Assembly (NCBI RefSeq): GCF_055900595.2
Contig: NZ_CM148325.1
DNA length: 64,000 bases
Strand: one strand, 5' to 3'
Shown here: positions 1-64,000 of the stretch, in pieces
How positions within the stretch are numbered: position 1 is the first letter of the stretch
How the letters are laid out: each line of letters starts with the position of its first letter
Notes under the pieces: generated by a model
Seen by the model: the letters and a program-made list of their open reading frames with translations, nothing else
What the model was told of the DNA's origin: nothing
The model's database searches: none
Translations under genes and position numbers: made by a program

Positions 1-133
1 CATCGGAGAGATCCGGCAGCGCATCCACTGGCGTGTTAATGATAGTCCAGGTGCCCCAGATACTCAGAAACAACGCGCCCATCAGCACCAGAAAACGGTT
101 CGCCACCGAGCGACGAATAATCCATTCAATCAT
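1..133 (-). CDS. cusA: CusA RND copper/silver efflux pump, N-terminal fragment only (gene runs off the window edge)
   Basis: Reverse complement translates [44 protein letters not shown] from ATG at 131-133, directly downstream of the cusB stop; matches remembered CusA N-terminus. Confidence 0.85.
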
Positions 134-144
134 TGGTTATTCCC

Positions 145-1368
145 TCAATGCGCATGGGTAGCACTTTCAGAGCGCATCCGCTCCAGTGCGCCAGAAATAT
201 TGGCTTCAGAATCAATCAGGTACAGGCCGCTGGAAACCACCTTTTCACCTTCCGCCAGACCAGAACGTAGCGCGGTGACGCCTTGCGACGCCTGGAAAAC
301 AGCAACGCGTTTCGGTACAAAGCGCCCGTCGGCATCAACGGTAATCACCCGCTGTTCGTTACCAGTATCAATCAGTGCCTGTGACGGAATGAGCAGCATC
401 GGTTCACTGGCGGTGTTGAGTTGCAACCAGGCGTTCATTCCCGGTTTTAGCGCCTCGTCGGCGTTGTCGACCTCCAGACGCAGTTGCAGCGTGCGGGTCG
501 CGGCATCCACGCCGGGTAGAAGGGTCCATTTGCGGATGCTGAGCGTTTTATCCGGTCGCGCCGGAACGGTGAGCGTAAATTGCGAGGCATCTTTCACCAG
601 CCAGGCGATGGACTCCGGGATCGCAGCAGTGACCCACACCGGGTCCATACCCTGAATTTTCGCGACCACGTTATCTTTGGCGATATTCATTCCCGCGCGC
701 AGATCAAACGCGGTGATCACGCCATCAATGGGCGCTTTGAGCGTAAAGCGAGTCTGGATTTTTTGCGTGGTAATCAGGCGGCGAATATCGGCCTCCGGCA
801 TTCCCGCCAGCCGCAGGCGCTCAAGAATGCCTTCAGTCTGGGTCGCCGTACCGCCGGTTTCGCGCAGCAGTAAATACTCACTCTGCGCTTCCACCCAGTC
901 GGGAATGGTCAGGTCGAGAAGCGGTGTGCCCTTTTGCACTTTATCGCCCACGGTGAGCGGATACACCTTGTCGATAAACCCGGCGGCGCGGGCCTGCACA
1001 ATGGCAAACTGATACTCGTTGTAACTCACATTCGCTGGGAAACTCTGGGCAAAAGTCAGCGGCCCGCGCGTGACGGTCGCCGTTTTCACCCCCAGATTTT
1101 GCGTCTGGGTCGGGTCAATGCGCACACCAGACGCAGAACTCTCTTCATCGGCATATTTCGGCACCAGATCCATATCCATAAACGGCGATTTACCTGGTTT
1201 ATCGAACCGCGTATTGGGATACATTGGGTCGTACCAGAATAAGACTTTACGTTCTGCGGTCGACGTTTTTTCTGCGGGCGGTTCAGCCTTTGCAAACCAG
1301 GTAAAACCTGCCGCAGAAATAATACCGCCCGCGATCATGCTGCCGATAATAAGCGCGATTTTTTTCAT
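145..1368 (-). CDS. cusB: CusB membrane fusion (periplasmic adaptor) protein of the CusCFBA efflux system
   Basis: 407-aa ORF with signal/lipid anchor-like N-terminus and adaptor-family sequence; order cusC-cusF-cusB-cusA. Confidence 0.9.
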   Translation of the reverse strand: MKKIALIIGSMIAGGIISAAGFTWFAKAEPPAEKTSTAERKVLFWYDPMYPNTRFDKPGKSPFMDMDLVPKYADEESSASGVRIDPTQTQNLGVKTATVTRGPLTFAQSFPANVSYNEYQFAIVQARAAGFIDKVYPLTVGDKVQKGTPLLDLTIPDWVEAQSEYLLLRETGGTATQTEGILERLRLAGMPEADIRRLITTQKIQTRFTLKAPIDGVITAFDLRAGMNIAKDNVVAKIQGMDPVWVTAAIPESIAWLVKDASQFTLTVPARPDKTLSIRKWTLLPGVDAATRTLQLRLEVDNADEALKPGMNAWLQLNTASEPMLLIPSQALIDTGNEQRVITVDADGRFVPKRVAVFQASQGVTALRSGLAEGEKVVSSGLYLIDSEANISGALERMRSESATHAH

Positions 1369-1383
1369 CTCATTAAACCTGGG

Positions 1384-1716
1384 TTACTGGCTGACTTTAA
1401 TATCCTGTAATAAAGAAAGGTTGCCCTGCTGGACAAAATTAAACGCTACTTTGTCGCCAGTTTTAATTTCACTCATTTTCGTCTGCGGGGTGATGGTAAA
1501 GCGCATGGTCATCTCCGGCCAGTTCACGGCAGCAATCGGATCGTGATGGATGGTGATTTTTTTGCTTTCCAGATCAACACCTTTTACCACACCGGTGGCG
1601 CTAATAACCTGTGGTTGTGCTTCGCTCATGGTTTCATGGTGATGTTCGTTAGCCTGGGCATTAAAGCCAATAACAGTAAACAGACTGAACATTACGACTT
1701 GCAGTGCTTTTTTCAT
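1384..1716 (-). CDS. cusF: CusF periplasmic copper/silver-binding chaperone
   Basis: 110-aa ORF with signal peptide, His-rich stretch (NEHHHETMSE) and position between cusC and cusB. Confidence 0.9.
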   Translation of the reverse strand: MKKALQVVMFSLFTVIGFNAQANEHHHETMSEAQPQVISATGVVKGVDLESKKITIHHDPIAAVNWPEMTMRFTITPQTKMSEIKTGDKVAFNFVQQGNLSLLQDIKVSQ

Positions 1717-1738
1717 TATTCTCTCCTGGAGTTAAAAT

Positions 1739-3121
1739 TTATTGCTGCCAACCGCCACCCAGGGCGGTATATAAGGAAACTTCGTTAACCTGACGGGCAT
1801 AATTCAGGTCGAGTAAAGTTTGTCGGGTTGCAAATAAAGAACGTTCGGCATCCAGCACTTCCAGATAACTTACCGCGCCGTGCTGATATAATGCCCGCGC
1901 CCGTTGCAGGGTAATTTGCAGCGACGCCAGATAACGCTGCTGGGCGCTGATTTGATCGTTCAGGCTTTGACGTAATGCAAGCGCATCTGCCACTTCTTTA
2001 AAGGCGTTCTGAATTTTCTGTTCATAATTCACCACCGACTGCTGCTGGCGAATTTCGGCGATATCCAGATTGGCCTGGTTGCGTCCGGCATTAAAAATGG
2101 GGATCTCAATTTTGGGAATAAAATTCCACATCCCGCTGCTGGCGTTAAATAATGATGACAGATCGCTGCTGGCGGTTGATATTCCACTGGTCAGGCTTAT
2201 AGACGGGAAAAATGCCGCACGCGCAGCACCAATATTGGCATTAGCCGCCATTAACGCGTGTTCAGCTTCCATAATATCCGGGCGCTGCAACAAGATTTGC
2301 GACGACAAGCCCGCCGGTAATTTAACGCTTTGCAGGCTGTCGCTGTTTACTGTCTGCGCTTGCGGCAGCTTGCCGTAGTTTCCCAATAACAGTTGCAATG
2401 CATTATTCGCCTGCGCCAGTTCCCCCTGACGTTTAGCGATATCACTGCGGGTACTTTCTATCACCCCGCGAGCCTGTTCCAGCGCCAGAACATTGCTGCT
2501 ACCAGTCAAAAGTTGTTTTTCGACAAACGCATATGACTGCTGATAATTACGCAGCGTTTCTTCGGCTATTTGTAATTGCGCATAAGCCAGTTGCTGATTG
2601 AAATAGCTTTGCGCGACATTAGAAACCAGCAGAATATGCACCGCGCGCTGAGCTTCCTCAGTGGCTAAATAATTTTGTCGCTCGGCTTCGCTCATGTTCT
2701 TTAAGCGACCGAAAAAATCGAGATCAAAGCTGGCGTTAAGGCCAGTCGAGAACTCCCGCGTCGTGGCTGAATCGCCTTTAAGATTGCCGCTCCAGCTGCC
2801 GCTACCCTCGCCATTGAGCTGCGGGTAGCGGTCGGCATCGGTCAGACGATATTGCGCCCGTGCCTCCTGCACTTTCAGCGTCGCCATGCGCAAATCCCGA
2901 TTATTCACCAGCGCCTCGCTAATCAGCGTCTTCACCTGATTATCAACAAAAAAGGTGCGCCAGCCCGCGTTCTGGTAGTTATCTACCGCGTTAACCAGGC
3001 CGTTCTGGCTGAGTGAGAACTGCTGCGGCACGGGCATTGCCGGACGCTGATATTCCGGTGCCAGTGAACAACCGGTTAGCGCAAGGGCCACACAAAATGG
3101 CAGAAGTTTACAAGGAGACAT
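1739..3121 (-). CDS. cusC: CusC outer-membrane efflux channel lipoprotein (TolC family)
   Basis: 460-aa ORF with lipobox (LTGCS) and outer-membrane factor repeats; divergent from cusRS. Confidence 0.9.
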   Translation of the reverse strand: MSPCKLLPFCVALALTGCSLAPEYQRPAMPVPQQFSLSQNGLVNAVDNYQNAGWRTFFVDNQVKTLISEALVNNRDLRMATLKVQEARAQYRLTDADRYPQLNGEGSGSWSGNLKGDSATTREFSTGLNASFDLDFFGRLKNMSEAERQNYLATEEAQRAVHILLVSNVAQSYFNQQLAYAQLQIAEETLRNYQQSYAFVEKQLLTGSSNVLALEQARGVIESTRSDIAKRQGELAQANNALQLLLGNYGKLPQAQTVNSDSLQSVKLPAGLSSQILLQRPDIMEAEHALMAANANIGAARAAFFPSISLTSGISTASSDLSSLFNASSGMWNFIPKIEIPIFNAGRNQANLDIAEIRQQQSVVNYEQKIQNAFKEVADALALRQSLNDQISAQQRYLASLQITLQRARALYQHGAVSYLEVLDAERSLFATRQTLLDLNYARQVNEVSLYTALGGGWQQ

Positions 3122-3190
3122 AGGCTCATAATTTCTGGTGATTTTATGCCGCCAACTTTACTCGCCAGGCTCTGATTTTCCGGTGACAGG

Positions 3191-3212
3191 AAAATGACAA
3201 AATTGTCATTTT
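3191..3212. promoter_or_regulatory. Palindromic CusR box in the cusC-cusR divergent promoter region
   Basis: Perfect inverted repeat AAAATGACAAAATTGTCATTTT seen in the cusC/cusR intergenic region; matches the remembered CusR binding consensus. Confidence 0.75.
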
Positions 3213-3277
3213 GCCAATAAGCGATTGCCATCTGATCCCGCTACTCTAGAATTGCCCGGGCAACATGCGGAGGAAAT

Positions 3278-3961
3278 ATGAAACTGTTGATTGTCGAAGA
3301 TGAAAAGAAAACCGGCGAATACTTAACCAAAGGGTTAACCGAGGCCGGTTTTGTGGTTGATTTGGCCGATAACGGGCTGAATGGATACCATCTGGCGATG
3401 ACAGGTGATTATGACCTGATAATCCTAGATATTATGCTGCCGGACGTGAACGGCTGGGATATCGTGCGTATGTTGCGTTCCGCCAATAAAGGGATGCCGA
3501 TTCTGTTGCTTACCGCGCTTGGCACCATTGAACATCGCGTCAAGGGGCTGGAGCTGGGAGCGGATGACTATCTGGTGAAGCCGTTCGCTTTTGCTGAACT
3601 GCTGGCGCGGGTGCGCACTCTACTGCGTCGCGGGGCGGCGGTGATTATCGAAAGTCAGTTTCAGGTTGCCGATTTAATGGTTGATCTGGTCAGCCGCAAA
3701 GTCACCCGCAGCGGCACGCGCATCACTTTGACCAGTAAAGAGTTTACTCTGCTGGAGTTTTTCCTTCGCCATCAGGGCGAAGTGCTGCCCCGCTCGCTTA
3801 TCGCCTCGCAGGTGTGGGACATGAATTTCGACAGCGACACTAACGCCATTGATGTGGCGGTGAAGCGGCTGCGCGGCAAAATCGACAACGACTTTGAGCC
3901 GAAGCTGATTCAAACCGTGCGCGGCGTGGGTTACATGCTTGAGGTGCCGGATGGTCAGTAA
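3278..3961 (+). CDS. cusR: CusR OmpR-family response regulator
   Basis: 227-aa ORF with receiver domain (LIVEDE...[11 protein letters not shown]) and winged-helix C-terminus. Confidence 0.9.
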
Positions 3962-5393
3962 GCCGTTTCAGCGCCCGTTTTCGCTGGCAACCCGCCTGAC
4001 CTTTTTTATTAGCCTGGCCACCATCGCGGCGTTTTTCGCCTTTGCATGGATCATGATCCACTCAGTAAAAGTGCATTTTGCCGAGCAGGATATTAATGAT
4101 TTAAAAGAGATTAGCGCCACACTTGAACGGGTACTTAATCACCCTGACGAAACGCAAGCCCGACGCTTAATGACGCTGGAAGATATTGTCAGTGGTTATT
4201 CCAATGTGTTGATTTCTCTGGCAGATAGCCACGGTAAAACGGTGTATCACTCCCCCGGCGCGCCGGATATCCGCGAGTTTGCACGTGATGCCATACCCGA
4301 TAAAGACGCTCGGGGCGGCGAGGTGTATCTCCTTTCCGGCCCGACAATGATGATGCCAGGCCACGGTCACGGGCATATAGAACACAGCAACTGGCGGATG
4401 ATTAACTTGCCGGTTGGCCCGCTGGTGGACGGCAAACCGATTTATACGCTCTACATCGCGCTGTCTATTGATTTTCATCTTCATTACATTAATGATTTGA
4501 TGAATAAACTTATTATGACCGCATCGATCATCAGCATCCTGATCGTCTTTATCGTGCTGTTGGCGGTACATAAAGGCCACGCGCCAATTCGCAGCGTCAG
4601 CCGTCAAATCCAGAACATTACCTCGAAAGATCTCGACGTTCGCCTCGATCCACAGACCGTGCCCATTGAACTGGAACAACTGGTGCTGTCGTTCAACCAT
4701 ATGATCGAGCGTATCGAGGATGTCTTTACCCGCCAGTCCAATTTCTGTGCGGATATCGCCCACGAAATTCGCACGCCGATTACGAATCTCATAACGCAAA
4801 CGGAAATCGCCCTCAGCCAGTCGCGCAGCCAGAAGGAGCTGGAAGATGTGCTCTACTCTAATCTCGAAGAGCTGACGCGAATGGCGAAAATGGTCAGCGA
4901 TATGCTGTTTCTCGCTCAGGCCGATAACAACCAGTTAATCCCCGAAAAGAAAATGCTCAACCTGGCGGATGAAGTTGGTAAAGTGTTCGATTTTTTCGAG
5001 GCGTTAGCGGAAGATCGCGGCGTAGCACTACGGTTTGTTGGCGACAAATGTCAGGTTGCGGGCGATCCGCTGATGCTGCGTCGGGCGCTAAGCAACCTGC
5101 TTTCTAACGCCCTGCGTTATACGCCGCCCGGAGAGGCAATTGTAGTGCGCTGTCAAACGGTCGATCACCAGGTGCAAGTTACCGTCGAAAACCCCGGTAC
5201 GCCCATTGCGCCCGAGCACTTACCGCGTTTGTTTGACCGTTTCTACCGCGTTGATCCTTCCCGCCAGCGAAAAGGTGAAGGTAGCGGTATTGGTCTGGCG
5301 ATAGTGAAATCAATTGTTGTCGCGCATAAAGGCACGGTTGCGGTAACGTCAGATGCGCGGGGGACAAGGTTTGTTATCATATTACCCGCTTAA
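3951..5393 (+). CDS. cusS: CusS sensor histidine kinase
   Basis: ORF 3939-5393; start placed at the internal Met ([10 protein letters not shown]) that gives a 480-aa protein overlapping the cusR stop; HisKA (HEIRTP) and HATPase motifs. Confidence 0.85.
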
Positions 5394-5542
5394 TCCTTCA
5401 GCAATCGGCAACTTTTATAACCAGTGTAAAAATAACGTGCCGCAATAATCCTACCTATTAATGATAAAAAGCTGTCACAATTCATAAAAAACTTTAATAT
5501 ACGCCACCCTAAACATAACCAGCGTTAATGTAAGGTTTTTGT

Positions 5543-7780
5543 GTGGACTGGCTTCTTGATGTTTTTGCAACCTGGCTATATGGCTTAAAAGTAATCGCGA
5601 TAACGTTAGCGGTCATCATGTTCATCAGCGGGCTGGACGATTTTTTTATTGATGTCGTCTACTGGGTACGCCGCATTAAACGCAAGTTGAGTGTTTATCG
5701 CCGCTACCCGCGAATGAGTTACCGCGAACTGTATAAACCAGATGAAAAACCGTTAGCGATTATGGTTCCGGCGTGGAATGAAACGGGCGTCATCGGCAAT
5801 ATGGCCGAGCTGGCGGCGACCACGCTCGACTATGAAAACTATCATATCTTTGTTGGCACCTACCCCAACGACCCAGATACTCAGCGTGATGTTGACGAAG
5901 TGTGCGCTCGCTTCCCAAACGTGCATAAGGTAGTCTGCGCGCGTCCTGGCCCCACCAGCAAAGCCGACTGCCTGAACAACGTGCTGGACGCCATCACCCA
6001 GTTTGAGCGTAGCGCCAATTTCGCTTTTGCTGGTTTTATTCTGCATGACGCCGAAGACGTAATTTCACCGATGGAATTGCGTCTGTTCAACTATCTGGTC
6101 GAGCGTAAAGATCTGATTCAGATCCCGGTATACCCATTCGAACGCGAATGGACGCACTTCACCAGCATGACTTACATTGATGAGTTTTCAGAACTGCATG
6201 GCAAAGATGTTCCGGTGCGTGAAGCCCTCGCCGGACAGGTGCCCAGCGCAGGCGTCGGTACTTGTTTCAGCCGCCGCGCCGTGACCGCACTGTTAGCTGA
6301 TGGTGACGGTATTGCTTTCGACGTGCAGAGTCTTACTGAAGATTACGACATTGGTTTCCGCCTGAAAGAAAAAGGTATGACGGAAATTTTTGTCCGTTTT
6401 CCGGTGGTGGACGAAGCCAAAGAACGCGAGCAGCGTAAATTTTTACAGCACGCGCGGACGTCAAACATGATCTGCGTGCGCGAATATTTCCCCGATACCT
6501 TTTCGACGGCGGTTCGACAAAAATCTCGCTGGATCATCGGCATTGTTTTCCAGGGCTTTAAAACCCATAAATGGACCTCCAGCCTGACGCTGAACTACTT
6601 TCTCTGGCGCGACCGCAAAGGGGCAATCAGTAACTTTGTCAGCTTCCTCGCGATGCTGGTGATGATCCAGCTTTTGCTGTTACTGGCGTATGAAAGTTTC
6701 TGGCCCGATGCCTGGCATTTCCTTTCTATTTTCAGCGGCAGCGCATGGTTAATGACCCTGCTGTGGCTAAACTTTGGTTTGATGGTTAACCGCATCGTGC
6801 AGCGGGTGATTTTTGTCACTGGCTACTACGGTCTGACGCAGGGGCTGCTATCTGTCCTGCGTCTTTTCTGGGGCAACCTGATTAACTTCATGGCCAACTG
6901 GCGCGCGTTAAGACAGGTACTTCAACACGGCGATCCACGTCGCGTCGCGTGGGATAAAACAACGCATGACTTCCCCAGCGTCACTGGCGATACCCGCTCG
7001 TTGCGCCCGTTAGGTCAAATTCTGCTGGAAAATCAGGTCATCACTGAAGAACAACTCGATACGGCACTGCGTAATCGTGTCGAAGGTCTACGCTTGGGCG
7101 GTTCAATGTTGATGCAGGGGCTGATTAGCGCCGAACAGCTGGCACAGGCACTGGCAGAGCAAAACGGCGTGGCGTGGGAGTCCATCGATGCCTGGCAGAT
7201 CCCTTCTTCGCTGATTGCCGCGATGCCGGCCTCCGTGGCGCTGCATTATGCGGTGCTACCGCTGCGTCTGGAAAATGATGAGTTAATTGTCGGCAGTGAA
7301 GATGGTATTGACCCGGTTTCGCTGGCAGCCCTGACGCGTAAAGTTGGATGCAAAGTGCGTTACGTCATTGTTCTGCGGGGACAAATTGTCACGGGGTTAC
7401 GTCACTGGTATGCACGCCGACGCGGTCACGATCCGCGGGCAATGTTGTACAATGCGGTTCAGCATCAGTGGCTCACGGAACAGCAGGCCGGTGAAATCTG
7501 GCGGCAATATGTGCCGCATCAGTTCCTGTTCGCCGAAATACTGACCACGCTCGGTCATATTAATCGTTCAGCAATTAACGTGTTGTTATTGCGCCATGAA
7601 CGCAGTTCTCTGCCGCTCGGCAAGTTTTTGGTCACCGAAGGCGTTATCAGCCAGGAAACGTTGGATCGCGTCCTGACAATTCAACGCGAATTACAAGTTT
7701 CGATGCAATCACTATTACTCAAAGCAGGTTTAAACACAGAACAGGTTGCGCAACTGGAGTCCGAAAATGAAGGAGAATAA
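5543..7780 (+). CDS. nfrB: NfrB, bacteriophage N4 adsorption protein B (inner-membrane glycosyltransferase-like)
   Basis: 745-aa ORF matching remembered NfrB length and position next to nfrA. Confidence 0.85.
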   Translation: MDWLLDVFATWLYGLKVIAITLAVIMFISGLDDFFIDVVYWVRRIKRKLSVYRRYPRMSYRELYKPDEKPLAIMVPAWNETGVIGNMAELAATTLDYENYHIFVGTYPNDPDTQRDVDEVCARFPNVHKVVCARPGPTSKADCLNNVLDAITQFERSANFAFAGFILHDAEDVISPMELRLFNYLVERKDLIQIPVYPFEREWTHFTSMTYIDEFSELHGKDVPVREALAGQVPSAGVGTCFSRRAVTALLADGDGIAFDVQSLTEDYDIGFRLKEKGMTEIFVRFPVVDEAKEREQRKFLQHARTSNMICVREYFPDTFSTAVRQKSRWIIGIVFQGFKTHKWTSSLTLNYFLWRDRKGAISNFVSFLAMLVMIQLLLLLAYESFWPDAWHFLSIFSGSAWLMTLLWLNFGLMVNRIVQRVIFVTGYYGLTQGLLSVLRLFWGNLINFMANWRALRQVLQHGDPRRVAWDKTTHDFPSVTGDTRSLRPLGQILLENQVITEEQLDTALRNRVEGLRLGGSMLMQGLISAEQLAQALAEQNGVAWESIDAWQIPSSLIAAMPASVALHYAVLPLRLENDELIVGSEDGIDPVSLAALTRKVGCKVRYVIVLRGQIVTGLRHWYARRRGHDPRAMLYNAVQHQWLTEQQAGEIWRQYVPHQFLFAEILTTLGHINRSAINVLLLRHERSSLPLGKFLVTEGVISQETLDRVLTIQRELQVSMQSLLLKAGLNTEQVAQLESENEGE

Positions 7781-10739
7781 CCTTAATCGCGTCATCGGAT
7801 GGTCTGGTTTACTGCTGACGTCTTTATTGAGTACCAGCGCACTCGCAGACAATATCGGCACCAGCGCAGAAGAGCTGGGGCTGAGCGATTATCGCCATTT
7901 TGTTATTTATCCCCGTCTCGATAAGGCGCTGAAGGCACAGAAAAATAACGACGAAGCAACCGCCATCCGCGAATTTGAATATATACACCAGCAGGTGCCG
8001 GATAATATTCCGCTGACTTTATACCTTGCGGAAGCCTATCGCCATTTTGGTCATGATGACCGGGCGCGGCTGTTGCTTGAGGATCAACTGAAACGTCACC
8101 CAGGAGATGCCCGACTTGAGCGCAGTCTGGCGGCTATTCCAGTTGAAGTGAAAAGCGTTACGACTGTTGAAGAACTGCTTGCCCAGCAAAAAGCGTGCGA
8201 CGCTGCGCCGACCCTGCGTTGTCGCAGTGAAGTCGGGCAGAATGCCCTGCGGCTGGCACAATTACCTGTCGCCAGAGCGCAACTGAACGATGCGACGTTT
8301 GCTGCATCGACGGAAGGAAAAACGCTGCGAACCGATCTGCTGCAACGGGCAATCTACCTCAAGCAGTGGTCGCTGGCAGAAGCGTTGTTCAGTGAATCAC
8401 GGCAACAAAATACATTAAACGCAGCTGAGCGCCGTCAGTGGTTTGATGTTCTGCTCGCAGGCCAGCTGGATGATCGGATCCTGGCGCTGCAATCAGAGGG
8501 GATCTTCACCGATCCACAGTCATATATTACTTACGCGACCGCGCTGGCTTATCGTGGCGAGAAAGCACGCCTCCAGCATTATCTCATTGAAAATAAGCCG
8601 CTGTTTACCACGGACGCACAAGAGAAAAGTTGGCTCTATCTGTTATCTAAATACAGCGCCAACCCCGTTCAGGCGTTGGCGAATTATACGGTACAGTTTG
8701 CCGATAACCGCCAGTATGTTGTTGGCGCGACGCTACCGGTGCTGTTAAAAGAAGGTCAGTACGACGCAGCGCAAAAACTGCTCGCCACCCTCCCCGCCAA
8801 TGAAATGCTTGAGGAGCGTTATACCGTTAGCGTAGCGACCCATAACAAGGCTGAAGCTCTGCGTCTGGCACGATTGCTGTATCAGCAAGAACCGGCAAAT
8901 CTTACCCGCCTGGATCAACTGACCTGGCAACTGATGCAGAACGAGCAGTCACGCGAAGCTGCCGATTTATTGCTGCAACGCTATCCTTTCCAGGGCGATG
9001 CGCGTGTCAGCCAGACTTTAATGGCGCGACTGGCGTCTCTGCTGGAAAGTCATCCTTACCTGGCAACTCCGGCGAAGGTGGCGATTTTATCGAAACCCTT
9101 ACCGCTGGCGGAGCAACGTCAGTGGCAAAGTCAGTTGCCGGGTATTGCAGATAATTGCCCGGCAATAGTTCGCTTGCTGGGCGATATGTCGCCTTCCTAC
9201 GATGCCGCCGCCTGGAACCGTCTGGCAAAGTGTTATCGGGACACGCTACCCGGCGTGGCGTTGTATGCATGGCTTCAGGCCGAACAACGGCAACCGAACG
9301 CCTGGCAACATCGTGCGGTAGCCTATCAGGCGTATCAGGTTGAGGATTACGCCACCGCACTGGCGGCCTGGCAGAAAATCAGTCTTCACGACATGAGCAA
9401 TGAGGATCTGCTTGCTGCTGCCAATACCGCCCAGGCGGCAGGAAATGGTGCGGCTCGCGATCGCTGGCTTCAGCAGGCAGAACAACGTGGGCTGGGAAAC
9501 AATGCCCTCTACTGGTGGCTGCATGCGCAACGTTACATTCCTGGTCAGCCGGAACTCGCACTGAACGATCTCACGCGCTCAATCAATATTGCGCCTTCTG
9601 CCAACGCTTACGTTGCGCGGGCGACAATTTATCGCCAACGTCATAATGTCCCGGCGGCGGTGAGTGATTTGCGCGCCGCTCTGGAACTGGAACCGAATAA
9701 TAGCAACACCCAGGCAGCGCTCGGTTACGCCTTGTGGGATAGCGGTGATATTGCACAGTCGCGGGAAATGCTCGAACAGGCGCATAAAGGGCTACCGGAC
9801 GATCCGGCACTTATCCGACAACTGGCCTACGTGAACCAGCGTCTGGATGATATGCCTGCGACGCAGCACTACGCCCGGCTGGTGATTGATGACATTGATA
9901 ATCAGGCGCTGATAACCCCACTGACCCCAGAGCAAAATCAGCAACGCTTCAATTTCCGCCGTCTGCATGAGGAGGTCGGTCGCCGCTGGACGTTCAGTTT
10001 CGATTCTTCTATCGGCTTGCGTTCCGGCGCAATGAGTACCGCTAACAATAATGTCGGCGGCGCAGCGCCAGGGAAAAGCTATCGTAGCTACGGGCAACTG
10101 GAAGCCGAGTACCGCATCGGACGCAATATGCTGCTGGAAGGCGACCTGCTCTCGGTTTACAGCCGTGTATTTGCCGATACCGGAGAAAACGGGGTGATGA
10201 TGCCGGTGAAAAATCCGATGTCCGGCACCGGTCTGCGCTGGAAGCCGCTGCGCGATCAGATCTTTTTCCTCGCCGTCGAACAGCAGTTGCCGCTGAACGG
10301 GCAAAATGGCGCATCCGATACCATGCTGCGCGCCAGCGCCTCATTCTTTAATGGCGGCAAATACAGCGACGAATGGCACCCGAACGGTTCAGGCTGGTTT
10401 GCCCAAAACCTGTACCTCGATGCGGCGCAATATGTCCGCCAGGATATTCAGGCGTGGACGGCAGATTATCGCTTAAGCTGGCATCAGAAGGTGGCGAACG
10501 GACAGACTATTGAGCCTTACGCTCACGTTCAGGACAACGGCTATCGGGATAAAGGTACCCAGGGCGCGCAGCTTGGCGGTGTCGGTGTCCGCTGGAATAT
10601 CTGGACCGGCGAGACGCACTACGACGCCTGGCCGCACAAAGTCAGTCTCGGCGTCGAATATCAACATACCTTTAAGGCGATTAATCAACGTAACGGAGAG
10701 CGCAACAACGCGTTTCTCACCATTGGAGTGCACTGGTAA
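7767..10739 (+). CDS. nfrA: NfrA, bacteriophage N4 adsorption protein A (outer membrane, TPR-rich)
   Basis: ORF 7746-10739; start at internal Met (MKENNLNRVIG) gives 990 aa with signal peptide; overlaps nfrB end. Confidence 0.85.
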   Translation: MKENNLNRVIGWSGLLLTSLLSTSALADNIGTSAEELGLSDYRHFVIYPRLDKALKAQKNNDEATAIREFEYIHQQVPDNIPLTLYLAEAYRHFGHDDRARLLLEDQLKRHPGDARLERSLAAIPVEVKSVTTVEELLAQQKACDAAPTLRCRSEVGQNALRLAQLPVARAQLNDATFAASTEGKTLRTDLLQRAIYLKQWSLAEALFSESRQQNTLNAAERRQWFDVLLAGQLDDRILALQSEGIFTDPQSYITYATALAYRGEKARLQHYLIENKPLFTTDAQEKSWLYLLSKYSANPVQALANYTVQFADNRQYVVGATLPVLLKEGQYDAAQKLLATLPANEMLEERYTVSVATHNKAEALRLARLLYQQEPANLTRLDQLTWQLMQNEQSREAADLLLQRYPFQGDARVSQTLMARLASLLESHPYLATPAKVAILSKPLPLAEQRQWQSQLPGIADNCPAIVRLLGDMSPSYDAAAWNRLAKCYRDTLPGVALYAWLQAEQRQPNAWQHRAVAYQAYQVEDYATALAAWQKISLHDMSNEDLLAAANTAQAAGNGAARDRWLQQAEQRGLGNNALYWWLHAQRYIPGQPELALNDLTRSINIAPSANAYVARATIYRQRHNVPAAVSDLRAALELEPNNSNTQAALGYALWDSGDIAQSREMLEQAHKGLPDDPALIRQLAYVNQRLDDMPATQHYARLVIDDIDNQALITPLTPEQNQQRFNFRRLHEEVGRRWTFSFDSSIGLRSGAMSTANNNVGGAAPGKSYRSYGQLEAEYRIGRNMLLEGDLLSVYSRVFADTGENGVMMPVKNPMSGTGLRWKPLRDQIFFLAVEQQLPLNGQNGASDTMLRASASFFNGGKYSDEWHPNGSGWFAQNLYLDAAQYVRQDIQAWTADYRLSWHQKVANGQTIEPYAHVQDNGYRDKGTQGAQLGGVGVRWNIWTGETHYDAWPHKVSLGVEYQHTFKAINQRNGERNNAFLTIGVHW

Positions 10740-11630
10740 ATGCGTAAGTTCATTTTCGTATTGCTGACACTGCTTTTGGTCAGCCCTTTTTCCTTTGCGA
10801 TGAAAGGTATTATCTGGCAACCACAAAACCGTGATAGTCAGGTTACCGATACCCAGTGGCAGGGGCTGATGAGTCAGTTACGTTTGCAAGGCTTCGATAC
10901 CCTGGTTTTGCAATGGACCCGTTACGGCGATGCATTCACCCAGCCAGAACAGCGCGCGTTATTGTTTAAGCGTGCCGCAGCTGCGCAACAGGCTGGCCTG
11001 AAGCTGATTGTCGGGCTGAATGCCGATCCGGAATTTTTTATGCACCAGAAACAGTCATCCGCGGCGCTGGAAAGCTATCTTAATCGCCTGCTGGCTGCCG
11101 ATCTCCAGCAAGCCAGATTATGGAGCGCCGTACCTGGCGTAACGCCGGATGGCTGGTACATCAGCGCGGAAATTGACGACCTGAACTGGCGCAGCGAAGC
11201 CGTCCGTCAGCCCTTGCTAACGTGGTTAAACAATGCGCAGCGGCTGATTAGTGATGTTTCGGCAAAACCGGTTTATATCAGTAGTTTTTTCGCCGGAAAT
11301 ATGTCGCCCGATGGCTATCGCCAACTGCTGGAACACGTTAAAGCAACCGGCGTTAATGTCTGGGTTCAGGATGGCAGCGGCGTTGATAAACTCACCGCTG
11401 AACAGCGTGAACGTTATCTACAGGCCAGCGCCGATTGCCAAAGCTCCGCCCCAGCAAGCGGCATTGTTTATGAACTGTTTGTCGCCGGCAAAGGCAAAAC
11501 CTTTACCGCGAAACCGAAACCGGATGCAGAGATCGCCTCGCTGTTAGCGAAACGTTCCTCTTGCGGTAAAGACACGCTCTATTTCTCTCTGCGCTATTTG
11601 CCCGTCGCGCACGGCATTCTCGAGTATTAA
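10740..11630 (+). CDS. ybcH: YbcH, uncharacterised exported protein
   Basis: 296-aa ORF with signal peptide, abutting the nfrA stop; position matches the K-12 gene order. Confidence 0.75.
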   Translation: MRKFIFVLLTLLLVSPFSFAMKGIIWQPQNRDSQVTDTQWQGLMSQLRLQGFDTLVLQWTRYGDAFTQPEQRALLFKRAAAAQQAGLKLIVGLNADPEFFMHQKQSSAALESYLNRLLAADLQQARLWSAVPGVTPDGWYISAEIDDLNWRSEAVRQPLLTWLNNAQRLISDVSAKPVYISSFFAGNMSPDGYRQLLEHVKATGVNVWVQDGSGVDKLTAEQRERYLQASADCQSSAPASGIVYELFVAGKGKTFTAKPKPDAEIASLLAKRSSCGKDTLYFSLRYLPVAHGILEY

Positions 11631-11812
11631 ATCTCCTCCAGGTAAGTCGGGTACGACCTGGCTTACCTCTTTCGCTCTCGTCAGAATTCCATCAAGATTA
11701 ATTGCTAAAAAGCGTGCTAAAGAAAGAAGATCGTTATCGGCGAACGGGCCGATCACTCATGCAGGAAGCATAGATCCTTTGAGCGGAGTTTCTGATATCT
11801 GAGGAGTGCGAA

Positions 11813-12574
11813 ATGCAATTGAGCAGCAGTGAACCTTGCGTGGTGATCCTGACCGAAAAAGAGGTAGAGGTAAGCGTCAATAACCATGCTACGTTTACCC
11901 TTCCGAAAAACTACCTGGCCGCCTTCGCGTGCAACAATAACGTCATTGAACTCTCAACGTTAAATCACGTATTAATCACCCACATCAACCGTAACATCAT
12001 CAACGATTATCTGTTGTTTTTAAATAAGAACTTAACCTGTGTAAAGCCCTGGTCGCGGCTGGCTACCCCGGTTATCGCTTGTCATAGCCGTACACCGGAA
12101 GTGTTCCGGCTAGCCGCCAACCACAGCAAGCAGCAACCCAGCAAACCCTGCGAAGCGGAGTTGACGCGCGCATTGCTTTTTACCGTATTGTCTAACTTTC
12201 TTGAGCAATCGCGGTTTATTGCCCTACTGATGTATATCTTACGCAGCAGCGTCCGCGACAGCGTCTGCCGCATTATTCAAAGCGATATTCAGCATTACTG
12301 GAATCTGCGAATTGTCGCCAGTTCGCTATGTTTAAGCCCCAGCCTGCTCAAAAAGAAATTAAAAAACGAAAATACCAGCTATAGCCAGATTGTCACAGAG
12401 TGTCGTATGCGTTACGCCGTACAGATGTTATTGATGGATAACAAAAATATCACTCAGGTAGCGCAATTATGTGGCTATAGCAGCACGTCGTACTTTATCT
12501 CTGTTTTTAAGGCGTTTTACGGCCTGACACCGTTGAATTATCTCGCCAAACAGCGACAAAAAGTGATGTGGTGA
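11813..12574 (+). CDS. envY: EnvY AraC-family transcriptional regulator (porin thermoregulation)
   Basis: 253-aa ORF with C-terminal AraC-type HTH (QVAQLCGYSSTSYFISVFKAFYGLTP); AT-rich gene. Confidence 0.85.
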   Translation: MQLSSSEPCVVILTEKEVEVSVNNHATFTLPKNYLAAFACNNNVIELSTLNHVLITHINRNIINDYLLFLNKNLTCVKPWSRLATPVIACHSRTPEVFRLAANHSKQQPSKPCEAELTRALLFTVLSNFLEQSRFIALLMYILRSSVRDSVCRIIQSDIQHYWNLRIVASSLCLSPSLLKKKLKNENTSYSQIVTECRMRYAVQMLLMDNKNITQVAQLCGYSSTSYFISVFKAFYGLTPLNYLAKQRQKVMW

Positions 12575-12617
12575 AGGGCAAAGCGGAAACAGATAAGACT
12601 GGCATAAATCAAGAAGA

Positions 12618-12664
12618 AATGGCGCGCCCTGCAGGATTCGAACCTGCGGCCCACGACTTAGAAG
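12618..12664. repeat. Prophage attachment-site repeat (attR): 47-bp identical copy of the 3' part of argU
   Basis: 12618-12664 is identical to 53560-53606 (3' 45 nt of the argU tRNA plus 2 nt), then diverges; marks the distal prophage boundary. Confidence 0.8.
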
Positions 12665-13086
12665 TTCCTAGAACGACATTTTAAGTCAACAACTTACCGC
12701 GCCATCTCTGCGCTCACACGTCCCACTACCTCAAAACATGTAAAGCCTTGCAAGCCATTGTGAGGCCTTATGTGTCTCAGTTTTGTCCCTCTTTTTTGTA
12801 CTAAAAAACATAGTAATTGAGGATAAACCTCATGCTATTTTCGCTTATATGCCTCTAAAGGCATGGCACTTAAATAGATAAAAGCACCACAAAAGCATAA
12901 AAAACCACACAGTAAAACCGCAATATGAAACAATAACAGATAATTAAACCAAAAACAGATAGCGCATTGTGATAATCATTCAATACTAAACAAAATATAA
13001 ACAGTGGAGCAATATGTAATTGACTCATTAAGTTAGATATAAAAAATACATATTCAATCATTAAAACGATTGAATGGAGAACTTTT

Positions 13087-14040
13087 ATGCGGGCGAAACT
13101 TCTGGGAATATTCCTGACAACCCCTATTGCGATCAGCTCTTTTGCTTCTACCGAGACTTTATCGTTTACTCCTGACAACATAAATGCGGACATTAGTCTT
13201 GGAACTCTGAGCGGAAAAACAAAAGAGCGTGTTTATCTAGCCGAAGAAGGAGGCCGAAAAGTCAGTCAACTCGACTGGAAATTCAATAACGCTGCAATTA
13301 TTAAAGGTGCAATTAATTGGGATTTGATGCCCCAGATATCTATTGGGGCTGCGGGCTGGACTACTCTCGGCAGCCGAGGTGGCAATATGGTCGATCAGGA
13401 CTGGATGGATTCCAGTAACCCCGGAACCTGGACAGATGAAAGTAGGCACCCTGATACACAACTCAATTATGCCAACGAATTTGATCTGAATATAAAAGGC
13501 TGGCTCCTCAACGAACCCAATTACCGCCTGGGACTCATGGCCGGATATCAGGAAAGCCGTTATAGCTTTACAGCCAGAGGTGGTTCCTATATCTACAGTT
13601 CTGAGGAGGGATTCAGAGATGATATCGGCTCCTTCCCGAATGGAGAAAGAGCAATCGGCTACAAACAACGTTTTAAAATGCCCTACATTGGCTTGACTGG
13701 AAGTTATCGTTATGAAGATTTTGAGCTAGGTGGCACATTTAAATACAGCGGCTGGGTGGAAGCATCTGATAACGATGAGCACTATGACCCAGGAAAAAGA
13801 ATCACTTATCGCAGTAAAGTCAAAGACCAAAATTACTATTCTGTTGCAGTCAATGCAGGTTATTACGTAACACCTAACGCAAAAGTTTATGTTGAAGGCG
13901 CATGGAATCGGGTTACGAATAAAAAAGGTAATACTTCACTTTATGATCACAATGATAACACTTCAGACTACAGCAAAAATGGTGCAGGCATAGAAAACTA
14001 TAACTTCATCACTACTGCTGGTCTTAAGTACACATTTTAA
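13087..14040 (+). CDS. ompT: OmpT outer-membrane protease (omptin)
   Basis: 317-aa ORF with signal peptide and omptin family sequence; classical DLP12 b-region cargo. Confidence 0.9.
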   Translation: MRAKLLGIFLTTPIAISSFASTETLSFTPDNINADISLGTLSGKTKERVYLAEEGGRKVSQLDWKFNNAAIIKGAINWDLMPQISIGAAGWTTLGSRGGNMVDQDWMDSSNPGTWTDESRHPDTQLNYANEFDLNIKGWLLNEPNYRLGLMAGYQESRYSFTARGGSYIYSSEEGFRDDIGSFPNGERAIGYKQRFKMPYIGLTGSYRYEDFELGGTFKYSGWVEASDNDEHYDPGKRITYRSKVKDQNYYSVAVNAGYYVTPNAKVYVEGAWNRVTNKKGNTSLYDHNDNTSDYSKNGAGIENYNFITTAGLKYTF

Positions 14041-14289
14041 GAACGCCAACTAAAATTTCCCCGAGGTGAAAATCGCCCCGGGGAATAACTAGCCATTTCA
14101 ATGTAACAATTAACCCTTAAAATAAACCCAGAAGGTTATTAACTAAATCACATAGAAAACCATCAATTATAGTGTGTATAAAATAGCCGACAGCAACCCA
14201 ATTACAAATTAATGGTTCCAGAATATCACATCAAAAAACACGCTGTATAATATTATAATTAACATGTAGACAACTTGTAATAAACATTA

Positions 14290-15039
14290 TCAGTCAATTG
14301 TTTTGTTTATTCCATCTGTGACGCCGATTATTTTCTCAAAATAATGAGATGGCGTGACACCATAATAATCTTTAAATGCACATATGAAATATGAAGTACT
14401 GTTATAGCCACATTTCTGGGCTACGACATTGATAGAATAAGAGTTTGAAGTTATGAGTTTTTTTGCATACCTCATCCTAGTATCTCTCAATATTTCAGTA
14501 AATGACGTTCCTTCATCCCTTAATCTTTTTTTTATTAAACTTTCACTCGTATAAATCAATTCCGCAATATCTTTTAAATGCCATTGCCGCTCAATATTAA
14601 AACTGATTATTCCAGTAATTTTACATGTAAATGTATTTATATTTGTTAGTATAAATGAATTTACACTTTCGCGTTTTTTGAACATGGCAAGTAAGGATAT
14701 ACATAGTCTTTCTTTTAACCAAAGGGAGTGTGAGTCTGCTATTTTAATCCCTTCAAACAGAGAAAAAACAAGCGATAATGGAGGTTCCTCTTCAGCAATA
14801 TAGCCATTCTTATCAAGAGTAAATTTGCCAGGCAACTCATTATTCACGTCGATAAAAAAGGATAAACATGTTTTCTTATCTATATCAACAATTCTTAGTT
14901 TAGAGGGGCATACTGGTAACTCTCTTCTAATTTTGTCGCTTACAATAAACAATGAATTTTTTTTGAACGAGATAACTCTCCTGTTTATAATTAAATCAAA
15001 TGATTGACAGATGAAAACTACGGAGCAAACATAATCCAT
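14290..15039 (-). CDS. appY: AppY AraC-family transcriptional activator
   Basis: 249-aa AT-rich ORF with C-terminal AraC HTH ([26 protein letters not shown]). Confidence 0.85.
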
Positions 15040-15714
15040 CTTGCACCTATCATAAAATTAAAACAAGTTGATAGTAGTCAAATAACAGCCAATTAAATAC
15101 ACAATCATAATCAGGATGATGTGCATTTATATTTTTATACACAAAATTATAGTTTGCAAATTTTAATAAGTTTCATTTAAGATTAAATTATTATATGTAT
15201 ATTGTTTTTTATTCTAACGTATTTCAAAGTTACATTTTTCAACGCTTACTATGCTTTTTATTAACATAAACTCACTACAACGCACCTGAAACCTCTTGCT
15301 ATATATATGTCAACCGTTTGAATTTAAAATAAAAAGAGTATCATTTTTACTTGCATTTCTTATCAAGTCACATTCAACAACAGTAAAAAAACATTATTAG
15401 AACCATTCAATTAACAAAAAACCAACATCCAGCTTGCTTAATTTTTCTTTATTAAACGATATTGAAAATCAATTGATAAAATACATCTAAACAACCTTTT
15501 GGGGCGCAAAAGCATAACATCAAACAAACAAATAACACACCGAAAAAACTCACAATTAATAACCTATGATATACATACTGTTTATTATGGTTGAATAAGC
15601 CACTCGATATCTGGTGCTACGGAAGTGTCCACACGGTTTAGCAGCACCCGATACTTTTTCCAGGCTTCCAGCAACGAGTTTTCTTCCTCCGTTGCATATA
15701 CAGCTCACCTTTTT

Positions 15715-16008
15715 TCACCCACGATTAACCAACAGCCAGACCAGCAGACACGCCACCACCGGCACAGCAAAATCCATCAGGCTTGCCACATCCCATGCAC
15801 GTGTATCAAAACCGCCCCACCACGGCATATTCATTCGCTTGCCATGCCCGAACATTTCGATCCAGCGATATTCTGCCTGGGTGTGTTCACGCGCAATGAA
15901 GAACGTACAACCGGCTATCGCCCCGTAAGCCCAGTTTCCGGTAAAAAGACCAACCAGTACCTGCGCAGCCACAGCACAAAGTGCATGAAGGAAAGGTGTT
16001 ATATCCAT
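15715..16008 (-). CDS. Small hydrophobic membrane protein, function unknown, at the end of the tail-fibre remnant
   Basis: 97-aa ORF with two predicted transmembrane stretches; chosen over the overlapping plus-strand ORF 15625-16170 because of coherent hydrophobic segments and co-orientation with neighbouring phage genes. Confidence 0.4.
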   Translation of the reverse strand: MDITPFLHALCAVAAQVLVGLFTGNWAYGAIAGCTFFIAREHTQAEYRWIEMFGHGKRMNMPWWGGFDTRAWDVASLMDFAVPVVACLLVWLLVNRG

Positions 16009-16018
16009 TATTCCTCCT

Positions 16019-16723
16019 TTATCCGATATCGCTTCGGGAAGTTAATAACAACTTTAATTCTGACTCAAGTTCATCAACTCTTTCAGTCAGCTTCTGGATA
16101 TGGTGAATCAGTGGAACAACCAGACGTTCGTACATTACACCTTCGGCAACAAGGCCATTGCTGGAAATAGCTTCAGGAGCATCATCTTCGTTAGCTGGTC
16201 GCCAGTGTACAAACTGAGGGGCAATTTCTCCTACTTCCTCGGCAATCAATCCGTAGAACCCCCAGTCACGCCTGTCATTTTCGCATTGCGACCTGTACCA
16301 CACAGGGCGCATCCTGAAAATGACATCGGCGTGCTCTGAATCTATCGTCTCTACTGAATGTTTATAGCGGATAGACGATGTGGACCGCAGTACAGACGAA
16401 ATTGCAGGGTCAGGATTAAGATAAAGGTTTGCCGCCGCAGTAGTCGTGCCCAACCCCCATAAATAAAACGCTTCGCGGCCAGTCAGCGGGTAAAAATCAC
16501 CGCCATAACGACCGCTTTCCAGATCGTTCGCTTCCACTTTGTTTTTCAGCTTATTATCAACTTCAGTTTTTGTGTATCTGGTGCTGATATCCTGCTTTGC
16601 ACTGGTCATATCAATCTGAAGCGTTGATACTTTTCCGTTAATTGAGGAAATATCTTCCTTAGTTTTACTGACATCTCCCTTTAGCGTGGTGATATCTCCA
16701 GGAATTACTGTCGATGTAGCCAT
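16019..16723 (-). CDS. Phage tail-fibre C-terminal domain protein (coiled-coil plus putative chaperone-like C-terminus)
   Basis: 234-aa ORF; heptad-rich N-terminal half (TTLKGDVSKTKEDISSINGKVSTLQIDMTSAKQDIS) and C-terminal coiled coil typical of tail-fibre/spike tips. Confidence 0.5.
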   Translation of the reverse strand: MATSTVIPGDITTLKGDVSKTKEDISSINGKVSTLQIDMTSAKQDISTRYTKTEVDNKLKNKVEANDLESGRYGGDFYPLTGREAFYLWGLGTTTAAANLYLNPDPAISSVLRSTSSIRYKHSVETIDSEHADVIFRMRPVWYRSQCENDRRDWGFYGLIAEEVGEIAPQFVHWRPANEDDAPEAISSNGLVAEGVMYERLVVPLIHHIQKLTERVDELESELKLLLTSRSDIG

Positions 16724-16732
16724 TTGTCTCCC

Positions 16733-17014
16733 TCACATCCAGCCACGAAGTTGATGCTCAACAACAACCGCGTATTCATCGAATATTGACGGTGTTTTCA
16801 CATCATTAATGATGCGCACGTTTACAAAATATCCGTCTTCCTTAACACATACCGGCTCGCCATCTTCAGTAATTTCCCCGGTTTCTTTGTACACGTTACC
16901 TATCACATCAATGAGAACATTGTTCTGCATCACCTCGTCATCGTCATAACCAATGCTATCCATAAAGGCCGAAAAGTCGGCCTTGTCTGTGAATTTGATA
17001 ATTAAGTCTCGCAT
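16733..17014 (-). CDS. Hypothetical phage protein
   Basis: 93-aa acidic ORF, start overlaps the upstream tail-fibre-like gene stop (operon-like). Confidence 0.4.
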   Translation of the reverse strand: MRDLIIKFTDKADFSAFMDSIGYDDDEVMQNNVLIDVIGNVYKETGEITEDGEPVCVKEDGYFVNVRIINDVKTPSIFDEYAVVVEHQLRGWM

Positions 17015-18024
17015 TATATTACCTCTCCCATTTGTGCATCGGTTAATTCTTTATGCCATATACGAAAATTACGAATGTGACCGAAAAGATGACGTAGACC
17101 GCTATTAGTCTGTCCCCCAATCCTGAAGAAATAACCAGATTTAACACCGACATGATCCGTGGTTTTAGGAGTCCCATGCTGGGCATTGCTAACGAAATGC
17201 ACATTACCAGATTCATTTAAAACAAATCCAAGAACAGATTTTTGTTCAAATAATACTGGCGATACGGCGGCTACTGTACTACCGTTTTTATTGTGCATCG
17301 TAACACCAGGAAATAATGTTGAACTAATAGCAACACTTATATATTGACCCGGAGTTGTGCTCCCACCACTGGTATCAAAAATTCGTGGTGCTGCATTTGG
17401 CGTTTCGTTCCAGTTTGTATGAACTTCAGCTAGAAATGTTAAAGGTGGTGTACCGATATTGTTATTTGTTGGTATATTCACCATATCACTGGCTCTTGTG
17501 ACTGGCGTTGCCTCAGTAATAATAAACGAAGAAGCGCACGAACCGCCTTCGACCTGAGGAGTTGCAACATAAATATAATCATCTGCACCAGTGCTTCCCC
17601 CTTTTGGTGGTGCATATTGCACCATCGCACCGATCATATTTTCTGTATCAAGTGCCTTAATTGTTGCCTCAAAGAAAATCCATTTGCTTGCTTCATTTTT
17701 AACAGCCCTTGCAGTAATACGACTTGCAGCGCCGCCAGTTTTATCAATCGATAAATCTGTCATATTTAAGTAAGCATCACCCAGGAATTTGTAGGTAGAT
17801 CCATCATATTCTTCAAATCGTAATCGACATCTTAAATTTGGAGTCCCACTTTGTACCCTGCATGAGATAGTTACATACTTTTCATCGCCGGTAACATCAT
17901 ATCCTTTGCTTCCAGATACTGTGACAATAGAAATGGCTGAGGTTTGCCCCACCATTTCTGGTTTTAATGTGAATTTTGCGTACTGGAAACCAAAATCATC
18001 TACACCTGATGTATTTAAAATCAT
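17014..18024 (-). CDS. Phage tail fibre / receptor-binding-like protein, 5' end abutting IS1 (possibly truncated)
   Basis: ORF 17014-18048 begins with a non-ATG start inside IS1; first ATG (MILNTSG) at 18024; Gly/Thr/Ser-rich beta-type sequence with C-terminal motif NFRIWHKELTDAQMGEVI resembling lectin-like tail-fibre tips. Confidence 0.5.
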   Translation of the reverse strand: MILNTSGVDDFGFQYAKFTLKPEMVGQTSAISIVTVSGSKGYDVTGDEKYVTISCRVQSGTPNLRCRLRFEEYDGSTYKFLGDAYLNMTDLSIDKTGGAASRITARAVKNEASKWIFFEATIKALDTENMIGAMVQYAPPKGGSTGADDYIYVATPQVEGGSCASSFIITEATPVTRASDMVNIPTNNNIGTPPLTFLAEVHTNWNETPNAAPRIFDTSGGSTTPGQYISVAISSTLFPGVTMHNKNGSTVAAVSPVLFEQKSVLGFVLNESGNVHFVSNAQHGTPKTTDHVGVKSGYFFRIGGQTNSGLRHLFGHIRNFRIWHKELTDAQMGEVI

Positions 18025-18049
18025 ATTTGATGACGGTAATGACTCCAAC

Positions 18050-18553
18050 TTATTGATAGTGTTTTATGTTCAGATAATGCCCGATGACTTTGTCATGCAG
18101 CTCCACCGATTTTGAGAACGACAGCGACTTCCGTCCCAGCCGTGCCAGGTGCTGCCTCAGATTCAGGTTATGCCGCTCAATTCGCTGCGTATATCGCTTG
18201 CTGATTACGTGCAGCTTTCCCTTCAGGCGGGATTCATACAGCGGCCAGCCATCCGTCATCCATATCACCACGTCAAAGGGTGACAGCAGGCTCATAAGAC
18301 GCCCCAGCGTCGCCATAGTGCGTTCACCGAATACGTGCGCAACAACCGTCTTCCGGAGCCTGTCATACGCGTAAAACAGCCAGCGCTGGCGCGATTTAGC
18401 CCCGACATAGCCCCACTGTTCGTCCATTTCCGCACAGACGATGACGTCACTGCCCGGCTGTATGCGCGAGGTTACCGACTGCGGCCTGAGTTTTTTAAGT
18501 GACGTAAAATCGTGTTGAGGCCAACGCCCATAATGCGGGCAGTTGCCCGGCAT
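18050..18553 (-). CDS. insB: IS1 transposase InsB
   Basis: 167-aa ORF identical in character to IS1 InsB ([25 protein letters not shown]...). Confidence 0.95.
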
Positions 18554-18747
18554 CCAACGCCATTCATGGCCATATCAATGATTTTCTGGTGCGTACCGGG
18601 TTGAGAAGCGGTGTAAGTGAACTGCAGTTGCCATGTTTTACGGCAGTGAGAGCAGAGATAGCGCTGATGTCCGGCGGTGCTTTTGCCGTTACGCACCACC
18701 CCGTCAGTAGCTGAACAGGAGGGACAGCTGATAGAAACAGAAGCCAC
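18472..18747 (-). CDS. insA: IS1 protein InsA
   Basis: 91-aa [43 protein letters not shown]..., classic InsA with zinc finger. Confidence 0.95.
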
Positions 18748-18797
18748 TGGAGCACCTCAAAAACACCATCATACACTAAATCAGTAAGTTGGCAGCA

Positions 18798-19430
18798 TCA
18801 CCCATTACCGCCCATAATGATGATATTAGTGACGCCCTCACTAAATTCTGCGTAGCTCTCAATATCATCATTTGGATCAAAAGTTTCTTTATCCTTACCT
18901 GACCACTCAGCACCGCCAGACTGAGTGATGATATTTTGTGGTTTAATATTCCAGTCCAGCTCATAACGTTCAATACCATCGCCCTCAATGATATTTTTCC
19001 CCGTTGTGATTGCCTGAACGGCAAGCCATTCAATACGTGCACGAATAGCTTTAGCCTGATTTACAATCGCCTGTTTAACTTTAATATTACGCGCTCCAAA
19101 AGCATTGTATTGCTCAGGTGATACACCAGCAGGGCGCACAGCTAACTTATTTGGATCAATGCTGCTTTTCGGCTTCATATAGCCTGGACGAATTGTTTTT
19201 GATTCGAACCCTTCGTCACGTGAAACTTTACTACCCACCATAGGAGAACAAAACGCTGCAATTGGGATATTTGGATCGTCGATTGTATCAAGAATAATAT
19301 CGCGCGATTCAAACATTACCGAGCGAGTAAAAAACAAACTGGTAAACAACGCATTTAGTTGTTTTTGTACATCTACAGCATTAACCACCTGTACAAGCTG
19401 AGTAGGCGAATATAAATCAACCATACGCAT
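18798..19430 (-). pseudogene. Divergent lambda-E-family major capsid protein gene, 3' end truncated by IS1
   Basis: From Met at about 19430 the translation aligns with lambda gpE (FFTRSVMFESRD..., PGYMKPK, NIITQSGGAEWSGKDKETFDPNDDIESYA) and terminates at the IS1 junction after NIII, roughly half the length of gpE. Confidence 0.65.
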
Positions 19431-19640
19431 CCTCTTTGCATTCATTAAAAATAATTGTGGATATATGCTATCACCGATATTTGTCATGCGAACACATGCA
19501 ACCGAGTGCAATGTTGTATAAAGTTTTGGGGTGACAACTTCAGTGCGGACAATTAGTGTTAATATCTTCACTCCCTTTGGTCGGGATTTATGTAGCATGC
19601 CGGAAAATTTATTTTTTCTGGCTTTTTTTATTGGCAATAT

Positions 19641-20090
19641 TTAAAACGGGATATCATCTCCCCATTGCTCATTATCTCCCACTGGTGGCTGGCTTCCTTG
19701 CTGATCTGCCTGTTGTTTTGCTCTGTTCAGTGCGTCAGTAGCCTGCCCCTGTTGGCCTTTATTGCCGCCCGGTCGCACCGATCGCGCACTGATTACGCTG
19801 TCTGCGATAACCTGCCAGCCCTGCCGCGTTTCGCCGTTCTGTCCAGTCCACTGGCTCATCTGCATGTTACCCGCCACGCTCAGGAGTTCGCCTTTGTGAT
19901 GCTTTGCCAGCGCGTCGGCTTGTCTGCCAAACGCCAGGACAGATAACCACATCGTCGCCTGACCGTCATCCGACTGACTGCAGGGCAGTGATACCGCCAT
20001 ACGCGCCAGCGTCATGGGGGTGCCCTTGCTGGTCTGTTTTGTCTGCGGGTCGTCCACCAACCGCCCGTAAACTGATATTTGCGCCGTCAT
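19641..20090 (-). CDS. ssb: Single-stranded DNA-binding protein (SSB), phage/plasmid type
   Basis: 149-aa ORF with OB-fold-like N-terminus, Gly/Gln-rich linker and acidic C-terminal tail ending DDIPF. Confidence 0.8.
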   Translation of the reverse strand: MTAQISVYGRLVDDPQTKQTSKGTPMTLARMAVSLPCSQSDDGQATMWLSVLAFGRQADALAKHHKGELLSVAGNMQMSQWTGQNGETRQGWQVIADSVISARSVRPGGNKGQQGQATDALNRAKQQADQQGSQPPVGDNEQWGDDIPF

Positions 20091-20332
20091 GCTGCCTGCT
20101 CTCCGGACTTAATATTGATTGTTGTCACTTCCTCCGCTTCAGCAATCTCCCGTTCGGTCAGAGTGGCAAAGTTTGCAGCCGCCGTTGTCATGAATGCGCT
20201 AATCAGTTCGGGATGTGCTTTCGCGTATCCTTCCCCGGCGTTGCGGTCGATGATTTTTATCGACACCCTTAACCAGTGTTCCGTCAAATCAAGGGCGTGC
20301 GATTGTGATTTTTTTGTGTGCTTCGCTGTCAT
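20087..20332 (-). CDS. Hypothetical protein upstream of ssb
   Basis: 81-aa ORF overlapping the ssb start by 4 nt. Confidence 0.4.
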   Translation of the reverse strand: MTAKHTKKSQSHALDLTEHWLRVSIKIIDRNAGEGYAKAHPELISAFMTTAAANFATLTEREIAEAEEVTTINIKSGEQAA

Positions 20333-20384
20333 AGGCTTTATCTCACAGCAGTAAATTAAAATTTTTGCGTTTTAACCCTTCACC

Positions 20385-20605
20385 TGTTCACCTTTTGATA
20401 TTTTCTCTTTTAATTCATAATGTTAATGGGTGAACAGTTTCACAAAAACTATTCACCAACTGTTCACCACTGTTCACCCTTGAAGCTCAATAAACAATCA
20501 AAAAGGTGAACAGTGAATAGTTTGGTGAACAGTTCATAAATAACTGTTCACCCTATAATATACTGATATAAAAGATATTTATGACAGGGTGAACAGTGGT
20601 GAACA
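20385..20605. repeat. P4-type replication origin/crr-like iteron cluster (TGTTCACC octamers)
   Basis: Nine copies of TGTTCACC / GGTGAACA in both orientations (20385, 20429, 20461, 20471, 20505, 20524, 20545, 20588, 20598) with an AT-rich stretch, immediately 3' of the primase gene. Confidence 0.75.
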
Positions 20606-20619
20606 GTTATTCCATAAGT

Positions 20620-22440
20620 TTAATTTTTGCTATCGTCATTAGTGACCGATACACATGATGGCATCCAGTCTTCTGATTCCTCCGTCAGTGTCACGTTTGA
20701 ACGCAAACCGTGCTTCGTTTTCCGTTTCATATACTCCCTGCCATATTCCGCCATTGCCCCCGGCATATCTTTACCGAAGCGCGTCAGTGTTACAGGTTTA
20801 CCAAACCCATGTGCCCTCATATAAGCCAGATAGGCATGATAGAGATACCTGCGTGGGCTAAATGGCACAATTTCAGCATTACCCACTAACAGGCCATCAC
20901 ACATTACCGATGCCATGAGATAGCCGCAGAAGTCCACCAGCGAATCCCCCTCTCGCTTTATCGCCAGTGCTTCTTCAGATTTCTGCTGCTCATATAACAG
21001 GCGTCTGGCTTCGTCCTGATCATCAAACCGTGTAAGCAGATGACGAATCACTACCGCCAGCTCACCTTCTATTTTTTCCGCCAGCATCGAATCGCGTTCG
21101 TTCTCCGGTACAACTTCCGAAAAATTGAATATCACCCGACGACGTGAGATCCCCCCGCTGCGGTCACTGAATGACATGGCGTTATTGTTAACCGCCAGCA
21201 CTACTGCCGGAATACGCGTTGAATAGGGGGCTTTGTGTTTCGGGTCAATTGCCACCTTGTCACCGCCTGTAATGGCCTTAATCCCTGCCCCATCACCAGC
21301 GTAGCGGGTCATATCCGGCATGATAATCAGCGAAAAGCCAACCACTAACGCACGTTCCCTTGCATCTTCCAGCGCCTTCATGCTTGCTGATACTGTATTA
21401 GCCTTACCCGCCAGCATGGTGCAAATCTCCGCCATCACACTTTTACCACTTCCCCCCGGCCCTGTTACCTCAATGAATAACTGCCAGTCGTACCGGTTCG
21501 CCAGCACCATGAATAATGCCGCCAGTACGCGATCTGCCTTGCGGTCATTCTCAGCCACCGAACGGCGCAACCACTTCCAGAAATTCGGCGCATGTGTTGC
21601 CAGCGTTTCCCCCTCTGCTGGTGGGCTGAAAGGTAATTCACTGGCAATTAACAACCAGTCGTTTTTGTTATGCTCCCGAAAATTACCTGTTCTGGTATCA
21701 AATACCCCGTTACTGAATCCAATCAGGTTACGGGCTGTATTCCCCATTACAGGCAAACTTAACTTCATGGTATCTACCGCCGATTTAATGGCGTTCTGCG
21801 AATAGCTGATCTCCACATCAATGAAAATCTGCGCCATAGCACGCTGTAACTCTTTATCCTGAACCGGCTCCCATACAACGCCGTTGTAATGATGAACGGT
21901 GTCAGAGTCGGCATTGATTGCCAGTTCGCCGCCGTAATGTGCCAGGAGAACTTCACCGCGCTGGCTGGCCCCCATCTGATTCAACGCCAAAGATGAAGCA
22001 CGCTCGTCATTTTTGCGCTCTGCCTTCTTCACTGGCAGTTCAATCACCAGACTTTCCCCATGCTCCGCTTCAGCTTTTAGGCCGACAAGGCGCGGAGTCC
22101 AGTCTTCAGGCTCTCGATCAACAAAGCTACGGTAACAACGTGCTTCCTTTACGCCTGCAATAGCAAGTAATGTCGCAACCTTCGTCAGATTTTTCTCTGC
22201 GATCTTTCCGGCACGATAAACACGCACATAATGACGGCCTTCATCGATAATTTGCATATCATCCAGGTTTTCCAGTTGTTCCGTACCCAGAATTACTGGT
22301 GGTGTATCATCTGCTGCAATATGCTTACCCGCCCATTCATTCCATTCTTTTGCATGGCTCCAGGCATCACTGCCAGCAAAAATGATGACTTCTGTCATTT
22401 TGTCGCGCGGTTGGTATTTTAAGTTCGGAGCACGTTTCAT
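20620..22440 (-). CDS. P4-alpha-family primase/helicase (phage/plasmid primase, P-loop NTPase)
   Basis: 606-aa ORF with Walker A GPGGSGKS and primase C-terminal-type sequence; adjacent to TGTTCACC iterons. Confidence 0.8.
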   Translation of the reverse strand: MKRAPNLKYQPRDKMTEVIIFAGSDAWSHAKEWNEWAGKHIAADDTPPVILGTEQLENLDDMQIIDEGRHYVRVYRAGKIAEKNLTKVATLLAIAGVKEARCYRSFVDREPEDWTPRLVGLKAEAEHGESLVIELPVKKAERKNDERASSLALNQMGASQRGEVLLAHYGGELAINADSDTVHHYNGVVWEPVQDKELQRAMAQIFIDVEISYSQNAIKSAVDTMKLSLPVMGNTARNLIGFSNGVFDTRTGNFREHNKNDWLLIASELPFSPPAEGETLATHAPNFWKWLRRSVAENDRKADRVLAALFMVLANRYDWQLFIEVTGPGGSGKSVMAEICTMLAGKANTVSASMKALEDARERALVVGFSLIIMPDMTRYAGDGAGIKAITGGDKVAIDPKHKAPYSTRIPAVVLAVNNNAMSFSDRSGGISRRRVIFNFSEVVPENERDSMLAEKIEGELAVVIRHLLTRFDDQDEARRLLYEQQKSEEALAIKREGDSLVDFCGYLMASVMCDGLLVGNAEIVPFSPRRYLYHAYLAYMRAHGFGKPVTLTRFGKDMPGAMAEYGREYMKRKTKHGLRSNVTLTEESEDWMPSCVSVTNDDSKN

Positions 22441-22724
22441 TTGTTACCTCCGGCAACTAACATTGCCCGAATTTTGCGGATATAGCCTGCGGCACGCCTC
22501 TGATTATCTGTCTTGCAATTTTTTACCAGAATGAAATCTCTTTCGAACTGCTGACGCGGCATAACACATTCAAAATCATAACCATCACGCAAATAAGAGA
22601 CACGACGATCATCAACCGAAATAATCTTTACCCGATAGCCATAGCTGTCTTTGAAAATATCCCCAAGGCTGATTTTTGAATGAGTTTGACCGCTGGCAAT
22701 AAAGCCAGAAAATTTATTTTTCAT
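22437..22724 (-). CDS. Hypothetical protein of the P4-like module
   Basis: 95-aa ORF overlapping the primase start (operon-like). Confidence 0.45.
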   Translation of the reverse strand: MKNKFSGFIASGQTHSKISLGDIFKDSYGYRVKIISVDDRRVSYLRDGYDFECVMPRQQFERDFILVKNCKTDNQRRAAGYIRKIRAMLVAGGNK

Positions 22725-22727
22725 TTT

Positions 22728-22952
22728 TTATTCTCCGGTATAGCTCTGGTCGTGTATTTTTATAGCTTCATCCAGCTCTTTGATGACAGGATCAAGTAAC
22801 GTAATTAACGCTCCAGCTAAATTAGCATCCCGTTCATCGTGTTCCGCATTTGTTGTCCCATCAAGCCAGGTTGATAAGATTTCTCGCATATTTTTGCCAC
22901 AAACGAGCGCGTTTTCAGCATGTGTCAGCACTTTAAAATAAAGATCATTCAT
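22728..22952 (-). CDS. Hypothetical protein of the P4-like module
   Basis: 74-aa acidic ORF in tandem with downstream genes. Confidence 0.4.
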   Translation of the reverse strand: MNDLYFKVLTHAENALVCGKNMREILSTWLDGTTNAEHDERDANLAGALITLLDPVIKELDEAIKIHDQSYTGE

Positions 22953-23259
22953 GGCACACCTCCTGACGAATACGGGCGGCGAATATCATCACGTAGCCAG
23001 TTGGGGATTGCAGCCGGGCTTCCTGTTCGCTGGCGGCCTCGATGGTAATCACGCGCGGTTGTGCCGTACTCAGGGCGATAAAACGCCAGATGTATTTATT
23101 CAGGTTGTGCGGGTCCCGCCCTTGCGGGTGTGTGGTATGATTTCTCATAGCTACCTCGATACTGTTGCTATCGTTGGTGGTTAGAAGCCCGTTGGTGTTC
23201 CTAGCACCTTCGGGCTTTGCTTTTTTAAGTGCCTCCGTGTTAAGGTGGTCACCTAACAA
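22945..23259 (-). CDS. Hypothetical protein of the P4-like module (true start probably the internal Met at 23148)
   Basis: 104-aa ORF; 5' part overlaps an opposite-strand ORF, so a shorter 67-aa product from 23148 is more plausible. Confidence 0.35.
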   Translation of the reverse strand: MLGDHLNTEALKKAKPEGARNTNGLLTTNDSNSIEVAMRNHTTHPQGRDPHNLNKYIWRFIALSTAQPRVITIEAASEQEARLQSPTGYVMIFAARIRQEVCHE

Positions 23260-23479
23260 TGAAAAGGCTAATTCAATAGGTGGTCACTTGTCAACGATCA
23301 AACGCGATAAAAGTCCTAAGGGTGATGGGCAATCTCCACAATTCAGAATGCGAATTTCTCCAGAGCTAAAAGAGCAATTCGACAAAGAAGCGCAGAGCGA
23401 CGGCATAAGCCTAGCCAACTGGCTTAAAGAATTAGGGCGCAAAGAGCTGCTACGGCGCGGTATTGAACCAAAAGGATAA
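23165..23479 (+). CDS. Putative ribbon-helix-helix DNA-binding protein (true start probably internal)
   Basis: C-terminal 45 residues (QFRMRISPELKEQFDKEAQSDGISLANWLKELGRKELL) fit an Arc/CopG-type RHH pattern; two GGTGGTCAC direct repeats lie just upstream of the likely start. Confidence 0.45.
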   Translation: MLSLVVRSPLVFLAPSGFAFLSASVLRWSPNNEKANSIGGHLSTIKRDKSPKGDGQSPQFRMRISPELKEQFDKEAQSDGISLANWLKELGRKELLRRGIEPKG

Positions 23480-23506
23480 GAATAATTGAAGTCAAGGAGC
23501 TAACAC

Positions 23507-23863
23507 ATGAAATACGAATTCTTCGCAACAAGTAGCAGTAGTTTGGATGTATACATAGTCACTGTATCAAACGATTCTGGCTCTCTAATCATGACTTGTA
23601 ATTGTCCAGCAGGAAGTAAAGGTATTCTATGTAGACACCGTAAAGCTTTAATTACCGGAAAAATCCGCGGTATATTCACTCCCCCAAGAAGGAATAATCC
23701 CGAAAAATTACAAGAAGCTATAAATTTAATAGCCACATATGGCATAGATAAAACATTAAAGTTGTACACTGATGAGTTAGAACGAGCAGAACAGACTTGG
23801 ATAAGTGTTCGCGATAATTTGAGAGCAATGATAAACGCTCTTGTTGAACCACCTAAATATTGA
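23507..23863 (+). CDS. Small SWIM-zinc-finger-like protein (cargo gene)
   Basis: 118-aa AT-rich ORF with CxC-x8-CxH motif (CNCPAGSKGILCRH); followed by a hairpin terminator. Confidence 0.55.
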   Translation: MKYEFFATSSSSLDVYIVTVSNDSGSLIMTCNCPAGSKGILCRHRKALITGKIRGIFTPPRRNNPEKLQEAINLIATYGIDKTLKLYTDELERAEQTWISVRDNLRAMINALVEPPKY

Positions 23864-23929
23864 ACTGTTCACATTGCCTATCAGGCGATAACCTCGTATT
23901 CTGATTAAGGCTAACTATATACTCACATT

Positions 23930-23955
23930 GGCGACCAATTCTGGTCGCCTTTATC
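23930..23955. terminator. Hairpin between two convergent cargo genes (likely bidirectional intrinsic terminator)
   Basis: GGCGACC-aattct-GGTCGCC stem-loop followed by TTTATC; sits between the convergent 118-aa and 284-aa genes. Confidence 0.55.
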
Positions 23956-23994
23956 TACCATTTTTATAATATCATAGATTAAGAGTGTTAATCC

Positions 23995-24849
23995 TTACCC
24001 CCTGAATGGAATTGATGAGGATTTAATTTCCACAGAACCAAATCCTCTTGAATCCAAAAACATTTTTATACCAGCCTCAATAAAATCATAATCGCTTGTC
24101 GGGCCAATTGTAATGCTTTTAATTGGTAACTTTCTATTATCTTTATTATTAATAATGATATAAGGGATGATACCATTATTATTTATTCTAAATTTCACAT
24201 CTGGCATTTGTATCCACGGAGTAAACACCAGTCTAAATTCATTTTCTTCGATAAAACTAGGATGTTTAAAAAATGGGATATATTTAGATATAAATTGATA
24301 CGTAGAGACCATTGTTACAAAATGATCATTCATTTCTTTAATGTTAATACCATTACAAGAAAAAAACTCATCCAACTCCTTACTCATCTTTGTAATATCG
24401 TCATTATTTGAATATATAACATCATGTGCAACACAATTTAAATAAATATTTTGACAAAAACTCACAAGTTCATCCGCATCAAATTCAATGCAAACGCCCT
24501 GTTTATTTCCGTAACCTCTCCACTGACTTAACTTATCGTTTTCTTTACAAAAAGATATGCTATAAACATGTTTATCAATCCCTTTTTCTTTTTGTAACTT
24601 CCCTTTCTCATACATGTCAAGAGACTTGAGCAAAATAGTTTTCTTATCTTTTGGGATGATATTATCATCAACTATTTTAATTGTATTTCGAAAACATTCA
24701 CATCCATGGTTAGACTCCTCTTTATCATTTAAGAAATATATATTTGTAGCCCATAAAGAATTAGAGTCTAATATACCTTTCAAACCAAAAAGATCTGTAT
24801 AATGAAATATAGCCACAATGCCCCACCTAATAGTTAAGTCGTTTCCCAC
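23995..24849 (-). CDS. DUF2971-like protein (candidate anti-phage cargo gene)
   Basis: 284-aa very AT-rich ORF; motifs FHYTDLFGLKGIL, YFLNDKEE, SISFC...LSQWRGYGN..GVCIEFD resemble my recollection of DUF2971; overlaps the alpA stop (co-transcribed). Confidence 0.5.
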   Translation of the reverse strand: MGNDLTIRWGIVAIFHYTDLFGLKGILDSNSLWATNIYFLNDKEESNHGCECFRNTIKIVDDNIIPKDKKTILLKSLDMYEKGKLQKEKGIDKHVYSISFCKENDKLSQWRGYGNKQGVCIEFDADELVSFCQNIYLNCVAHDVIYSNNDDITKMSKELDEFFSCNGINIKEMNDHFVTMVSTYQFISKYIPFFKHPSFIEENEFRLVFTPWIQMPDVKFRINNNGIIPYIIINNKDNRKLPIKSITIGPTSDYDFIEAGIKMFLDSRGFGSVEIKSSSIPFRG

Positions 24850-25064
24850 TCACCTCGAATCCATGCCTGCACTTCTGAAAGACGATATGCAACAGCAGTG
24901 GAACCAATCTTGATCCGCTTAGGAAATTTTCCTTCCTTCTCCAGCTTCCAGCGTGTGCTGTTCGCAAGAGTGGTTAGCTCCCGACATTCTTTCTCACGGA
25001 TCATACGATCGATGTTAGGAATGTACTCCAGACCCTTTTTATCAACAATTGCCATTTTTTTCAT
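24834..25064 (-). CDS. alpA: AlpA-family phage transcriptional regulator/excisionase-like HTH protein
   Basis: 76-aa ORF directly downstream of the integrase, sequence pattern (ELTTLANSTRWKLEKEGKFPKRIKIGSTAVAYRLSEVQAWI) typical of AlpA. Confidence 0.8.
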   Translation of the reverse strand: MKKMAIVDKKGLEYIPNIDRMIREKECRELTTLANSTRWKLEKEGKFPKRIKIGSTAVAYRLSEVQAWIRGEWETT

Positions 25065-25065
25065 G

Positions 25066-26352
25066 TTAACCAGCCTTTTGTTTGAGGATTGTCACTTTTG
25101 AATCAGCACCTGCGATGCTATTGAGATATGTAGTCCAGAGTTCCAGAGCATCCAGTTTTTTAGCCATAAACTTACTCCGGTTGTAAACACCCGCCACGCC
25201 AGGTAGCGCATGGCCTAACAGTTGTTCTACTACATAAAATTCAACACCGAGATCACTTAGATGAGTAGATAGCGTTCTTCTAAGGTCGTGTAGTGACCAT
25301 TGTTTTTCATGGCCCAAACGTTTACCGATTTTCCCCCCAATCTTGCTTACGCTTTCTCTAATTCGCAGACTTCCCAGCACATAACCAGTATGTTTTGTCT
25401 CTTCGTGAACATCCGTTACCCACTGTCGTAGAATTTCAGGTACTGGTCTGACGATTTCAACACCAGTTTTTGAGTGATCTTTTGGTACCGTCCAAACCCA
25501 ACTTTCGAGATCCCATTCGCTCCATTCAGATAATCGGGCTTCACTCATTCGACATCCAAATACTGTACAAAGCACAAACATTTTTCGCGTGTATTCAGAC
25601 ATTAGTTTTAAATCAGGCTCGACAAAAATTGCCTTCCAGAGCTGGCCGAGTTCGGCTTCATCCAGAACCCGATCCCGCTTACCTGCAATCTGCCCCACAT
25701 CACTCATGCGCAAATCCTTTAAAGCATCACACGTCGCGTACTGGCGTACCCGACAAAAACGAAGAGCTAATTTAGTGTCAGAAAAAACATACGCCGCCAT
25801 AACTGGTGCATTACGTTTAATTCGGTCAAAACAGTCCAGCCATTCATATAGGTGAGTGTCATTTACGGGCAAATGACCGATATAGGGAAAGATATGCTTT
25901 CGAAATCTGCCAAGCGTTACAGCATGAGTTTTACGACGCACCTTACAGTAATTTTCATACCAGTAATTTAGTGCATCCTCCACTGTGACCGGCTTTAAGC
26001 GTTCTTCAGCCTGAATCTTAATCTGGATACGCGGATCACGTTTGTCAGCCAACCAACCACGGCACTCGTCGCGCTTTTCCCTTGCCTGTTTGAGTGACAT
26101 ATCAGGATATTTACCCAACGTTAGCCAGACCGGAGCAGCCCGGCCACCTGCTAACCTGTAGAAGAAAACAAAGCTCACAGCCCCTTTAGTACTCACACGA
26201 ATAGAAAGCCCCTTTCCATCAGCAATGGTGATCTGCTTTTCTCTGGGTTTCCCCAGATATCCTTTAAGCGCTTTGTCGCTCAGTTTGTTCTCGCCAGCCA
26301 TTTTTAGCCCCAAAAAGCAATACAAGCTGCAATACAGAGATGATTGCAACAC
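25066..26352 (-). CDS. Tyrosine recombinase/integrase (P4-type)
   Basis: 428-aa ORF with C-terminal catalytic region containing HDLRRT and LLGHA...Y motifs; int-alpA arrangement typical of P4-like islands. Confidence 0.85.
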   Translation of the reverse strand: MLQSSLYCSLYCFLGLKMAGENKLSDKALKGYLGKPREKQITIADGKGLSIRVSTKGAVSFVFFYRLAGGRAAPVWLTLGKYPDMSLKQAREKRDECRGWLADKRDPRIQIKIQAEERLKPVTVEDALNYWYENYCKVRRKTHAVTLGRFRKHIFPYIGHLPVNDTHLYEWLDCFDRIKRNAPVMAAYVFSDTKLALRFCRVRQYATCDALKDLRMSDVGQIAGKRDRVLDEAELGQLWKAIFVEPDLKLMSEYTRKMFVLCTVFGCRMSEARLSEWSEWDLESWVWTVPKDHSKTGVEIVRPVPEILRQWVTDVHEETKHTGYVLGSLRIRESVSKIGGKIGKRLGHEKQWSLHDLRRTLSTHLSDLGVEFYVVEQLLGHALPGVAGVYNRSKFMAKKLDALELWTTYLNSIAGADSKVTILKQKAG

Positions 26353-26433
26353 ACAGATAACGAGGAAAATTCAGTGAAAGCACCAGATAAACTTATTCTT
26401 TATTATCAAAAGATTAAGTGTAAAAACCAGCAA

Positions 26434-26709
26434 CTACACGAAAGCCTCAGAAAGCCATGCTAAGTGCTTGGGTTTGACATAACCCGGCGTAAATTCAGAG
26501 GTGGAGCCGCCACGGGATCGGATAACCTCACCGGAAACAATCGGCGAAACGTACAGCGCCATGTTTACCAGTCCCGGAATTTGTGAGAGATAGACTTTTT
26601 CCGTGGTGAAAGGATAGGTTTCACGGAAAAACAGGCGCAGAAACAGCGGATCGAACTTAAAGTGATGCTGGGTCGATGCCAGTAATTCTGCAGTTGTATA
26701 TACAGACAT
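26434..26709 (-). pseudogene. E: Lambda major capsid protein E, N-terminal ~80 codons only (truncated)
   Basis: MSVYTTAELLASTQHHFKFDPLFLRLFFRETYPFTTEKVYLSQIPGLVNMALYVSPIVSGEVIRSRGGSTSEFTPGYVKPKH is near-identical to lambda gpE N-terminus, then diverges and stops. Confidence 0.85.
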
Positions 26710-26764
26710 AAATTATTTCCATAAAAAAAGCCGCACAGGCGGCCTTTGTTGATGAAGGGGAAGA

Positions 26765-27097
26765 TTAAACGATGCTGATTGCCGTTCCGGCAAACGCGGT
26801 CCGTTTTTTAGTCTCGTCGCTGGCAGCCTCCGGCCAGAGCACATCCTCATAACGGAACGAGCCGGACTTGTAGAACGTCAGTGTGGTGCTGGTCTGGTCA
26901 GCAGCAACCGCCAGAATGCCAACGGCTGCACCGTCGGTGGTGCCATCCCACACAACCAGCTTACGGGTAGTGCCATCCAGCATCAGCGGGGTCATTGCAG
27001 GCGTTTTCGCACTCAATCCGCCAGGCGCAATTGCTGTATGAGCCGGATCACTGTTACCCAGCGGCTGGTAATGGTTAAACTCTTCTTTTGTCGCCAT
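26765..27097 (-). CDS. D: Head decoration protein D
   Basis: 110-aa ORF closely matching lambda gpD ([14 protein letters not shown]...FAGTAISIV). Confidence 0.9.
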
Positions 27098-27106
27098 AAC
27101 TGCCTC

Positions 27107-28418
27107 TTATACCGGTAAAGCTTCAGGTGTATTAAGTAATTCTTTATTGGTATCAGATGCCAGGTTACCTGCAGCCAGCGGTGCCGGTGCACCCTGCATC
27201 AGACGATCCAGCGCAGTGTCACTGCGCGCCTGTGCACTCTGTGGTGCTGCAGCCAGAATGCGGCGGGCCGTTTCCACGGTCATTCCGGGGGTTTCGGCCA
27301 GAACGCGCGCCTGTTCTTCGCGTCCGTGAGCCTCCTCACAGTTGAGGATCCCCATAATGCGGCTGTTTTCTGCCGCAACCGCTGCGGTGATCTGCGCGTT
27401 CACGTCCGGCTGCGCCGCGCTGGCGTTTTCGCCCTCCGTCGCTGGCACCACGTCAGTAACGTCAGCCTGCGAAGCAGTGGCTGAAACAGTTGTTGATTGA
27501 GTCTCTTTGGTCATTCGCCCTCCTGAGAGACGGGATTTACGCGCATCCAGTGCATCACGCATGACGGTGATCGCATCGGTGCTGTTAACAAGTTCATCAG
27601 CCAGTCCGGCATCAATGGCCTCCTGACCGCTGTACACTGCAGCCTCGGTATCCAGCACAGCCTGCACAGACAGGCCGGTATATGCCGACACCTTCTGCGC
27701 AAACATCTGGCGGGTTGCGTCCATCCGGGACTGCAGTGTCTCCCGGACGTCATCCGGAAGATGGCTGTAGGGATTGCCATCCACCTTATGGCTGCCGCTG
27801 TAAATCAGCGTGATTTCCACACCCTGTTTCTCCAGGGCAGCACCGTAATTACTGTGAGCCATCATGACGCCGATGGAGCCTGTCCGGGCGGTCTGCGTGA
27901 CCAGACGCCGGGAGGCGGCACTGGCAAGCAGCTGACCTGCACTGCAGTTCATGTCGTTGGCCAGCGCCCATACCGGTTTTATGTCACGCACACGGGCGAT
28001 GATGTCAGCGCAGTCAAATGCCCCCGCCACCATTCCGCCTGGCGTGTCCATATCGAGCAGAATGCCGTCCACCATCGGGTCGCTGGCAGCCTGTTGCAGA
28101 CGGGCGATAATGCCGTTGTAACCGGTCATCCCCGAGTACGGCTGCAGCGCCCGCGTCCGGCTGACCAGCGTGCCGGACACCGGCAGCACGGCGATGCCGT
28201 TCATGACCTGATAACTGCGGGCCTGTCGTGGTCCGTCATCATCACCGGATAATGCCAGCGTCGCGAGTGCCTCCTGGGCAGTCAGGCTGTCGCCGGACAC
28301 CGCATCCGTCAGGCGGCTGATCCCAAGCTGGCCTGCAAGCGCACAAAAGAAAACCCGCGCATAGGCGGGTTCAAGCATCAGCGGCTCATTAAAGGCCATG
28401 CTGGCAATATGCGGGAGA

Positions 28419-28438
<20 letters not shown>
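27107..28438 (-). CDS. C: Head maturation protease/scaffold C (S49 family; Nu3 nested)
   Basis: ORF 27107-28552; start placed at the codon giving VTAELRNLPHIASMAFNEPL as in lambda gpC; overlaps portal gene end. Confidence 0.85.
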
Positions 28439-32119
<3,681 letters not shown>

Positions 32120-32145
<26 letters not shown>

Positions 32146-32665
32146 TCAGCAACCCCGGTATCAGTTCATCCAGCGCGGCTGCTTTGTTCATGGCTTTGAT
32201 GATATCCCGTTTCAGGAAATCAACATGTCGGTTTTCCAGTTCCGGAAAACGCCGCTGCACCGACAGGGGGATCCCGTCGAGAATACTGGCAATTTCACCT
32301 GCGATCCGCGACAGCACGAAAGTACAGAATGCGGTTTCCACCACTTCAGCGGAGTCTCTGGCATTTTTCAGCTCCTGTGCGTCGGCCTGTGCACGCGTAA
32401 GTCGGTGGCGTTCGTACTCAATAGTCCCTGGCTGGAGATCTGTCTCGCTGGCCTGCCGCAGTTCTTCAACTTCCCGGCGCAGCTTTTCGTTCTCAATTTC
32501 AGCATCCCTTTCGGCATACCATTTTATAACGGCGGCAGAGTCATAAAGCACCTCATTACCCTTGCCACCGCCTCGCAGAACGGGCATTCCCTGTTCCTGC
32601 CAGTTCTGAATGGTACGGATACTCGCACCGAAAATGTCAGCCAGCTGCTTTTTGTTGACTTCCAT
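32120..32665 (-). CDS. nu1: Terminase small subunit Nu1
   Basis: 181-aa ORF MEVNKKQLADIFGASIRTIQNWQEQGMPVLRGGGKGNEVLYDSAAVIKWY matching lambda Nu1. Confidence 0.9.
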
Positions 32666-32699
32666 TGTTCATTCCACGGCCAAAAACAGAGAAAGGAAA

Positions 32700-32870
32700 C
32701 GACAGAGGCCCAAAAGTTCGTTTTCAGCACCTGTCGCTTCCTTTCTTTTCAGGGGGTATTTTAAATAAAAACATTAAGTTACGACGAAGAAGAACGGAAA
32801 CGCCTTAAACCGGAAAATTTTCATAAATAGCGAAAACCCGCGAGGTCGCCGCCCCGTAACCTGTCGGATC
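32700..32870 (-). other. cos site region (cosB plus cosN)
   Basis: Reverse complement of 32843-32854 is GGGCGGCGACCT, the lambda 12-nt cohesive end, followed by sequence matching the lambda left end (cosB) upstream of Nu1. Confidence 0.8.
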
Positions 32871-33053
32871 GCCGGAAAGGACCCGCAAAATGATAATAAT
32901 TATCATCTACATGTCACAACGTGCATCTACGCCATCAAACCACGTCAAATAATCAATTATGACGCAGGTATCGTATTAATTGATCTGCATCAACTTAACG
33001 TAAAAACAACTTCAGACAATACAAATCAGCGACACTGAATACGGGGCAACCTC

Positions 33054-33248
33054 ATGTCAACTAAGAACAGAACCCGCAGAACAACAACCCGCAACATCCG
33101 CTTTCCTAACCAAATGATTGAACAAATTAACATCGCTCTTGAGCAAAAAGGGTCTGGGAATTTCTCAGCCTGGGTCATTGAAGCCTGCCGTCGGAGACTA
33201 ACGTCAGAAAAGAGAGCATATACATCAATCCAGAGTGATGATGAATAA
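33054..33248 (+). CDS. ylcI: Small basic DNA-binding-like protein near the prophage right end (YlcI/DUF3950-like)
   Basis: 64-aa ORF with Arg/Thr-rich N-terminus and RHH-like core; position between cos and bor. Confidence 0.5.
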   Translation: MSTKNRTRRTTTRNIRFPNQMIEQINIALEQKGSGNFSAWVIEACRRRLTSEKRAYTSIQSDDE

Positions 33249-33607
33249 ACATCCCGGTTTCTTCCACCATCGCACCGGAAAAGCGACTATGAGGGTAACC
33301 CTGCGTCTGTCAGCACAGTAAAACCCGGTGTGCATCGTTTTTGATTATTCCCGCACACTCACGCAGAAGGAATTCCCCGTCGGGCTACGGTCATGGTTAA
33401 TGCGGGAATACGGCGACGATACAGCGCAGCTAAAAGGGTAATGGACAGAAAGAGCGGTTTATTTCATTCCACAGGATTCTGAGTGCCCCCCTCCTCCAAT
33501 AGGCTGAGCATCCACCTATATAGTTTTAATTTTCATCAATCCATTTAACTATCGTTTAATTGTTGTCACATAGGATTCTGCCGTTTTTAACAATGCAGGA
33601 TAATAAG

Positions 33608-33901
33608 ATGAAAAAAATGTTGTTTTCTGCCGCTCTGGCAATGCTTATTACAGGATGTGCTCAACAGACGTTTACTGTTGGAAACAAACCGACAGCAGTA
33701 ACACCAAAGGAAACCATCACCCATCACTTCTTCGTTTCGGGAATTGGACAGGAGAAAACTGTTGATGCAGCCAAAATTTGTGGCGGCGCAGAAAATGTTG
33801 TTAAAACAGAAACCCAGCAAACATTCGTAAATGGATTGCTCGGTTTTATTACTTTAGGCATTTATACTCCGCTGGAAGCGCGTGTGTATTGCTCACAATA
33901 A
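33608..33901 (+). CDS. borD: Bor serum-resistance lipoprotein
   Basis: ORF 33560-33901; start at MKKMLFSAALAMLITGCAQQ (lipobox) gives a 97-aa protein matching lambda Bor. Confidence 0.85.
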   Translation: MKKMLFSAALAMLITGCAQQTFTVGNKPTAVTPKETITHHFFVSGIGQEKTVDAAKICGGAENVVKTETQQTFVNGLLGFITLGIYTPLEARVYCSQ

Positions 33902-33932
33902 TTGCATGAGTTGCCCATCGATATGGGCAGCT

Positions 33933-34394
33933 CTATCTGCACTGCTCATTAATATACTTCTGGGTTCCTTCCAGTTGTTTTTGCATAGTGATCAGCCTCT
34001 CTCTGAGGGTGAAATAATCCCGTTCAGCGGTGTCTGCCAGTCGGGGGGAGGCTGCATTATCCACGCCGGAGGCGGTGGTGGCTTCACGCACTGACTGACA
34101 GACTGCTTTGATGTGCAACCGACGACGACCAGCGGCAACATCATCACGCAGAGCATCATTTTCAGCTTTCGCATTAGCTAACTCCTTCGTGTATTTTTCA
34201 TCCAGTGCAGCAACATCACGCTGGCGCATCTGCATGTCAGTAATTGCCGCGTTCGCCAGCTTCAGTTCTCTGGCATTTTTGTCGCGCTGGGCTTTGTAGG
34301 TAATGGCGTTATCACGGTAATGATTAACAGCCCATGACAGGCAGACGATGATGCAGATAACCAGAGCGGAGATAATCGCGGTTACTCTGTTCAT
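33933..34394 (-). CDS. rzpD: Rz i-spanin
   Basis: ORF 33933-34406; start at [17 protein letters not shown] (TM anchor) then coiled-coil; overlaps R stop. Confidence 0.85.
33992..34174 (-). CDS. rzoD: Rz1 o-spanin lipoprotein embedded in Rz in the +1 frame
   Basis: 60-aa ORF with lipobox (VVVGCTS) and proline-rich segment ([18 protein letters not shown]) wholly inside Rz. Confidence 0.85.
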
Positions 34395-34888
34395 TGCTGA
34401 CCCCACAAACAGATTTCACGCTCAATCTCACGACGAGTCATGAGACCTTTCCATTGCTTACCGCCAGCATATGTCCAGCGACGTAGCTGATCACATGCGC
34501 CTTTGATATCGCCCTGGTTTATTTTGCGAAGAAGCGTCGATGTTCTGAAATTGCCAGCGCCCACGTTGTAAACGAACGAGTAAAGAGCGCCGCGCGTTGT
34601 TTCCGGTATATCAACTTTTATGTACGGGTTAATTTGTCTGGCGACCGTGGCAAGGTCTTTATTCAGGAGGGCTTTGCATTCTGCTTTGGTATACGTTTTA
34701 CCGAGCATGATGTCTTTTCCTGTATGCCCGTGACATACAGTCCATACACCAACAATATCTTTGTATGGTATGTAGCTGACACCTTCCAGACCATCGTTAC
34801 CACTTGGGCCAGTGATTAACACTGATGCTATAGCAATTGCTCCGCCACCAATAGCAGCAGCAACGGCTTTTCGTAATGATGGAGGCAT
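34391..34888 (-). CDS. rrrD: R endolysin (lysozyme)
   Basis: 165-aa ORF matching remembered DLP12 RrrD lysozyme. Confidence 0.9.
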
Positions 34889-35103
34889 TATTCACCTCTC
34901 GCAGCCTTGCGCTTATCTTCTTTAATCTTGAAATAAAGGTTTGTCAGGTACGTCAGCAGGCCAAATACCAGGCTACCCAGCACACCTATTGCTGCCCACT
35001 GTGAGGGCGTGACTTTATCGAGCAGCTGTAAAAACCAGTAACCGGCACTACCTGCTGAGGTGCCATAGGCGACACCCGTTGTTAACTTATCCATGGATTT
35101 CAT
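34888..35103 (-). CDS. essD: S holin
   Basis: ORF 34888-35148; start at [14 protein letters not shown] gives a 71-aa holin with two TM segments; overlaps R start. Confidence 0.85.
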
Positions 35104-35822
35104 AACCCCACCTCGCAGACAAAGCGGGTGTAAATTGAGGGAATACAACGTATCGCAAAAAAGCAGAAACGTAACAGACTCGGAGTCAGTGAATAACTCA
35201 GGTATTGAGTTATCAGCTAATATCGAGACTCAAAAAATGGAAAAACCAGCTCGACGGCGGGTTTAAGCTGTGTGACGAAGTAACCACTCTTAACAGCATA
35301 ACCAATTTTTTACGTACGTAAACCACTGAATGATATTTATGAGAATGCTACCGAGTGTTCAAAACACCACCACAAATATATAAGAAAACCTCAACAAATA
35401 ACCAATAAATAATTTCCGGCGTTATTTTTAGTTGATTTGAATTAAACCACCGAATTATAGAACCCCCATAAATAACAGCCATTAATATAAATTAGCTAAT
35501 AGGTTTATTTTTGTTCAAATAAGAGCCATAAATAGGTTTCGATAGAAAAAGTTCAGATAAAAATAGAGATCTACTTCACAAATTAAATGAGAAACTAAAA
35601 CTTACATCTTGAAATAATCACATTGATTAGATGAATATTTATCGCGCAGTGACATCATTTTTTAATAATAGTTCAAAAAAAAGGGCTCACGATGAAAAAA
35701 TTAACAGTGGCAATTTCTGCTGTAGCTGCATCAGTACTGATGGCGATGTCTGCTCAGGCAGCTGAAATTTATAATAAAGACAGTAACAAGCTGGATCTGT
35801 ACGGGAAAGTTAATGCCAAGCA

Positions 35823-37151
35823 CTGATGAATCCCCTAATGATTTTGGTAAAAATCATTAAGTTAAGGTGGATACACATCTTGTCATATGATCAAATGGTT
35901 TCGCCAAAAATCAATAATCAGACAACAAAATGTGCGAACTCGATATTTTACACGACTCTCTTTACCAATTCTGCCCCGAATTACACTTAAAACGACTCAA
36001 CAGCTTAACGTTGGCTTGCCACGCCTTACTTGACTGTAAAACTCTCACTCTTACCGAACTTGGCCGTAACCTGCCAACCAAAGCGAGAACAAAACATAAC
36101 ATCAAACGAATCGACCGATTGTTAGGTAATCGTCACCTCCACAAAGAGCGACTCGCTGTATACCGTTGGCATGCTAGCTTTATCTGTTCGGGCAATACGA
36201 TGCCCATTGTACTTGTTGACTGGTCTGATATCCGTGAGCAAAAACGGCTTATGGTATTGCGAGCTTCAGTCGCACTACACGGTCGTTCTGTTACTCTTTA
36301 TGAGAAAGCGTTCCCGCTTTCAGAGCAATGTTCAAAGAAAGCTCATGACCAATTTCTAGCCGACCTTGCGAGCATTCTACCGAGTAACACCACACCGCTC
36401 ATTGTCAGTGATGCTGGCTTTAAAGTGCCATGGTATAAATCCGTTGAGAAGCTGGGTTGGTACTGGTTAAGTCGAGTAAGAGGAAAAGTACAATATGCAG
36501 ACCTAGGAGCGGAAAACTGGAAACCTATCAGCAACTTACATGATATGTCATCTAGTCACTCAAAGACTTTAGGCTATAAGAGGCTGACTAAAAGCAATCC
36601 AATCTCATGCCAAATTCTATTGTATAAATCTCGCTCTAAAGGCCGAAAAAATCAGCGCTCGACACGGACTCATTGTCACCACCCGTCACCTAAAATCTAC
36701 TCAGCGTCGGCAAAGGAGCCATGGATTCTAGCAACTAACTTACCTGTTGAAATTCGAACACCCAAACAACTTGTTAATATCTATTCGAAGCGAATGCAGA
36801 TTGAAGAAACCTTCCGAGACTTGAAAAGTCCTGCCTACGGACTAGGCCTACGCCATAGCCGAACGAGCAGCTCAGAGCGTTTTGATATCATGCTGCTAAT
36901 CGCCCTGATGCTTCAACTAACATGTTGGCTTGCGGGCGTTCATGCTCAGAAACAAGGTTGGGACAAGCACTTCCAGGCTAACACAGTCAGAAATCGAAAC
37001 GTACTCTCAACAGTTCGCTTAGGCATGGAAGTTTTGCGGCATTCTGGCTACACAATAACAAGGGAAGACTCACTCGTGGCTGCAACCCTGCTTACTCAAA
37101 ATCTATTCACACATGGTTACGTTTTGGGGAAATTATGAGGGGATCTCTCAG
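35823..37151 (+). mobile_element. IS10 insertion sequence (1329 bp) with 9-bp target-site duplication
   Basis: Ends CTGATGAATCCCCTAATGATTTTGG... and ...GAAATTATGAGGGGATCTCTCAG; flanked by direct repeats TGCCAAGCA at 35814-35822 and 37152-37160. Confidence 0.95.
35930..37138 (+). CDS. IS10 transposase
   Basis: 402-aa ORF beginning 107 bp inside IS10, matching IS10 transposase sequence. Confidence 0.95.
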
Positions 37152-38301
37152 TGCCAAGCACTACTTTTCCTCTAACGATGCAGATGATGGTGATACTACT
37201 TATGCCCGTCTTGGCTTCAAAGGTGAAACCCAAATCAACGATCAACTGACTGGTTTCGGTCAGTGGGAATATGAATTCAAAGGCAACCGCGCTGAATCTC
37301 AAGGTTCCTCCAAAGACAAAACCCGTCTTGCATTTGCAGGCCTGAAATTCGGTGACTACGGCTCAATCGATTACGGCCGTAACTACGGTGTAGCATACGA
37401 CATCGGTGCGTGGACTGACGTCCTGCCAGAATTCGGTGGTGATACCTGGACCCAAACAGATGTGTTCATGACTGGTCGCACTACTGGTGTTGCAACTTAT
37501 CGTAACAACGACTTCTTTGGTCTGGTCGATGGCCTGAACTTTGCTGCTCAGTATCAGGGTAAAAATGACCGCACTGACGTAACTGAAGCCAATGGTGATG
37601 GTTTCGGTTTCTCCACTACTTATGAGTATGAAGGATTCGGCGTGGGTGCAACCTATGCTAAATCAGATCGCACTGACGGTCAGGTCGCCTATGGTAAGAG
37701 CAAATTCAATGCCTCCGGCAAAAATGCGGAAGTATGGGCTGCAGGCCTGAAATATGATGCGAACAATATCTATCTGGCTACCACATATTCTGAAACTCAG
37801 AATATGACCGTTTTTGGTAATAACCATATTGCAAACAAAGCACAAAACTTTGAAGCAGTAGCACAATATCAGTTTGACTTCGGTCTGCGCCCATCTGTTG
37901 CTTACCTTCAGTCAAAAGGTAAAGACCTTGGTGTTCATGGTGACCGAGACTTAGTCAAGTATGTCGATGTCGGTGCTACTTACTACTTTAATAAAAACAT
38001 GTCCACTTTTGTTGATTACAAAATCAACTTAATTGACGATAGTAAGTTTACCAAAACAGCTGGTATTGATACTGATGACATCGTTGCTGTAGGTCTGGTT
38101 TACCAGTTCTAATCTGATTACGAAAAAGATATGTTGCGGGAGGCGTTGCCTCCCCAACATATAAGTGGCTCCCTCAAGCCACTTCCTTTAGAAGCACAAC
38201 CTTGCTTCTAACTATATAAACCTTCTGTTATATATTACCCTTTATTTTTGGGGGCGTCTCAACGCCCCATTTTTAATAATTTTTAGTAAACAATTGGCAT
38301 A

Positions 38302-38700
38302 TTAATTAGAGTTATTAACAACGATATCCATCTCTAACCGGATATCTAATGCCATTAACATCCCTTCAATTATGCCCTCAGCCTTTTGTAACCTTTTCCC
38401 GATATAACCATCAGAGCAGCAATGCTTACCTGCCAGTGACATGAATGTCATACCGACTACATAATAATCTACTAATAAATCGTGCAAATCGCTGTTGTTC
38501 TTTTTCAGACGGGCCATGCACCCGCAAATGATCATCGCGTCATCGTCACAACATTGCGGGCGAGATTTTACTTTTGAAGGAATTAATCCCTTAAAACCGG
38601 CGGCAATGGACGACCAGGTCACATCTTCATGATTATTAGCCGCCCACGCTCCCCAACGCTCAAGAACCATCTGAATATCACGCATCAACTTACTCCACAA
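38302..38700 (-). CDS. quuD: Q late-gene antiterminator
   Basis: 132-aa Cys-rich ORF ([16 protein letters not shown]...HCCSDGY) upstream of the lysis cassette. Confidence 0.8.
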
Positions 38701-38907
38701 AACTCAGACCAGAACGCCAATTACAAGCAAAAATCAACAAAACAGTATTAGTTGATTGTTATCTCTGACTTCATACTCCTGCTCCTGTCAGTGTTTTGGC
38801 GTAATTCTTCAGTATTCGGTAATCGGTCAAAACAGAGCCGGGGAAACGATATAAGCGCAGACGCCCCCAGCGGTGGCGAAGAAGTTCTGCCATATTAAAC
38901 TCAAACA

Positions 38908-39270
38908 TCATTCATTCCCCATTTCGGTGATGGTCAGTTCCAGCCTCCCACCTTTGGTAACAGGCATCTTCACAACGCGGTAATCAACGACCTGAGCATC
39001 ATCCAGCCAGAAACCTGCTTTAGTGAGTGCGTCAAAAGCGGCTTTTTGCAGATTATCCAGGTCACGGCGACGGCGATCCGGCATGTGGCACTCAATGCGG
39101 ATTTTCACAGGCATAGCCAGGCCGATATCCAGCATTGCGTTTTTAATGATTCGGGCGACGTTATCGCGGTATGCCTGCCCCTCTGCGCTGACGTGCGTGC
39201 GCCCGCGATTATGGCGGTAATAGCGATTATTGCTCGGAGGCCAGGGTAGTGTGATGTGGTAAGTATTCAC
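38908..39270 (-). CDS. rusA: RusA Holliday-junction resolvase
   Basis: 120-aa [34 protein letters not shown]... matching RusA. Confidence 0.9.
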
Positions 39271-39557
39271 GCCTTAATTACCCTCTCTTTCAGCCAGATA
39301 ACCTGCGTTCTCGCCATACCTTCCAGCGCGCATTCTTTTGCATATCCAGCGTCAACAAAATGCGTGCGGCGGTCGATTTCGTCGTGGCAGGCAGAACATG
39401 CAATGGTGGCAATCAGGTCTGGCGGTTTGATACCGGTACCGCACAATCCAGCCAGCCGGATATGTGCCAGTACAGACGTCTCAGAATTGCCATTACATAC
39501 GCCAGGGATTCTTACCTGGCATTCCCGACCACGCGCTGCTTTTCTCAAATCAGCCAT
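39267..39557 (-). CDS. ybcO: YbcO-like nin-region nuclease (DUF1364)
   Basis: ORF 39267-39596; start at [10 protein letters not shown]; Cys-rich ([12 protein letters not shown]...ACSACHDE); overlaps rusA start. Confidence 0.75.
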
Positions 39558-39720
39558 GATTCCTCCTTGCTGCCAGTCGCAACCATTTTTTATCAACCAG
39601 GCTAGCGGTATATCCGAGCAGTGTTGGTATTTCGGATGGCTTCAGCTCAGGCTTACGCTTACGACGATTTGATACTCTGTAGATGTGTCCGTTCATGACA
39701 CGAATAAGCGGTGTAGCCAT
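39550..39720 (-). CDS. ninE: NinE-like small basic protein (below ORF-track cutoff)
   Basis: 56-aa [59 protein letters not shown] read from the minus strand; start overlaps ybcN stop and stop overlaps ybcO start. Confidence 0.6.
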   Translation of the reverse strand: MATPLIRVMNGHIYRVSNRRKRKPELKPSEIPTLLGYTASLVDKKWLRLAARRNHG

Positions 39721-40175
39721 TACGCCTCCTGCTTGTCGCGGAGCAGCTGGAACTCGCAGCTCTGCGGAATAGTCAGGTGGCAGCCAATATTCATCGCCCA
39801 GGCTTCAACCTTACACAGGAAGACATACATCTCTCCGGTATCAAGATTGGAGGTATGGCGTAACGACTGGATAGTGGTGATATCACCGGTTACGACATCA
39901 ACCAGGTCTTTGGTTTCATAACCGAGATATGTGTGTTTGAGAGCATCTTTTACCCAAGCTGGAGTGGCGAACGTTTTACCCCTGCTGATGAGGTATTCAC
40001 TGATTTCGCTGTACCACATGTGGCTGAGTGCATTCTGGGAAAGACTGCGTTTCTCACGCCACGGTTTAAGCACCAGGCGAAAGCATTTGCCCTCCTCCAG
40101 ATAAGGCTGGATCTGCCGACCGATAGCGGTGAAGTTGCCGCGATGTAATTTGATGCCGTCTTGTGAGAGGTTCAC
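39720..40175 (-). CDS. ybcN: NinB/YbcN recombination protein
   Basis: 151-aa ORF matching remembered DLP12 YbcN / lambda NinB family. Confidence 0.8.
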
Positions 40176-40208
40176 GCTTCCCCTCCGCAGAGGTCAAACG
40201 TTGGATGC

Positions 40209-40333
40209 AAAAAAACGCAGGTGCATTTCTGCATCTGTGAAGGGAGAAGAGAGTTTGGATTGTATGTGCGCATAAACGTCCCCGTTTAGCGCAGAAGTCA
40301 CCGGAGTTGTTCAGGCTCCGATGACATGATTAT
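40209..40333 (-). repeat. Direct repeat copy A (~125 bp) with terminator-like hairpin at its 3' end on the minus strand
   Basis: About 85 percent identical to 42596-42720; minus-strand hairpin CAGATGCA-gaaa-TGCACCTG followed by a T7 run (plus-strand 40209-40237). Confidence 0.6.
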
Positions 40334-40359
40334 GGCGGGTTGATTATTGAAAATCAAAG

Positions 40360-41037
40360 TTAATCGTACGAGTCGAGTATGTTCTGAAACGCCCAGCCAT
40401 CCTCCTTAGGAACACAAGACAGAATCGAATGAATTAGATCCCCTGCGGAAAGAAGTAACCCTTCTTGCCCTTCAAGAAAATAACGCCATTTAGGTCCATG
40501 AAACAGATTGTTCCGTAACCGGAAACAAACGAACAAGCACACTGCAAGCTGAGTCTCAGGCTCGGTTGTCATAGCTTGCATGGCTGAAAAACAGTCATCT
40601 CTCGCCTTTTGAGAGGTGTGGTGTAATTCCCCGCATAGGCTTTCAAACTTGCTTTTATCATTTACATAGCGTTCTGAAAAAAAATCGTATGTACACTTGA
40701 GAACCCCCAGATCCACAACCTCCATTTGCAAAAGACGATTGGCATATTTCGCACTTTTGCCTTGCCCCCCAGCGCAATTAAGAAGTAGAGACTCGAAGAA
40801 AGAGAAGTACAAAAAATAACGATTAACGGCGGTAAGGATAGATGGGGTAATCCTGCCTTCTGCATTAATCAACTCGTCAAATTCTGATGAAAAATCCAAC
40901 TGTTCATCCTTTTCCATTATATTCGGCCATTTATTGATATTGCACATCAGTCGCTCTTGGCAATGACAGGTTTGCTCTCGGTAATGTCTCAAACGCCCCA
41001 AAAAGTAGTCTCGCAAATGCTCTAGTTGCTCGCGCAT
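40360..41037 (-). CDS. Hypothetical protein with Rx4-6H (HEPN-like) motif; candidate abortive-infection cargo
   Basis: 225-aa ORF, no recognisable phage core function; contains RLRNNLFHG matching the HEPN Rx4-6H signature. Confidence 0.4.
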   Translation of the reverse strand: MREQLEHLRDYFLGRLRHYREQTCHCQERLMCNINKWPNIMEKDEQLDFSSEFDELINAEGRITPSILTAVNRYFLYFSFFESLLLNCAGGQGKSAKYANRLLQMEVVDLGVLKCTYDFFSERYVNDKSKFESLCGELHHTSQKARDDCFSAMQAMTTEPETQLAVCLFVCFRLRNNLFHGPKWRYFLEGQEGLLLSAGDLIHSILSCVPKEDGWAFQNILDSYD

Positions 41038-41197
41038 AACAACTTCGGCGATAACCGGCTATTCGGTCGTTCTTTATACGCTACGCTTGAAGGCGCAAGG
41101 CCAACGCTTACCTTGTCACGTTCCTATTGCGGTTTTGCTGCAATGTTCCTGTCAGTCTGACATAAAAAACCCCTCAATCATCTGAGGGGATTAGACA

Positions 41198-41398
41198 TCA
41201 TTGCTTCCAATACTTTTGAACCCGGATATTCATTGGCACACAAACATTTTCATAGATAGGGCCGCTAACAGTCATGACTATATAAATACCATCAAGACCA
41301 TCAATATTAAGCGAGAGTCTATCTCCGGCTCTAACCTCACGCTCTAGTTCAATATCTTCTACTCGTCCAGTATCATCGAAAGTCACTGAATACATCAT
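41198..41398 (-). CDS. Hypothetical small protein
   Basis: 66-aa ORF between Bro-N gene and the HEPN-like gene, same strand. Confidence 0.35.
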   Translation of the reverse strand: MMYSVTFDDTGRVEDIELEREVRAGDRLSLNIDGLDGIYIVMTVSGPIYENVCVPMNIRVQKYWKQ

Positions 41399-41560
41399 TT
41401 CAAATTTCCATCTAAGTGCATGAGGTGTCTAACGAAAATACCATAAAGAGAATTTGATTACATTGAACTTTTTCAGTGCTTACTTGGCTTATCTGAAGCC
41501 TTAATCATTGCCGCCCAGTGCGCTACCTGCTTGCATCCATTCAGCGCCTAATATGTAAAA

Positions 41561-42169
41561 CTATTGCAATCTAGCCTGACGCAAATGTGGCAATACCCTG
41601 CTCCACTTATTATCCTGCCAAGGCTGGAATTTTACATGTGCCGTTTTTCTGGCAAGGATTTCGCGCGCCTTATGTAGTATCTGGGGATATTCTTGCTCGA
41701 TAGAAGTAAAGCGACCGGCTTCGCGGTGTTCCGCAACCTGAAGAAGTGGAGTAACGTTCTGGCAGGCGGTTAACATCGTATCACTTGCTCGCCATAACCA
41801 AGCAAGTGTGCAAAGTTCGTTATCAGTGAATTGTTTTGTGATCGGGGATTGTTGAACTTCTCGATCGAGAATATCCAGAACCCAGCGGCGGAACTCTTTG
41901 GCTACAGGAGTTCGTGCAAACATGGCGATCAAATGGGCTCCGCGAAGGCTAAATACTCGAGACTCCTGCATTCCACGAGGGGTGGTCACTTTGACCACCC
42001 TTGTCATCATATCTGTAAATTCATCTGAGTGACGAGAGTAAATGCGCTGAACTGCTTTATCGTCCGCATATTCCAGAGCTAAACCAACTTCAGTGGCAGT
42101 AAGCCAAATTCTGTTATTGTGGCAAATTGGGGTAAACGTCGTTTTGTGGAATGCTAATTGAGTAGTCAT
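41561..42169 (-). CDS. Bro-N domain protein (antirepressor-like)
   Basis: 202-aa ORF; N-terminal half fits Bro-N pattern (F..F.....RI.LTATEV..ALEY...RIYSRHSDEF...RVF...G..LIA....TPVAKEFRRWVLDIL). Confidence 0.6.
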   Translation of the reverse strand: MTTQLAFHKTTFTPICHNNRIWLTATEVGLALEYADDKAVQRIYSRHSDEFTDMMTRVVKVTTPRGMQESRVFSLRGAHLIAMFARTPVAKEFRRWVLDILDREVQQSPITKQFTDNELCTLAWLWRASDTMLTACQNVTPLLQVAEHREAGRFTSIEQEYPQILHKAREILARKTAHVKFQPWQDNKWSRVLPHLRQARLQ

Positions 42170-42595
42170 AGTATCACCTCATCAGGTTAACCATCACCAC
42201 CAACGACGCCAATCGACTGGTGGTGAACTGTGCAAGGTTGGCGTAACCGGCTACTCAAACCCGGCGCTCCCGAAGAAGCCCTCACACAGCCCACCATAAT
42301 TTGGGCGTAGCCGTGCTTAGCGCATAAAAAAACCGCTTAACGCGGTATGCGTTGAGTAGTATTCCGGGACGCCAATCCCGTGTGCCGATTTTGCGGCAAC
42401 GCACAGAATATAGCGCCGGATAAATAATGTCGTCAACCCTTGCAAATGGGTGGCGCGATGATCACTACTACCACTATAACCGCTCCAACTGTTGCAACTA
42501 CTTTAGGCCAAGACATCAAGATTTCCATATCACCTTTAGCTGCGAAACGAACAGAGGTTCCCATCTCTATACTGCCGAGGCCAAACACCGAATAT

Positions 42596-42720
42596 AAAAA
42601 ACCGCAGGTGCATTTCTGCATCTATGACGGGAGAAGATAGTTTGGATTGTGTGGGCTCATAAACTCCCCGTTTGGTGCAGTAGTCACCGTAGTTGTTCAT
42701 ATTCTGATGACATGATAATT
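42596..42720 (-). repeat. Direct repeat copy B (~125 bp), paralogue of 40209-40333
   Basis: Aligns base-for-base with copy A at about 85 percent identity; weaker hairpin plus T-run on minus strand. Confidence 0.6.
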
Positions 42721-42917
42721 TCCTATTGAATAGAAAAAATTAACACTACTCATTCTTATGACTAGAAAAAGCAATCATGCTAATAATCATTGTTGTTCCA
42801 GTTCCAAATGCAGCGAAATAATCACTAATATTTTTTCTACCGGTTTCGACTTTGATGCTATATTCTGCTAACACCTAACTAACACTACGTTTCACACAGC
42901 AATTACATGGAAATAAC

Positions 42918-43265
42918 ATGACTATCAAAGCGACTGACATAGAGATTCTTCATCGTTATGCTGAAGGGGTAATGGAACGTTCTAACCATCATGCAAAAAA
43001 TGTTGGTGCAGCCGCTCTTACATTGCTAGGAGGTGTTATCTGGAAAGCCCTGCCCGGCTCAATCGAGATAAGAACGTATAACGGAAGTCTTGCAAATATG
43101 GTGTGGTGGCAAAGCGAAAGAACATTAAAAAATTATGCAATCTCATACAACCATAATTCATGTGAAATTGAAATGAGAGATGAATCAGTCAAAGGTGCTG
43201 TATTATTTAGCATTTCCAACGAAACCACTCCAGAAAAAATATTATCACAGCTTTCTGAGCTTTAA
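42918..43265 (+). CDS. Hypothetical protein, opposite strand to the surrounding early-right operon
   Basis: 115-aa ORF with AT-rich upstream region and a GGCGGTG-ctaa-CACCGCC hairpin right after its stop. Confidence 0.45.
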   Translation: MTIKATDIEILHRYAEGVMERSNHHAKNVGAAALTLLGGVIWKALPGSIEIRTYNGSLANMVWWQSERTLKNYAISYNHNSCEIEMRDESVKGAVLFSISNETTPEKILSQLSEL

Positions 43266-43270
43266 TTAAA

Positions 43271-43288
43271 GGCGGTGCTAACACCGCC
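43271..43288. terminator. Stem-loop after the 115-aa gene (possible terminator, no clear T-tract)
   Basis: GGCGGTG-ctaa-CACCGCC perfect 7-bp stem. Confidence 0.35.
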
Positions 43289-43469
43289 CATACCATTACT
43301 CCACATCTTACGCAACTTGATAATTATGCTCTATTAAATACCCACAATATTTCATCAATGCATGGGTCAGCTATAAAATGTTTACCGTGGTAATTCCTGT
43401 TTTCGCAACATCTCAAAAGAACAATAAACACTGTATTTCTTCAAGTAACGAAGAATCTTTCTTTGCCCG

Positions 43470-44171
43470 TCATACACTTGCTCCTTTCAGCCCAAACTTA
43501 GCTTTGATTTCTGCGATCTTCGCCAGAGCCTGTGCACGATTTAGAGGTCTACCGCCCATGACAGGAAGTTGTTTTACTGGTTCAGGTATCGCCTCACCAC
43601 GGTTAATTCGCGCGGTCATACAGGTCAGCTCATCGGCAGCTTTACGCCGTAATTCCGCGTCAGTCAGCGCATTGGCCCGCATGTTCTGGTACAGGTTGGT
43701 AACCAACCAGTAGTGCGCGTTTGATTTCCATGGATAAGACTCTGCGTCCGGATACAGGCCACGCTTCCGGCAATACTCGTAAACCATATCAACCAGCTCG
43801 CTAGCGTTTGGCAGCCCGGCGGTAACGGATGCTTCTTCCCGGCACCAGGCAACAAACTGCCCGGGTGATGGCAGGAATGGTCGATTCTGCCGACGGGCTA
43901 CGCGCATTCCAGCGTTAACCTGTTCCATCGTGGTGATCCCATTTTCCCGGAAAGCCAGAACCCACTGGCGGCGGATTTCGTTCAGTTCGTTCTGGTCACG
44001 GTTAGCCAGGCTCGCAGGGAAAGTTGCCAGTAACTGGCTGAACACACCGTTGATGATCTGCGCTACCTGCTGTACCTGCGGCTTTTCGTCGTACTGTTCC
44101 GGCATGTTGTTGGCGATCCGACGCATCTGCTCACGGTCAAAGTTAACCATCTGTGCGGCGATGTTTTTCAT
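43470..44171 (-). CDS. P: Replication protein P (DnaB helicase loader)
   Basis: 233-aa ORF essentially matching lambda P (MKNIAAQMVNFDREQMRRIANNMPEQYDEKPQVQQVAQIINGVFSQ...). Confidence 0.95.
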   Translation of the reverse strand: MKNIAAQMVNFDREQMRRIANNMPEQYDEKPQVQQVAQIINGVFSQLLATFPASLANRDQNELNEIRRQWVLAFRENGITTMEQVNAGMRVARRQNRPFLPSPGQFVAWCREEASVTAGLPNASELVDMVYEYCRKRGLYPDAESYPWKSNAHYWLVTNLYQNMRANALTDAELRRKAADELTCMTARINRGEAIPEPVKQLPVMGGRPLNRAQALAKIAEIKAKFGLKGASV

Positions 44172-45097
44172 AGATCAACCCCGTAAATCCAGTCTGTGTT
44201 TGTCAGGTCGAGTTTTGGTTTGCTGGCTGTCACGCCTGCCTGTTGCTTGTTACGGTTGATTTCGAGCTGGGTCCACTTGTCGCGGAGTTTGGCCGGACTT
44301 AGCACGTTACCGGACCAGAAGTTGTCCTGGCATGCCCAGCGGAACAGCACGCACATGTCGCGGTGGTTACGTCCGTCACGTTCACGCATCAGGCGGATAT
44401 CGTTAGCCCACCCTGCAAAATTCGGTTTTCTGGCTGATGGCGCGATGGTCTTCACCATGTCAAACATCCACTCTGCGGCGGTCAGGTCTTCTGCTGTCCC
44501 CCACTTGCTGCCGCTCTGAATCGCAGCATCCGGTTTCACCACAGGAAGGTCGTTTTCTGGCTGATCAGAGGATTCGCCAGAATTCTCGGACGAATAAGGT
44601 TTTATATTGTCTTTTGTTAGTTTGTCTTTTGTGTTTACCTGATTCGGGTAAACGCCTTTACCTGATTTGGGTAAACTTTTCTTACCTGATTCAGGTAAAT
44701 TTACCTCTTTCAGGTAAACTTTATTTTTCTTACCTGATTCGGGTAATGTTGACCATTCACTGACCACATTATTAATACCGATATTCCGCCCGCTCTGAAT
44801 CAAAATCCCACGCTTTACCAGAACACTTTTTGCAGCAGAACACTTGTGCGGTAATATCTCGGTCAATCCAGACAGTTGCTCGTTGCTCACCCAATCCAGT
44901 TTTTTATTAAAGCCATATGTTTTGCGCATGACAGCCAGGAAGACCAGAAGCTGGTGCTGTGTTAATCCGGCCAGCATCACAGCTTCCAGCAACTCATTTG
45001 CAATGCGCGTATAACCATCATCGAGATCTGCCACGCGCGGCTCCTTTTGTGCCGCATCCGGCACTGGAAAATTGAATATCTCAGCAGTGTTTGCCAT
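44168..45097 (-). CDS. O: Replication initiator O
   Basis: ORF 44168-45187; start placed at MANTAEIFNFPVP by analogy with lambda O; iterons lie inside the gene; C-terminus conserved with lambda O. Confidence 0.85.
   Translation of the reverse strand: MANTAEIFNFPVPDAAQKEPRVADLDDGYTRIANELLEAVMLAGLTQHQLLVFLAVMRKTYGFNKKLDWVSNEQLSGLTEILPHKCSAAKSVLVKRGILIQSGRNIGINNVVSEWSTLPESGKKNKVYLKEVNLPESGKKSLPKSGKGVYPNQVNTKDKLTKDNIKPYSSENSGESSDQPENDLPVVKPDAAIQSGSKWGTAEDLTAAEWMFDMVKTIAPSARKPNFAGWANDIRLMRERDGRNHRDMCVLFRWACQDNFWSGNVLSPAKLRDKWTQLEINRNKQQAGVTASKPKLDLTNTDWIYGVDL
44635..44747. repeat. ori-lambda-type iterons inside the O gene
   Basis: Five 18-bp repeats of TACCTGATTCGGGTAAAC type (44635, 44658, 44682, 44701, 44730) with an adjacent AT-rich run. 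Confidence 0.85.
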
Positions 45098-45183
45098 AAT
45101 TCCTCCCGCAATGAGTGTGTTACGATTTGCACCTGAAAGTCGGTTCTGTTCCAGCAGACCGGCTTTCGCCATTTCTGAACCTG

Positions 45184-45723
45184 TCATATCGCCCCCAGCA
45201 TGGTAGTAACCATCGCCATCAATGGACCAGCCAGATCTGGGTCCACACGAAACATCGATACAATACCTTCACTAATTTCCTTCAGTTTCTGGTGGCGTGG
45301 TGCGTTGAGAATGACAGCCTGTTTTGCCTCACTGAGTTCCTTTTCCATTTCAGCCAGCCGAGCTATGAAGCTATCCTGCTCAACCAGGTGGCCGCGATAT
45401 TCCAGCGGTAGTACCGCCAGAATTGCCGGGGTCAGTTCACGCACGTTATTTCGGTATTTTTCAGAATCGAATTTGTTATCGAGGAAGCGGAACAGCTTCT
45501 GGCGTGCACGGCTGACATCATCAGGGAAATCGATGGTGCCGCCGCCCTGCTCCCGATACTCATTCACAATGAGTGCGGCAACGACATCCTGATTATCTAC
45601 AGCCGACCAGGCGCGGACGGCATCACGGATTTTTTCGTGGCCTGGAGCTTGTTTTGTTTGAGAACGATTTATCACCGCAGTCGGGCTAAATCCGCTAGTC
45701 TGTTGGTATGTAAGTGGTTGCAT
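45184..45723 (-). CDS. YdaT/CII-position regulatory protein (function uncertain)
   Basis: 179-aa ORF located between the cro-like gene and O, the slot occupied by cII in lambda and ydaT in Rac. Confidence 0.45.
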   Translation of the reverse strand: MQPLTYQQTSGFSPTAVINRSQTKQAPGHEKIRDAVRAWSAVDNQDVVAALIVNEYREQGGGTIDFPDDVSRARQKLFRFLDNKFDSEKYRNNVRELTPAILAVLPLEYRGHLVEQDSFIARLAEMEKELSEAKQAVILNAPRHQKLKEISEGIVSMFRVDPDLAGPLMAMVTTMLGAI

Positions 45724-45792
45724 AATTGACTCCTTTAGTTTGAATTGACTGTTAAGTTGATTGCTTATTGTTAAAGAGCGTGAAATGGAAAT

Positions 45793-46023
45793 TTAAGCTG
45801 CGTTCTTTTCAGTGTGTGGAAACAACTTCGGAAGATCCGGGCGAATCTGGTATGCCTTCACTACTCCACCAGTAGCCGTAACAATGCTGCCGACATGTTC
45901 AGGGGATACCTTTGCTTTGTTGTGAAGCCACTTATAGACGGCCTGCTGTGAAACTTCGCAGGCAGCGCCTAGTTTCTTTTGTGAACCAACGATATTGATC
46001 GCTGTTTTGATGGCTGGGTTCAT
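45793..46023 (-). CDS. Cro/YdaS-like HTH regulator
   Basis: 76-aa ORF divergent from cI with HTH-like segment (LGAACEVSQQAVYKWL). Confidence 0.7.
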   Translation of the reverse strand: MNPAIKTAINIVGSQKKLGAACEVSQQAVYKWLHNKAKVSPEHVGSIVTATGGVVKAYQIRPDLPKLFPHTEKNAA

Positions 46024-46127
46024 AACAACCTCCGTGGTTAATTTGAATCAAGATTAAAACTATGGTTGTTTTTAGTCAACAACCATTTTCGTTTGATGAA
46101 ATAAAACCTTGGTTGTACATTTGGACT
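46024..46127. promoter_or_regulatory. Immunity-region divergent promoter/operator region (OR-like)
   Basis: Intergenic between cro-like and cI genes; inverted repeats built on GGTTGT/ACAACC (ATGGTTGTTTTTAGTCAACAACCAT, AACCTTGGTTGTACA). Confidence 0.55.
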
Positions 46128-46817
46128 ATGAAAACAACACTCTCAGAAAGACTTAAAGAAGCCAGATTAGCGCGAGGCCTTACACAAAAGGCGCTTGGGG
46201 ATTTGGTCGGGGTTAGCCAAGCAGCTATTCAGAAAATCGAAACAGGGAAAGCTAACCAAACAACTAAAATCGTGGAGATCGCGAACGCTTTGGGTGTGCG
46301 CGCAGAATGGTTATCTTCTGGCGTTGGAAATATGTCAGACAGTACAGTGCAACCAATACAAACAACTGTCAGCCATTCCAAATACTTTAAGATTGACGTT
46401 CTTGATATCGAAGTGAGTGCCGGGCCGGGAGTCATCAACCGTGAGTTTGTAGAAGTTCTACGTTCGGTTGAGTATTCGTTTGACGATGCTCGTCACATGT
46501 TCGATGGCAGGAAGGCGGAAAATATCCGTATCATTAACGTACGCGGTGACAGCATGTCAGGAACGATCGAACCAGGTGATCTGCTATTCGTTGATATCAC
46601 TGTTAAATCTTTCGACGGTGATGGTATCTATGCGTTTCTGTACGACGACACAGCCCATGTAAAGCGCCTGCAAATGATGAAGGATAAACTGCTGGTTATC
46701 TCTGATAACAAGAGCTACTCACCGTGGGACCCAATCGAGAAAGACGAGATGAACCGGGTATTCATCTTCGGGAAAGTCATCGGGAGCATGCCGCAGACGT
46801 ATAGGAAGCATGGATAA
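46128..46817 (+). CDS. cI: CI-type repressor (HTH plus S24 LexA-like autopeptidase domain)
   Basis: ORF 46062-46817; start at MKTTLSERLKEARLARGLTQKALGDLVGVSQAAIQKIE (HTH); C-terminal S24 motifs (RGDSMSGTI, KRL). Confidence 0.85.
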   Translation: MKTTLSERLKEARLARGLTQKALGDLVGVSQAAIQKIETGKANQTTKIVEIANALGVRAEWLSSGVGNMSDSTVQPIQTTVSHSKYFKIDVLDIEVSAGPGVINREFVEVLRSVEYSFDDARHMFDGRKAENIRIINVRGDSMSGTIEPGDLLFVDITVKSFDGDGIYAFLYDDTAHVKRLQMMKDKLLVISDNKSYSPWDPIEKDEMNRVFIFGKVIGSMPQTYRKHG

Positions 46818-46912
46818 TTCGACATAAATTCAACAAGTTAACTTTGGCTTCAAAAAAGCATCGATAACATTGCATTATATTTTTCCTTTTGTCTAACTTA
46901 AAAGGATGAACA

Positions 46913-47638
46913 ATGGAAGAACGTGGGAATTACCTAATAGACCCCCTAGAAGTAATTGGTTCTGGCGGTTTTGGCCTTGTAGAAAAAATAAGGTTATATA
47001 ACTCACAAAGAAAAATTTGTGGTCTATATGCCAGAAAAATTTTACGACCTGATGCAACAGATCCTGAACTCTTTACCAGATTTGAACGAGAAGTAAGATA
47101 TCAAACTGAATGCCTGCATACTAATATTGTCCAAATATTCATATGCCACTTACAGAATGCTCAGCCTTGGTTCGTAATGGAACTAGCAGAAACAAATCTT
47201 GAAGAAGAAATAAAAAGTGGAACTCTTACAAAGGCTGAAAAAATCTCTATTGTAAAAATGGTACTAAATGCCGTCGGATGGATTCATAAGAAAGGATATC
47301 TTCATCGGGATATAAAACCACTAAATGTACTAAAATTTAAAGATGGAATTTATAAGTTATCTGACTTCGGCCTTGCAAAAAATGTGTCACCAGATGCCAA
47401 TACACAGCTATTAACACAAATTGGCCAATACCCCGCTACTCCTAAATACTTTGATTACAACGTTTTCCTCAACGGATATTCAAAACAATCAGATATATAT
47501 TCAATTGGTATTTTAATTGAAGAATTAAATATTGATGGTTTTGATGATATAATAAACAAATGTACGCATAGACAACTTAACAAAAGATTCCTGACCGTAG
47601 AGCAGATCTTTGAGGAATTGGAGTTGAAACGCTTATGA
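46913..47638 (+). CDS. Eukaryotic-like (Hanks-type) Ser/Thr protein kinase, minimal 241-aa form
   Basis: Gly-rich loop GSGGFGLV, catalytic loop HRDIKPLN, DFG (SDFGLAK); very AT-rich; directly downstream of cI in the rexAB slot. Confidence 0.8.
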   Translation: MEERGNYLIDPLEVIGSGGFGLVEKIRLYNSQRKICGLYARKILRPDATDPELFTRFEREVRYQTECLHTNIVQIFICHLQNAQPWFVMELAETNLEEEIKSGTLTKAEKISIVKMVLNAVGWIHKKGYLHRDIKPLNVLKFKDGIYKLSDFGLAKNVSPDANTQLLTQIGQYPATPKYFDYNVFLNGYSKQSDIYSIGILIEELNIDGFDDIINKCTHRQLNKRFLTVEQIFEELELKRL

Positions 47639-48378
47639 TTAGCATACTCTCATCATCCATATTTTCTGTACCAAAACATAATGGCAGGGAAAATCAAGAT
47701 AGCGTGCTTTATCCACTTCAAACACCAAATGGTTATCTTATGGCTATAGCTGATGGGGTTGGTGGTTATAAAGGAGGAAAAGAAGCATCTGCAGCAGTAA
47801 TAAATCATTTGTATAGTATTAAAGACAGCTTCACTCATGAAGACAATGTCTTATCCTTACTTAAGACCCTACAAGAAAAGGTGGCATCTCTTTCGTCAGT
47901 TGATAAAGAATTAGCATCTGCTGCTACAACTTTAACAATGTGCCTACTTCACAATCAAGGTCTAACAATTATACATGTAGGTGACTGTCGTGTTTATTTA
48001 AAAAATGGAAATAAGCTAATCCAATTAACAACAGATCATACTCAACATCAAATGTTGATAGATAGCGGTATTTATACAGCTCGACAGCTCAAAAATGCAA
48101 AAGGTAAAAATATTATTACAACTGCACTTGCTGCCAAGATCCCCCTTCAACATCAAGTCATAAATATTGATAAAGATGAACTTCCTCTTGACGATGGTGT
48201 TCTATCTCTATTCATCATGTCTGATGGCGCGCATACCTTTTGGGAGCAACGCCCACGATTTTCTTACCGTACATTGTCAACCGCATCAAGGTTTGCCTCC
48301 AGCCTAATGCGAAGAATAGAGACAAAAGGCCCGACTGACGATTATTCTCTTATAGCGGTAAATGTAAAGTATTTGTAA
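47635..48378 (+). CDS. PP2C-family Ser/Thr protein phosphatase
   Basis: 247-aa ORF overlapping kinase stop by 4 nt (ATGA); motifs AIADGVGG, GDCRVY, TTDHT, SDG. Confidence 0.75.
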   Translation: MISILSSSIFSVPKHNGRENQDSVLYPLQTPNGYLMAIADGVGGYKGGKEASAAVINHLYSIKDSFTHEDNVLSLLKTLQEKVASLSSVDKELASAATTLTMCLLHNQGLTIIHVGDCRVYLKNGNKLIQLTTDHTQHQMLIDSGIYTARQLKNAKGKNIITTALAAKIPLQHQVINIDKDELPLDDGVLSLFIMSDGAHTFWEQRPRFSYRTLSTASRFASSLMRRIETKGPTDDYSLIAVNVKYL

Positions 48379-48382
48379 ACTT

Positions 48383-48410
48383 CCCGGCCACCGTGCCGGG
48401 TTTTCTTTTA
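48383..48410 (+). terminator. Intrinsic terminator after the cI-kinase-phosphatase unit
   Basis: CCCGGC-caccgt-GCCGGG hairpin followed by TTTTCTTTT, 5 nt after the phosphatase stop. Confidence 0.8.
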
Positions 48411-48774
48411 TCCCCTCCCCTCATCACGTATACCGTTCAAAAAACCACCACAATCTCCCTTCAGTTATCGCTATGCGATGCAAGTCACAAAATAAATCCA
48501 TCCTAAATACAACCAGTTACATCTAAAACAACCAATAAAACAACTTTTGTTGTTGACGATAAAACAACTATAGTTTTAAATAAATTCATCGCAACAACAC
48601 AACGATACGGCAACCACCTGATTCACCGTTGCGATGACCGCTTAGATCCGCAGCTTGAATTTCAGCAGGCTTCGGGGAGTGCGAGGGATGAAACGGACGC
48701 GTGAACGTCGGTGTGACCAGCTGAAATCAACTCAACATTTCATACCTTAGTCGCTTCAACGAGGCGGCTTAGTT

Positions 48775-49065
48775 ATGACAACCGGCGGCCATCCACCGCC
48801 TGAATACGCGCAGAAGTCTTTATATGTTCAGCAGCCCAGCTTACGGGCAGGAGTTTTTATGGTTCATCAACATTACGGAACGCAGACCGTTAATCGAGGT
48901 GCGGTCATGCCAGGAATGCTGGTCAAACACAAAGATGGTACCTGGACTGCATCAGCTAATTTACGCGGACGGCTTTATCTGCATCGCGGCATCGAGCGCA
49001 CTTATACCCGTGATTTGCTCGTGGAAGTTTTTCTCGACGGACGCGGTAACGGCCTGAATCACTAA
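48775..49065 (+). CDS. Hypothetical protein upstream of gam (kil/cIII position)
   Basis: 96-aa ORF in the early-left operon; no family recognised. Confidence 0.35.
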
Positions 49066-49141
49066 CCCCCCTTTCCTGTTTTCCTTATCAGCCTGGCATT
49101 TCGCGGGCGATATTTTCACAGCCATTTTCAGGAGTTCAGCC

Positions 49142-49438
49142 ATGAACGCTTATTACATTCAGGATCGTCTTGAGGCTCAGAGCTGGGCGCGTCACTACCA
49201 GCAGATCGCCCGTGAAGAGAAAGAGGCAGAACTGGCAGACGACATGGAAAAAGGCCTGCCCCAGCACCTGTTTGAATCGCTATGCATCGATCATTTGCAA
49301 CGCCACGGGGCCAGCAAAAAAGCCATTACCCGTGCGTTTGATGACGATGTTGAGTTTCAGGAGCGCATGGCAGAACACATCCGTTACATGGTTGAAACCA
49401 TTGCTCACCACCAGGTTGATATTGATTCAGAGGTATAA
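49142..49438 (+). CDS. gam: Gam RecBCD inhibitor (short form)
   Basis: 98-aa [63 protein letters not shown]... matching lambda GamS. Confidence 0.9.
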
Positions 49439-49443
49439 AACGG

Positions 49444-50229
49444 ATGAGTACAGCACTCGCAACGCTGGCTGGGAAGCTGGCTGAACGTGTCGGCATGGAT
49501 TCTGTCGACCCACAGGAACTGATCACCACTCTTCGCCAGACGGCATTTAAAGGTGATGCCAGCGATGCGCAGTTTATCGCATTGCTGATCGTTGCCAACC
49601 AGTACGGCCTTAATCCGTGGACGAAAGAAATTTACGCCTTCCCTGATAAGCAGAACGGCATCGTTCCTGTGGTGGGCGTTGATGGCTGGTCCCGCATCAT
49701 TAATGAAAACCAGCAGTTTGATGGCATGGACTTTGAGCAGGACAATGAATCATGTACATGCCGGATTTACCGCAAGGACCGTAATCATCCGATCTGCGTT
49801 ACCGAGTGGATGGATGAATGCCGCCGCGAACCATTCAAAACCCGCGAAGGCAGAGAAATCAAGGGACCGTGGCAGTCGCATCCCAAACGGATGTTAAGGC
49901 ATAAAGCTATGATTCAGTGTGCCCGTCTGGCCTTCGGATTTGCTGGTATCTATGACAAGGATGAAGCCGAGCGCATTGTCGAAAATACCGCATACACTGC
50001 AGAACGTCAGCCGGAACGCGACATCACTCCGGTTAACGATGAAACCATGCAGGAGATTAACACTCTGCTGATCGCCCTGGATAAAACATGGGATGACGAC
50101 TTATTGCCGCTCTGTTCCCAGATATTTCGCCGCGACATTCGCGCATCGTCAGAACTGACACAGGCCGAAGCAGTGAAAGCTCTTGGATTCCTGAAACAGA
50201 AAGCCACTGAGCAGAAGGTGGCAGCATGA
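49444..50229 (+). CDS. bet: Bet single-strand annealing recombinase
   Basis: 261-aa ORF matching lambda Bet. Confidence 0.9.
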
Positions 50230-50906
50230 CACCGGACATTATCCTGCAGCGTACCGGGATCGACGTGAGAGCTGTCGAACAGGGGGATGATGCATGGCAC
50301 AAATTACGGCTCGGCGTCATCACCGCTTCAGAAGTTCACAACGTGATAGCTAAGCCCCGCTCAGGAAAGAAGTGGCCTGACATGAAAATGTCCTACTTCC
50401 ACACCCTGCTGGCTGAGGTTTGCACCGGTGTGGCTCCGGAAGTTAATGCTAAGGCGCTGGCCTGGGGAAAACAGTACGAGAACGACGCCAGAACCCTGTT
50501 TGAATTCACTTCCGGCGTGAATGTTACTGAATCCCCGATCATCTATCGCGACGAAAGTATGCGCACAGCCTGCTCTCCCGATGGTTTATGCAGTGACGGC
50601 AATGGCCTTGAGCTGAAATGCCCGTTTACCTCTAGGGATTTCATGAAGTTCCGGCTCGGTGGTTTCGAGGCCATAAAGTCGGCTTACATGGCCCAGGTGC
50701 AGTACAGCATGTGGGTGACGCGAAAAGATGCCTGGTACTTTGCCAACTATGACCCGCGTATGAAGCGTGAAGGCCTGCATTATGTCGTGATTGAGCGGAA
50801 TGAAAAGTACATGGCGAATTTTGACGAGATGGTGCCGGAGTTCATCGAAAAAATGGACGTGGCACTGGCTGAAATTGGTTTTGTATTTGGGGAGCAATGG
50901 CGATGA
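50226..50906 (+). CDS. exo: Exo 5'-3' exonuclease
   Basis: 226-aa [43 protein letters not shown]... matching lambda Exo. Confidence 0.9.
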
Positions 50907-51085
50907 AGCATCCTCACGATAATATCCGGGTAGGCGCGATCACTTTCGTCTACTCCGTTACAAAGCGAGGCTGGGTATTTCCCGGCCTTCCTGTTATCCG
51001 AAATCCCCTGAAAGCACAGCGGCTGGCTGAGGAGATAAATAATAAACGGGGGGCTGTATGCACAAAGCATCTCCTGTTGAGTTAA
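50897..51085 (+). CDS. Hypothetical protein (ea-region)
   Basis: 62-aa ORF overlapping exo stop. Confidence 0.35.
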
Positions 51086-51249
51086 GAACGAGTATCGAGA
51101 TGGCACATAGCCTCGCTCAAATTGGAGTCAGGTTTGTGCCAATACCAGTAGAAACAGACGAAGAATTTCATACGTTAGCCACATCCCTTTCACAAAAGCT
51201 GGAAATGATGTTGGCGAAAGCAGAAGCAGATGAGAGAGACCAGGTATGA
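51058..51249 (+). CDS. Hypothetical protein (ea-region)
   Basis: 63-aa ORF in tandem. Confidence 0.35.
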   Translation: MHKASPVELRTSIEMAHSLAQIGVRFVPIPVETDEEFHTLATSLSQKLEMMLAKAEADERDQV

Positions 51250-51259
51250 CAACCACTGA

Positions 51260-51541
51260 ATGCATTTTTCTGGCAGCGGGCTTCATATTCTGTGTGCTTA
51301 TGCTTGCCGACATGGGGCTTGTTCAGTGACACCTCAGCAGGAAAACGCCCTTCGCAGCATTGCCCGTCAGGCTAATTCTGAAATCAAAAAAACCAGACAG
51401 CAGTTTCCGGATAAAAACGTCGATGACATTTGCCGTAGCGTACTGAAGAAGCACCGCGAAACGGTAACGCTGATGGGATTCACACCGACTCATTTAAGCC
51501 TGGCAATCGGCATGTTAAACGGCGTTTTTAAGGAACGGTGA
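51260..51541 (+). CDS. Hypothetical protein (ea-region)
   Basis: 93-aa ORF in tandem; start uncertain. Confidence 0.3.
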   Translation: MHFSGSGLHILCAYACRHGACSVTPQQENALRSIARQANSEIKKTRQQFPDKNVDDICRSVLKKHRETVTLMGFTPTHLSLAIGMLNGVFKER

Positions 51542-51639
51542 ACATGAAAAGCAAAATCATCAGGGAGCTACAGGCTCCTTTTTTATTATTCGCATTCACC
51601 CTCAAGCGTATTAACCAACAATTCAGGGATTAATGAAAG

Positions 51640-51858
51640 ATGGCAGACATCATTGATTCAGCATCAGAAATTGAAGAATTACAGCGCAACACAGCAATAA
51701 AAATGCGCCGCCTGAACCACCAGGCTATATCTGCCACTCATTGTTGTGAGTGTGGCGATCCCATAGATGAGCGAAGACGCCTGGCCGTTCAGGGTTGTCG
51801 GACTTGTGCAAGTTGCCAGGAGGAGATCGAACTTAAGAACAAACAATGGGGACTGTGA
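51640..51858 (+). CDS. TraR/DksA-family C4 zinc-finger protein
   Basis: 72-aa ORF with CCECGDPIDERRRLAVQGCRTCASCQ (four-Cys finger). Confidence 0.75.
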   Translation: MADIIDSASEIEELQRNTAIKMRRLNHQAISATHCCECGDPIDERRRLAVQGCRTCASCQEEIELKNKQWGL

Positions 51859-51905
51859 TGGCCTCAAAGCAGCAAATTTCAACATCGTCCAACTGAGGTG
51901 TAAAA

Positions 51906-52184
51906 ATGTTCAGAATCATTTTTCCTAACACCTGGTACGTCGACCACCACGGCACTCCCTGCAAAATCCTGCGTTCTACCCACAACAAAGTTCACTACAT
52001 CCGAAAAGGCAGAACATGTATCGCCAGCATGTTCCGCTTTAATCATGACTTTGAACCTGTGAATAAAGCTGATGCAGATCGGATAGCAGAAGAGATCGAA
52101 ACGGCAGAACACATTAAGAAGTTACGTGACATGCGTTCAAAAAGCAGAGGTAACCATGGAATCATACAGCCTCACACTCGATGA
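51906..52184 (+). CDS. Hypothetical protein
   Basis: 92-aa ORF upstream of xis. Confidence 0.35.
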   Translation: MFRIIFPNTWYVDHHGTPCKILRSTHNKVHYIRKGRTCIASMFRFNHDFEPVNKADADRIAEEIETAEHIKKLRDMRSKSRGNHGIIQPHTR

Positions 52185-52527
52185 GGCCTGTCAGTTTCTT
52201 AAGATATCCAGACCAACCGCCACCAACTGGATACGAACAGGCCGCCTACAGGCAACACGTAAAGATCCAACCAAGCCAAAATCTCCTTACCTCACAACAC
52301 GGCAAGCCTGCATTGCGGCGCTTCAGTCTCCGCTGCATACTGTCCAGGTGAGCGCGGGTGATGGCATAACAGAGGAAAGAAAATGTCACTCTTCCGCAGA
52401 AATGAAATATGGTATGCCTCGTATTCGCTCCCGGGCGGGAAACGAATTAAGGAATCTCTTGGCACAAAGGACAAGCGGCAAGCTCAGGAGTTGCACGACA
52501 AGCGAAAAGCAGAACTCTGGCGAGTAG
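52156..52527 (+). CDS. xisD: Excisionase-like HTH protein (3' end overlaps int; true stop uncertain)
   Basis: From Met at 52156: [37 protein letters not shown] is an Xis/AlpA-type HTH; overlap with int as in lambda xis-int. Confidence 0.5.
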
Positions 52528-53546
52528 AAAAGCTAGGGGATTTACCTGATGTCACTTTTGAAGAGGCCTGCCTAAGATGGCTTGAGGAAAAAGCTGATAA
52601 AAAATCTCTCGATTCAGATAAAAGCCGGATTGAGTTCTGGCTTGAACATTTTGAGGGTATAAGGCTTAAAGATATCTCGGAGGCAAAGATTTACTCTGCT
52701 GTAAGCAGAATGCATAACAGAAAGACGAAAGAAATATGGAAACAGAAAGTTCAGGCCGCCATCAGGAAAGGTAAAGAACTGCCTGTTTATGAACCAAAGC
52801 CAGTATCAACTCAGACAAAGGCAAAGCATCTTGCCATGATAAAGGCCATTCTCCGTGCTGCAGAACGCGACTGGAAGTGGCTGGAAAAAGCGCCTGTCAT
52901 CAAGATACCAGCGGTCAGAAACAAGCGAGTCAGATGGCTGGAAAAGGAGGAAGCAAAACGCCTTATTGATGAGTGCCCCGAACCACTGAAATCTGTCGTC
53001 AAGTTTGCGCTGGCAACTGGTCTGAGAAAGTCGAACATCATAAATCTGGAATGGCAACAAATCGACATGCAGCGACGAGTTGCCTGGGTGAATCCAGAAG
53101 AGAGCAAATCAAACCGCGCCATTGGTGTGGCGCTGAACGATACCGCCTGTAAAGTGTTGCGTGATCAAATAGGCAAGCATCACAAATGGGTGTTTGTACA
53201 TACCAAGGCGGCTAAGCGAGCAGATGGAACATCAACGCCTGCGGTCAGGAAGATGCGCATCGACAGCAAGACATCATGGCTATCAGCTTGTCGTCGTGCA
53301 GGAATTGAAGATTTCCGTTTCCATGACCTCAGACACACCTGGGCAAGCTGGCTGATTCAGTCAGGCGTCCCATTATCAGTGCTTCAGGAAATGGGCGGAT
53401 GGGAGTCCATAGAAATGGTTCGTAGGTATGCTCACCTTGCGCCTAATCATTTGACAGAGCATGCGAGGAAAATAGACGACATTTTTGGTGATAATGTCCC
53501 AAATATGTCCCACTCTGAAATTATGGAGGATATAAAGAAGGCGTAA
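52383..53546 (+). CDS. intD: Prophage tyrosine integrase
   Basis: 387-aa ORF with HDLRHTWAS...VRRYAHL catalytic motifs, ending 15 bp from argU. Confidence 0.9.
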
Positions 53547-53561
53547 CTGATTGAATTGTAA

Positions 53562-53638
53562 TGGCGCGCCCTGCAGGATTCGAACCTGCGGCCCACGACT
53601 TAGAAGGTCGTTGCTCTATCCAACTGAGCTAAGGGCGC
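53562..53638 (-). tRNA. argU: tRNA-Arg (UCU anticodon), prophage attL
   Basis: Reverse complement gives GCGCCCTTAGCTCAGTTGGATAGAGCAACGACCTTCTAAGTCGTGGGCCGCAGGTTCGAATCCTGCAGGGCGCGCCA, cloverleaf-compatible with CCA end. Confidence 0.9.
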
Positions 53639-53880
53639 GTTGATACCGCAATGCGGTGTAATCGCGTGAATTATACGGTCAACCCTTGCTGAGTCAATGG
53701 CTTTTGATCTGGTTGCTGAACAAGTGAACGACCGCGTCTGATTTTCTGATTTATTTCGCTATAGCGGCAAACAAACGTACACCGCTGCGCGTCTGAATCA
53801 AGAAAACCCGTATTTTCATGTATCAAAGTACAATTTCCCGCCCTAACGGAAAATTGTCCGATCCTATGAGACTGATAACT

Positions 53881-64000: not shown

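What the first reader, a model, noticed from the sequence alone, without database searches (positions are those of the whole stretch)
23244..23287. Direct repeats GGTGGTCAC 35 bp apart upstream of the RHH-like gene
Two identical 9-mers (23244-23252 and 23279-23287) lie just upstream of the likely start of the RHH-like ORF. The position and spacing suggest autoregulatory operator sites for the RHH protein, controlling the RHH/SWIM unit.
Basis: seen in the sequence. Interest (0 to 1): 0.3.

Follow-up and report, generated by a model that had tools for sequence, protein, structure and literature searches.

The report
Arc-like repressor operators in phage satellite
The two repeats are very probably the binding sites of a small Arc-like repressor encoded right next to them, placed inside two opposed promoters of a phage-satellite island, which makes this protein a candidate for the repressor that Gram-negative satellites were thought to lack.

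Summary
GGTGGTCAC occurs at 23244-23252 and 23279-23287, and the match extends to 16 of 20 bases. Alone this is weak evidence, but comparison with relatives settles it. In 45 of 59 related loci from many Enterobacterales genera, two 8-bp sites (GT-NNNN-AC) lie 31-35 bp apart, and the second ends at the start codon of a conserved 63-aa ribbon-helix-helix (RHH) gene (TTG 23288). The inner bases differ between lineages, change together in both copies, and track two beta-strand residues that align with the DNA-contacting Gln9 and Asn11 of P22 Arc, the closest solved relative. Two corrections apply. SWIM is variable cargo, not a fixed partner. The sites also lie in a second, opposed promoter (TTGACA-18-TAGCCT) that drives the Icd-like/primase operon of the island, a decayed helper-embedded PICI. 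Copy 1 overlaps an extended -10 (TGtTAAGGT) of the RHH promoter, and copy 2 fills the spacer of the leftward promoter. No binding or transcription experiment was done. I found no published description, and the founding PICI paper calls a global repressor in Gram-negative PICIs "unclear".

The parts
23243..23254 (.). Operator O1 (repeat copy 1). It is the 12-bp near-palindrome AGGTGGTCACCT with core GTGGTCAC at 23245-23252. It overlaps the last bases of the rightward -10 and the predicted rightward transcription start, and lies at about +6 to +14 of the leftward transcript.
   Evidence: Position and core are conserved in 45 of 59 loci, and the core co-varies with copy 2 and with the RHH beta-strand residues.
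23278..23287 (.). Operator O2 (repeat copy 2). Sequence AGGTGGTCAC with core 23280-23287, ending at the RHH start codon. Its left flank (T)AGGT doubles as the Shine-Dalgarno sequence. It occupies the -35-proximal part of the leftward promoter's spacer.
23288..23479 (+). Gene for a 63-aa Arc-like ribbon-helix-helix protein with a TTG start: MSTIKRDKSPKGDGQSPQFRMRISPELKEQF... The predicted DNA-reading beta-strand is P17-Q-F-R-M-R-I23.
   Evidence: The family is conserved at 63-64 aa across Enterobacterales. Third-codon-position entropy is 1.49 against 0.67 and 0.53 at positions 1 and 2. The best PDB sequence hit is Arc, E 0.0099. The AlphaFold2 model has pLDDT 82, and its top Foldseek hits are Arc structures with TM-score normalised to the target of 0.76-0.88. 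Pfam HicB scores 20.3 bits against a cut-off of 21.
23217..23246 (+). Predicted rightward promoter P_R: weak -35 TTGCTT at 23217-23222, TG extension at 23238-23239 and -10 TAAGGT at 23241-23246. The predicted start is about 23251-23255.
   Evidence: TAnnnT is present in 39 of 45 loci and the TG extension in 38 of 45, at a fixed offset from copy 1. The transcription start is inferred, not mapped.
23265..23294 (-). Predicted leftward promoter P_L: -35 TTGACA at 23294-23289 (the reverse complement of the start codon plus the Ser codon), an 18-nt spacer that holds O2, and -10 TAGCCT at 23270-23265. The predicted start is about 23257-23260. It drives the Icd-like/DUF4222/primase operon.
   Evidence: TTGACA is present in 42 of 45 loci. 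TAnnnT sits at exactly an 18-nt spacer in 29 of 45, against 4 or fewer at any other spacing. Codon 2 is TCA in 43 of 45 despite six Ser codons. TTGACA(T/C)GT next to an operator is retained in YlcI/YnfO-type islands where it does not overlap a start codon.
23507..23863 (+). SWIM zinc-finger gene (118 aa), probably co-transcribed with the RHH gene. It is variable cargo and is followed by a terminator-like hairpin at 23930-23949.
   Evidence: Pfam SWIM, E 2.6e-5. Terminator scan. The slot is variable in other loci.
23185..23228 (+). Conserved hairpin plus T-rich tail just upstream of P_R, with the tail overlapping the P_R -35. It is a plus-strand intrinsic terminator, probably ending an antisense RNA of about 80 nt that starts near 23148.
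   Evidence: The plus strand is more stable in 59 of 59 loci, mean difference -7.8 kcal/mol, and G.U pairs occur essentially only on the plus strand. The 23148-23230 plus-strand fold is -36.6 kcal/mol with z -5.5. A conserved upstream -10 is present in 39 of 50 loci.
22945..23148 (-). Icd-like gene (67 aa), the first gene of the leftward operon, which continues to the D5/DUF5906 primase at 20620-22440.
   Evidence: NCBIfam phage_ICD_like, E 2.8e-19. PGAP annotation of the identical strain. Pfam hits for DUF4222 and the primase.

Best explanation
The two repeats are the operators (O1 and O2) of the Arc-like ribbon-helix-helix protein whose gene starts directly after O2. I infer that one RHH dimer inserts its two-stranded beta-sheet into the major groove of each 8-12-bp (pseudo)palindrome AGGT-NNNN-ACCT. 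The operators sit in a compact switch made of two opposed promoters whose predicted start sites are only about 5 bp apart. O1 overlaps the -10 and start site of the rightward promoter P_R, which makes the RHH protein plus whatever cargo follows it (here SWIM). O2 fills the spacer of the leftward promoter P_L, which makes the Icd-like protein and the primase/replication genes of the satellite island. Bound RHH would keep the island's early/replication operon off and limit its own synthesis, so it would act as the island's maintenance repressor. What is shown: the sites exist, are conserved in position, and co-vary with each other and with specific RHH residues, and both promoter consensus elements are conserved at fixed offsets. 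What is inferred: physical binding, the sign of regulation, the transcription starts, and how repression is lifted.
For: (1) Two sites are present in 45 of 59 loci at 31-35 bp spacing, against about 3% expected by chance per locus. (2) At least eight core types were seen, each the same (or the reverse complement) in both copies and each paired with its own beta-strand motif: QFRMRI with GTGACCAC/GTGGTCAC, QFKMRI with GTGGCCAC, TFQIRI with GTACGTAC (about 20-30 loci), PFHMRI with GTGTACAC, AFQIRM and AFQIRI with GTGTGTAC/GTACACAC, M/LFNVRL with GTATAGAC/GTCTATAC, and IFSVRL with GTATGGAC/GTCCATAC. Mutual information is 2.23 bits against a permutation maximum of 1.36 in 5000 shuffles. (3) The association holds within every band of overall protein relatedness. 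Pairs with the same beta residues share the core in 286 of 295 cases; pairs with different residues do so in 79 of 881. (4) The two co-varying residues and the invariant Arg align with Arc Gln9, Asn11 and Arg13 (alignment). That those Arc residues contact operator bases is established knowledge, from the Arc-operator crystal structure 1PAR, which is also a top fold match. (5) The P_R extended -10 and the P_L -35/-10 are conserved at fixed offsets from the sites. (6) Single mismatches between the copies are wobble-compatible on the plus strand in some lineages (window, L051, L059) and only on the minus strand in others (L002-L008, L017). This fits recognition as DNA rather than as RNA.
Against: No binding, footprint, reporter or transcription-start data exist for this locus. 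The association between residues and cores is partly confounded by shared ancestry, since the loci are not independent; the relatedness-stratified control reduces this problem but does not remove it. The flanks of the sites are also constrained by other functions: TAAGGT is the -10 in copy 1 and TAGGT is the Shine-Dalgarno sequence in copy 2. So only the inner 4-6 bp are clean evidence. The centre-to-centre distance of 35 bp (about 3.3 helical turns) does not put the two sites on the same face of the DNA, so cooperative binding is not obvious. The P_L -10 in this window (TAGCCT) is weak, and AlpA is a known activator of Gram-negative PICI genes (PMC6092414), so the RHH may not be the only or the main control. 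Fourteen of 59 loci lack a clear second site.
Confidence: 0.8

Rival explanations
1. RNA hairpin. Because each copy is nearly palindromic, copy 1 can pair with copy 2 in a transcript that contains both. The resulting stem would bury the Shine-Dalgarno sequence and start codon of the RHH gene. Under this reading the repeats are a translational control element rather than protein-binding sites.
For: The window's plus-strand segment 23243-23292 folds into a 13-bp stem at -14.9 kcal/mol, z -3.25. In most lineages with asymmetric cores the two copies are inverted relative to each other, which gives perfect complementarity.
Against: If the conserved promoters are real, the rightward start lies within or after copy 1 and the leftward start lies between the copies. 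Neither main transcript would then carry both copies. The widespread GTGACCAC/GTGACCAC type, seen in E. coli, Erwinia, Xenorhabdus and Pantoea, has two central A-C mismatches on the plus strand (L002 fold z -1.4). Wobble compatibility switches strand between lineages, unlike the neighbouring terminator hairpin, which favours the plus strand in 59 of 59 loci. This model does not explain why the core tracks the RHH beta-strand residues. It could still act as an extra layer on read-through transcripts from the upstream antisense-RNA promoter.
Confidence: 0.07
2. The sites are operators, but for a different DNA-binding protein of the island or the helper phage (for example AlpA or a helper-encoded regulator). 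On this reading the RHH merely travels with them.
For: AlpA activates Gram-negative PICI genes (PMC6092414), and an alpA gene lies nearby at 24834-25064.
Against: The RHH gene is the only DNA-binding gene that is always adjacent. The module also occurs next to tRNA-Sec without a neighbouring int-alpA pair. The residues that co-vary are those expected to read bases in an Arc-like beta-sheet. Short palindromes are typical RHH sites.
Confidence: 0.06
3. The repeat is only a by-product of two unrelated signals that look alike: a -10 hexamer TAAGGT in copy 1 and a Shine-Dalgarno sequence TAGGT in copy 2. A chance match extends them.
For: The flanks do carry these signals. In the window alone a 9-mer repeat is not significant.
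Against: This cannot explain the inner NNNN and AC bases matching between the copies in 45 of 59 loci, nor their changing together across at least eight types.
Confidence: 0.03
4. P4-type RNA immunity. The repeats would be seqA/seqC-like targets of a CI/C4-type immunity RNA processed from the leader of the leftward operon.
For: The first leftward gene is Icd-like, as in the P1/P4 immunity regions. C4 and isrK RNAs occur elsewhere in the window at 42216-42398. PMC10111431 reports such RNAs in some PICIs.
Against: There is no C4, isrK or CI match in 22900-23550 even at E up to 10. The conserved hairpin belongs to the plus strand, not to the leftward leader. I saw no complementary seqB-like element. 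The predicted leftward start lies between the copies, so copy 2 would not be in the leader.
Confidence: 0.03

Closest known systems
Arc (and Mnt) repressors of the phage P22 immI region
   Same: Both are small ribbon-helix-helix repressors. Arc is the best sequence match (E 0.0099) and the best fold match. The beta-strand motif P-Q-F-x-h-R-h is shared. From my own knowledge of the P22 literature, not checked here: an operator lies inside the core of a promoter for a potentially harmful early gene, the promoters are closely apposed and opposed, and the repressor regulates itself.
   Different: By established knowledge, Arc binds one 21-bp operator as a tetramer, with two half-sites about 11 bp apart. 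Here there are two separate 8-12-bp palindromes 35 bp apart. The controlled genes also differ: an Icd-like or SymE-like gene plus a primase operon of a satellite, rather than an antirepressor of a phage. The N-terminal arm is longer, at 16 residues. Sequence identity is only about 25%.
Stl/Rpr master repressors of Gram-positive PICIs (SaPIs)
   Same: The gene sits between the integrase side and the replication operon and is transcribed in the opposite direction to the replication operon. Its likely role is to keep the island quiescent (the Stl/Rpr description is from PMC6092414).
   Different: The fold is unrelated. Stl/Rpr proteins are larger, and from my own knowledge they are helix-turn-helix proteins. 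No helper-encoded anti-repressor is known here. The role is inferred only from sequence.
HicB antitoxins (the name NCBI gives to homologues)
   Same: Both share the C-terminal RHH DNA-binding domain (Pfam HicB 20.3 bits, just below the cut-off of 21).
   Different: There is no HicA toxin gene next to it, and the 63-aa protein has no N-terminal HicB domain. The neighbours are variable cargo or alpA. The antitoxin name is therefore misleading.
YlcI/YnfO-family small proteins in other E. coli PICIs
   Same: They occupy the same slot, opposite the Icd-like gene. They have their own two or three palindromic repeats, and TTGACA(T/C)GT next to a repeat is retained.
   Different: They belong to a different sequence family: the window's RHH does not match the NCBIfam model. 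Their gene starts about 60-70 bp further from the leftward promoter. They carry three sites rather than two. Their function is also unstudied as far as I could find.
Helper-embedded PICI '11capE' (Tommasini, Mageeney and Williams 2023, PMC10111431)
   Same: The island context matches. The integrase abuts an interrupted lambdoid major-capsid gene, the island carries its own capsid gene, and the order is int, alpA, variable zone, then Icd-like/primase/SSB.
   Different: That paper does not mention an RHH gene or operators in the variable zone; the terms ribbon, operator and HicB each have zero hits. In this window the island's capsid gene is cut by IS1.

Membership tests
Ribbon-helix-helix (Arc/MetJ-type) DNA-binding proteins | N-terminal beta-strand followed by two helices | tested here: met
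   The AlphaFold2 model has pLDDT 82, an extended segment up to residue 24, and helices at 25-37 and 42-56. The top Foldseek hits are almost all RHH proteins, led by Arc 1myl and 1par with TM-score normalised to the target of 0.76-0.88. The strand itself pairs only in a dimer, which was not modelled.
Ribbon-helix-helix (Arc/MetJ-type) DNA-binding proteins | Detectable sequence relationship to known members | tested here: inconclusive
   The profile against PDB gives Arc at E 0.0099. Pfam HicB scores 20.3 bits against a cut-off of 21. The scores are borderline, as expected for a 63-aa protein.
Ribbon-helix-helix (Arc/MetJ-type) DNA-binding proteins | Binds short palindromic or repeated sites at its own promoter through beta-strand side chains | tested here: inconclusive
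   The comparative signal is strong, but there is no binding experiment.
HicAB type II toxin-antitoxin system | Adjacent hicA toxin gene | tested here: not met
   The downstream gene is SWIM here. In other loci it is SIR2_2, AAA_21, Mrr_cat, RelA_SpoT or PIN_8, or there is none. The upstream neighbour is the Icd-like or SymE-like gene on the other strand.
HicAB type II toxin-antitoxin system | HicB N-terminal toxin-neutralising domain | tested here: not met
   The protein is 63 aa and only the RHH part matches, at residues 17-47.
P22 immI Arc-operator system | Single 21-bp operator bound by a tetramer, with two half-sites about 11 bp apart | tested here: not met
   There are two separate 8-12-bp palindromes 35 bp apart.
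P22 immI Arc-operator system | Controls an antirepressor (ant) gene | tested here: not met
   The leftward operon starts with the Icd-like gene and continues to the primase.
P4/P1-type RNA immunity (CI/C4 RNA with seqA/seqC targets) | C4/CI/isrK-type RNA in the leader | tested here: not met
   Rfam gives no match in 22900-23550 at E up to 10, although C4 and isrK are detected elsewhere in the window.
PICI master repressor (functional class, as Stl/Rpr) | Gene opposed to the replication operon, with its operator in that operon's promoter | tested here: met
   O2 lies in the spacer of the conserved leftward promoter upstream of the Icd-like/primase genes.
PICI master repressor (functional class, as Stl/Rpr) | Loss of the repressor induces the island, and a helper phage protein lifts repression | not testable with these tools
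   This needs genetics.
Helper-embedded PICI (island context) | Integrase next to an interrupted prophage late gene, with int-alpA-variable-replication-late gene order | tested here: met
   A Phage_cap_E N-terminal fragment at 26434-26709 abuts int at 25066-26352. The island contains alpA, the primase, SSB and its own cap_E. This matches PMC10111431.

The most novel reading that the evidence does not exclude
This Arc-like RHH, together with the YlcI/YnfO-type proteins that occupy the same slot in other islands, is the long-sought maintenance repressor of Gram-negative phage-inducible chromosomal islands. It has diversified into many operator/recognition-residue 'immunity types'. It sits in a three-layer switch: two opposed promoters, two operators, and a SymR-like antisense RNA against the first, toxic gene of the early operon. 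Its promoter also expresses a swappable anti-phage cargo gene while the island is silent.
Probability: 0.4. Interest if true: 0.7.

Novelty: new member of a known kind. Interest (0 to 1): 0.5.

Why it matters
[quoted passage not shown] It found that AlpA activates rather than represses, and it calls the difference from Gram-positive islands 'a mystery' (PMC6092414). This work identifies a conserved small repressor gene with matched operators in the promoter of the replication operon. Genome annotation often misses that gene or replaces it with a spurious antisense ORF. It gives the field a concrete candidate that can be tested directly. The natural series of at least eight operator/residue pairs is also a ready-made data set for studying how beta-sheet DNA readers change specificity. 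About 200 of 5,426 complete E. coli genomes, including the O157:H7 lineage, carry this module.

Tried and rejected
(1) P4-type immunity RNA. The idea was that the repeats are seqA/seqC targets. I rejected it because Rfam found no C4, isrK or CI match locally and the hairpin belongs to the plus strand.

(2) Leader peptide. The mini-ORF MKRLIQ (ATG 23259) after copy 1 is not a leader peptide, because the ATG is absent in close relatives.

(3) The minus-strand 'pseudogene' or 247-aa ORF annotated by PGAP. I rejected it as spurious. That frame is open in only 23 of 59 loci, its product is low-complexity, and it shares wobble positions with the real plus-strand frame, which explains its apparent synonymous bias.

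(4) The EHEC sRNA Esr41 as the identity of the plus-strand hairpin RNA. I rejected this because Esr41 lies in OI-43 and has its own Rfam family, which did not match.

(5) RNAalifold on a MAFFT alignment of the hairpin region gave no consensus structure, because two hairpin length classes were misaligned. I relied on per-sequence folds instead.

(6) My first minus-strand promoter scan was mis-indexed by 2 nt. I corrected it.

(7) The generic promoter scan found neither promoter, because it requires 9 of 12 matches to the hexamers and does not credit the TG extension.

(8) The third exact 9-mer at 41981 was not pursued, because it is compatible with chance.

Full report
THE OBSERVATION. GGTGGTCAC occurs at 23244-23252 and again at 23279-23287, 35 bp start to start. 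In the window alone this is only suggestive. About 15 exact 9-mer pairs within 60 bp are expected per 64 kb, and about 0.8 pairs at 16 of 20. A third exact 9-mer at 41981 lies inside an unrelated prophage gene and is compatible with chance.

THE GENE NEXT TO THE REPEATS. The window is E. coli; strain T-HYM1 is 100% identical over 22940-23870. NCBI's pipeline does not annotate the plus-strand ORF. It calls a minus-strand pseudogene there, and in O157:H7 it calls a 247-aa minus-strand 'hypothetical protein'. The plus-strand gene is the real one, for four reasons.
- It encodes a 63-64-aa family found across Enterobacterales with a strongly conserved N-terminus MST(I/V)KRDKSPKG.
- Variation concentrates at third codon positions, with entropy 1.49 against 0.67 and 0.53.
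- The antisense frame is open in only 23 of 59 loci.
- In close relatives copy 1 creates an in-frame TGA, so translation must start after it.
The start is TTG 23288, directly after copy 2, whose AGGT serves as the Shine-Dalgarno sequence. The protein is a ribbon-helix-helix (RHH) protein. Its best solved-structure sequence match is P22 Arc (E 0.0099). Pfam HicB, the RHH part only, scores just under its cut-off. An AlphaFold2 model (pLDDT 82) shows an extended N-terminal segment followed by two helices. Its best fold matches are Arc structures, followed by AmrZ, CopG, ParG and RHH antitoxins. It is not a HicB antitoxin, because there is no HicA neighbour and no N-terminal HicB domain.

THE COMPARATIVE TEST. 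I fetched 60 loci that encode relatives, one genome per species, and analysed 59 loci in all: 56 of those plus the window and two E. coli relatives. Two sites are present at the same positions in almost all of them, and copy 2 always ends at the start codon. The sites have the form AGGT-NNNN-ACCT with an 8-bp core GT-NNNN-AC, which is often a perfect palindrome. In 45 of 59 loci copy 1 is within one mismatch of copy 2 or of its reverse complement, at 31-35 bp (35 bp in 31 loci). About 3% would be expected by chance per locus.

The inner bases differ between lineages but change together in both copies, and each core type goes with its own beta-strand motif P-x1-F-x2-h-R-h:
- QFRMRI with GTGACCAC or GTGGTCAC
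- QFKMRI with GTGGCCAC
- TFQIRI with GTACGTAC
- PFHMRI with GTGTACAC
- AFQIRM and AFQIRI with GTGTGTAC plus GTACACAC or GTACATAC
- M/LFNVRL with GTATAGAC plus GTCTATAC
- IFSVRL with GTATGGAC plus GTCCATAC
- PFQIRI with GTGTTTAC plus GTAATTAC

Mutual information between (x1, x2) and the core is 2.23 bits, against a maximum of 1.36 in 5000 permutations. The association survives stratification by identity in the rest of the protein. Pairs with the same beta residues share the core in 286 of 295 cases, including 14 of 14 among proteins below 50% identical. Pairs with different residues share it in 79 of 881 cases. In the profile alignment to Arc, x1, x2 and the invariant Arg fall on Arc Gln9, Asn11 and Arg13. 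Those are the residues that contact operator bases in the Arc-operator crystal structure; this is established knowledge, and entry 1PAR is a top fold hit. This is the pattern expected when a repressor and its operators co-evolve.

THE GT/AC DIFFERENCE. The window's own variant, GT in the centre of both copies, differs from the AC in both copies of its closest relatives. This is best read as a flip of a pseudo-palindrome. Xenorhabdus budapestensis has AC in copy 1 and GT in copy 2, and the Yersinia/Rahnella type has the palindromic intermediate GC.

WHERE THE SITES SIT. Two promoter-like elements are conserved at fixed offsets from the sites.
- Plus strand (P_R): TG-n-TAnnnT (window TGtTAAGGT, 23238-23246) ends inside the left flank of copy 1. 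TAnnnT is present in 39 of 45 loci and the TG extension in 38 of 45. This is an extended -10 promoter for the RHH gene, with copy 1 covering the -10 edge and the predicted start.
- Minus strand (P_L): TTGACA (23294-23289) is the reverse complement of the start codon plus the Ser codon and is present in 42 of 45 loci. TAnnnT follows at exactly 18 nt in 29 of 45 loci, against 4 or fewer at any other spacing. In the window this -10 is TAGCCT, 23270-23265.
- The Ser codon is TCA in 43 of 45 loci although six codons are available. The TTGACA(T/C)GT-plus-operator element also persists in islands where it does not overlap a start codon. The -35 is therefore a real DNA-level signal.
Copy 2 fills the -35-proximal part of the P_L spacer. 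The two predicted start sites are about 5 bp apart and point towards each other, so RNA polymerase can probably occupy only one promoter at a time. All transcription starts are inferred.

WHAT THE SWITCH CONTROLS. Leftward lies the Icd-like gene (22945-23148), two small genes including a DUF4222 gene, the D5/DUF5906 primase (20620-22440) and SSB. Rightward lies the RHH gene and then SWIM, ending at a terminator-like hairpin at 23930-23949. SWIM is not a conserved partner. In most loci the RHH gene is followed at once by a convergent alpA-sized gene. In others it is followed by SIR2_2, AAA_21/AAA_15, Mrr_cat, RelA_SpoT or PIN_8 proteins on the same strand. This suggests a cargo slot expressed together with the repressor. 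The first leftward gene also varies: it is Icd-like, SymE-toxin-like (Pfam E 4.5e-17) or something else.

THE ISLAND. The integrase (25066-26352) abuts an N-terminal fragment of a lambdoid major capsid gene (26434-26709), followed by the prophage's decoration, protease and portal genes. The island carries alpA and its own capsid gene, which in this window is cut by IS1. This is the 'helper-embedded PICI' of the 11capE type described by Tommasini, Mageeney and Williams (PMC10111431). That paper places Bro-network proteins and CI/C4-type RNAs in the zone between alpA and the replication genes and does not mention an RHH gene or operators. Other E. coli PICIs carry a YlcI/YnfO-family small protein in the same slot, with their own two or three palindromic repeats, so the layout seems general. 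At the DNA level the module in the window is found in about 206 of 5,426 complete E. coli genomes, including O157:H7.

RIVALS.
- RNA hairpin between the copies. It is physically possible in the window (-14.9 kcal/mol, z -3.25). It is mismatched in the widespread GTGACCAC type (z -1.4). Its wobble pattern switches strand between lineages. Neither predicted transcript contains both copies. The model also does not explain the link to protein residues.
- A different binding protein such as AlpA. This cannot be excluded without experiments, but it does not fit the residue-specific co-variation, nor the module's occurrence without a neighbouring alpA.
- A chance resemblance of a -10 and a Shine-Dalgarno sequence. 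This explains the flanks only.
- P4-type RNA immunity. Rfam does not support it, and neither does the strand of the conserved hairpin.

NOVELTY AND INTEREST. Autoregulating RHH repressors with palindromic operators are textbook, so in kind this is a new member of a known class. The context is what matters. [quoted passage not shown] My searches found no later description of such a repressor, although subscription-only papers are not covered. The data make the RHH a concrete, testable candidate, but every functional step beyond sequence conservation is inference. I score interest at 0.5.

Noticed in passing
window 23133-23228 (+): A predicted cis-antisense small RNA of about 80 nt. A conserved -10 (window TGgTATGAT at 23133-23141; TAnnnT at the same offset in 39 of 50 loci) places the start at the start codon of the leftward Icd-like gene. 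The RNA would cover that gene's ribosome-binding site and end at the conserved hairpin 23185-23217 plus T-run. The fold is -36.6 kcal/mol with z -5.5, and the plus strand is favoured in 59 of 59 loci. The layout is the one I recall for SymR/SymE, and many related loci have a SymE-family toxin as the first leftward gene. Rfam symR matches only below threshold (L028, 31 bits).
   Followed up: partly
window 18050-19637 and 25066-27097: The island is a decayed helper-embedded PICI. The integrase abuts the N-terminal fragment of a lambdoid major capsid gene (26434-26709), next to the prophage decoration, protease and portal genes. The island's own Phage_cap_E gene (18798-19637) is interrupted by an IS1 transposase (18050-18553). 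This matches the '11capE' type in PMC10111431.
   Followed up: partly
window 23212-23478 (-); L003 4010-4753 (-): The RefSeq annotation puts a minus-strand pseudogene here, or in O157:H7 a 247-aa 'hypothetical protein', antisense to the real RHH gene, and it misses the TTG-start RHH gene. This looks like a recurrent mis-annotation in E. coli.
   Followed up: yes
window 23507-23863 (+) and 23995-24849 (-); loci L043, L047, L054, L055, L058: The slot just downstream of the RHH gene holds different genes in different islands: SWIM here, with a DUF2971 gene beyond it, and SIR2_2, AAA_21/AAA_15, RelA_SpoT, Mrr_cat or PIN_8 elsewhere. It looks like a cargo or defence hotspot co-transcribed with the repressor. 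SWIM and DUF2971 give only weak PADLOC candidate hits (PDC-S62 at E 5e-5, PDC-S31 at E 2e-4).
   Followed up: partly
L064 2758-2890, L065 2781-2910, L066 2775-2905: Other E. coli PICIs carry a YlcI/YnfO-family small protein (RHH-like motif ...ARVPHEV...) in the same slot. Each has its own palindromic sites in two or three copies (for example GGTGTTAAACAC, TGTGCGCACA), and TTGACA(T/C)GT next to a site is retained. This suggests a general repressor/operator slot in Gram-negative PICIs.
   Followed up: partly
window 41979-41999: A third exact GGTGGTCAC lies inside a 21-bp palindrome GGGTGGTCACTTTGACCACCC within an antirepressor-like ORF of another prophage, just downstream of the C4 and isrK RNA genes (42216-42398). 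About 0.5 such 9-mers are expected by chance. Whether the RHH could bind there is unknown.
   Followed up: no
window 35868-35937 (-), 53565-53638 (-): Rfam finds an IS10 RNA-OUT antisense RNA and a tRNA gene elsewhere in the window. Both are unrelated to the finding.
   Followed up: no
L034, L037, L039, L047, L052, L056, L028 (about 3800-5900): In several Citrobacter, Enterobacter, Lelliottia and Atlantibacter genomes the RHH/operator module lies within about 0.7-2.8 kb of the tRNA-Sec (selC) gene. The module therefore also occurs in selC-associated islands without an adjacent int-alpA pair.
   Followed up: no

Follow-up and report, generated by a model that had tools for sequence, protein, structure and literature searches.

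Prophage porin genes interrupted by insertion sequences raise the question of whether the gene was lost because its loss was favoured, or whether the element simply entered a site that it prefers. This question is posed by an nmpC-type porin gene that carries a copy of IS10 in the stretch of E. coli DNA analysed here (64 kb in all, hereafter the window). We therefore describe below the interrupted gene and its element, the occurrence of IS10 at the same position in other E. coli records, and the extent to which target preference, selection and common descent may each account for the observations.

An IS10 copy in codon 44 of a prophage porin gene

The porin gene resides in a lambdoid prophage that is integrated at argU, for which a tRNA-Arg(TCT) and an integrase ORF are found at 52383-53638. 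Within this prophage the porin lies antiparallel between the Q gene and the holin gene, as nmpC does in DLP12, in a layout that is annotated in MG1655 and in other strains. Specifically, the minus-strand interval 34391-35148 contains the lysis genes, rrrD for the lysozyme and essD for the holin, which on the strand of the late operon come after the porin region; quuD, a Q homologue encoding the late antiterminator, occupies 38302-38700 on the same strand; these names follow the annotation of relatives, which for the lysis genes are near-identical. The porin is thus the positional counterpart of K-12 DLP12 nmpC. A search for a prophage attachment repeat returned no common word of 12 nt or longer between 14.9-15.9 kb and 53.4-53.75 kb, and the prophage is already defective and decaying. 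The window also contains ompT, cus and nfrAB, a gene content that fits E. coli, and its best matches stand at 99.6-99.7%.

The 5′ fragment of the porin gene (35692-35822, plus strand) begins with the ATG at 35692 and comprises codons 1-43 together with two bases of codon 44. That codon (CAC) spans 35821-35823 and IS10 starts at its third base, exactly where the initial annotation had placed the split. The 3′ fragment (37161-38112, plus strand) takes up the gene at the third base of codon 44, runs through to the stop and contains no further lesion. The reading frame had been said to resume perfectly after the element, and indeed deletion of 35823-37160 yields a 1,083-nt ORF of 360 amino acids plus stop, with no shift of frame. 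The reconstructed protein is identical throughout to WP_000737271.1, which is encoded intact by THO-008, 118UI, E. coli C and 510016. It matches Pfam Porin_1 at residues 29-360 over the entire profile (1-337 of 337, E = 1.9e-151), and shares 316 of 346 aligned residues with the product of MG1655 nmpC fragment 1; the differences bunch in short internal stretches that we take as putative surface loops. The protein is an NmpC/Lc-type general porin of lambdoid prophages, within the OmpC/OmpF/PhoE superfamily, and from this family membership the intact form would be expected to make an outer-membrane channel.

In its interrupted form the gene reads directly into IS10 and meets a TGA at 35824-35826, leaving a stub of 44 amino acids, and porin function has probably been lost through the insertion. 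The signal peptide, placed by homology, ends between ...SAQA and AEIYNK, so that IS10 enters 21 residues into the mature protein; the insertion therefore comes soon after the signal peptide, and not right after it, as had been noted initially. Downstream, the 3′ fragment forms part of an incidental 325-codon ORF (37135-38112, plus strand) whose ATG overlaps the transposase stop codon (ATGA) and which is in frame with the porin; it lacks a signal peptide and presumably has no function.

IS10 elements are approximately 1,329 bp long, end in near-perfect 23-bp terminal inverted repeats, and encode one 402-amino-acid DDE transposase that reads inward from the outside end. The element in the window, a member of the IS4 family, spans 35823-37151 (1,329 bp, plus strand) with its outside end at the left. 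Both boundaries could be read on the sequence, the outside end starting with CTGATGAATCCCC at 35823 and the inside end finishing with GGGGATCTCTCAG, of which the last base is 37151. The terminal inverted repeats, CTGATGAATCCCCTAATGATTTT at 35823-35845 and CTGAGAGATCCCCTCATAATTTC at 37129-37151 (minus-strand reading), agree at 17 of 23 positions by hand count. Between them lies an intact transposase ORF (35930-37138, plus strand; 402 amino acids plus stop) that matches Pfam PF01609, DDE_Tnp_1 (E = 1.5e-24; score 87.3 bits, cut-off 23). With its ORF and both ends intact, the element would be compatible with transposition activity. An outward promoter in IS10, and any argument from the orientation of the element, are textbook matters; neither the inward nor the outward promoter was picked up in the window's copy by a consensus promoter scan at the thresholds used. 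Near-identical IS10 copies carry the RefSeq/PGAP name 'IS4-like element ISVsa5 family'.

The flanks bear out the initial description of a simple transposition into a 9-bp target that is exactly duplicated: TGCCAAGCA is present on the left (35814-35822) and again on the right (37152-37160). This 9-mer occurs exactly twice in the window when both strands are counted, and the chance of a 9/9 match is about 4e-6. Compared with other copies, the element differs by 4 nt from those in AR_0085 and O111:H11 and, over its 1,329 nt, by 12 from the IS10R in nmpC of strain BM28, with 4 amino acid differences between the two transposases. The BM28 copy here stands in for the Tn10 reference in showing near-identity to IS10-Right of Tn10; it was named IS10R by its authors, whose text implies that it is identical to the IS10R of their Tn10 (PMC10044804).

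IS10 at the same nine base pairs in other E. coli records

IS10 fills the same 9 bp in a further 14 complete E. coli records, all of whose junctions were verified with the exception of three sister records. The element is in the forward orientation in AR_0085, two BM28 records, two O111:H11 records and 16843, and in the reverse orientation in 2017-03-3CC, two WI2 records, 98203, LR-64-1, 88COLEC, MMC-J-0085 and the plasmid pEC21Z048-103K. For example, the porin alleles of 16843 and 88COLEC are only 2 nt apart, yet their IS10 copies point in opposite directions. BM28 likewise speaks for a separate event, as its reconstructed gene equals that of MG1655, a strain with no IS10. The occupied sites include several IS10 sequence variants, three variants of the target sequence and at least four genomic settings, among which are the argU prophage, another prophage, a remnant at yedK-fliE, an IS-rich island and a phage-plasmid. 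Since both orientations are found, descent of all occupied alleles from one insertion is contradicted, and the sequences point to at least nine independent entries of IS10 into the codon 41-44 site in E. coli.

Besides this site, at nt 124 of the gene, the sole other IS10 position seen was nt 517, in one lineage. The copies in HCP5S3_I2 and LCP30S3_I5 were accordingly not counted as cases of the codon 41-44 site, as their IS10 is at nt 517 (TGCTCAGTA), with the far side rearranged. Similarly, the pigeon strain 'numer 3' (H7, 81% coverage) was set aside, as its IS10 has a different location, with TGCTGTTGC as the duplication, and the porin gene has mostly been deleted.

The core of the IS10 target is quoted as GCTNAGC (PMC10044804). 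Most porin alleles read TGCTAAGCA at the target, which in these T-type alleles is the sole perfect match to that core within the gene, with GCTAAGC agreeing at 6/6 specified positions. The window's TGCCAAGCA is one base off TGCTAAGCA, the empty-site sequence of MG1655, THO-008 and 118UI, and its core GCCAAGC agrees at 5/6. E. coli C and BLR(DE3) are among the genomes, at least 317 in number, in which this C variant of the target is found empty. The porin gene of the window has four sites with a single mismatch to GCTNAGC, this one included, and the window as a whole contains 11 perfect GCTNAGC sites that IS10 has left unused. Therefore the consensus core alone is insufficient to explain the choice of site, and we assume that flanking context helped to direct the element in this allele.

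Comparison with named systems places the insertion more precisely. MG1655 nmpC (b0553, in the cryptic prophage DLP12) also belongs to an argU prophage, where it lies between quuD and essD on the opposite strand, and it too is inactivated by an insertion sequence. The initial annotation had named an IS5 near the 3′ end of that gene, correctly, as the element is IS5B and is positioned 58 bp from the 3′ end, whereas the window has IS10 in codon 44. In MG1655, which lacks IS10 altogether, codons 41-44 hold no insertion and the target has the sequence TGCTAAGCA, and the two porin alleles differ at about 200 of 1,124 aligned nucleotide columns. Because the MG1655 site is empty and IS5B lies elsewhere in the gene, the window's lesion is independent of the K-12 reference lesion, as had been proposed. 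The same element at the same site, which had been named as the finding that would speak against independence, does occur in non-reference strains, but not in MG1655.

The closest parallel comes from BM28, a heat-evolved, Tn10-carrying K-12 strain for which nmpC::IS10R was reported at codon 44/346, with a mark that the wild type already had an interrupted nmpC (PMC10044804). BM28 shares with the window the element family, the codon, the 9-bp position, the orientation and the exact duplication. In contrast to the window, its target is TGCTAAGCA, with the perfect consensus core, its insertion is of laboratory origin and derives from Tn10, and its nmpC, which when reconstructed has 0 differences from that of MG1655, also carries the K-12 IS5 and hence was dead beforehand, while the window's porin has no other lesion. 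A second published case is the P7 nmpC::IS10 of pSvP1, with the repeat TGCTCTGCA (PMC6906374), which is the reverse complement of the TGCAGAGCA found in pEC21Z048. In these P1-like phage-plasmids (pSvP1 and pEC21Z048-103K) IS10 occupies the corresponding 9 bp of a homologous porin gene and, as in the window, is flanked by an exact duplication of 9 bp; the P7-type allele, however, differs from the window's at about 300 of 1,124 aligned columns, its target is TGCAGAGCA, its IS10 has the opposite orientation, and its replicon is a phage-plasmid rather than a chromosomal lambdoid prophage. BLR(DE3), an E. coli B strain, has a porin of the C-type allele family in the same prophage context as the window, inactivated by an insertion sequence in a laboratory lineage, but there the element is an IS1 in mid-gene (the first fragment stops after about 579 nt) and the codon 41-44 site is empty. 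Finally, the nmpC site has in common with the classical Tn10/IS10 hotspots the 9-bp duplication, a core at or near GCTNAGC and use in both orientations; the classical hotspots are known from genetic screens, whereas the nmpC site is a natural one found across wild isolates. Apart from the two individual reports cited above, the literature searched contains no description of the codon 41-44 site as an IS10 hotspot. Two occupied instances are thus already published, and the recurrence of IS10 at the site over at least nine events is a small observation that has apparently gone unremarked.

Target preference and selection

It is very probable that the window records an ordinary IS10 insertion at a natural target hotspot, inside an already defective prophage, and that the K-12 IS5 lesion is a separate event. 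One IS10 copy would have entered the porin gene by normal cut-and-paste transposition, and fill-in of a staggered 9-bp cut would have produced the TGCCAAGCA duplication. Translation from the porin start would then halt at the TGA three bases inside IS10, after 44 codons, and the remaining 316 porin codons would be left with no promoter, no start codon and no signal peptide. Where the insertion fell would have been set by the target preference of IS10, the window's allele being a common natural variant one base off TGCTAAGCA. An artefact of assembly, or a resemblance due to chance, is exceedingly improbable as an explanation of the arrangement, given that the IS10 is full length and has both its ends, that its transposase is intact, that the duplication is exact and unique in the window, and that 14 independently assembled complete-genome records show the same architecture; no support for such a reading was found.

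The initial annotation suggested recurrent selection against expression: as a phage receptor, a route of antibiotic entry or a burden on the envelope, the porin would be costly, and null alleles would be selected repeatedly with IS10 as one mutagen among several. Indeed, the gene is disrupted by IS5 in K-12, by IS1 in BLR(DE3) and in strain 3359, and by IS10, which sits at nt 124 in many strains and, in one lineage, at nt 517; in 'numer 3' most of it is deleted. Recurrence at one site is also compatible with selection, since clustering at the best target would be expected even if IS10 were merely the mutagen of a selected loss. Nevertheless, IS10 entered the same codon in BM28 although nmpC was already a pseudogene, and it also entered porin remnants at yedK-fliE in both orientations. 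Only 14 complete genomes have IS10 at the site among 3,170 with a porin match, of which 2,490 retain a near-full-length copy at a single location, and the identical intact protein is widespread. Moreover, the sole phenotype of NmpC expression found in the literature is a benefit, a 50- to 1,000-fold gain in survival at 60 C (PMC5093140); the idea that NmpC lowers heat resistance, which might have favoured its loss in heat-evolved BM28, was dropped because this review reports the opposite. As the window's prophage is decaying anyway, neutral loss is sufficient. With the same 9 bp hit in 14 records, even in a dead gene, the claim of recurrent selection is not supported, and we regard it as quite improbable.

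We infer instead that the recurrence is caused by IS10 target preference. Selection is not needed, because the site holds the sole perfect core in the gene in most alleles and is hit even where the gene is already dead. A further proposal, which we hold to be rather doubtful, is that the codon 41-44 site is hotter than the average perfect GCTNAGC site through its flanking context, that retention of insertions is aided by an advantage of porin loss, or both; if true, nature would have supplied a replicated system in which the roles of target preference and of selection in IS-mediated gene loss could be told apart. Although our understanding of IS10, porins and prophages is unchanged by these results, they do caution that repeated independent knock-outs can resemble selection when the sequence preference of a transposon can suffice, and the recurrent site is a possible natural benchmark for IS10 target choice. 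For annotation, split 'PhoE / porin' fragments beside 'ISVsa5-family' transposases in many E. coli represent one nmpC-type porin interrupted by IS10.

Ancestry of the interrupted allele

Counted from the ATG, the window and the empty E. coli C allele show 100% identity between -239 and +392. The window's porin allele as a whole is a mosaic that resembles E. coli C up to +392 and 118UI from +328 onward. This mosaic lends some support to the alternative that the insertion did not arise in place but was inherited, or was brought in when prophages underwent homologous recombination, from an older C-type allele that already bore IS10 and is shared with AR_0085. In the two records IS10 has the same orientation, the duplication is TGCCAAGCA, the rarer form, and a block of 7,408 bp is collinear at 99.3% identity; their IS10 copies differ only at four clustered positions (24, 25, 27 and 47), resembling a conversion patch; on this evidence they could go back to one ancestral event. 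Outside the element, however, their flanks are about 0.8% different (48 of approximately 6,080 nt), and each has a closer empty relative, with 6 nt between the window and 118UI and 5 nt between AR_0085 and THO-008, as compared with 12 nt between the window and AR_0085. In addition, the window's duplication is still exact and its ORF has no other lesion, and two separate hits are plausible because the empty C-type target is common. A shared older allele is therefore possible but, in our estimate, unlikely. The proximity of sequence differences to the site had also suggested an IS-linked recombination tract, as three SNPs beside it make up half of the window's differences from 118UI, the closest empty allele. 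This was rejected, since empty C-type alleles reveal the window to be an ordinary mosaic, and the three SNPs are explained as the sole differences between the allele types in the conserved 5′ part of the gene.

The IS10 insertion and its prophage setting

The initial annotation had described an IS10 element splitting an nmpC-type porin gene (35692-38112) within codon 44, and this insertion is real and was accurately described. Sequence reading of 35500-38400, with the ends checked by script, bore out all of its coordinates: the outside end, CTGATGAATCCCCTAATGATTTT, starts at 35823 and the inside end, ...GGGGATCTCTCAG, has its last base at 37151, giving a length of 1,329 bp. The target duplication TGCCAAGCA directly abuts the element on both sides (35814-35822 and 37152-37160), and a script search of both strands of the 64-kb window found no further copy of it. 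With the first base of the porin ORF at 35692, codon 44 (CAC) occupies 35821-35823, the third base of which is the first base of IS10. Removal of 35823-37160 in silico yields a 1,083-nt ORF of 360 codons, and thus the frame does resume after the element, as had been claimed. The transposase is intact (402 aa; DDE domain PF01609, E = 1.5e-24). The script found no second IS10 in the 64-kb window, so the element does not belong to a composite Tn10. Between it and the copy in the K-12 strain BM28, identified as IS10R by its authors (PMC10044804), 12 of 1,329 nt differ; in RefSeq all such copies go under the name 'IS4-like element ISVsa5 family transposase'.

The reconstructed gene encodes a full-length general porin (Porin_1, E = 1.9e-151) with no lesion besides IS10. 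Its product matches that of MG1655 nmpC fragment 1 at 316 of 346 positions, the differences being grouped in short internal stretches. The gene lies between a Q-type antiterminator (38302-38700, minus strand) and holin and lysozyme genes (34391-35148, minus strand), all antiparallel to it, exactly as nmpC is placed in DLP12. Similarly, the prophage ends with an integrase ORF (52383-53546) adjoining tRNA-Arg(TCT) (53562-53638), which matches where DLP12 is integrated. As an assignment by position and family, nmpC is an apt name. An Iss/Bor-type serum-survival lipoprotein gene should also lie beside the lysis genes at approximately 33608-33901, a position taken from the annotation of 99.6%-identical relatives by collinearity with one comparison locus (L021, 33616-33909).

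The prophage is collinear with a complete-looking prophage of strain THO-008 except at 16660-26465, where about 9.8 kb without a THO-008 counterpart takes the place of the tail module and of the major capsid gene's 3′ part; homology picks up again inside that gene. This segment contains an IS1 transposase fragment (18050-18553), an SSB gene (19641-20090), a P4-family primase gene (20620-22440) and a tyrosine integrase gene (25066-26352), and has the appearance of a rearrangement or a small, satellite-like integrative element lying within the prophage. As a result the prophage is without tail genes and was already defective, with IS10 as one of several lesions.

The insertion leaves a 5′ stub of 44 codons, stopped by TGA at 35824-35826, and leaves the 3′ 316 porin codons without their promoter, start codon or signal sequence. 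At the transposase stop, an overlapping ATG (37135; ATGA) begins a 325-codon ORF (37135-38112) that continues in frame through the rest of the porin. This ORF lacks a signal peptide and probably has no significance; it leads annotation pipelines to call a long 'porin' fragment directly after the transposase. A functional porin is thus expected to be absent, and any fusion product would be made without a signal peptide and at most at a very low level, like that of transposase translation. Presumably the porin promoter reads into the element in the transposase sense direction, and we take the outward promoter at the outside end to point leftward, so that it would run antisense to the porin stub and in the direction of essD/rrrD, some 675 bp off; a consensus promoter scan found neither IS10 promoter.

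Empty sites and recurrence at the same nine base pairs

As the initial annotation had correctly noted, nmpC of MG1655 is disrupted by IS5 near its 3′ end: it is annotated as a pseudogene in two pieces, with IS5B 58 bp from that end. Its codon 41-44 site is empty and reads TGCTAAGCA, a T-type target differing from the window's C-type duplication by one base, which confirms that the window lesion is independent of the K-12 one. The closest prophages to that of the window, in THO-008 (99.6% over 7.8 kb of left flank) and 118UI, carry an uninterrupted porin gene with the TGCTAAGCA target, and the encoded protein is identical to the reconstructed one. A 62-nt probe across an empty C-type site has exact matches in at least 317 genomes, E. 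coli C and BLR(DE3) among them, and therefore the C variant did not arise after the insertion. Numbered from the ATG, the window shows 100% identity to the empty E. coli C allele over -239 to +392, and the part between +328 and the stop codon is identical to the 118UI type, so that the window carries an ordinary mosaic allele. The empty C-type sites and this allele match indicate that IS10 entered a pre-existing TGCCAAGCA target.

We searched complete genomes with a query across both junctions and with a synthetic query in which the IS was reversed, fetched the recurrence loci, and located IS10 ends and duplications by script. Besides the window, 14 records carry IS10 at exactly these 9 bp, in both orientations, 11 of them by individual inspection and three (H3, H5 and H90) as sister records. 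Forward insertions are found with TGCCAAGCA in AR_0085, in a prophage with an intD integrase, and with TGCTAAGCA in BM28 and BM28 lysU (K-12 DLP12, together with IS5), in two O111:H11 strains (another lambdoid prophage) and in 16843 (a porin remnant between yedK and fliE). Reverse insertions flanked by TGCTAAGCA occur in 2017-03-3CC (a remnant adjoining ompT), two WI2 isolates (a lambdoid prophage), 98203 (a DLP12-like prophage), 88COLEC (the yedK-fliE remnant) and MMC-J-0085 (an IS-rich island). The reverse copy of LR-64-1 (L013, 5255-6601), in a prophage with an intD integrase, has TGCTAAGCA and CGCTAAGCA, one duplication having mutated by one base; these unequal repeats and a private IS10 substitution suggest that this insertion is older than the others. 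Finally, the phage-plasmid pEC21Z048-103K has a reverse copy with TGCAGAGCA.

Several lines of evidence argue for the independence of these events: the alleles of 16843 and 88COLEC are 2 nt apart yet hold IS10 in opposite orientations, the reconstructed BM28 gene is identical to that of MG1655, which has no IS10, the IS10 copies comprise several sequence variants, and the porin alleles differ at up to 300 of 1,124 aligned columns. Merging the window with AR_0085, WI2 with LR-64-1, and 2017-03-3CC with 98203, we count conservatively at least nine independent events, unbiased in orientation (4-5 forward, 5-7 reverse). The window insertion may be shared with AR_0085 or be fresh in the window's strain. 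Differences among the IS10 copies (window and loci L001-L016) fall in blocks at positions 24-47, 83-203, 410-425, 903 and 1249-1300, which reassort between copies, the window's combination being absent from the other 13 copies examined; such a pattern is what recombination or conversion would be expected to produce among IS10R-like and IS10L-like variants.

Both junction searches would have picked up IS10 elsewhere within about 1.4 kb as well, as is shown by the only other site seen in the porin gene, nt 517 in one pig lineage with a rearrangement. There, in HCP5S3_I2 (L010, 5657-6985), the target TGCTCAGTA has a core with one mismatch, the 9 bp flanking IS10 are not the same left and right, and tRNA-Arg and an integrase gene follow on the far side, an arrangement that suggests a deletion or inversion associated with IS10.

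Both this site and this element have been recorded before in other strains, two of the cases being published individually: BM28 nmpC was reported with IS10R at codon 44/346 and flagged as already interrupted in the wild type (PMC10044804), and the porin insertion of pSvP1 was published with its repeat (PMC6906374), which is the reverse complement of that in pEC21Z048-103K. We found no description of recurrence at this site in the literature searched; the modest new point is its extent.

Target preference and selection

The IS10/Tn10 target core is GCTNAGC, inside the 9 duplicated bases (PMC10044804). In T-type alleles nt 124-132 are the gene's sole perfect match, with three to four other sites at one mismatch, and in the window's C-type allele the site, GCCAAGC, is one of four one-mismatch sites. 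Flanking context affects Tn10 target choice, and because IS10 chose this site despite the one-mismatch core of the window allele, flanking context is suggested to add to its attractiveness. The collection holds about 6,500 IS10 copies (some 10,800 places from both junction searches minus some 4,400 porin-only places), 14 of them at this one site. The 64-kb window has 11 perfect and 278 one-mismatch cores, which extrapolates to about 860 perfect cores per 5-Mb genome. An even spread over perfect cores, with a T-type site in perhaps half of genomes, would predict about 4 insertions versus 14, a crude figure since IS10 copies are not independent events. We conclude that there is nothing unusual about the window insertion, which lies at a natural hotspot of IS10 targeting.

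The initial annotation had instead proposed recurrent selection against porin expression. Recurrent inactivation was indeed found, and beyond what had been claimed: the gene is interrupted by IS5 in K-12, by IS1 in E. coli B and strain 3359, and by IS10 in many strains, and such lineage-specific lesions are what selection for porin loss might produce, while the best target would be used with or without it. Nevertheless, IS10 entered the same codon of the already dead BM28 gene, as well as stranded porin remnants in both orientations, and the events as a whole show no orientation bias, which also argues against a selected role for the outward promoter. Moreover, 2,490 of the 3,170 genomes that have the porin retain an almost full-length copy in one place, and the only NmpC phenotype found in the literature is protective, namely heat survival (PMC5093140). 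The proposed selection is therefore unsupported and unlikely to be a significant driver; it is not required to account for the recurrence, for which the target hotspot suffices.

In BLR(DE3) (L019, 2396-4255), which belongs to the E. coli B lineage, IS1 interrupts this C-type prophage porin in the middle of the gene, so that K-12, B and Tn10-bearing laboratory lineages each have a different IS lesion in this gene; strain 3359 (H31) has another IS1 insertion. In 88COLEC (L014, 1-4880), an mcr-1.1 and PAP2 unit with ISApl1 on each side, and IS903B between the left ISApl1 and mcr-1.1, lies directly upstream of the IS10-split remnant, and a chromosomal colistin-resistance unit thus adjoins the hotspot. 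A LacI-family regulator gene may be another recurrent IS10 target, as three seemingly unrelated strains (O39:NM F8704-2, IAL7252 and EC24.26; matches H15, H16 and H18) carry IS10 in it.

Follow-up and report, generated by a model that had tools for sequence, protein, structure and literature searches.

In phage lambda, the intrinsic terminator tR2 lies between ren and ninB and consists of a plain strong hairpin directly followed by U5AU3. In the pyrBI/pyrE-type attenuators of E. coli, a leader ORF extends across both the terminator hairpin and the U-rich tract behind it, and the trailing ribosome blocks the hairpin. Parts of the element analysed here are present in two phage records: the phage 82 entry X92588 annotates a putative promoter, a "possible regulator-binding" inverted repeat (SL1 below) and a putative orf33, and the phi80 entry labels a hairpin (SL2 below) as IR4, both being bare sequence annotations. 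Mosaic lambdoid "linker" sequences, conserved islands with unrelated flanks, have been described together with relaxed recombination (De Paepe et al. 2014, PMC3945230), and phage recombinases tolerate 12% divergence at only ~100-fold loss (PMC3945230). The searchable literature yielded no paper on the function of ylcH, no experiment on the element and no description of its covarying structures, conserved coupling, spread or role as a recombination joint, and the cassette has apparently never been analysed before.

Two direct repeats were analysed in a 64-kb stretch of DNA (the window) from contig NZ_CM148325.1 of assembly GCF_055900595.2. The first-pass annotation had described them as same-orientation copies of about 125 nt with about 85 percent identity, each closed on the minus strand by a hairpin and a T-run. 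Global alignment on the minus strand bore this out, as the copies at 40209-40333 and 42596-42720 showed 85.7% identity (108 matches in 126 columns, one 1-nt indel) in direct orientation with a separation of 2387 bp, and the closing hairpin (SL3), present in both with its T-run, was real and covarying. The coordinates held, but the homology was somewhat wider, beginning at the -35 hexamer (40357 in copy A and 42743 in copy B) and dying out about 15 nt past the T-run. A covariance model based on relatives gave exactly two matches in the window, copy A with 73.6 bits and copy B with 38.2 bits. The repeats represent a single conserved cassette that forms the leader of the lambdoid nin operon, recorded in K-12 and phage 82 only as the tiny gene ylcH/orf33 ahead of ybcN, and they are more than simple terminators: the cassette holds a putative promoter, the hairpins SL1 to SL4 and an ORF of 31-33 codons. 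The features of the two copies were as follows:

40172-40357, minus strand: copy A, the complete nin-operon leader, from the -35 hexamer to the ylcH/orf33 stop, directly upstream of the ybcN-type gene
40329-40357, minus strand: putative promoter of copy A (promoter scan), with -35 TTGATT at 40357-40352, a 17-nt spacer and -10 CATAAT at 40334-40329
40297-40325, minus strand: SL1, GUCAUCGGAG-CCUGAACAA-CUCCGGUGAC, -14.5 kcal/mol, with a conserved loop
40268-40292, minus strand: SL2, GCGCUAAACG-GGGA-CGUUUAUGCGC, with a Shine-Dalgarno-like loop and the ylcH/orf33 AUG (40273-40271) in its 3' arm
40172-40273, minus strand: ylcH/orf33 leader ORF of 33 codons, which passes through SL3 and whose TGA overlaps the ybcN GTG (GTGA)
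40209-40237, minus strand: SL3, the terminator-like hairpin of the first-pass annotation, CAGAUGCA-GAAA-UGCACCUG at 40237-40218, then CG and U7 at 40215-40209
40174-40201, minus strand: SL4, a predicted hairpin burying the ybcN ribosome-binding site and start codon
39720-40175, minus strand: ybcN-type first nin gene (NCBIfam PRK09741, 4.3e-83; phrog_72, 1.5e-51; PHROG "NinB/Orf")
42596-42743, minus strand: copy B, a degenerate second leader with many broken pairs (38.2 bits), aligned with single-copy relatives

Copy A was 96% identical to phage 82 (X92588, orf33-orf151), and phage 82 orf33, K-12 ylcH and phi80 "IR4" are the same element as copy A. Among complete E. coli genomes, 4254 of 5426 contained some version of the element, and it also occurred in phages of Klebsiella and Enterobacter. 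In phi80, HK639, HK225, Klebsiella KO-TP1 and Enterobacter CobraSix it invariably lay directly 5' of a YbcN- or NinB-type gene. A contig scan with a gap range excluding the 82-type matched only Enterobacter and Trabulsiella loci. Sequence conservation set in exactly at the -35 hexamer, and the distance of the promoter was fixed. Among 111 unique relatives, TTGATT was present in 89, CATAAT in 80 and the 17-nt spacing in 101, while TGnTATAAT replaced the standard form in one subgroup; about 100 of the 111 variants conserved both the position and the sequence of a consensus-like putative promoter. A TTGAT-N8-ATCAA palindrome overlapped the copy A promoter, and FNR or IHF binding at this palindrome was rejected by inspection on spacing and consensus mismatch.

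Folding and covariation across homologues, a check that the first-pass annotation had proposed, showed that SL1, SL2 and SL3 covary. The structures were scored on a covariance-model alignment, MAFFT with RNAalifold having mis-registered SL2. All 11 pairs of SL1 were changed on both sides (94-96% of cells paired), as were 7 of the 10 pairs of SL2 (98% of cells paired); none of 500 shuffles reached the observed values, and slid controls paired only 26-47% of cells. The SL1 loop was conserved (YUGAAC) while its stem covaried. The outer 3 bp of SL1 covaried too, yet they map upstream of the transcript start predicted for the local promoter, which would mean an unusual start or a role for SL1 in read-through RNA. 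The short form of SL3 has just 7 standard pairs, plus an A.C mismatch; it was 99.6% paired, and compensation was seen at two of its pairs (one A-U to C-G, the other A-U to U.G). The longer hairpin of the MFE prediction (AUGCAGAAA with UUUCUGCAU) had 0 compensated pairs and was broken in the loop-variant class, and the short form was kept. An anti-terminator pairing of the linker UUCUGC with GCAGAA of SL3 was likewise unsupported, since the linker was unchanged where GCAGAA became GCUUAA, although the linker had been set in the search pattern, which makes this a weak test. In SL4, the Shine-Dalgarno bases were paired in 72 of 77 unique tails, a figure that the weak shuffle control (0.77) did not discriminate, and its energy was -12 to -17 kcal/mol in three different sequence types. 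Synonymous positions in the 20-mer of SL3 were invariant in 114 of 141 unique sequences, and SL3 variants rewrote the peptide from QKC to L-x-G with the hairpin kept, which places the constraint at SL3 on the RNA. A decayed remnant copy at fliE-yedK had lost the ATG and 5 of 20 bases of the SL3 region, and the invariance elsewhere therefore reflects selection.

The leader ORF was intact in 174 of 175 unique elements, with lengths of 31, 32 or 33 codons, and in 169 of the 175 it had at least 28 codons and a stop overlapping the next start (ATGA or GTGA). Six spacer types were all in frame, with indels in multiples of three, and in every type SL3 occupied codons 12-19 of the ORF. A Shine-Dalgarno-like GGGGA, GGGAA or GUGGA was located in the SL2 loop, 6-7 nt ahead of the ATG or GTG. 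The +1 frame was likewise open in 152 of the 175 elements, and absence of stop codons alone is for that reason weak evidence for translation. The N-terminal half of the leader peptide showed no conservation between types, while its C-terminal tail was set by the ribosome site of the next gene. The earlier suggestion of a structured RNA thus caught the structured unit but missed ylcH/orf33, this conserved predicted uORF with its coupling to the nin gene that follows.

Taken from sequence features, the cassette is most likely a translation-coupled leader or attenuator. We give a probability of roughly 0.55 to the reading in which such a cassette gates the nin genes, was duplicated by recombination and brackets an inserted module. 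On the minus strand it would run from a sigma-70 promoter through SL1 and SL2 to the leader ORF, containing SL3 and the U-rich tract, and to SL4. SL2 would display the Shine-Dalgarno sequence in its loop and conceal the start codon of the leader ORF. A ribosome translating this ORF is proposed to melt SL3, so that a weak terminator or pause could not act; the same ribosome would melt SL4 and re-initiate at the overlapping start of the first nin gene. The nin genes, and Q further downstream, would be expressed only when the leader ORF is translated, while untranslated leader transcripts would stop or decay. As in the pyrBI and pyrE attenuators, the ORF spans SL3 and a U-rich tract and the peptide sequence is largely unconstrained. 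Unlike those attenuators, the cassette shows no evident nucleotide-sensing logic, and it adds its own putative promoter, SL1, and a stop-start overlap at which SL4 buries the ribosome site.

The cassette may do the job of lambda tR2 in a translation-gated manner. The element occupies the tR2 position, just before the first nin gene of the early-right transcript, a hairpin and U-tract are present in both, and both presumably share the task of restraining nin and Q expression. Unlike tR2, SL3 is weak (-7.3 kcal/mol in copy A vs -15.7 kcal/mol for lambda tR2), lies inside the predicted leader ORF and is preceded by the putative promoter and two further conserved hairpins. The spacer between SL3 and the U-tract was CG in copy A and CGG in copy B, and the U-tract was interrupted in most relatives (AUUUUCU, AUAUUUU or AUUAUCU). 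When lambda 39500-41500 was searched with the covariance model, filters off, the top score was 2 bits, and no homology to tR2 emerged. The proposal of tR2/tR3-like terminators was upheld for the position and the covarying hairpin, but not for homology, hairpin strength or the mostly interrupted T-run. It is quite unlikely that the repeats are ordinary tR2-equivalent early-right terminators, with ylcH a functional small protein and no regulation at the RNA level. Apart from the position, such an account would fit the terminator scan passed by both copies, the retention of SL3 and the T-run as the only part left in copy B, and the RefSeq annotation of ylcH as a gene. It is opposed by the weak hairpin and unconserved U-tract, by a peptide that varies in its N-terminal half, changes from QKC to L-x-G at SL3 and has its tail dictated by the next ribosome site, by the strong covariation of SL1 outside the ORF, and by the invariant synonymous positions of the 20-mer.

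Public K-12 Term-seq data (PMC7815308) listed no curated 3' end at SL3 (about 572429-572432), a weak absence as DLP12 expression was low, and a 3' end in two conditions at 572349/572350, 5-6 nt past SL1. The discrete ~120-nt transcript expected by the first-pass annotation was accordingly not seen in these data, which had one 3' end after SL1. That end is left unexplained by the coupling model, and it may just as well mark a decay intermediate or the point where transcripts of upstream genes end.

A small RNA offers another account of the same structures, in which the cassette is an autonomous gene transcribed in lysogens and acting in trans, with the ORF and coupling secondary. Its product would be either an RNA of about 115 nt that stops at the SL3 U-tract or SL1 alone, at about 30-35 nt, and it would contact host or phage RNAs by way of the conserved loop of SL1 (CCUGAACAAC) or of the single-stranded, C/A-rich spacer. 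We regard this as doubtful. The conserved putative promoter with conservation starting at the -35 hexamer, the sRNA-typical layout (5' hairpins, a single-stranded stretch, then a hairpin and U-tract), the conserved loop on a covarying SL1 stem and the reproducible K-12 3' ends just past SL1 all speak for it, as do the upstream copies at two further loci, L004 and L053, which are uncoupled from ybcN and retain SL1 and SL2. However, no curated K-12 3' end was present at the SL3 U-tract, the would-be seed spacer varied by phage type (at least 6 types) with the reading frame kept, and a transcript terminated at SL3 would have a truncated ORF without a stop codon. A search of both copies against Rfam 15 gave no match even at E up to 5, and the AgvB, AsxR and Pas sRNAs sit elsewhere, downstream of PR'.

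Several known RNAs and sites were considered and rejected. The AgvB/AsxR anti-sRNAs, suggested by the CA-rich spacer, are 51-60 nt, and the Rfam AgvB model misses the repeats; the Pas sRNAs and STnc100 are located near Q and the lysis genes. For boxB/nut, inspection showed that the SL1 loop forms no GNRA-like pentaloop on a closed stem and that boxA is absent. The HK022/HK639 put antiterminator RNAs, considered on account of the two adjacent hairpins, are probably not the explanation. The put sites lie just downstream of PL and PR, and the element is found in N-type and put-type phages alike.

A combined form, equally unlikely, would make the cassette a hitherto unrecognised, autonomously transcribed dual-function RNA of lambdoid prophages, carried by about three quarters of E. 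coli genomes, K-12 among them, that acts in trans and also gates nin and Q in cis. The promoter would then fire in lysogens and yield a stable SL1 RNA of ~30-35 nt or the ~115-nt leader, which through the invariant loop would act, for instance, on a related phage entering the cell or on an RNA or protein of the host. If this were true, the direct repeats would give each inserted moron its own copy of the control unit.

Copy B had decayed. Its promoter was weak (TTAATT at 42743-42738 and AATTAT at 42720-42715), its remnants of SL1 (42711-42683) and SL2 (42678-42655) had energies of -4.0 and -0.9 kcal/mol, and its orf33 frame was closed by a TAG. Only SL3 (42624-42605) and U6 (42601-42596) were intact, the hairpin being as in copy A but with UAGAUGCA, followed by CGG and U6. 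In the translation-coupled reading, this upstream copy would serve no coupled gene now, having decayed to a weak promoter and the SL3/T-run hairpin. The view of the repeats as a duplicated structured RNA is right for the family, in which a structured unit of ~120 nt with a conserved putative promoter was found, and not for copy B, because this copy has lost most of that structure (SL1 and SL2) and the ORF.

Between the copies, the first-pass annotation had listed a Bro-N gene, a 66-aa ORF and a 225-aa ORF with an HEPN-like motif. All three genes were present, but isrK, C4, a 62-aa membrane ORF and a terminator had been overlooked. The insert contained the following features:

42433-42621, minus strand: 62-aa membrane ORF, starting at an internal ATG of copy B and ending in a hydrophobic segment (residues 16-55, phrog_4612, 7.3e-13)
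42216-42436, minus strand: P1-immI/Gifsy-1-like control region with a promoter-like TTGACG-18-TATATT at 42436-42407 (promoter scan)
42326-42398, minus strand: isrK RNA (Rfam, 60.7 bits, above gathering)
42216-42301, minus strand: C4 antisense RNA (Rfam, 72.7 bits, above gathering)
42361-42413, minus strand: c4 target a1b1 (Rfam c4-a1b1, 40.6 bits, below gathering)
41561-42169, minus strand: anti-repressor with Bro-N and P22AR_C (Pfam Bro-N, 7.6e-10; PHROG anti-repressor Ant families)
41198-41398, minus strand: 66-aa ORF (phrog_38858, 1.1e-50)
41170-41189, minus strand: strong intrinsic terminator after the 66-aa ORF, CCCCUCAG-AUGA-UUGAGGGG and U6 (terminator scan)
40360-41037, minus strand: 225-aa ORF, all-alpha, with an invariant R-x4-H

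The order of isrK, C4 RNA, c4 target and anti-repressor is that of P1 immI (c4-icd-ant) and Gifsy-1 (isrK-orf45-anrP); this likeness is limited to the cargo, and the repeats match neither RNA family. The first 23 codons of the 225-aa ORF were a remnant of the DNA polymerase III theta gene, and its true start is probably Met31, giving a 195-aa protein. The R-x4-H motif (RLRNNLFHGPKW) was invariant in 22 homologues, and the structure model was all-alpha (mean pLDDT 83), both of which fit a HEPN domain, where R-x4-6-H lies in an all-alpha fold of four helices. PADLOC, Pfam and Foldseek gave nothing decisive for this ORF.

The repeats are recombination joints, as shown by an empty site in two genomes and by six other two-copy loci; the role of insert boundaries given to them in the first-pass annotation is confirmed. 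A chimeric empty-site query had a one-piece match with 100% coverage in NJS001 and STEC799, which carry a single hybrid element; that of NJS001 had a B-type 5' side and an A-type 3' side. The two-copy layout recurred around other cargo at L003, L004, L053, L094, L134 and L185, with spacings of 1.2-4.1 kb and different inner genes. At L003, L004, L094 and L134, an isrK-C4-ant module was bracketed and followed the upstream copy with the same junction sequence, while L053 enclosed a 177-aa gene. A chance duplication, recent, neutral and unconnected with the cargo, with flanks alike only by coincidence, is highly improbable and already contradicted by this evidence. There are only two copies in the window and copy B is degenerate, as such an accident could leave them, but the empty site was matched exactly and the junction after the upstream copy is shared by four of the six other two-copy loci. 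The copies are also 14% diverged and mosaic, so this is not a recent tandem duplication.

Ungapped pairwise identity rose from 0.26 upstream of -150 to 0.95 at SL3 and fell again to about 0.37 downstream. Phage recombinases would cross over in this ~190-bp island because it is nearly the sole sequence common to unrelated phages there. In the preferred reading of a duplicated, translation-coupled leader, one crossover would have put the module (62-aa ORF, isrK, C4, ant, 66-aa ORF, terminator and 195-aa R-x4-H protein) ahead of the nin operon, with a copy of the leader remaining at either end. The cassette is like the mosaic lambdoid linkers in that crossover points fall inside it and empty and filled sites both exist. 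Unlike mere linkers, it appears from its conservation to be itself a regulatory element under purifying selection, duplicated in direct orientation around cargo.

The lambda early-right operon is among the most studied regulatory systems, and most of its natural relatives, including K-12 DLP12, have a covarying RNA cassette with a mini-ORF in place of tR2. A new RNA family could readily be proposed from the motif. The locus also offers a testable example of a moron swap, with an anti-repressor controlled by isrK/C4 and candidate defence genes, and the spot is a cargo hotspot because homologous recombination swaps cargo at a short functional island. Should the coupling model hold, these phages would enter late development (Q) under the control of translation in addition to N-type antitermination, which would bear on the induction of Shiga-toxin and other prophages.

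The window contained a lambdoid prophage with its early-right operon on the minus strand, and the repeat region was placed after the P-like gene and before the ybcN-type gene in early-right order. The genes around it were as follows:

46062-46817, plus strand, cI
45793-46023, minus strand, cro
44168-45187, minus strand, O-like gene with iterons
43470-44171, minus strand, P-like gene
39720-40175, minus strand, ybcN-type gene
39267-39596, minus strand, ybcO-type gene
38908-39270, minus strand, rusA
38771-38911, minus strand, ylcG
38302-38700, minus strand, Q

The O-like gene carried five 20-nt iteron-like repeats (TTTACCTGATTCGGGTAAAC) at 44634-44748, presumably the origin of replication, and the cI-like repressor gene was adjoined by an ORF of 241 aa (46913-47638) whose motifs, GxGxxG and HRDIKPxN, are those of eukaryotic-type Ser/Thr kinases. 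Beside Q, the 5' end of an nmpC/ompD-like porin gene (37135-38112) held an IS10 copy (35868-37138) with a 402-aa transposase (35930-37138) and RNA-OUT (35868-35937, 97 bits in Rfam), which mirrors K-12 DLP12, where nmpC is disrupted by IS5. The prophage apparently occupies the attachment site of DLP12, because the sequence of the tRNA at 53565-53638 (minus strand) matched the one given for K-12 argU in the Term-seq table of RNA 3' ends (PMC7815308).

The two direct repeats, copy A (40209-40333) and copy B (42596-42720), were in the same orientation, 2387 bp apart, and identical at 108 of 126 aligned positions (85.7%, one indel), in agreement with the approximately 85 percent reported in the first-pass annotation. 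The terminator-like end described there was also found in both copies on the minus strand, as (C/U)AGAUGCA-GAAA-UGCACCUG followed by a T-run. A search of the 64-kb window with a covariance model built from relatives returned two sites only, copy A at 73.6 bits and copy B at 38.2 bits.

Copy A was 96% identical to the start of the phage 82 record X92588, whose annotation ahead of orf151 lists "orf33", a ribosome site, a putative promoter and an inverted repeat labelled "possible regulator-binding site". RefSeq E. coli genomes with the matching arrangement showed a 102-nt hypothetical gene ahead of ybcN, and K-12 ylcH lies 98 nt upstream of ybcN (Term-seq table, PMC7815308). Of 5426 complete E. 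coli genomes, 4254 carried some version of the element, a single genome holding as many as four copies. It was likewise found in phi80, HK639, HK225, Klebsiella phage KO-TP1 and Enterobacter phages, there always directly 5' of a YbcN-type or NinB/Orf-type gene. No family in Rfam 15 matched the element, even at E up to 5. About 175 unique variants were gathered from IMG/VR via two independent anchors and from phage and E. coli records. The features of copy A were as follows:

40357-40352, minus strand, putative promoter -35 hexamer TTGATT
40334-40329, minus strand, putative promoter -10 hexamer CATAAT, after a 17-nt spacer
40325-40297, minus strand, hairpin SL1, 11 of 11 pairs changed on both sides
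40292-40268, minus strand, hairpin SL2, 7 of 10 pairs changed on both sides
40273-40172, minus strand, leader ORF ylcH/orf33
40237-40218, minus strand, hairpin SL3 (the terminator-like hairpin), then CG and a U-tract at 40215-40209
40201-40174, minus strand, hairpin SL4, -12 to -17 kcal/mol, in three sequence versions

Among 111 unique sequences, TTGATT was conserved in 89, CATAAT in 80 and the 17-nt spacing in 101, while a subgroup with a different upstream sequence had TGnTATAAT in place of the -10. Pairwise identity upstream of the element was random (0.26) and climbed exactly at the -35 hexamer. A palindrome, TTGAT-N8-ATCAA, at 40335-40357 and in relatives overlapped the -35 hexamer and the promoter spacer; its arms were conserved and its centre variable, a pattern that resembles an operator for a dimeric protein. 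Its spacing did not suit FNR or CRP. The ylcH RNA is listed in one paper as 2-fold up under microaerobic growth (PMC8910356).

Covariation analysis across homologues, a check suggested in the first-pass annotation, showed heavy covariation in SL1 and SL2, with 94-98% of cells paired, 0 of 500 shuffles matching the observed value and slid controls at 26-47%. The SL1 loop was conserved as (C)CUGAACA(A/C). The SL2 loop was Shine-Dalgarno-like (GGGGA, GGGAA or GUGGA), and the leader ORF began with an AUG or GUG inside the SL2 3' arm. The spacer between SL2 and SL3 was poor in G and varied by phage type. The 20-mer of the SL3 region, GATGCAGAAATGCACCTGCG, was exact in 114 of 141 unique sequences whose ascertainment was independent of the region, and variants retained a short hairpin, either as CAGAUGC-UUAAC-GGCACCUG and relatives (A-U to U.G, loop replaced) or as CCGAUGCAGAAAUGCACCGG (A-U to C-G). 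Pairing in this short form reached 99.6%, and two of its pairs were compensated. The longer hairpin that energy minimisation prefers was rejected, being 87% paired with zero compensated pairs and broken in the SL3 variants. SL4 took up the start codon and ribosome site of the following gene by base pairing in 72 of 77 unique tails, with a weak shuffle control. A UUCUGC motif was seen 3' of both SL1 (GAC-UUCUGC-GC, 40293-40299) and SL3 (CGAU-UUUCUGC-AU, 40205-40214) in the window and all relatives, and could serve both hairpins as a common signal for stopping or processing; a K-12 RNA 3' end falls within the first copy.

Of 175 unique elements, 169 kept the leader ORF intact, with its TGA overlapping the following start codon as ATGA or GTGA, although the +1 frame was likewise open in 152 of the 175. 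Its length was 31, 32 or 33 codons, and all six spacer types were in frame. The peptide was poorly conserved, its N-terminal half varying by type, and the SL3 variants recoded QKC to L-x-G yet preserved the hairpin, which suggests that translation of the ORF, not its product, matters.

A decayed copy of the element was found at the end of a prophage remnant (emrE-ybcL-ybcM) between fliE and yedK in E. coli KMi006 and ET776 (2965-3175 in both loci, L131 and L133). It abutted an IS200/IS605 tnpA/tnpB insertion, hence the 'tnpA' labels on low-identity BLAST matches. This copy had lost the ATG of the ORF and 5 of the 20 positions of the SL3-region 20-mer, so selection accounts for the invariance of the element elsewhere.

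In the element, a leader ORF crossed a weak hairpin and U-rich tract, SL2 enclosed its start codon, its stop overlapped the next start, and the downstream ribosome site was buried. Because this combination resembles translational coupling together with pyrBI-type ribosome-dependent attenuation, we propose that expression of nin, and of Q further on, would be gated by translation of ylcH/orf33. Lambda tR2 is a plain intrinsic terminator in the 73-nt ren-ninB gap (CAGGCCUGC...GCAGGCCU and U5AU3, -15.7 kcal/mol); its position is identical, but there is no homology. The element is therefore a positional analogue of tR2, and the earlier view of the repeats as tR2-like nin terminators held for position and failed for homology.

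Three observations lie outside the gating proposal: SL1 with its conserved loop, the presence of a promoter directly ahead of the cassette, and a K-12 RNA 3' end that the Term-seq table puts at 572349/572350, 5-6 nt past SL1, with none listed in that table at the SL3 U-tract (PMC7815308). The outer three SL1 pairs, moreover, covaried, though transcription from the local promoter would be expected to begin within them, so SL1 would form also in RNA arriving from upstream. These points keep alive the minority possibility that the element as a whole, or only SL1, is an independent small RNA, possibly also trans-acting, beside the preferred reading of translational gating.

Copy B had a weak promoter (TTAATT/AATTAT), and SL1 and SL2 fell from -14.5 and -12.1 kcal/mol in copy A to -4.0 and -0.9 kcal/mol, respectively. 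Its leader frame was closed by TAG and SL4 was absent, while SL3 and the U6 run were intact. The B-type SL1 also occurred in single-copy relatives and is therefore a variant and not decay alone; the lesions in SL2 and in the ORF were specific to copy B of the window. Copy B today probably has no more than a weak terminator or insulator role ahead of the cargo, or is just decaying. Between P and copy B, a 115-aa gene lay on the opposite strand (42918-43265, plus; phrog_5959, RefSeq 'Vch_cass14 family protein'), and it was kept together with the B-type flank in E. coli NJS001 and strain 2013C_3963. After copy B, the cargo was ordered as follows, with a 225-aa ORF last:

minus strand, first after copy B, 62-aa ORF with a hydrophobic tail (phrog_4612)
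42436-42407, minus strand, promoter-like site
minus strand, after the promoter-like site, c4 target site, isrK and C4 RNA
minus strand, after C4 RNA, anti-repressor (Bro-N and P22AR_C)
minus strand, after the anti-repressor, 66-aa ORF
41189-41170, minus strand, strong terminator 3' of the 66-aa ORF

Homologues of the 225-aa ORF were 185-202 aa long, so that its true start is likely Met31, which would give a 195-aa protein with an R-x4-H motif formed by R145 and H150. The first 23 codons of the ORF (40969-41037) matched the C-terminal part of DNA polymerase III theta (PF06440, 0.0018), which identifies them as a relic of a theta gene. HK639, KO-TP1 and CobraSix had an intact theta gene just 5' of the element, and the relic is a further recombination scar.

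A chimeric query, in which a single element was set between the 350 nt that precede copy B and the 350 nt that follow copy A, matched E. coli NJS001 and STEC799 in one piece with 100% coverage and 95.4% identity, so the insert is bounded exactly by the repeats. The NJS001 element was a hybrid, B-type in promoter and SL1 and A-type from the linker onward. Strain 2013C_3963 had the same two-copy layout with other inner genes, one for a 138-aa protein annotated as HEPN and one for a protein of 133 aa. The covariance model was also run on two partly shared sets of loci, from 81 and 85 sources, and there six loci other than the window had two copies, spaced 1.2-4.1 kb apart (L003, L004, L053, L094, L134 and L185); in L003, L004, L094 and L134 the upstream copy led through a common junction sequence into isrK, C4 and the anti-repressor, and in L053 the copies bracketed a single 177-aa gene. 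The closest complete-genome relative (E. coli 2022CK-00450, L005, 7736-8848) had the same insert with IS421 within the 225-aa gene, and its nin region contained ninE, which the window did not. For phage Rad52-type recombinases, a divergence of 12% between the recombining sequences brings only an approximately 100-fold loss, and these enzymes have made phi80-DLP12 hybrids in the nin region itself (PMC3945230); a close relative of the window prophage encoded Bet.

The empty site in NJS001 and STEC799 and the six further two-copy loci bear out the repeats as insertion boundaries, and together with the hybrid element, the divergence-tolerant recombinases and Bet in a relative, they indicate that the repeats are recombination joints or, more precisely, that the conserved leader is the joint. 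The first-pass interpretation was thus partly right, in the joints and not in tR2 homology. The labels orf33, ylcH and IR4 are old annotation for the element, but its RNA structure, coupling logic, ubiquity and joint role appear undescribed, and it is best classed among translation-coupled leaders or attenuators.

What the first reader, a model, noticed from the sequence alone, without database searches (positions are those of the whole stretch)
40360..41037. 225-aa nin-region protein with an Rx4-6H (HEPN-like) motif: candidate abortive-infection effector
The ORF has no resemblance to standard lambdoid nin genes. Its C-terminal third contains RLRNNLFHG, which fits the Rx4-6H signature of HEPN RNases found in many Abi and toxin proteins. 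It sits downstream of a Bro-N (antirepressor-like) gene inside the repeat-flanked insert. The assignment rests on a short motif only and is speculative.
Basis: inference. Interest (0 to 1): 0.55.

Follow-up and report, generated by a model that had tools for sequence, protein, structure and literature searches.

The report
Stand-alone HEPN nuclease gene in prophage
This prophage gene encodes a small, uncharacterised protein that is probably a dormant RNA-cutting enzyme, and it sits exactly where a related prophage carries HepS, a proven anti-phage suicide nuclease, so it is a good but untested candidate for a new single-gene phage-defence protein.

Summary
The 225-codon ORF (40360-41037, minus strand) and RLRNNLFHG are real, but the gene model is too long. 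Its first 40 codons are read-through from a broken DNA polymerase III theta (HOT-like) pseudogene. All homologues start at Met41, giving 185 aa (40360-40917).

The Rx4-6H motif alone is not significant: 74% of shuffles contain one. Its conservation is. E42, R135, N137 and K143 are invariant and H140 is 99% conserved across 121 homologues averaging 21% identity.

The strongest clue is position. In near-identical E. coli prophages the same slot (theta, cargo, ninB) holds:
- a close HepS homologue (E=7e-62 to PDB 9OIJ), the Gifsy-1 solo-HEPN abortive-infection anticodon nuclease;
- a classical HEPN pair;
- a divergent 160-aa member of this family.

Best reading: a latent solo HEPN RNase for prophage-encoded defence. 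RNase activity, target, trigger and expression are all untested. This is a new member of a known kind, of moderate interest.

The parts
40360..40917 (-). Probable true coding sequence: a 185-aa stand-alone HEPN-like protein (MEKDEQLDF...DSYD).
   Evidence: All homologues are 183-203 aa and align from Met41 of the long ORF. UniProt holds an identical 185-aa entry, A0ABD5C261. dN/dS is 0.12-0.19 against the closest relatives. The AF2 model has pLDDT 88.4 and pTM 0.85.
40495..40521 (-). Codons for RLRNNLFHG (residues 133-141 of the 185-aa protein, 173-181 of the 225-aa ORF). This is the predicted HEPN active-site motif: R135, N136/N137, H140.
   Evidence: Read directly. R135 and N137 are invariant and H140 is 99% conserved in 121 homologues. 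The motif lies at the end of helix 120-139, with H140-G141 non-helical in the model.
40918..41037 (-). The 40-codon N-terminal extension of the annotated 225-aa ORF. It is not part of the HEPN protein and derives from the theta pseudogene.
   Evidence: Residues 2-23 match Pol III theta. In intact cassettes this DNA is the 3' half of theta, read in another frame at its end.
40910..41163 (-). Pseudogene of a phage DNA polymerase III theta (HOT-like) homologue. It has a stop at codon 4 (ATG TCA GAC TGA), and the remaining similarity is spread over three reading frames.
   Evidence: tblastn with an intact 84-aa theta gives three pieces in three frames. Supported by the DNA alignment with LR-50 and 95-3322, the translation and direct reading.
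41170..41189 (-). Intrinsic-terminator-like hairpin (CCCCTCAGATGATTGAGGGG followed by TTTTTT), immediately upstream of the theta start codon.
   Evidence: Conserved in LR-50 and 95-3322.
40213..40236 (-). Terminator-like hairpin downstream of the HEPN gene, inside the conserved linker that precedes ninB. A related copy lies at 42603-42620.
40166..40357 (.). Right-hand copy of a ~195-nt conserved linker (direct repeat). It starts right after the HEPN stop codon and is the shared right boundary of all cargo variants in related prophages.
   Evidence: Repeat families D1 and D2. The four-prophage alignment becomes near-identical from this point.
42553..42743 (.). Left-hand copy of the ~195-nt linker repeat (76-78% identical). 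It bounds the inserted module on the replication-gene side.
41198..41398 (-). 66-aa gene of unknown function, between the antirepressor gene and the terminator.
   Evidence: ORF. Full-length match to phrog_38858 at 1e-50, function unknown.
41561..42169 (-). Antirepressor-like gene (Ant/Bro-N type N-terminus, P22AR C-terminal domain).
   Evidence: PHROG anti-repressor families, 1e-54 to 3e-5. RefSeq product name in strain B1S11.
42216..42436 (-). Regulatory head of the module: a sigma-70-like promoter (42436-42407), isrK-like RNA (42326-42398), c4 target a1b1 (42361-42413) and C4 antisense RNA (42216-42301).
   Evidence: Rfam C4 72.7 bits (gathering 45) and isrK 60.7 bits (gathering 50), both above threshold. 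c4-a1b1 scores 40.6 bits, below its gathering score of 46.7. The promoter-like site matches 10 of 12 positions.
39720..40175 (-). ninB/ybcN, the conserved gene downstream of the slot. It is the start of the ordinary nin region (ninE, ybcO, rusA, ylcG, Q).
   Evidence: phrog_72 NinB/Orf at 1.5e-51. RefSeq names.

Best explanation
The real gene is a 185-aa stand-alone HEPN-fold protein. It belongs to a large, uncurated family of ~160-200-aa proteins that UniProt loosely labels 'Apea-like HEPN'. The gene is carried as exchangeable cargo in an accessory slot of a lambdoid (DLP12-like) prophage, just upstream of ninB.

Proposed mechanism:
1. The protein sits in the lysogen as an inactive oligomer.
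2. A cue made by an infecting phage activates it.
3. Two protomers then bring together their R135-N-N-x-x-H140 motifs, helped by E42, R83, R133 and K143. This forms a metal-independent RNase site.
4. The enzyme cuts tRNA or other RNA, stops translation and aborts the infection.

Shown here: the ORF and its true start; purifying selection; motif conservation; the predicted fold and motif position; the swap-in, swap-out relationship with a HepS homologue and other HEPN genes at the same slot.

Inferred, not shown: RNase activity, oligomeric state, RNA target, trigger, expression in the lysogen, and any phage phenotype.

The upstream theta (HOT-like) gene is a linked passenger that is decaying in this strain. 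It is not a required partner.
For: Gene and selection:
- Homologues are 183-203 aa and start at Met41.
- dN/dS is 0.12-0.19.

Family size:
- A profile search of 1.84 billion representative proteins gives 546 hits at E<=1e-3, mostly 160-180 aa stand-alone proteins.
- 1,674 clusters score E<=1 in the 5.8-billion-protein set.

Catalytic signature:
- E42, R135, N137 and K143 are invariant. R133, H140 and G141 are 99% conserved, at 21% mean identity.
- A polar residue follows the Arg, and there is an upstream invariant acidic residue, as described for HEPN (PMC3710099).

Structure:
- AF2 pLDDT 88.4, all-alpha. The motif ends helix 120-139, and H140-G141 lie in the break.
- Foldseek against AFDB50 gives TM 0.63-0.89 over the full length. 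More than half of the 50 hits listed are named Apea-like, RiboL-PSP or MAE_28990-like HEPN. One family member carries that UniRef name.

Position (same slot, with an identical right boundary):
- HepS homologue in 95-3322, E=6.9e-62 to PDB 9OIJ.
- Pfam HEPN PF05168 protein (1.7e-5; PADLOC candidate PDC-M28A) plus a 133-aa partner in O111:H11.
- A 25%-identical 160-aa member of this same family in IAI1 and STEC313.
- HepS is a proven, partner-less, constitutively expressed, tail-tip-activated anticodon nuclease (PMC13043305).
- ApeA is a HEPN anticodon nuclease activated by dinucleotides (bioRxiv 10.64898/2026.01.26.701840).

Contexts of distant relatives:
- They lie near SMODS+SLATT, TIR, NACHT, MmeI and Eco29kI restriction genes, IS elements and mobile-element genes, with no conserved partner.
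Against: - No curated model recognises the protein. Pfam-A finds no HEPN family at E<=10 for the query, and none at E<=0.1 in 122 relatives. NCBIfam and PADLOC are negative.
- A profile search of all PDB sequences finds nothing. Foldseek against PDB finds nothing significant.
- The 'Apea-like HEPN' labels are automatic database names and could not be reproduced with Pfam.
- The gene lies in the early-right operon orientation, between two terminator-like hairpins. No promoter-like site lies directly upstream. It may therefore be expressed only during lytic growth.
- It is rare: 4 of 5,426 complete E. coli genomes, and absent from 50,697 GenBank phage records.
- In this strain the loss of theta removes the translational coupling seen in intact cassettes.
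Confidence: 0.55

Rival explanations
1. It is a HEPN RNase that serves the phage's own lytic programme rather than defending the lysogen. It would be made as a delayed-early product with the nin genes, and would cut host or competitor RNA to help replication or to counter host defences.
For: The gene is co-oriented with the O, P and nin genes and lies between terminator-like hairpins typical of the nin region. In intact cassettes its start overlaps the end of theta, a replication accessory gene, which suggests coupled translation. No promoter-like site lies directly upstream.
Against: The same slot carries HepS, which acts as a defence in the lysogen and is constitutively expressed (PMC13043305). 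Distant relatives lie in non-phage defence islands. The gene is absent from all sequenced phage isolates searched. It is patchy and rare, as accessory cargo is.
Confidence: 0.2
2. Theta and the HEPN protein form a two-gene toxin-antitoxin-like module, with the small upstream theta-like protein neutralising the HEPN toxin.
For: A theta homologue or remnant lies directly upstream of the HEPN gene in 17 of the 18 enterobacterial loci retrieved independently of context. The ORFs overlap by 11-14 nt in intact cassettes. This small-upstream, larger-downstream layout resembles TA operons. Theta also precedes the divergent 160-aa member and the HepS homologue.
Against: Theta is broken or truncated while the HEPN ORF stays intact in the window, B1S11, L004-L006, L015, L023, IAI1, STEC313 and 95-3322. 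It is absent in L021 and in all distant relatives. Theta also occurs with no cargo or with unrelated cargo. HepS, in the same position, works alone.
Confidence: 0.04
3. The protein is not a nuclease. It is a helical-bundle protein whose conserved Arg, Asn and His residues serve binding or structure, such as a ligand- or protein-binding HEPN-like adaptor, or a fold unrelated to HEPN.
Against: Non-catalytic HEPN domains typically lose the Rx4-6H motif. Here it is the most conserved element, together with an invariant Glu and Lys. The motif sits where HEPN active sites sit.
Confidence: 0.15
4. The annotated 225-aa product is real: a theta-fragment-HEPN fusion protein with a new function.
For: The 225-codon ORF is open. 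RefSeq annotates it as WP_024238538.1 in strain B1S11.
Against: No homologue has this N-terminus. The extension comes from a frameshifted pseudogene with a stop at codon 4. Three databases call three different starts: 225, 195 and 185 aa. By eye, no Shine-Dalgarno-like sequence precedes the 41037 ATG.
Confidence: 0.05

Closest known systems
HepS ('HEPN Solo'), the Gifsy-1 prophage abortive-infection anticodon nuclease of Salmonella Typhimurium (Sargen et al., Nature 2026, PMC13043305; PDB 9OIJ/9OIK)
   Same: A single small HEPN-type protein (<250 aa) with an R-N-x-x-x-H motif and no partner gene. It is carried as accessory cargo of a lambdoid prophage next to antirepressor and replication genes. 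A HepS homologue (E=6.9e-62) occupies exactly this slot, with the same theta gene upstream and the same linker downstream, in E. coli 95-3322.
ApeA defence system / Pfam HEPN_Apea (PF18739)
   Same: UniProt names many structural neighbours and family members 'Apea-like HEPN domain-containing protein'. ApeA is a single-gene HEPN abortive-infection system that cleaves tRNA anticodon loops (bioRxiv 10.64898/2026.01.26.701840).
   Different: ApeA is ~580 aa, with N-terminal and Mid domains that form a dinucleotide-sensing pocket, and it assembles into decamers. This protein is 185 aa and lacks those domains. Neither the Pfam HEPN_Apea model nor the PADLOC library, which should hold an ApeA model, matches it or its relatives.
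HepT/MntA (HEPN/MNT) type VII toxin-antitoxin systems and classical Pfam HEPN (PF05168)
   Different: There is no adjacent nucleotidyltransferase or any conserved partner, and no PF05168 match.
Tha, the tail-activated HEPN defence of Staphylococcus aureus prophages (PMC11087260)
   Same: A prophage-encoded HEPN effector that guards the lysogen against incoming phages (abstract seen).
   Different: A different host and phage group. No sequence comparison was made here. This is a functional analogy only.
Phage P1 HOT / DNA polymerase III theta (PF06440)
   Same: The first ~23 residues of the 225-aa ORF, and the 254 nt upstream of the true start, derive from a phage theta homologue.
   Different: Only a fragment is in frame. 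The gene is disrupted in this window and is not part of the HEPN protein.

Membership tests
HEPN superfamily (as defined in Anantharaman et al. 2013, PMC3710099) | A conserved Rx4-6H motif, with a polar residue (N, D or H) right after the Arg. | tested here: met
   R135-N136-N137-L-F-H140. R135 and N137 are at 100%, H140 at 99% and N136 at 91% in 121 homologues.
HEPN superfamily (as defined in Anantharaman et al. 2013, PMC3710099) | The motif lies at the end of core helix 3 and the start of the loop to helix 4. | tested here: met
   In the AF2 model, helix 120-139 ends at F139 and H140-G141 are non-helical. Helices 142-147 and 151-168 follow. This rests on a prediction, not a solved structure.
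HEPN superfamily (as defined in Anantharaman et al. 2013, PMC3710099) | A second conserved acidic residue in the N-terminal helical hairpin. | tested here: met
   E42 is invariant and lies in helix 25-46. It is not in an Ex3[KR] context, and which core helix this is remains uncertain.
HEPN superfamily (as defined in Anantharaman et al. 2013, PMC3710099) | A four-helix up-down bundle fold that matches solved HEPN structures. | tested here: inconclusive
HEPN superfamily (as defined in Anantharaman et al. 2013, PMC3710099) | Metal-independent RNase activity from a composite dimeric active site. | not testable with these tools
   Needs biochemistry, or multimer modelling with access to coordinates.
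Pfam HEPN_Apea (PF18739) / ApeA defence system | A match to the HEPN_Apea profile, or to an ApeA model in PADLOC. | tested here: not met
   No such hit at E<=10 for the query, and none at E<=0.1 in 41+80+1 relatives. PADLOC gave no ApeA hit for the query or for 10 relatives.
Pfam HEPN_Apea (PF18739) / ApeA defence system | ApeA N-terminal and Mid domains (~580-aa architecture, ligand pocket). | tested here: not met
   The protein is 185 aa and the family is typically 160-200 aa.
Pfam HEPN_Apea (PF18739) / ApeA defence system | Structural neighbours annotated as Apea-like HEPN. | tested here: met
   More than half of the 50 AFDB50 Foldseek hits listed carry that UniProt name, including a 70%-identical Klebsiella oxytoca protein. 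These are automatic names and are weak evidence.
HepS family | Sequence homology to HepS (PDB 9OIJ). | tested here: not met
   Profiles A2 and A3 against all PDB sequences give no HepS hit at E<=10. hhalign against the E. coli HepS homologue gives probability 0.07%.
HepS family | A stand-alone HEPN protein of <250 aa, with no conserved partner, carried on prophages. | tested here: met
   It occupies the same slot as a HepS homologue.
HepS family | Activation by the siphovirus tail-tip protein J, and cleavage of tRNA anticodon loops. | not testable with these tools
   Experimental properties of HepS.
HepT/MntA type VII toxin-antitoxin | An adjacent MNT nucleotidyltransferase antitoxin gene. | tested here: not met
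   The neighbours are theta (or its remnant) and ninB. Distant relatives have no conserved neighbour.
DNA polymerase III theta / HOT (PF06440), for the N-terminal 40 residues only | A full-length, uninterrupted theta domain. | tested here: not met
   Only model positions 41-62 of 70 are in frame. The upstream gene has a stop at codon 4 and is split over three frames.

The most novel reading that the evidence does not exclude
This ~160-200-aa 'mini Apea-like HEPN' family is a new, widespread single-gene anti-phage system. It has at least 546 representative clusters across many bacterial groups and no curated model. On this reading it works like HepS but has a different fold elaboration and a different, unknown trigger. 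The theta-to-ninB junction of enterobacterial lambdoid prophages would then be a dedicated hotspot where alternative solo-HEPN sensors are exchanged by recombination at a conserved ~195-nt linker. A more speculative extension is that the recurrent linkage to a theta (HOT) gene reflects function, such as sensing of replication proteins, rather than shared ancestry.
Probability: 0.4. Interest if true: 0.65.

Novelty: new member of a known kind. Interest (0 to 1): 0.48.

Why it matters
- **A second family to compare with HepS.** If confirmed, this would be a second sequence-unrelated family of solo HEPN abortive-infection nucleases, in the same prophage slot as the recently characterised HepS. 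It would show how different minimal HEPN proteins sense infection without partner proteins or sensor domains.
- **A mappable exchange site.** The slot has a precisely conserved right boundary and at least four different HEPN cargos in near-identical E. coli prophages. That makes it a practical place to mine for further small defence genes.
- **An annotation error.** The RefSeq 225-aa model (WP_024238538.1) fuses pseudogene sequence to the real protein.
- **A gap in the libraries.** A family of this size has no Pfam, NCBIfam or PADLOC model, so defence-finding pipelines currently miss it.

Tried and rejected
Searches that gave nothing useful:
- Pfam-A on the 225-aa ORF, on 41 and then 80 family members individually, and on a member that UniRef names 'Apea-like HEPN'. 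No HEPN family appeared at any listed threshold.
- NCBIfam and PADLOC on the query and ten diverse relatives. There were only chance-level hits.
- PHROGs gave only an unnamed family (phrog_27260, 9e-9) plus theta families for the N-terminus.
- Profile searches of all PDB sequences with two family alignments. The only hit was a bacterioferritin at E=0.55.
- Foldseek against PDB: nothing significant.
- hhalign of the family against the HepS-like slot occupant: no relationship.
- tblastn against 50,697 GenBank phage records: no match.
- Literature search for the RefSeq accessions, and for 'homolog of theta' with prophage: nothing.
- Supplementary files of the two key papers held no usable sequences.

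Ideas considered and rejected:
- Theta as antitoxin: rejected because theta decays while the HEPN gene stays intact.
- A conserved partner gene among distant relatives: the neighbours of L009, L010, L011, L032 and L034 share no similarity.
- The 225-aa fusion as the real product.
- The motif as evidence on its own: it is expected by chance.

Not done:
- I could not obtain a bona fide ApeA sequence or the model coordinates. A direct ApeA comparison and active-site geometry checks were therefore not possible.
Full report
**1. What is in the sequence**

An ATG-to-stop ORF of 225 codons lies at 40360..41037 on the minus strand. RLRNNLFHG is at residues 173-181 (window 40521..40495, read).

The surrounding genes, all on the minus strand, form the early-right arm of a lambdoid, DLP12-like prophage. 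In order they are:
- O-like and P-like replication genes;
- an antirepressor-like gene (41561..42169);
- a 66-aa gene (41198..41398);
- the ORF in question;
- ninB/ybcN, ninE, ybcO, rusA, ylcG and a Q-type antiterminator.

Two copies of a ~195-nt sequence (40166-40357 and 42553-42743, 76-78% identical) bracket the antirepressor, 66-aa, ORF segment.

**2. The gene model is too long**

Residues 2-23 of the ORF match the C-terminal part of DNA polymerase III theta (Pfam PF06440 i-E 0.0018; phrog_1105 7e-6; NCBIfam PRK10969).

DNA alignment with E. coli LR-50 and 95-3322, plus tblastn with an intact 84-aa phage theta, show a theta (P1 HOT-like) gene directly upstream. In the window it is dead:
- it has a stop at codon 4 (ATG TCA GAC TGA, 41163 downward);
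- the remaining similarity is split over three frames.

One of those frames runs into the downstream gene and creates the extra 40 codons.

Evidence that the true product is 185 aa (40360..40917):
- Homologues are 183-203 aa. Those inspected (27 aligned proteins and 13 locus ORFs) begin at the equivalent of Met41 (MEKDEQLDF...), or with an unrelated Q/E-rich leader.
- UniProt holds the identical 185-aa form.
- RefSeq's WP_024238538.1 (225 aa) and an ENA call of 195 aa are alternative start guesses.

**3. Is the motif more than chance?**

Not by itself. The 225-aa ORF contains four Rx4-6H matches, and 74% of shuffled versions contain at least one. Conservation is what matters.
- In 27 enterobacterial homologues, CFRLRNNLFHGPKWR is invariant.
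- A profile search of 1.84 billion representative proteins found 546 relatives at E<=1e-3, nearly all stand-alone and 160-180 aa.
- 1,674 clusters scored E<=1 in the 5.8-billion-protein set.
- Across 121 diverse members (mean identity 21%), E42, R135, N137 and K143 are invariant. R133, H140 and G141 are at 99%, R83 at 98% and N136 at 91% (185-aa numbering).
- The gene is under purifying selection, with dN/dS 0.12-0.19 against its nearest relatives.

**4. Fold**

AlphaFold2 on the 27-sequence alignment gave a confident all-alpha model (pLDDT 88.4, pTM 0.85). The motif closes helix 120-139, and His140-Gly141 sit in the break before helices 142-147 and 151-168.

Anantharaman et al. 2013 describe the HEPN site in the same terms (PMC3710099):
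- a polar residue after the Arg;
- a second conserved acidic residue upstream.

Foldseek against AFDB50 returned full-length matches (TM 0.63-0.89). More than half of the 50 hits listed are named "Apea-like HEPN domain-containing protein". A few are named RiboL-PSP-HEPN or MAE_28990-like HEPN. One of the Apea-like hits is a 70%-identical Klebsiella protein.

The evidence against solved structures is weak:
- Foldseek against PDB found nothing.

No curated profile matches:
- Pfam on the query and on 122 relatives individually;
- NCBIfam and PADLOC;
- all PDB sequences.

I therefore call it HEPN-like on motif, predicted topology and database neighbours. It is not a demonstrated member of any curated HEPN family.

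**5. Context**

*The cassette.* In Klebsiella, Citrobacter, Enterobacter, Salmonella and E. coli prophages the gene sits in one cassette: terminator-like hairpin, theta, this gene (starts overlap by 11-14 nt when theta is intact), conserved linker with a second hairpin, then ninB.

*Theta is not a required partner.*
- It is intact in some loci (L007, L008, L013, L014, L017, L024, L026).
- It is frameshifted, truncated or absent in many others, while the HEPN-like ORF is always intact.
- Distant relatives lack theta entirely and share no partner gene.
- Theta also occurs with other cargo or with none.

*The same slot holds other HEPN genes.* In other E. coli prophages the slot shares the same right boundary to the base. 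Four strains show different cargo:
- **Strain 95-3322** carries a 210-aa protein (RNKYAH) that is a close homologue of HepS (E=6.9e-62 to PDB 9OIJ).
- **O111:H11 strain 88.0502**, whose prophage is otherwise ~96% identical over 83% of a 10.5-kb stretch, carries a Pfam HEPN (PF05168, 1.7e-5; PADLOC candidate PDC-M28A) plus a 133-aa gene.
- **IAI1 and STEC313** carry a DUF4145 protein, a theta pseudogene, and a 160-aa protein. The 160-aa protein is a 25%-identical member of this very family (VIRIRNNLFHGNK).

*What HepS is.* HepS (Sargen et al., Nature 2026, PMC13043305) is a Gifsy-1 "HEPN Solo" protein. It is constitutively expressed and inactive as a tetramer. The tail-tip protein J of infecting siphoviruses switches it on. 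It then cuts tRNA anticodon loops and aborts infection. It has no partner gene.

*Prevalence in 5,426 complete E. coli genomes.*

| Slot occupant | Genomes |
|---|---|
| This clade | 4 |
| 160-aa branch | 56 |
| HepS-like | 18 |

None of 50,697 GenBank phage records encodes this protein.

*Distant relatives.* They lie near SMODS+SLATT, TIR, a giant NACHT protein, MmeI and Eco29kI restriction genes and IS elements. One lineage lies beside a urease operon.

**6. Mechanism proposed**

By position, architecture and signature, the most likely function is a latent solo HEPN RNase used by the prophage to protect its host. The proposed steps are:
1. It rests as an inactive oligomer.
2. A phage-derived cue activates it.
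3. A composite R135/N136-N137/H140 site forms, with E42, R83, R133 and K143 as candidate helpers.
4. It cleaves tRNA or other RNA, and translation stops.

None of steps 1-4 has been shown. All of them are inferred by analogy with HepS and ApeA. ApeA is a dinucleotide-activated HEPN anticodon nuclease (bioRxiv 10.64898/2026.01.26.701840). What has been shown for this gene is listed in sections 2 to 5.

Expression is uncertain.
- The gene lies between two terminator-like hairpins with no promoter-like site directly upstream.
- The module as a whole begins with a promoter-like site and C4 and isrK-type regulatory RNAs upstream of the antirepressor. This layout is reminiscent of the P1 immI and Gifsy isrK-anrP regions, which I know from the literature and did not test here.

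**7. Rivals**

| Rival | Confidence | Basis |
|---|---|---|
| Lytic-cycle RNase that benefits the phage | ~0.2 | Operon position |
| Non-catalytic or non-HEPN helical protein | ~0.15 | Negative profile and PDB searches |
| Real theta-HEPN fusion | ~0.05 | Open 225-codon ORF and RefSeq call |
| Theta as antitoxin | ~0.04 | Essentially excluded by theta decay |

**8. Novelty and score**

The kind, a prophage-encoded solo HEPN abortive-infection nuclease, is known (HepS, and by analogy ApeA and Tha). The HEPN label already exists as automatic UniProt names for some relatives. What is new:
- the corrected gene model;
- recognition that a large, uncurated mini-HEPN family shares HepS's slot;
- the theta-to-ninB junction as an exchange point for at least four HEPN cargos.

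It is a solid, testable candidate rather than a surprise. Interest is about 0.48, and the rating is "new member of a known kind".

Noticed in passing
window 42216-42436 (-): Upstream of the antirepressor gene are Rfam matches to C4 antisense RNA (72.7 bits) and isrK (60.7 bits), both above gathering score. The c4 a1b1 target element scores 40.6 bits, below its gathering score of 46.7. A 10/12 sigma-70-like promoter lies at 42436-42407. The insert therefore looks like a P1 immI / Gifsy isrK-anrP type antirepressor control module.
   Followed up: partly
window 40910-41163 (-): A phage DNA polymerase III theta (HOT-like) gene is a pseudogene here. Phage-type theta genes occur in 595 of 5,426 complete E. 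coli genomes (248 chromosomal and 388 plasmid places). In the E. coli loci inspected, theta is often annotated as frameshifted or carrying an internal stop when a HEPN gene follows it.
   Followed up: partly
L049:4897-5693 (E. coli O111:H11 88.0502); L046:492-1983 (IAI1); L003:3187-3819 (95-3322): The slot upstream of ninB holds different HEPN-type cargo in near-identical prophages. The cargos are a PF05168 HEPN plus a 133-aa gene; DUF4145 plus a theta pseudogene plus a 160-aa mini-HEPN; and a HepS homologue. This suggests a HEPN-rich exchange hotspot.
   Followed up: partly
window 40279-40357 and the same stretch in L003, L046, L049: The conserved linker right after each cargo's stop codon contains a perfect inverted repeat, CACCGGAG(N9)CTCCGGTG. 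It is followed by a 33-aa ORF that overlaps the ninB start (40172-40273, annotated in RefSeq). The linker is almost base-identical across four prophages. Its role (recombination junction, RNA structure or leader peptide) is unknown.
   Followed up: no
window 35930-38112 (+): An IS5/ISVsa5-type transposase gene (402 aa, 35930-37138) abuts a 5'-truncated OmpC/NmpC-like porin gene (37135-38112), next to the Q antiterminator. From memory, this resembles the IS5-interrupted nmpC of DLP12. The same arrangement is annotated in O111:H11.
   Followed up: no
L020:~4001-4654 and other 195-217-aa homologues: Longer family members carry a variable Q/E-rich low-complexity N-terminal leader. One has a run of about 20 glutamines. 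The 185-aa clade lacks this leader.
   Followed up: no
L034:4068-4559: Beside a distant family member next to a urease operon is a 163-aa protein with its own R-D-V-A-E-H (Rx4H) motif. It may be a second HEPN-like gene in tandem.
   Followed up: no
window 42918-43265 (+): A 115-aa ORF lies on the opposite strand between the P-like gene and the insert. It is a full-length match to phrog_5959 (1e-80), of unknown function, and is also present in B1S11 and O111:H11.
   Followed up: no
L047:1501-1779 (E. coli NC101): In NC101 the 160-aa mini-HEPN is cut down to a 92-aa ORF and theta is frameshifted. This shows that the cassette can decay.
   Followed up: no

What the first reader, a model, noticed from the sequence alone, without database searches (positions are those of the whole stretch)
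42721..43288. Orphan opposite-strand gene with AT-rich promoter region between P and the Bro-N insert
A 115-aa ORF (42918-43265) is transcribed against the surrounding early-right operon, preceded by about 200 bp of AT-rich sequence and followed by a perfect 7-bp stem-loop. This is the signature of an autonomously expressed moron (lysogenic conversion or exclusion gene). The protein has no family I can recognise.
Basis: seen in the sequence. Interest (0 to 1): 0.4.

Follow-up and report, generated by a model that had tools for sequence, protein, structure and literature searches.

The report
Inverted Vch_cass14 gene replacing prophage ren
A real, strongly conserved 115-residue gene of the structurally solved but functionally unknown Vch_cass14 family sits backwards, with its own hairpin, where lambda-like prophages normally carry ren; it looks like a self-contained accessory gene borrowed from bacterial defence islands, and what it does is still unknown.

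Summary
The ORF 42918-43265 (+) lies against the cro-O-P-nin operon. The 200 bp upstream have 31.5% G+C. A perfect 7-bp hairpin (43271-43288) follows the stop codon.

- **Distribution:** the same module is in 180 of 5426 complete E. coli genomes, in one context.
- **Relatives:** versions 50-78% identical sit in prophages of Citrobacter and of unidentified hosts, almost always inverted between operon genes.
- **Selection:** the coding sequence is under strong purifying selection.
- **Hairpin:** it is conserved with compensatory base changes.
- **Replacement:** the module replaces ren; a 10-codon ren stub remains.
- **Outside prophages:** the family lies in defence islands beside AbiU/AIPR, restriction-modification genes, nuclease-like genes, Fic and integrases. 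It has no constant partner.

The moron reading is therefore supported by architecture and comparison. A promoter is not demonstrated; the best candidate is TGCTATATT at 42856-42864. Function remains inferred, most likely a role in phage or mobile-element conflict through the conserved pocket. This is a new member of a known kind, of modest interest.

The parts
42918..43265 (+). Coding sequence of a 115-aa Vch_cass14-family protein (identical to RefSeq WP_000152742.1).
43271..43288 (.). Perfect 7-bp G+C-rich hairpin with a 4-nt loop, 6 nt after the stop codon. Probably a terminator or insulator between convergent transcription units.
   Evidence: Sequence. Fold -13.6 kcal/mol, z -3.4. Conserved in position in Citrobacter prophage homologues, 100% paired, with 3 of 7 pairs changed on both sides. 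In L003 and L004 it is followed by a T-run. It was not reported by the terminator scan on either strand.
42856..42864 (+). Best promoter candidate: the extended -10-like TGCTATATT, ending 53 nt before the ATG. It has no good -35 (TCTACC at a 17-nt spacing).
   Evidence: The motif was found by my own scan. Related motifs (TGCTATATT, TGCTATGTT, TGCAATGTT, TGCGATGTT) lie 47-67 nt before the ATG in 8 of 12 other prophage homologues. The motif class occurs 5 times in 128 kb of the window, both strands counted. It lies in the only 22-nt upstream piece still similar to the Citrobacter loci. This is an inference, not shown.
42909..42912 (+). Weak Shine-Dalgarno-like GGAA, 5 nt before the ATG.
   Evidence: Read from the sequence. 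AGG or GGA is conserved at this position in homologues.
42700..42917 (+). A+T-rich non-coding stretch upstream of the gene, 31.5% G+C in 42700-42899. The left edge of the module lies at about 42720-42745.
   Evidence: Composition profile. Sequence left of 42690 belongs to the antirepressor module, which is also present in phage IdasGreatGrand. Bases 42677-42745 resemble sequence upstream of ninB in Citrobacter prophages.
43289..43440 (.). A+T-rich spacer (about 36% G+C) between the hairpin and the ren stub. No ORF, no Rfam match and no terminator-like site.
43441..43473 (-). Ten-codon stub of ren (MTGKERFFVT), overlapping the stop codon of P as ATGA. It marks the right junction where the module replaced ren.
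   Evidence: Read from the sequence. Similarity to 148 lambdoid phage records covers only window 43460-43500, annotated there as the end of P plus the start of ren.

Best explanation
**What it is.** The locus is a self-contained accessory cassette of about 740 bp (roughly 42720-43459). It was acquired from the bacterial mobile-gene and defence-island pool, and it replaced ren downstream of P in a lambdoid E. coli prophage.

**The product.** It encodes a 115-aa Vch_cass14-family protein. By homology to 3IMO this is an alpha+beta sandwich dimer. Its deep pocket is lined by residues that are nearly invariant across the family: Y14, R21, H24, H25, N60, Y77 and H79.

**How it is probably expressed.**
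- The gene points against the pR operon and ends in a conserved hairpin. It is therefore most likely transcribed from its own weak promoter (candidate TGCTATATT, 42856-42864).
- That would happen when pR is repressed, that is, in the lysogen.
- During lytic growth it would be opposed by convergent transcription.

**What it probably does.** The most likely role is in conflict between phages or mobile elements. It would act alone by binding a small molecule or a partner in the conserved pocket, giving exclusion or defence, or modulating a toxin-like effector.

**Shown:** gene reality, family, fold, module limits, hairpin conservation, orientation conservation and defence-island neighbourhoods.

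**Inferred:** the promoter, lysogen-specific expression and any defence role. I put the defence or conflict role at about 0.4 on its own.
For: **Family and fold**
- Pfam PF18315 at 71.7 bits against a cut-off of 26.7.
- 3IMO E 1.3e-17.
- AF2 model pLDDT 97.2.

**Pocket**
- The 3IMO paper describes a dimer and a pocket about 15 A long holding a linear ligand, with Tyr14, Arg21 and Asn60 at its mouth (PMC3548836).
- These residues, plus H25, Y77 and H79, are at least 85-94% conserved in 84 diverse members.

**Selection**
- dN is 0.08-0.37 with saturated dS; omega is 0.04-0.14 where it can be computed.

**Module behaviour**
- It is in 180 of 5426 complete E. coli genomes, single copy, at least 99% identical.
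- It is absent from 50,697 phage records, and no viral fold relatives were found.
- Homologues in Citrobacter and IMG/VR prophages sit in the nin region of backbones with different replication modules. In nearly all of them both neighbours are on the opposite strand.
- The hairpin is conserved with covariation.
- ren is replaced.

**Context elsewhere**
- Serratia: 35 bp downstream of an AIPR gene that matches PADLOC AbiU at 5.8e-53. A second AIPR neighbour is in L029.
- Immediately after an HNH type II-like nuclease, a type IIG methylase and a type I S subunit.
- Overlapping the start of DUF2726 or integrase genes.
- PDDEXK_4 and Fic genes follow downstream.
- Within 3 kb lie GajB, ThsA and ThsB, QatD, AbiGi, HipA and SoFic.
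Against: - There is no experimental or transcriptomic evidence for expression.
- Promoter-like sites are not enriched over shuffles.
- The candidate promoter motif was found post hoc. In Citrobacter it overlaps the first codons of a divergent theta-like gene, which could explain its conservation.
- The hairpin has no U-tract on the gene's strand in this window.
- The protein matches no PADLOC or NCBIfam model.
- No paper links the family to defence.
- Defence-island association is guilt by association, from 26 genome loci without a formal background rate.
- The neighbours are heterogeneous, so no specific mechanism follows from them.
- The strongly basic surface noted for 3IMO is not conserved: this protein has net charge -2 and the family median pI is 6.4.
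Confidence: 0.55

Rival explanations
1. The gene is an anti-defence factor or an orphan antitoxin-like neutraliser that serves the phage. In other genomes Vch_cass14 genes sit directly beside toxin-like or nuclease-like effectors, often with overlapping stop and start codons, like an antitoxin. On this reading the solo prophage copy neutralises a host effector of that kind (for example an AbiU/AIPR-type protein), or acts as a sponge for a signalling molecule through its pocket.
For: - Tight, same-strand pairing with diverse effectors: AIPR/AbiU, HNH_2, DUF2726 with a 4-bp overlap, PDDEXK_4, and an unannotated 165-aa protein followed by Fic in five loci.
- It is a small dimeric protein with a conserved pocket.
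Against: - The partners differ from locus to locus. Several are ordinary restriction-modification subunits or integrases, not toxins.
- Gene order is not constant: it lies upstream in some loci and downstream in others.
- In the window and in integron cassettes the gene is solo.
- Anti-defence genes of temperate phages are normally inside early operons. This gene is consistently inverted against the early operon, so lytic transcription would oppose it.
Confidence: 0.2
2. The gene is a lysogenic-conversion gene unrelated to phages. The protein would bind a hydrophobic linear metabolite (lipid-like, acyl or polyamine-like) and alter host physiology or stress tolerance.
For: - 3IMO has a deep hydrophobic pocket holding an unidentified linear ligand. 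Nine of the 12 pocket residues named in the paper are identical in this protein, and the other three (I15A, A22S, A37L) are substituted.
- The family occurs in integron cassettes and in soil and water bacteria of many phyla.
- Some loci have metabolic neighbours.
Against: - There is no recurrent metabolic partner.
- The neighbours that recur are defence, toxin or recombinase genes.
- The ligand density in the crystal was not identified and may be adventitious.
Confidence: 0.12
3. The gene is silent or neutral hitch-hiking cargo. On this reading the cassette is a horizontally acquired A+T-rich insert, possibly silenced, and it persists in E. coli by linkage in one prophage lineage. The hairpin would matter mainly as a terminator for the pR operon after P (a tR2-like site), not for the gene.
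For: - All 180 E. coli copies are at least 99% identical and sit in one context, so they record essentially a single acquisition.
- No promoter stands out.
- On the minus strand the hairpin is followed by TTTAATTA, but on the plus strand no T-run follows it.
- A+T-rich foreign DNA is typically silenced by H-NS in E. coli (general knowledge).
Against: - Across the prophage homologues (50-78% identical to the window protein) the protein is under strong purifying selection while synonymous sites are saturated.
- The inverted orientation and the hairpin are kept in different backbones.
- None of the copies inspected has a frameshift.
- These points argue for a maintained function at least in the wider family.
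Confidence: 0.13

Closest known systems
Vch_cass14 integron cassette protein of Vibrio cholerae (PDB 3IMO; Pfam PF18315)
   Same: - Length is similar and both are single-domain proteins.
- The pocket-mouth residues Tyr14, Arg21 and Asn60 and most pocket-lining residues are conserved.
- Both are single-gene mobile units.
   Different: - This copy is in a lambdoid prophage, not an integron.
- No GTTRRRY core site lies within about 100 nt after the gene, and no intI gene is nearby (read).
- The protein is slightly acidic (net -2), whereas 3IMO shows a strongly basic sheet surface.
- The function of 3IMO is itself unknown.
Lambdoid morons read against their operon, such as lambda bor and its homologue iss
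   Same: - Both are single small genes inverted inside a phage operon.
- Both differ in composition from their surroundings.
- Both are present in only some related phages.
- The near-identical prophage of strain 2022CK-00450 also carries iss inverted among the lysis genes.
- That bor is expressed from the prophage is general knowledge.
   Different: - There is no sequence or fold relation.
- bor and iss encode a lipoprotein with a known serum-resistance phenotype.
- Here no signal peptide, promoter or phenotype is known.
Lambda ren, the usual occupant of this slot
   Same: It has the same position, immediately after P. The first 4-5 codons of ren remain at 43460-43473.
   Different: - ren is co-directional with P and overlaps its stop codon.
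- The present gene is inverted, unrelated in sequence and carries its own hairpin.
Single-gene anti-phage integron cassettes (BRiCs and the defence cassettes of sedentary chromosomal integrons)
   Same: - Both are small cassettes carried by integrons.
- Recent work shows that many cassettes of unknown function are phage-defence genes (10.64898/2026.03.17.712381 and the references cited in it).
- The Vch_cass14 family was first found as such a cassette and lies in defence islands.
   Different: - No paper found here lists this family among tested or positive cassettes.
- It matches no PADLOC model.

Membership tests
Pfam PF18315 VCH_CASS14 family | Profile match above the curated gathering score over most of the domain | tested here: met
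   71.7 bits against a cut-off of 26.7; residues 12-104 match profile positions 2-92 of 97.
Pfam PF18315 VCH_CASS14 family | Two-layer alpha+beta sandwich with strand and helix order b1-a1-a2-b2..b6-a3, as in 3IMO | tested here: met
   [not shown]
Pfam PF18315 VCH_CASS14 family | Conserved pocket-mouth residues Tyr14, Arg21 and Asn60 and a hydrophobic pocket lining | tested here: met
   Y14, R21 and N60 are present. Of the nine named lining residues, A26, A33, I49, Y77 (Tyr75 in 3IMO) and I84 (Ile82) are identical, I40V is conservative, and I15A, A22S and A37L differ (alignment against the text). Family-wide conservation is 85-94%.
Pfam PF18315 VCH_CASS14 family | Homodimer through the helix faces | not testable with these tools
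   Only single-chain prediction is available. The dimer is reported for 3IMO in crystal and in solution.
Moron (autonomous extra gene in a phage genome, in the sense of Hendrix and colleagues) | Present between conserved genes in some related phages and absent from others | tested here: met
   It replaces ren after P. It is in 180 of 5426 E. coli genomes, while 148 lambdoid phage records match only the P/ren junction and none encodes the protein.
Moron (autonomous extra gene in a phage genome, in the sense of Hendrix and colleagues) | Base composition different from the flanks | tested here: met
   G+C is 0.32-0.42 across 42600-43500, against 0.52-0.59 in O and P.
Moron (autonomous extra gene in a phage genome, in the sense of Hendrix and colleagues) | Own promoter | tested here: inconclusive
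   The consensus scan is not above shuffles, 4 against 3.6. One extended -10-like motif, conserved in position, is a candidate only.
Moron (autonomous extra gene in a phage genome, in the sense of Hendrix and colleagues) | Own terminator | tested here: inconclusive
   The hairpin is conserved with covariation. A T-run follows it in L003 and L004, but not in this window, and the terminator scan did not report it.
Moron (autonomous extra gene in a phage genome, in the sense of Hendrix and colleagues) | Expressed from the repressed prophage | not testable with these tools
   This needs transcript data from a lysogen.
Integron gene cassette | attC recombination site after the gene and an integron integrase platform | tested here: not met
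   No GTTRRRY core lies within about 100 nt downstream, and no intI-like ORF is nearby. The setting is a prophage (read).
Type II toxin-antitoxin pair (as the antitoxin) | Adjacent co-directional toxin gene in one operon | tested here: not met
   In the window no plus-strand ORF of 40 aa or more adjoins the gene. Pairing with effector-like genes is seen only in other genomes.
Catalogued anti-phage defence systems (PADLOC-DB 2.0) | Match to a model of a known or candidate defence protein | tested here: not met
   No PADLOC family matches at E up to 1.

The most novel reading that the evidence does not exclude
The Vch_cass14 family may be an unrecognised single-protein module of phage or mobile-element conflict. 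It would be shared by integron cassettes, defence islands and inverted prophage morons, and it would work through its conserved His/Tyr/Arg/Asn pocket. It could sense or sequester a small molecule, or dock onto and control nuclease-type effectors such as AbiU/AIPR, DUF2726 or HNH proteins. The E. coli prophage copy would then give the lysogen a lysogeny-specific exclusion or protection phenotype.
Probability: 0.25. Interest if true: 0.6.

Novelty: new member of a known kind. Interest (0 to 1): 0.3.

Why it matters
If the gene is expressed in lysogens and affects phage infection or toxin activity, it would assign a first function to a family solved structurally in 2009. That family is spread across Proteobacteria, Bacteroidota, Cyanobacteria, Myxococcota and others, with 282 clusters at 50% identity.

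It would also add a compact one-gene system to the set of prophage-borne defences carried by pathogenic E. coli of serotypes O26, O103 and O157.

If the gene is silent, the locus is simply one more mosaic joint in the ren-nin region of lambdoid prophages. In either case the finding corrects the label 'orphan': the protein has a family, a fold and a RefSeq name.

Tried and rejected
1. **Split theta-like gene.** I first thought the upstream A+T-rich stretch was the decayed 5' half of a theta-like (PF06440) gene split by the antirepressor module. tblastn shows instead a nearly complete theta-like pseudogene, with an in-frame stop, at about 40970-41159 (-). Only a 22-nt piece near the target (42844-42865) resembles the theta 5' end (E 0.24). 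The split-gene idea is rejected.
2. **Flanking repeats.** An inverted repeat (42623-42643 and 43454-43474, 17 of 21 bases) includes the P/ren junction, and a 10-nt direct repeat TGCTAACACC (42866 and 43276) flanks the gene. Both are about what chance gives in 1.2 kb, so I did not use them.
3. **HEPN-like partner.** I considered the 225-aa ORF (40360-41037) as a functional partner. The genes in that position differ among Citrobacter prophages and show no similarity to it, so no link can be made.
4. **DNA binding through a basic surface.** This was suggested by 3IMO and by Lys/Ala-rich tails in three members. The basic surface is not a family feature: median pI is 6.4 and this protein has net charge -2.
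5. **Searches that found nothing:**
   - NCBIfam and PADLOC gave nothing for the target.
   - The BFVD viral fold library gave no hit at E 0.001 or better.
   - The afdb50 library was unavailable.
   - Literature searches for WP_000152742 and PF18315 found nothing.
   - PDB sequence searches for two recurrent unannotated neighbours found nothing.
6. **Pattern scan.** The scan with the 84-sequence alignment failed because no stretch was conserved enough. A 13-sequence alignment worked.

Full report
**Setting**

The window carries a lambdoid E. coli prophage whose early-right operon runs on the minus strand:
- repressor-like gene, 46062-46817 (+)
- cro-like gene, 45793-46023 (-)
- YdaT-like gene, 45184-45723 (-)
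- O, 44168-45187 (-)
- P, 43470-44171 (-); Pfam Phage_lambda_P, E 9e-62
- Bro-N/P22AR_C antirepressor, 41561-42169 (-)
- ninB/ybcN, 39720-40175 (-)

The finding lies between P and the antirepressor.

**Check of the observation**

The 115-aa ORF at 42918-43265 (+) exists.

G+C falls to 0.315 in 42700-42899, against 0.52-0.59 in O and P. The whole block 42600-43500 is A+T-rich (0.36-0.42), including the ORF itself and the 170 bp after it. The low G+C therefore marks a foreign insert rather than specifically a promoter.

The hairpin GGCGGTG-CTAA-CACCGCC lies at 43271-43288, six bases after the stop codon. It folds at -13.6 kcal/mol, z = -3.4. On the gene's strand the tail is CATACCAT, with no U-tract. 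On the other strand the tail is TTTAATTA. The terminator scan reported it on neither strand.

Sigma-70-like sites in 42100-43600 are no more frequent than in shuffled sequence, 4 against 3.6.

**The protein is not an orphan**

- It matches Pfam PF18315 (VCH_CASS14) at E 5.7e-20 and 71.7 bits, against a cut-off of 26.7.
- It matches phrog_5959 over its full length.
- It matches PDB 3IMO at E 1.3e-17.
- An AlphaFold2 model built on 84 homologues has pLDDT 97.2.

The paper on 3IMO (PMC3548836) describes a dimer formed through the helix faces. It describes a hydrophobic pocket about 15 A long that held an unidentified linear ligand. Tyr14, Arg21 and Asn60 form a polar cluster at the pocket mouth.

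Those three residues are present here. Of the nine lining residues the paper names, five are identical, one change is conservative (I40V), and three differ (I15A, A22S, A37L).

Across 84 diverse members, Y14, R21, H24, H25, N60, W63, Y73, Y77, H79 and G93 are each conserved at 85% or more. The basic surface stressed for 3IMO is not a family trait: median pI is 6.4 and this protein has net charge -2.

A full scan of 1.84 billion representatives finds only 282 clusters (E up to 0.001). Nearly all are single-domain proteins of about 113 residues.

RefSeq already labels the identical protein WP_000152742.1 'Vch_cass14 family protein' in a recent record and 'hypothetical protein' in older ones.

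**The gene is real and maintained**

Against homologues 63-78% identical, from Citrobacter, Serratia and IMG/VR prophages, dN is 0.08-0.37 while synonymous sites are saturated. Omega is 0.04-0.14 where it can be computed.

**Module limits**

*Right side.* Similarity to 148 lambdoid phage records covers only window 43460-43500, which is the end of P and the start of ren. The minus strand keeps a ten-codon stub, MTGKERFFVT (43441-43473), overlapping the P stop codon. The insert therefore replaced ren.

*Left side.* Sequence up to about 42690 belongs to the antirepressor module, which is also found without this gene in phage IdasGreatGrand.

The unit is thus about 42720-43459. It comprises an A+T-rich leader, the ORF, the hairpin and an A+T-rich spacer.

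**Distribution**

The 601-bp core is present once, at 99% identity or more and in the same context, in 180 of 5426 complete E. coli genomes. These include O26:H11 11368 and strains of O103 and O157:H7.

No deposited phage record encodes a relative (tblastn). No viral predicted structure resembles it.

IMG/VR holds 24 contigs with a relative. Fourteen carry the E. coli gene at 99-100% protein identity. The other ten carry more distant relatives (36-75% identity).

**Comparative anatomy in prophages**

Homologues 50-78% identical occur in the nin region of Citrobacter prophages and of IMG/VR prophage contigs. Their replication modules differ (DnaB-type, O with an IstB-like protein, DnaT with P). 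In nearly all of them the gene is flanked on both sides by genes of the opposite strand.

In most Citrobacter loci the gene lies 53 bp from a divergent theta-like (PF06440) gene. In the window a theta-like pseudogene with an in-frame stop lies at about 40970-41159 (-). The antirepressor module and a 66-aa ORF lie between it and the target.

The hairpin after the stop codon is kept in every one of these loci:
- In six distinct sequences all 42 pair cells are paired.
- Three of seven pairs change on both sides.
- The covariation score is 0.40, against 0.15 in shuffles.
- In L003 and L004 a run of T follows it, which makes a canonical terminator for the gene's strand.

Upstream, the only piece still similar between the window and the Citrobacter loci is 22 nt (42844-42865). 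It contains TGCTATATT (42856-42864), an extended -10-like element ending 53 nt before the ATG. Related motifs lie 47-67 nt before the ATG in eight of the twelve other prophage homologues examined. The motif class occurs five times in 128 kb of the window.

This is my best promoter candidate. It was found after the fact, and in Citrobacter it overlaps theta codons, so it stays an inference.

**Context outside prophages**

Twenty-six loci from a scan of 100,044 species genomes span Alphaproteobacteria, Myxococcota (Sorangium sce0458), Cyanobacteria, Bacteroidota, Planctomycetota, Leptospiraceae and others. There the gene is usually inside a same-strand cluster. No partner is constant.

Immediate neighbours:
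- an AIPR protein 35 bp upstream in Serratia marcescens, matching PADLOC AbiU at 5.8e-53, and a second AIPR in a Bacteroidaceae genome
- an HNH type II-like nuclease, a type IIG methylase, a type I specificity subunit and a DnaE2-type polymerase directly upstream
- tyrosine recombinases whose start overlaps the stop codon in three loci, with a related recombinase about 1.1 kb downstream in a fourth
- a DUF2726 protein with a 4-bp overlap, next to an integrase
- a PDDEXK_4 protein
- an unannotated 165-aa protein followed by Fic, in five related loci

Within 3 kb the neighbours also include GajB, ThsA with TIR proteins, QatD, AbiGi, HipA and SoFic.

AbiU1/AIPR proteins are described as abortive-infection proteins with an N-terminal HEPN toxin domain, often linked to restriction-modification genes (PMC3506569).

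This is a clear defence-island and mobile-element signature. It rests on guilt by association, without a formal background rate.

**Interpretation**

The unit is a compositionally foreign one-gene block, inverted against the lytic operon, with a conserved end hairpin. It is present in a minority of related prophages, and its protein is under selection. lambda bor and its homologue iss are the closest analogues in layout. In the near-identical prophage of strain 2022CK-00450, iss is likewise inverted among the lysis genes.

*Expression.* Because pR transcription must cross the gene in antisense, the simplest logic is expression when pR is repressed, that is, in the lysogen. This is inferred, not shown.

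*Function.* I favour a role in phage or mobile-element conflict through the conserved pocket, at about 0.4. Three rivals follow:
- an antitoxin-like or anti-defence neutraliser serving the phage
- a ligand-binding conversion factor unrelated to phages
- silent cargo whose hairpin mainly serves as a tR2-like stop for the pR operon

The gene fails the tests for an integron cassette in this setting (no attC-like core, no intI). It fails the test for a toxin-antitoxin pair (no adjacent co-directional gene). It also fails the test for catalogued defence systems (no PADLOC match).

**Verdict**

The protein belongs to a known family with a solved structure and an unknown function. This makes it a new member of a known kind, of modest interest. 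The useful new points are these:
- the conserved inverted-moron arrangement that replaces ren
- the covarying hairpin
- the defence-island association of the family

Noticed in passing
window 42216-42413 (-), with the promoter-like site 42436->42407 (-) and the antirepressor gene 41561-42169 (-): The 'Bro-N insert' is a phage P1 immI-type unit. Rfam finds a C4 antisense RNA (42216-42301, 72.7 bits), isrK (42326-42398, 60.7 bits) and, just below its gathering score, the a1/b1 C4 target (42361-42413, 40.6 bits against 46.7). These lie directly upstream of the Bro-N/P22AR_C antirepressor and downstream of a 10-of-12 sigma-70-like site. The same module, without the Vch_cass14 gene, is in phage IdasGreatGrand.
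   Followed up: partly
window about 40970-41159 (-) and ORF 40360-41037 (-): A theta-like (Pol III theta/Hot, PF06440) pseudogene with an in-frame stop runs into a 225-aa ORF. That ORF's first 21 residues are theta residues 43-62. Its C-terminal part carries an RNNLFH (Rx4H, HEPN-like) motif. RefSeq calls a protein in the corresponding position of O26:H11 'HEPN domain-containing'.
   Followed up: partly
window 43441-43473 (-): A ten-codon remnant of ren (MTGKERFFVT) overlaps the stop codon of P. Similarity to ren-bearing lambdoid phages ends at 43460.
   Followed up: yes
window 46913-47638 (+): A 241-aa ORF just downstream of the repressor-like gene, on the same strand, has eukaryotic-type protein kinase motifs (GSGGFG ... 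HRDIKPLN ... DFG). It may be a second lysogen-expressed accessory gene in the immunity region, read from the translation.
   Followed up: no
window 42623-42643 and 43454-43474; also 42866-42875 and 43276-43285: A 21-nt inverted repeat (17 of 21 bases) has one arm on the P/ren junction and brackets the module. A 10-nt exact direct repeat, TGCTAACACC, flanks the ORF, with one copy inside the hairpin. Both are near chance expectation for 1.2 kb.
   Followed up: partly
L006-L009 (Serratia marcescens chromosome), 4218-6348: A 582-aa AIPR protein matching PADLOC AbiU lies 35 bp upstream of a 115-aa Vch_cass14 homologue (64% identical) on the same strand, between housekeeping genes. It looks like a two-gene island and would be a good system for testing whether the small protein controls an Abi effector.
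   Followed up: partly
P0119, P0143, P0120 and P0053 (family members): A few members carry extensions: Lys/Ala-rich or otherwise low-complexity charged C-terminal tails in three proteins, and a 265-residue N-terminal duplicated repeat domain of unknown type in one.
   Followed up: no
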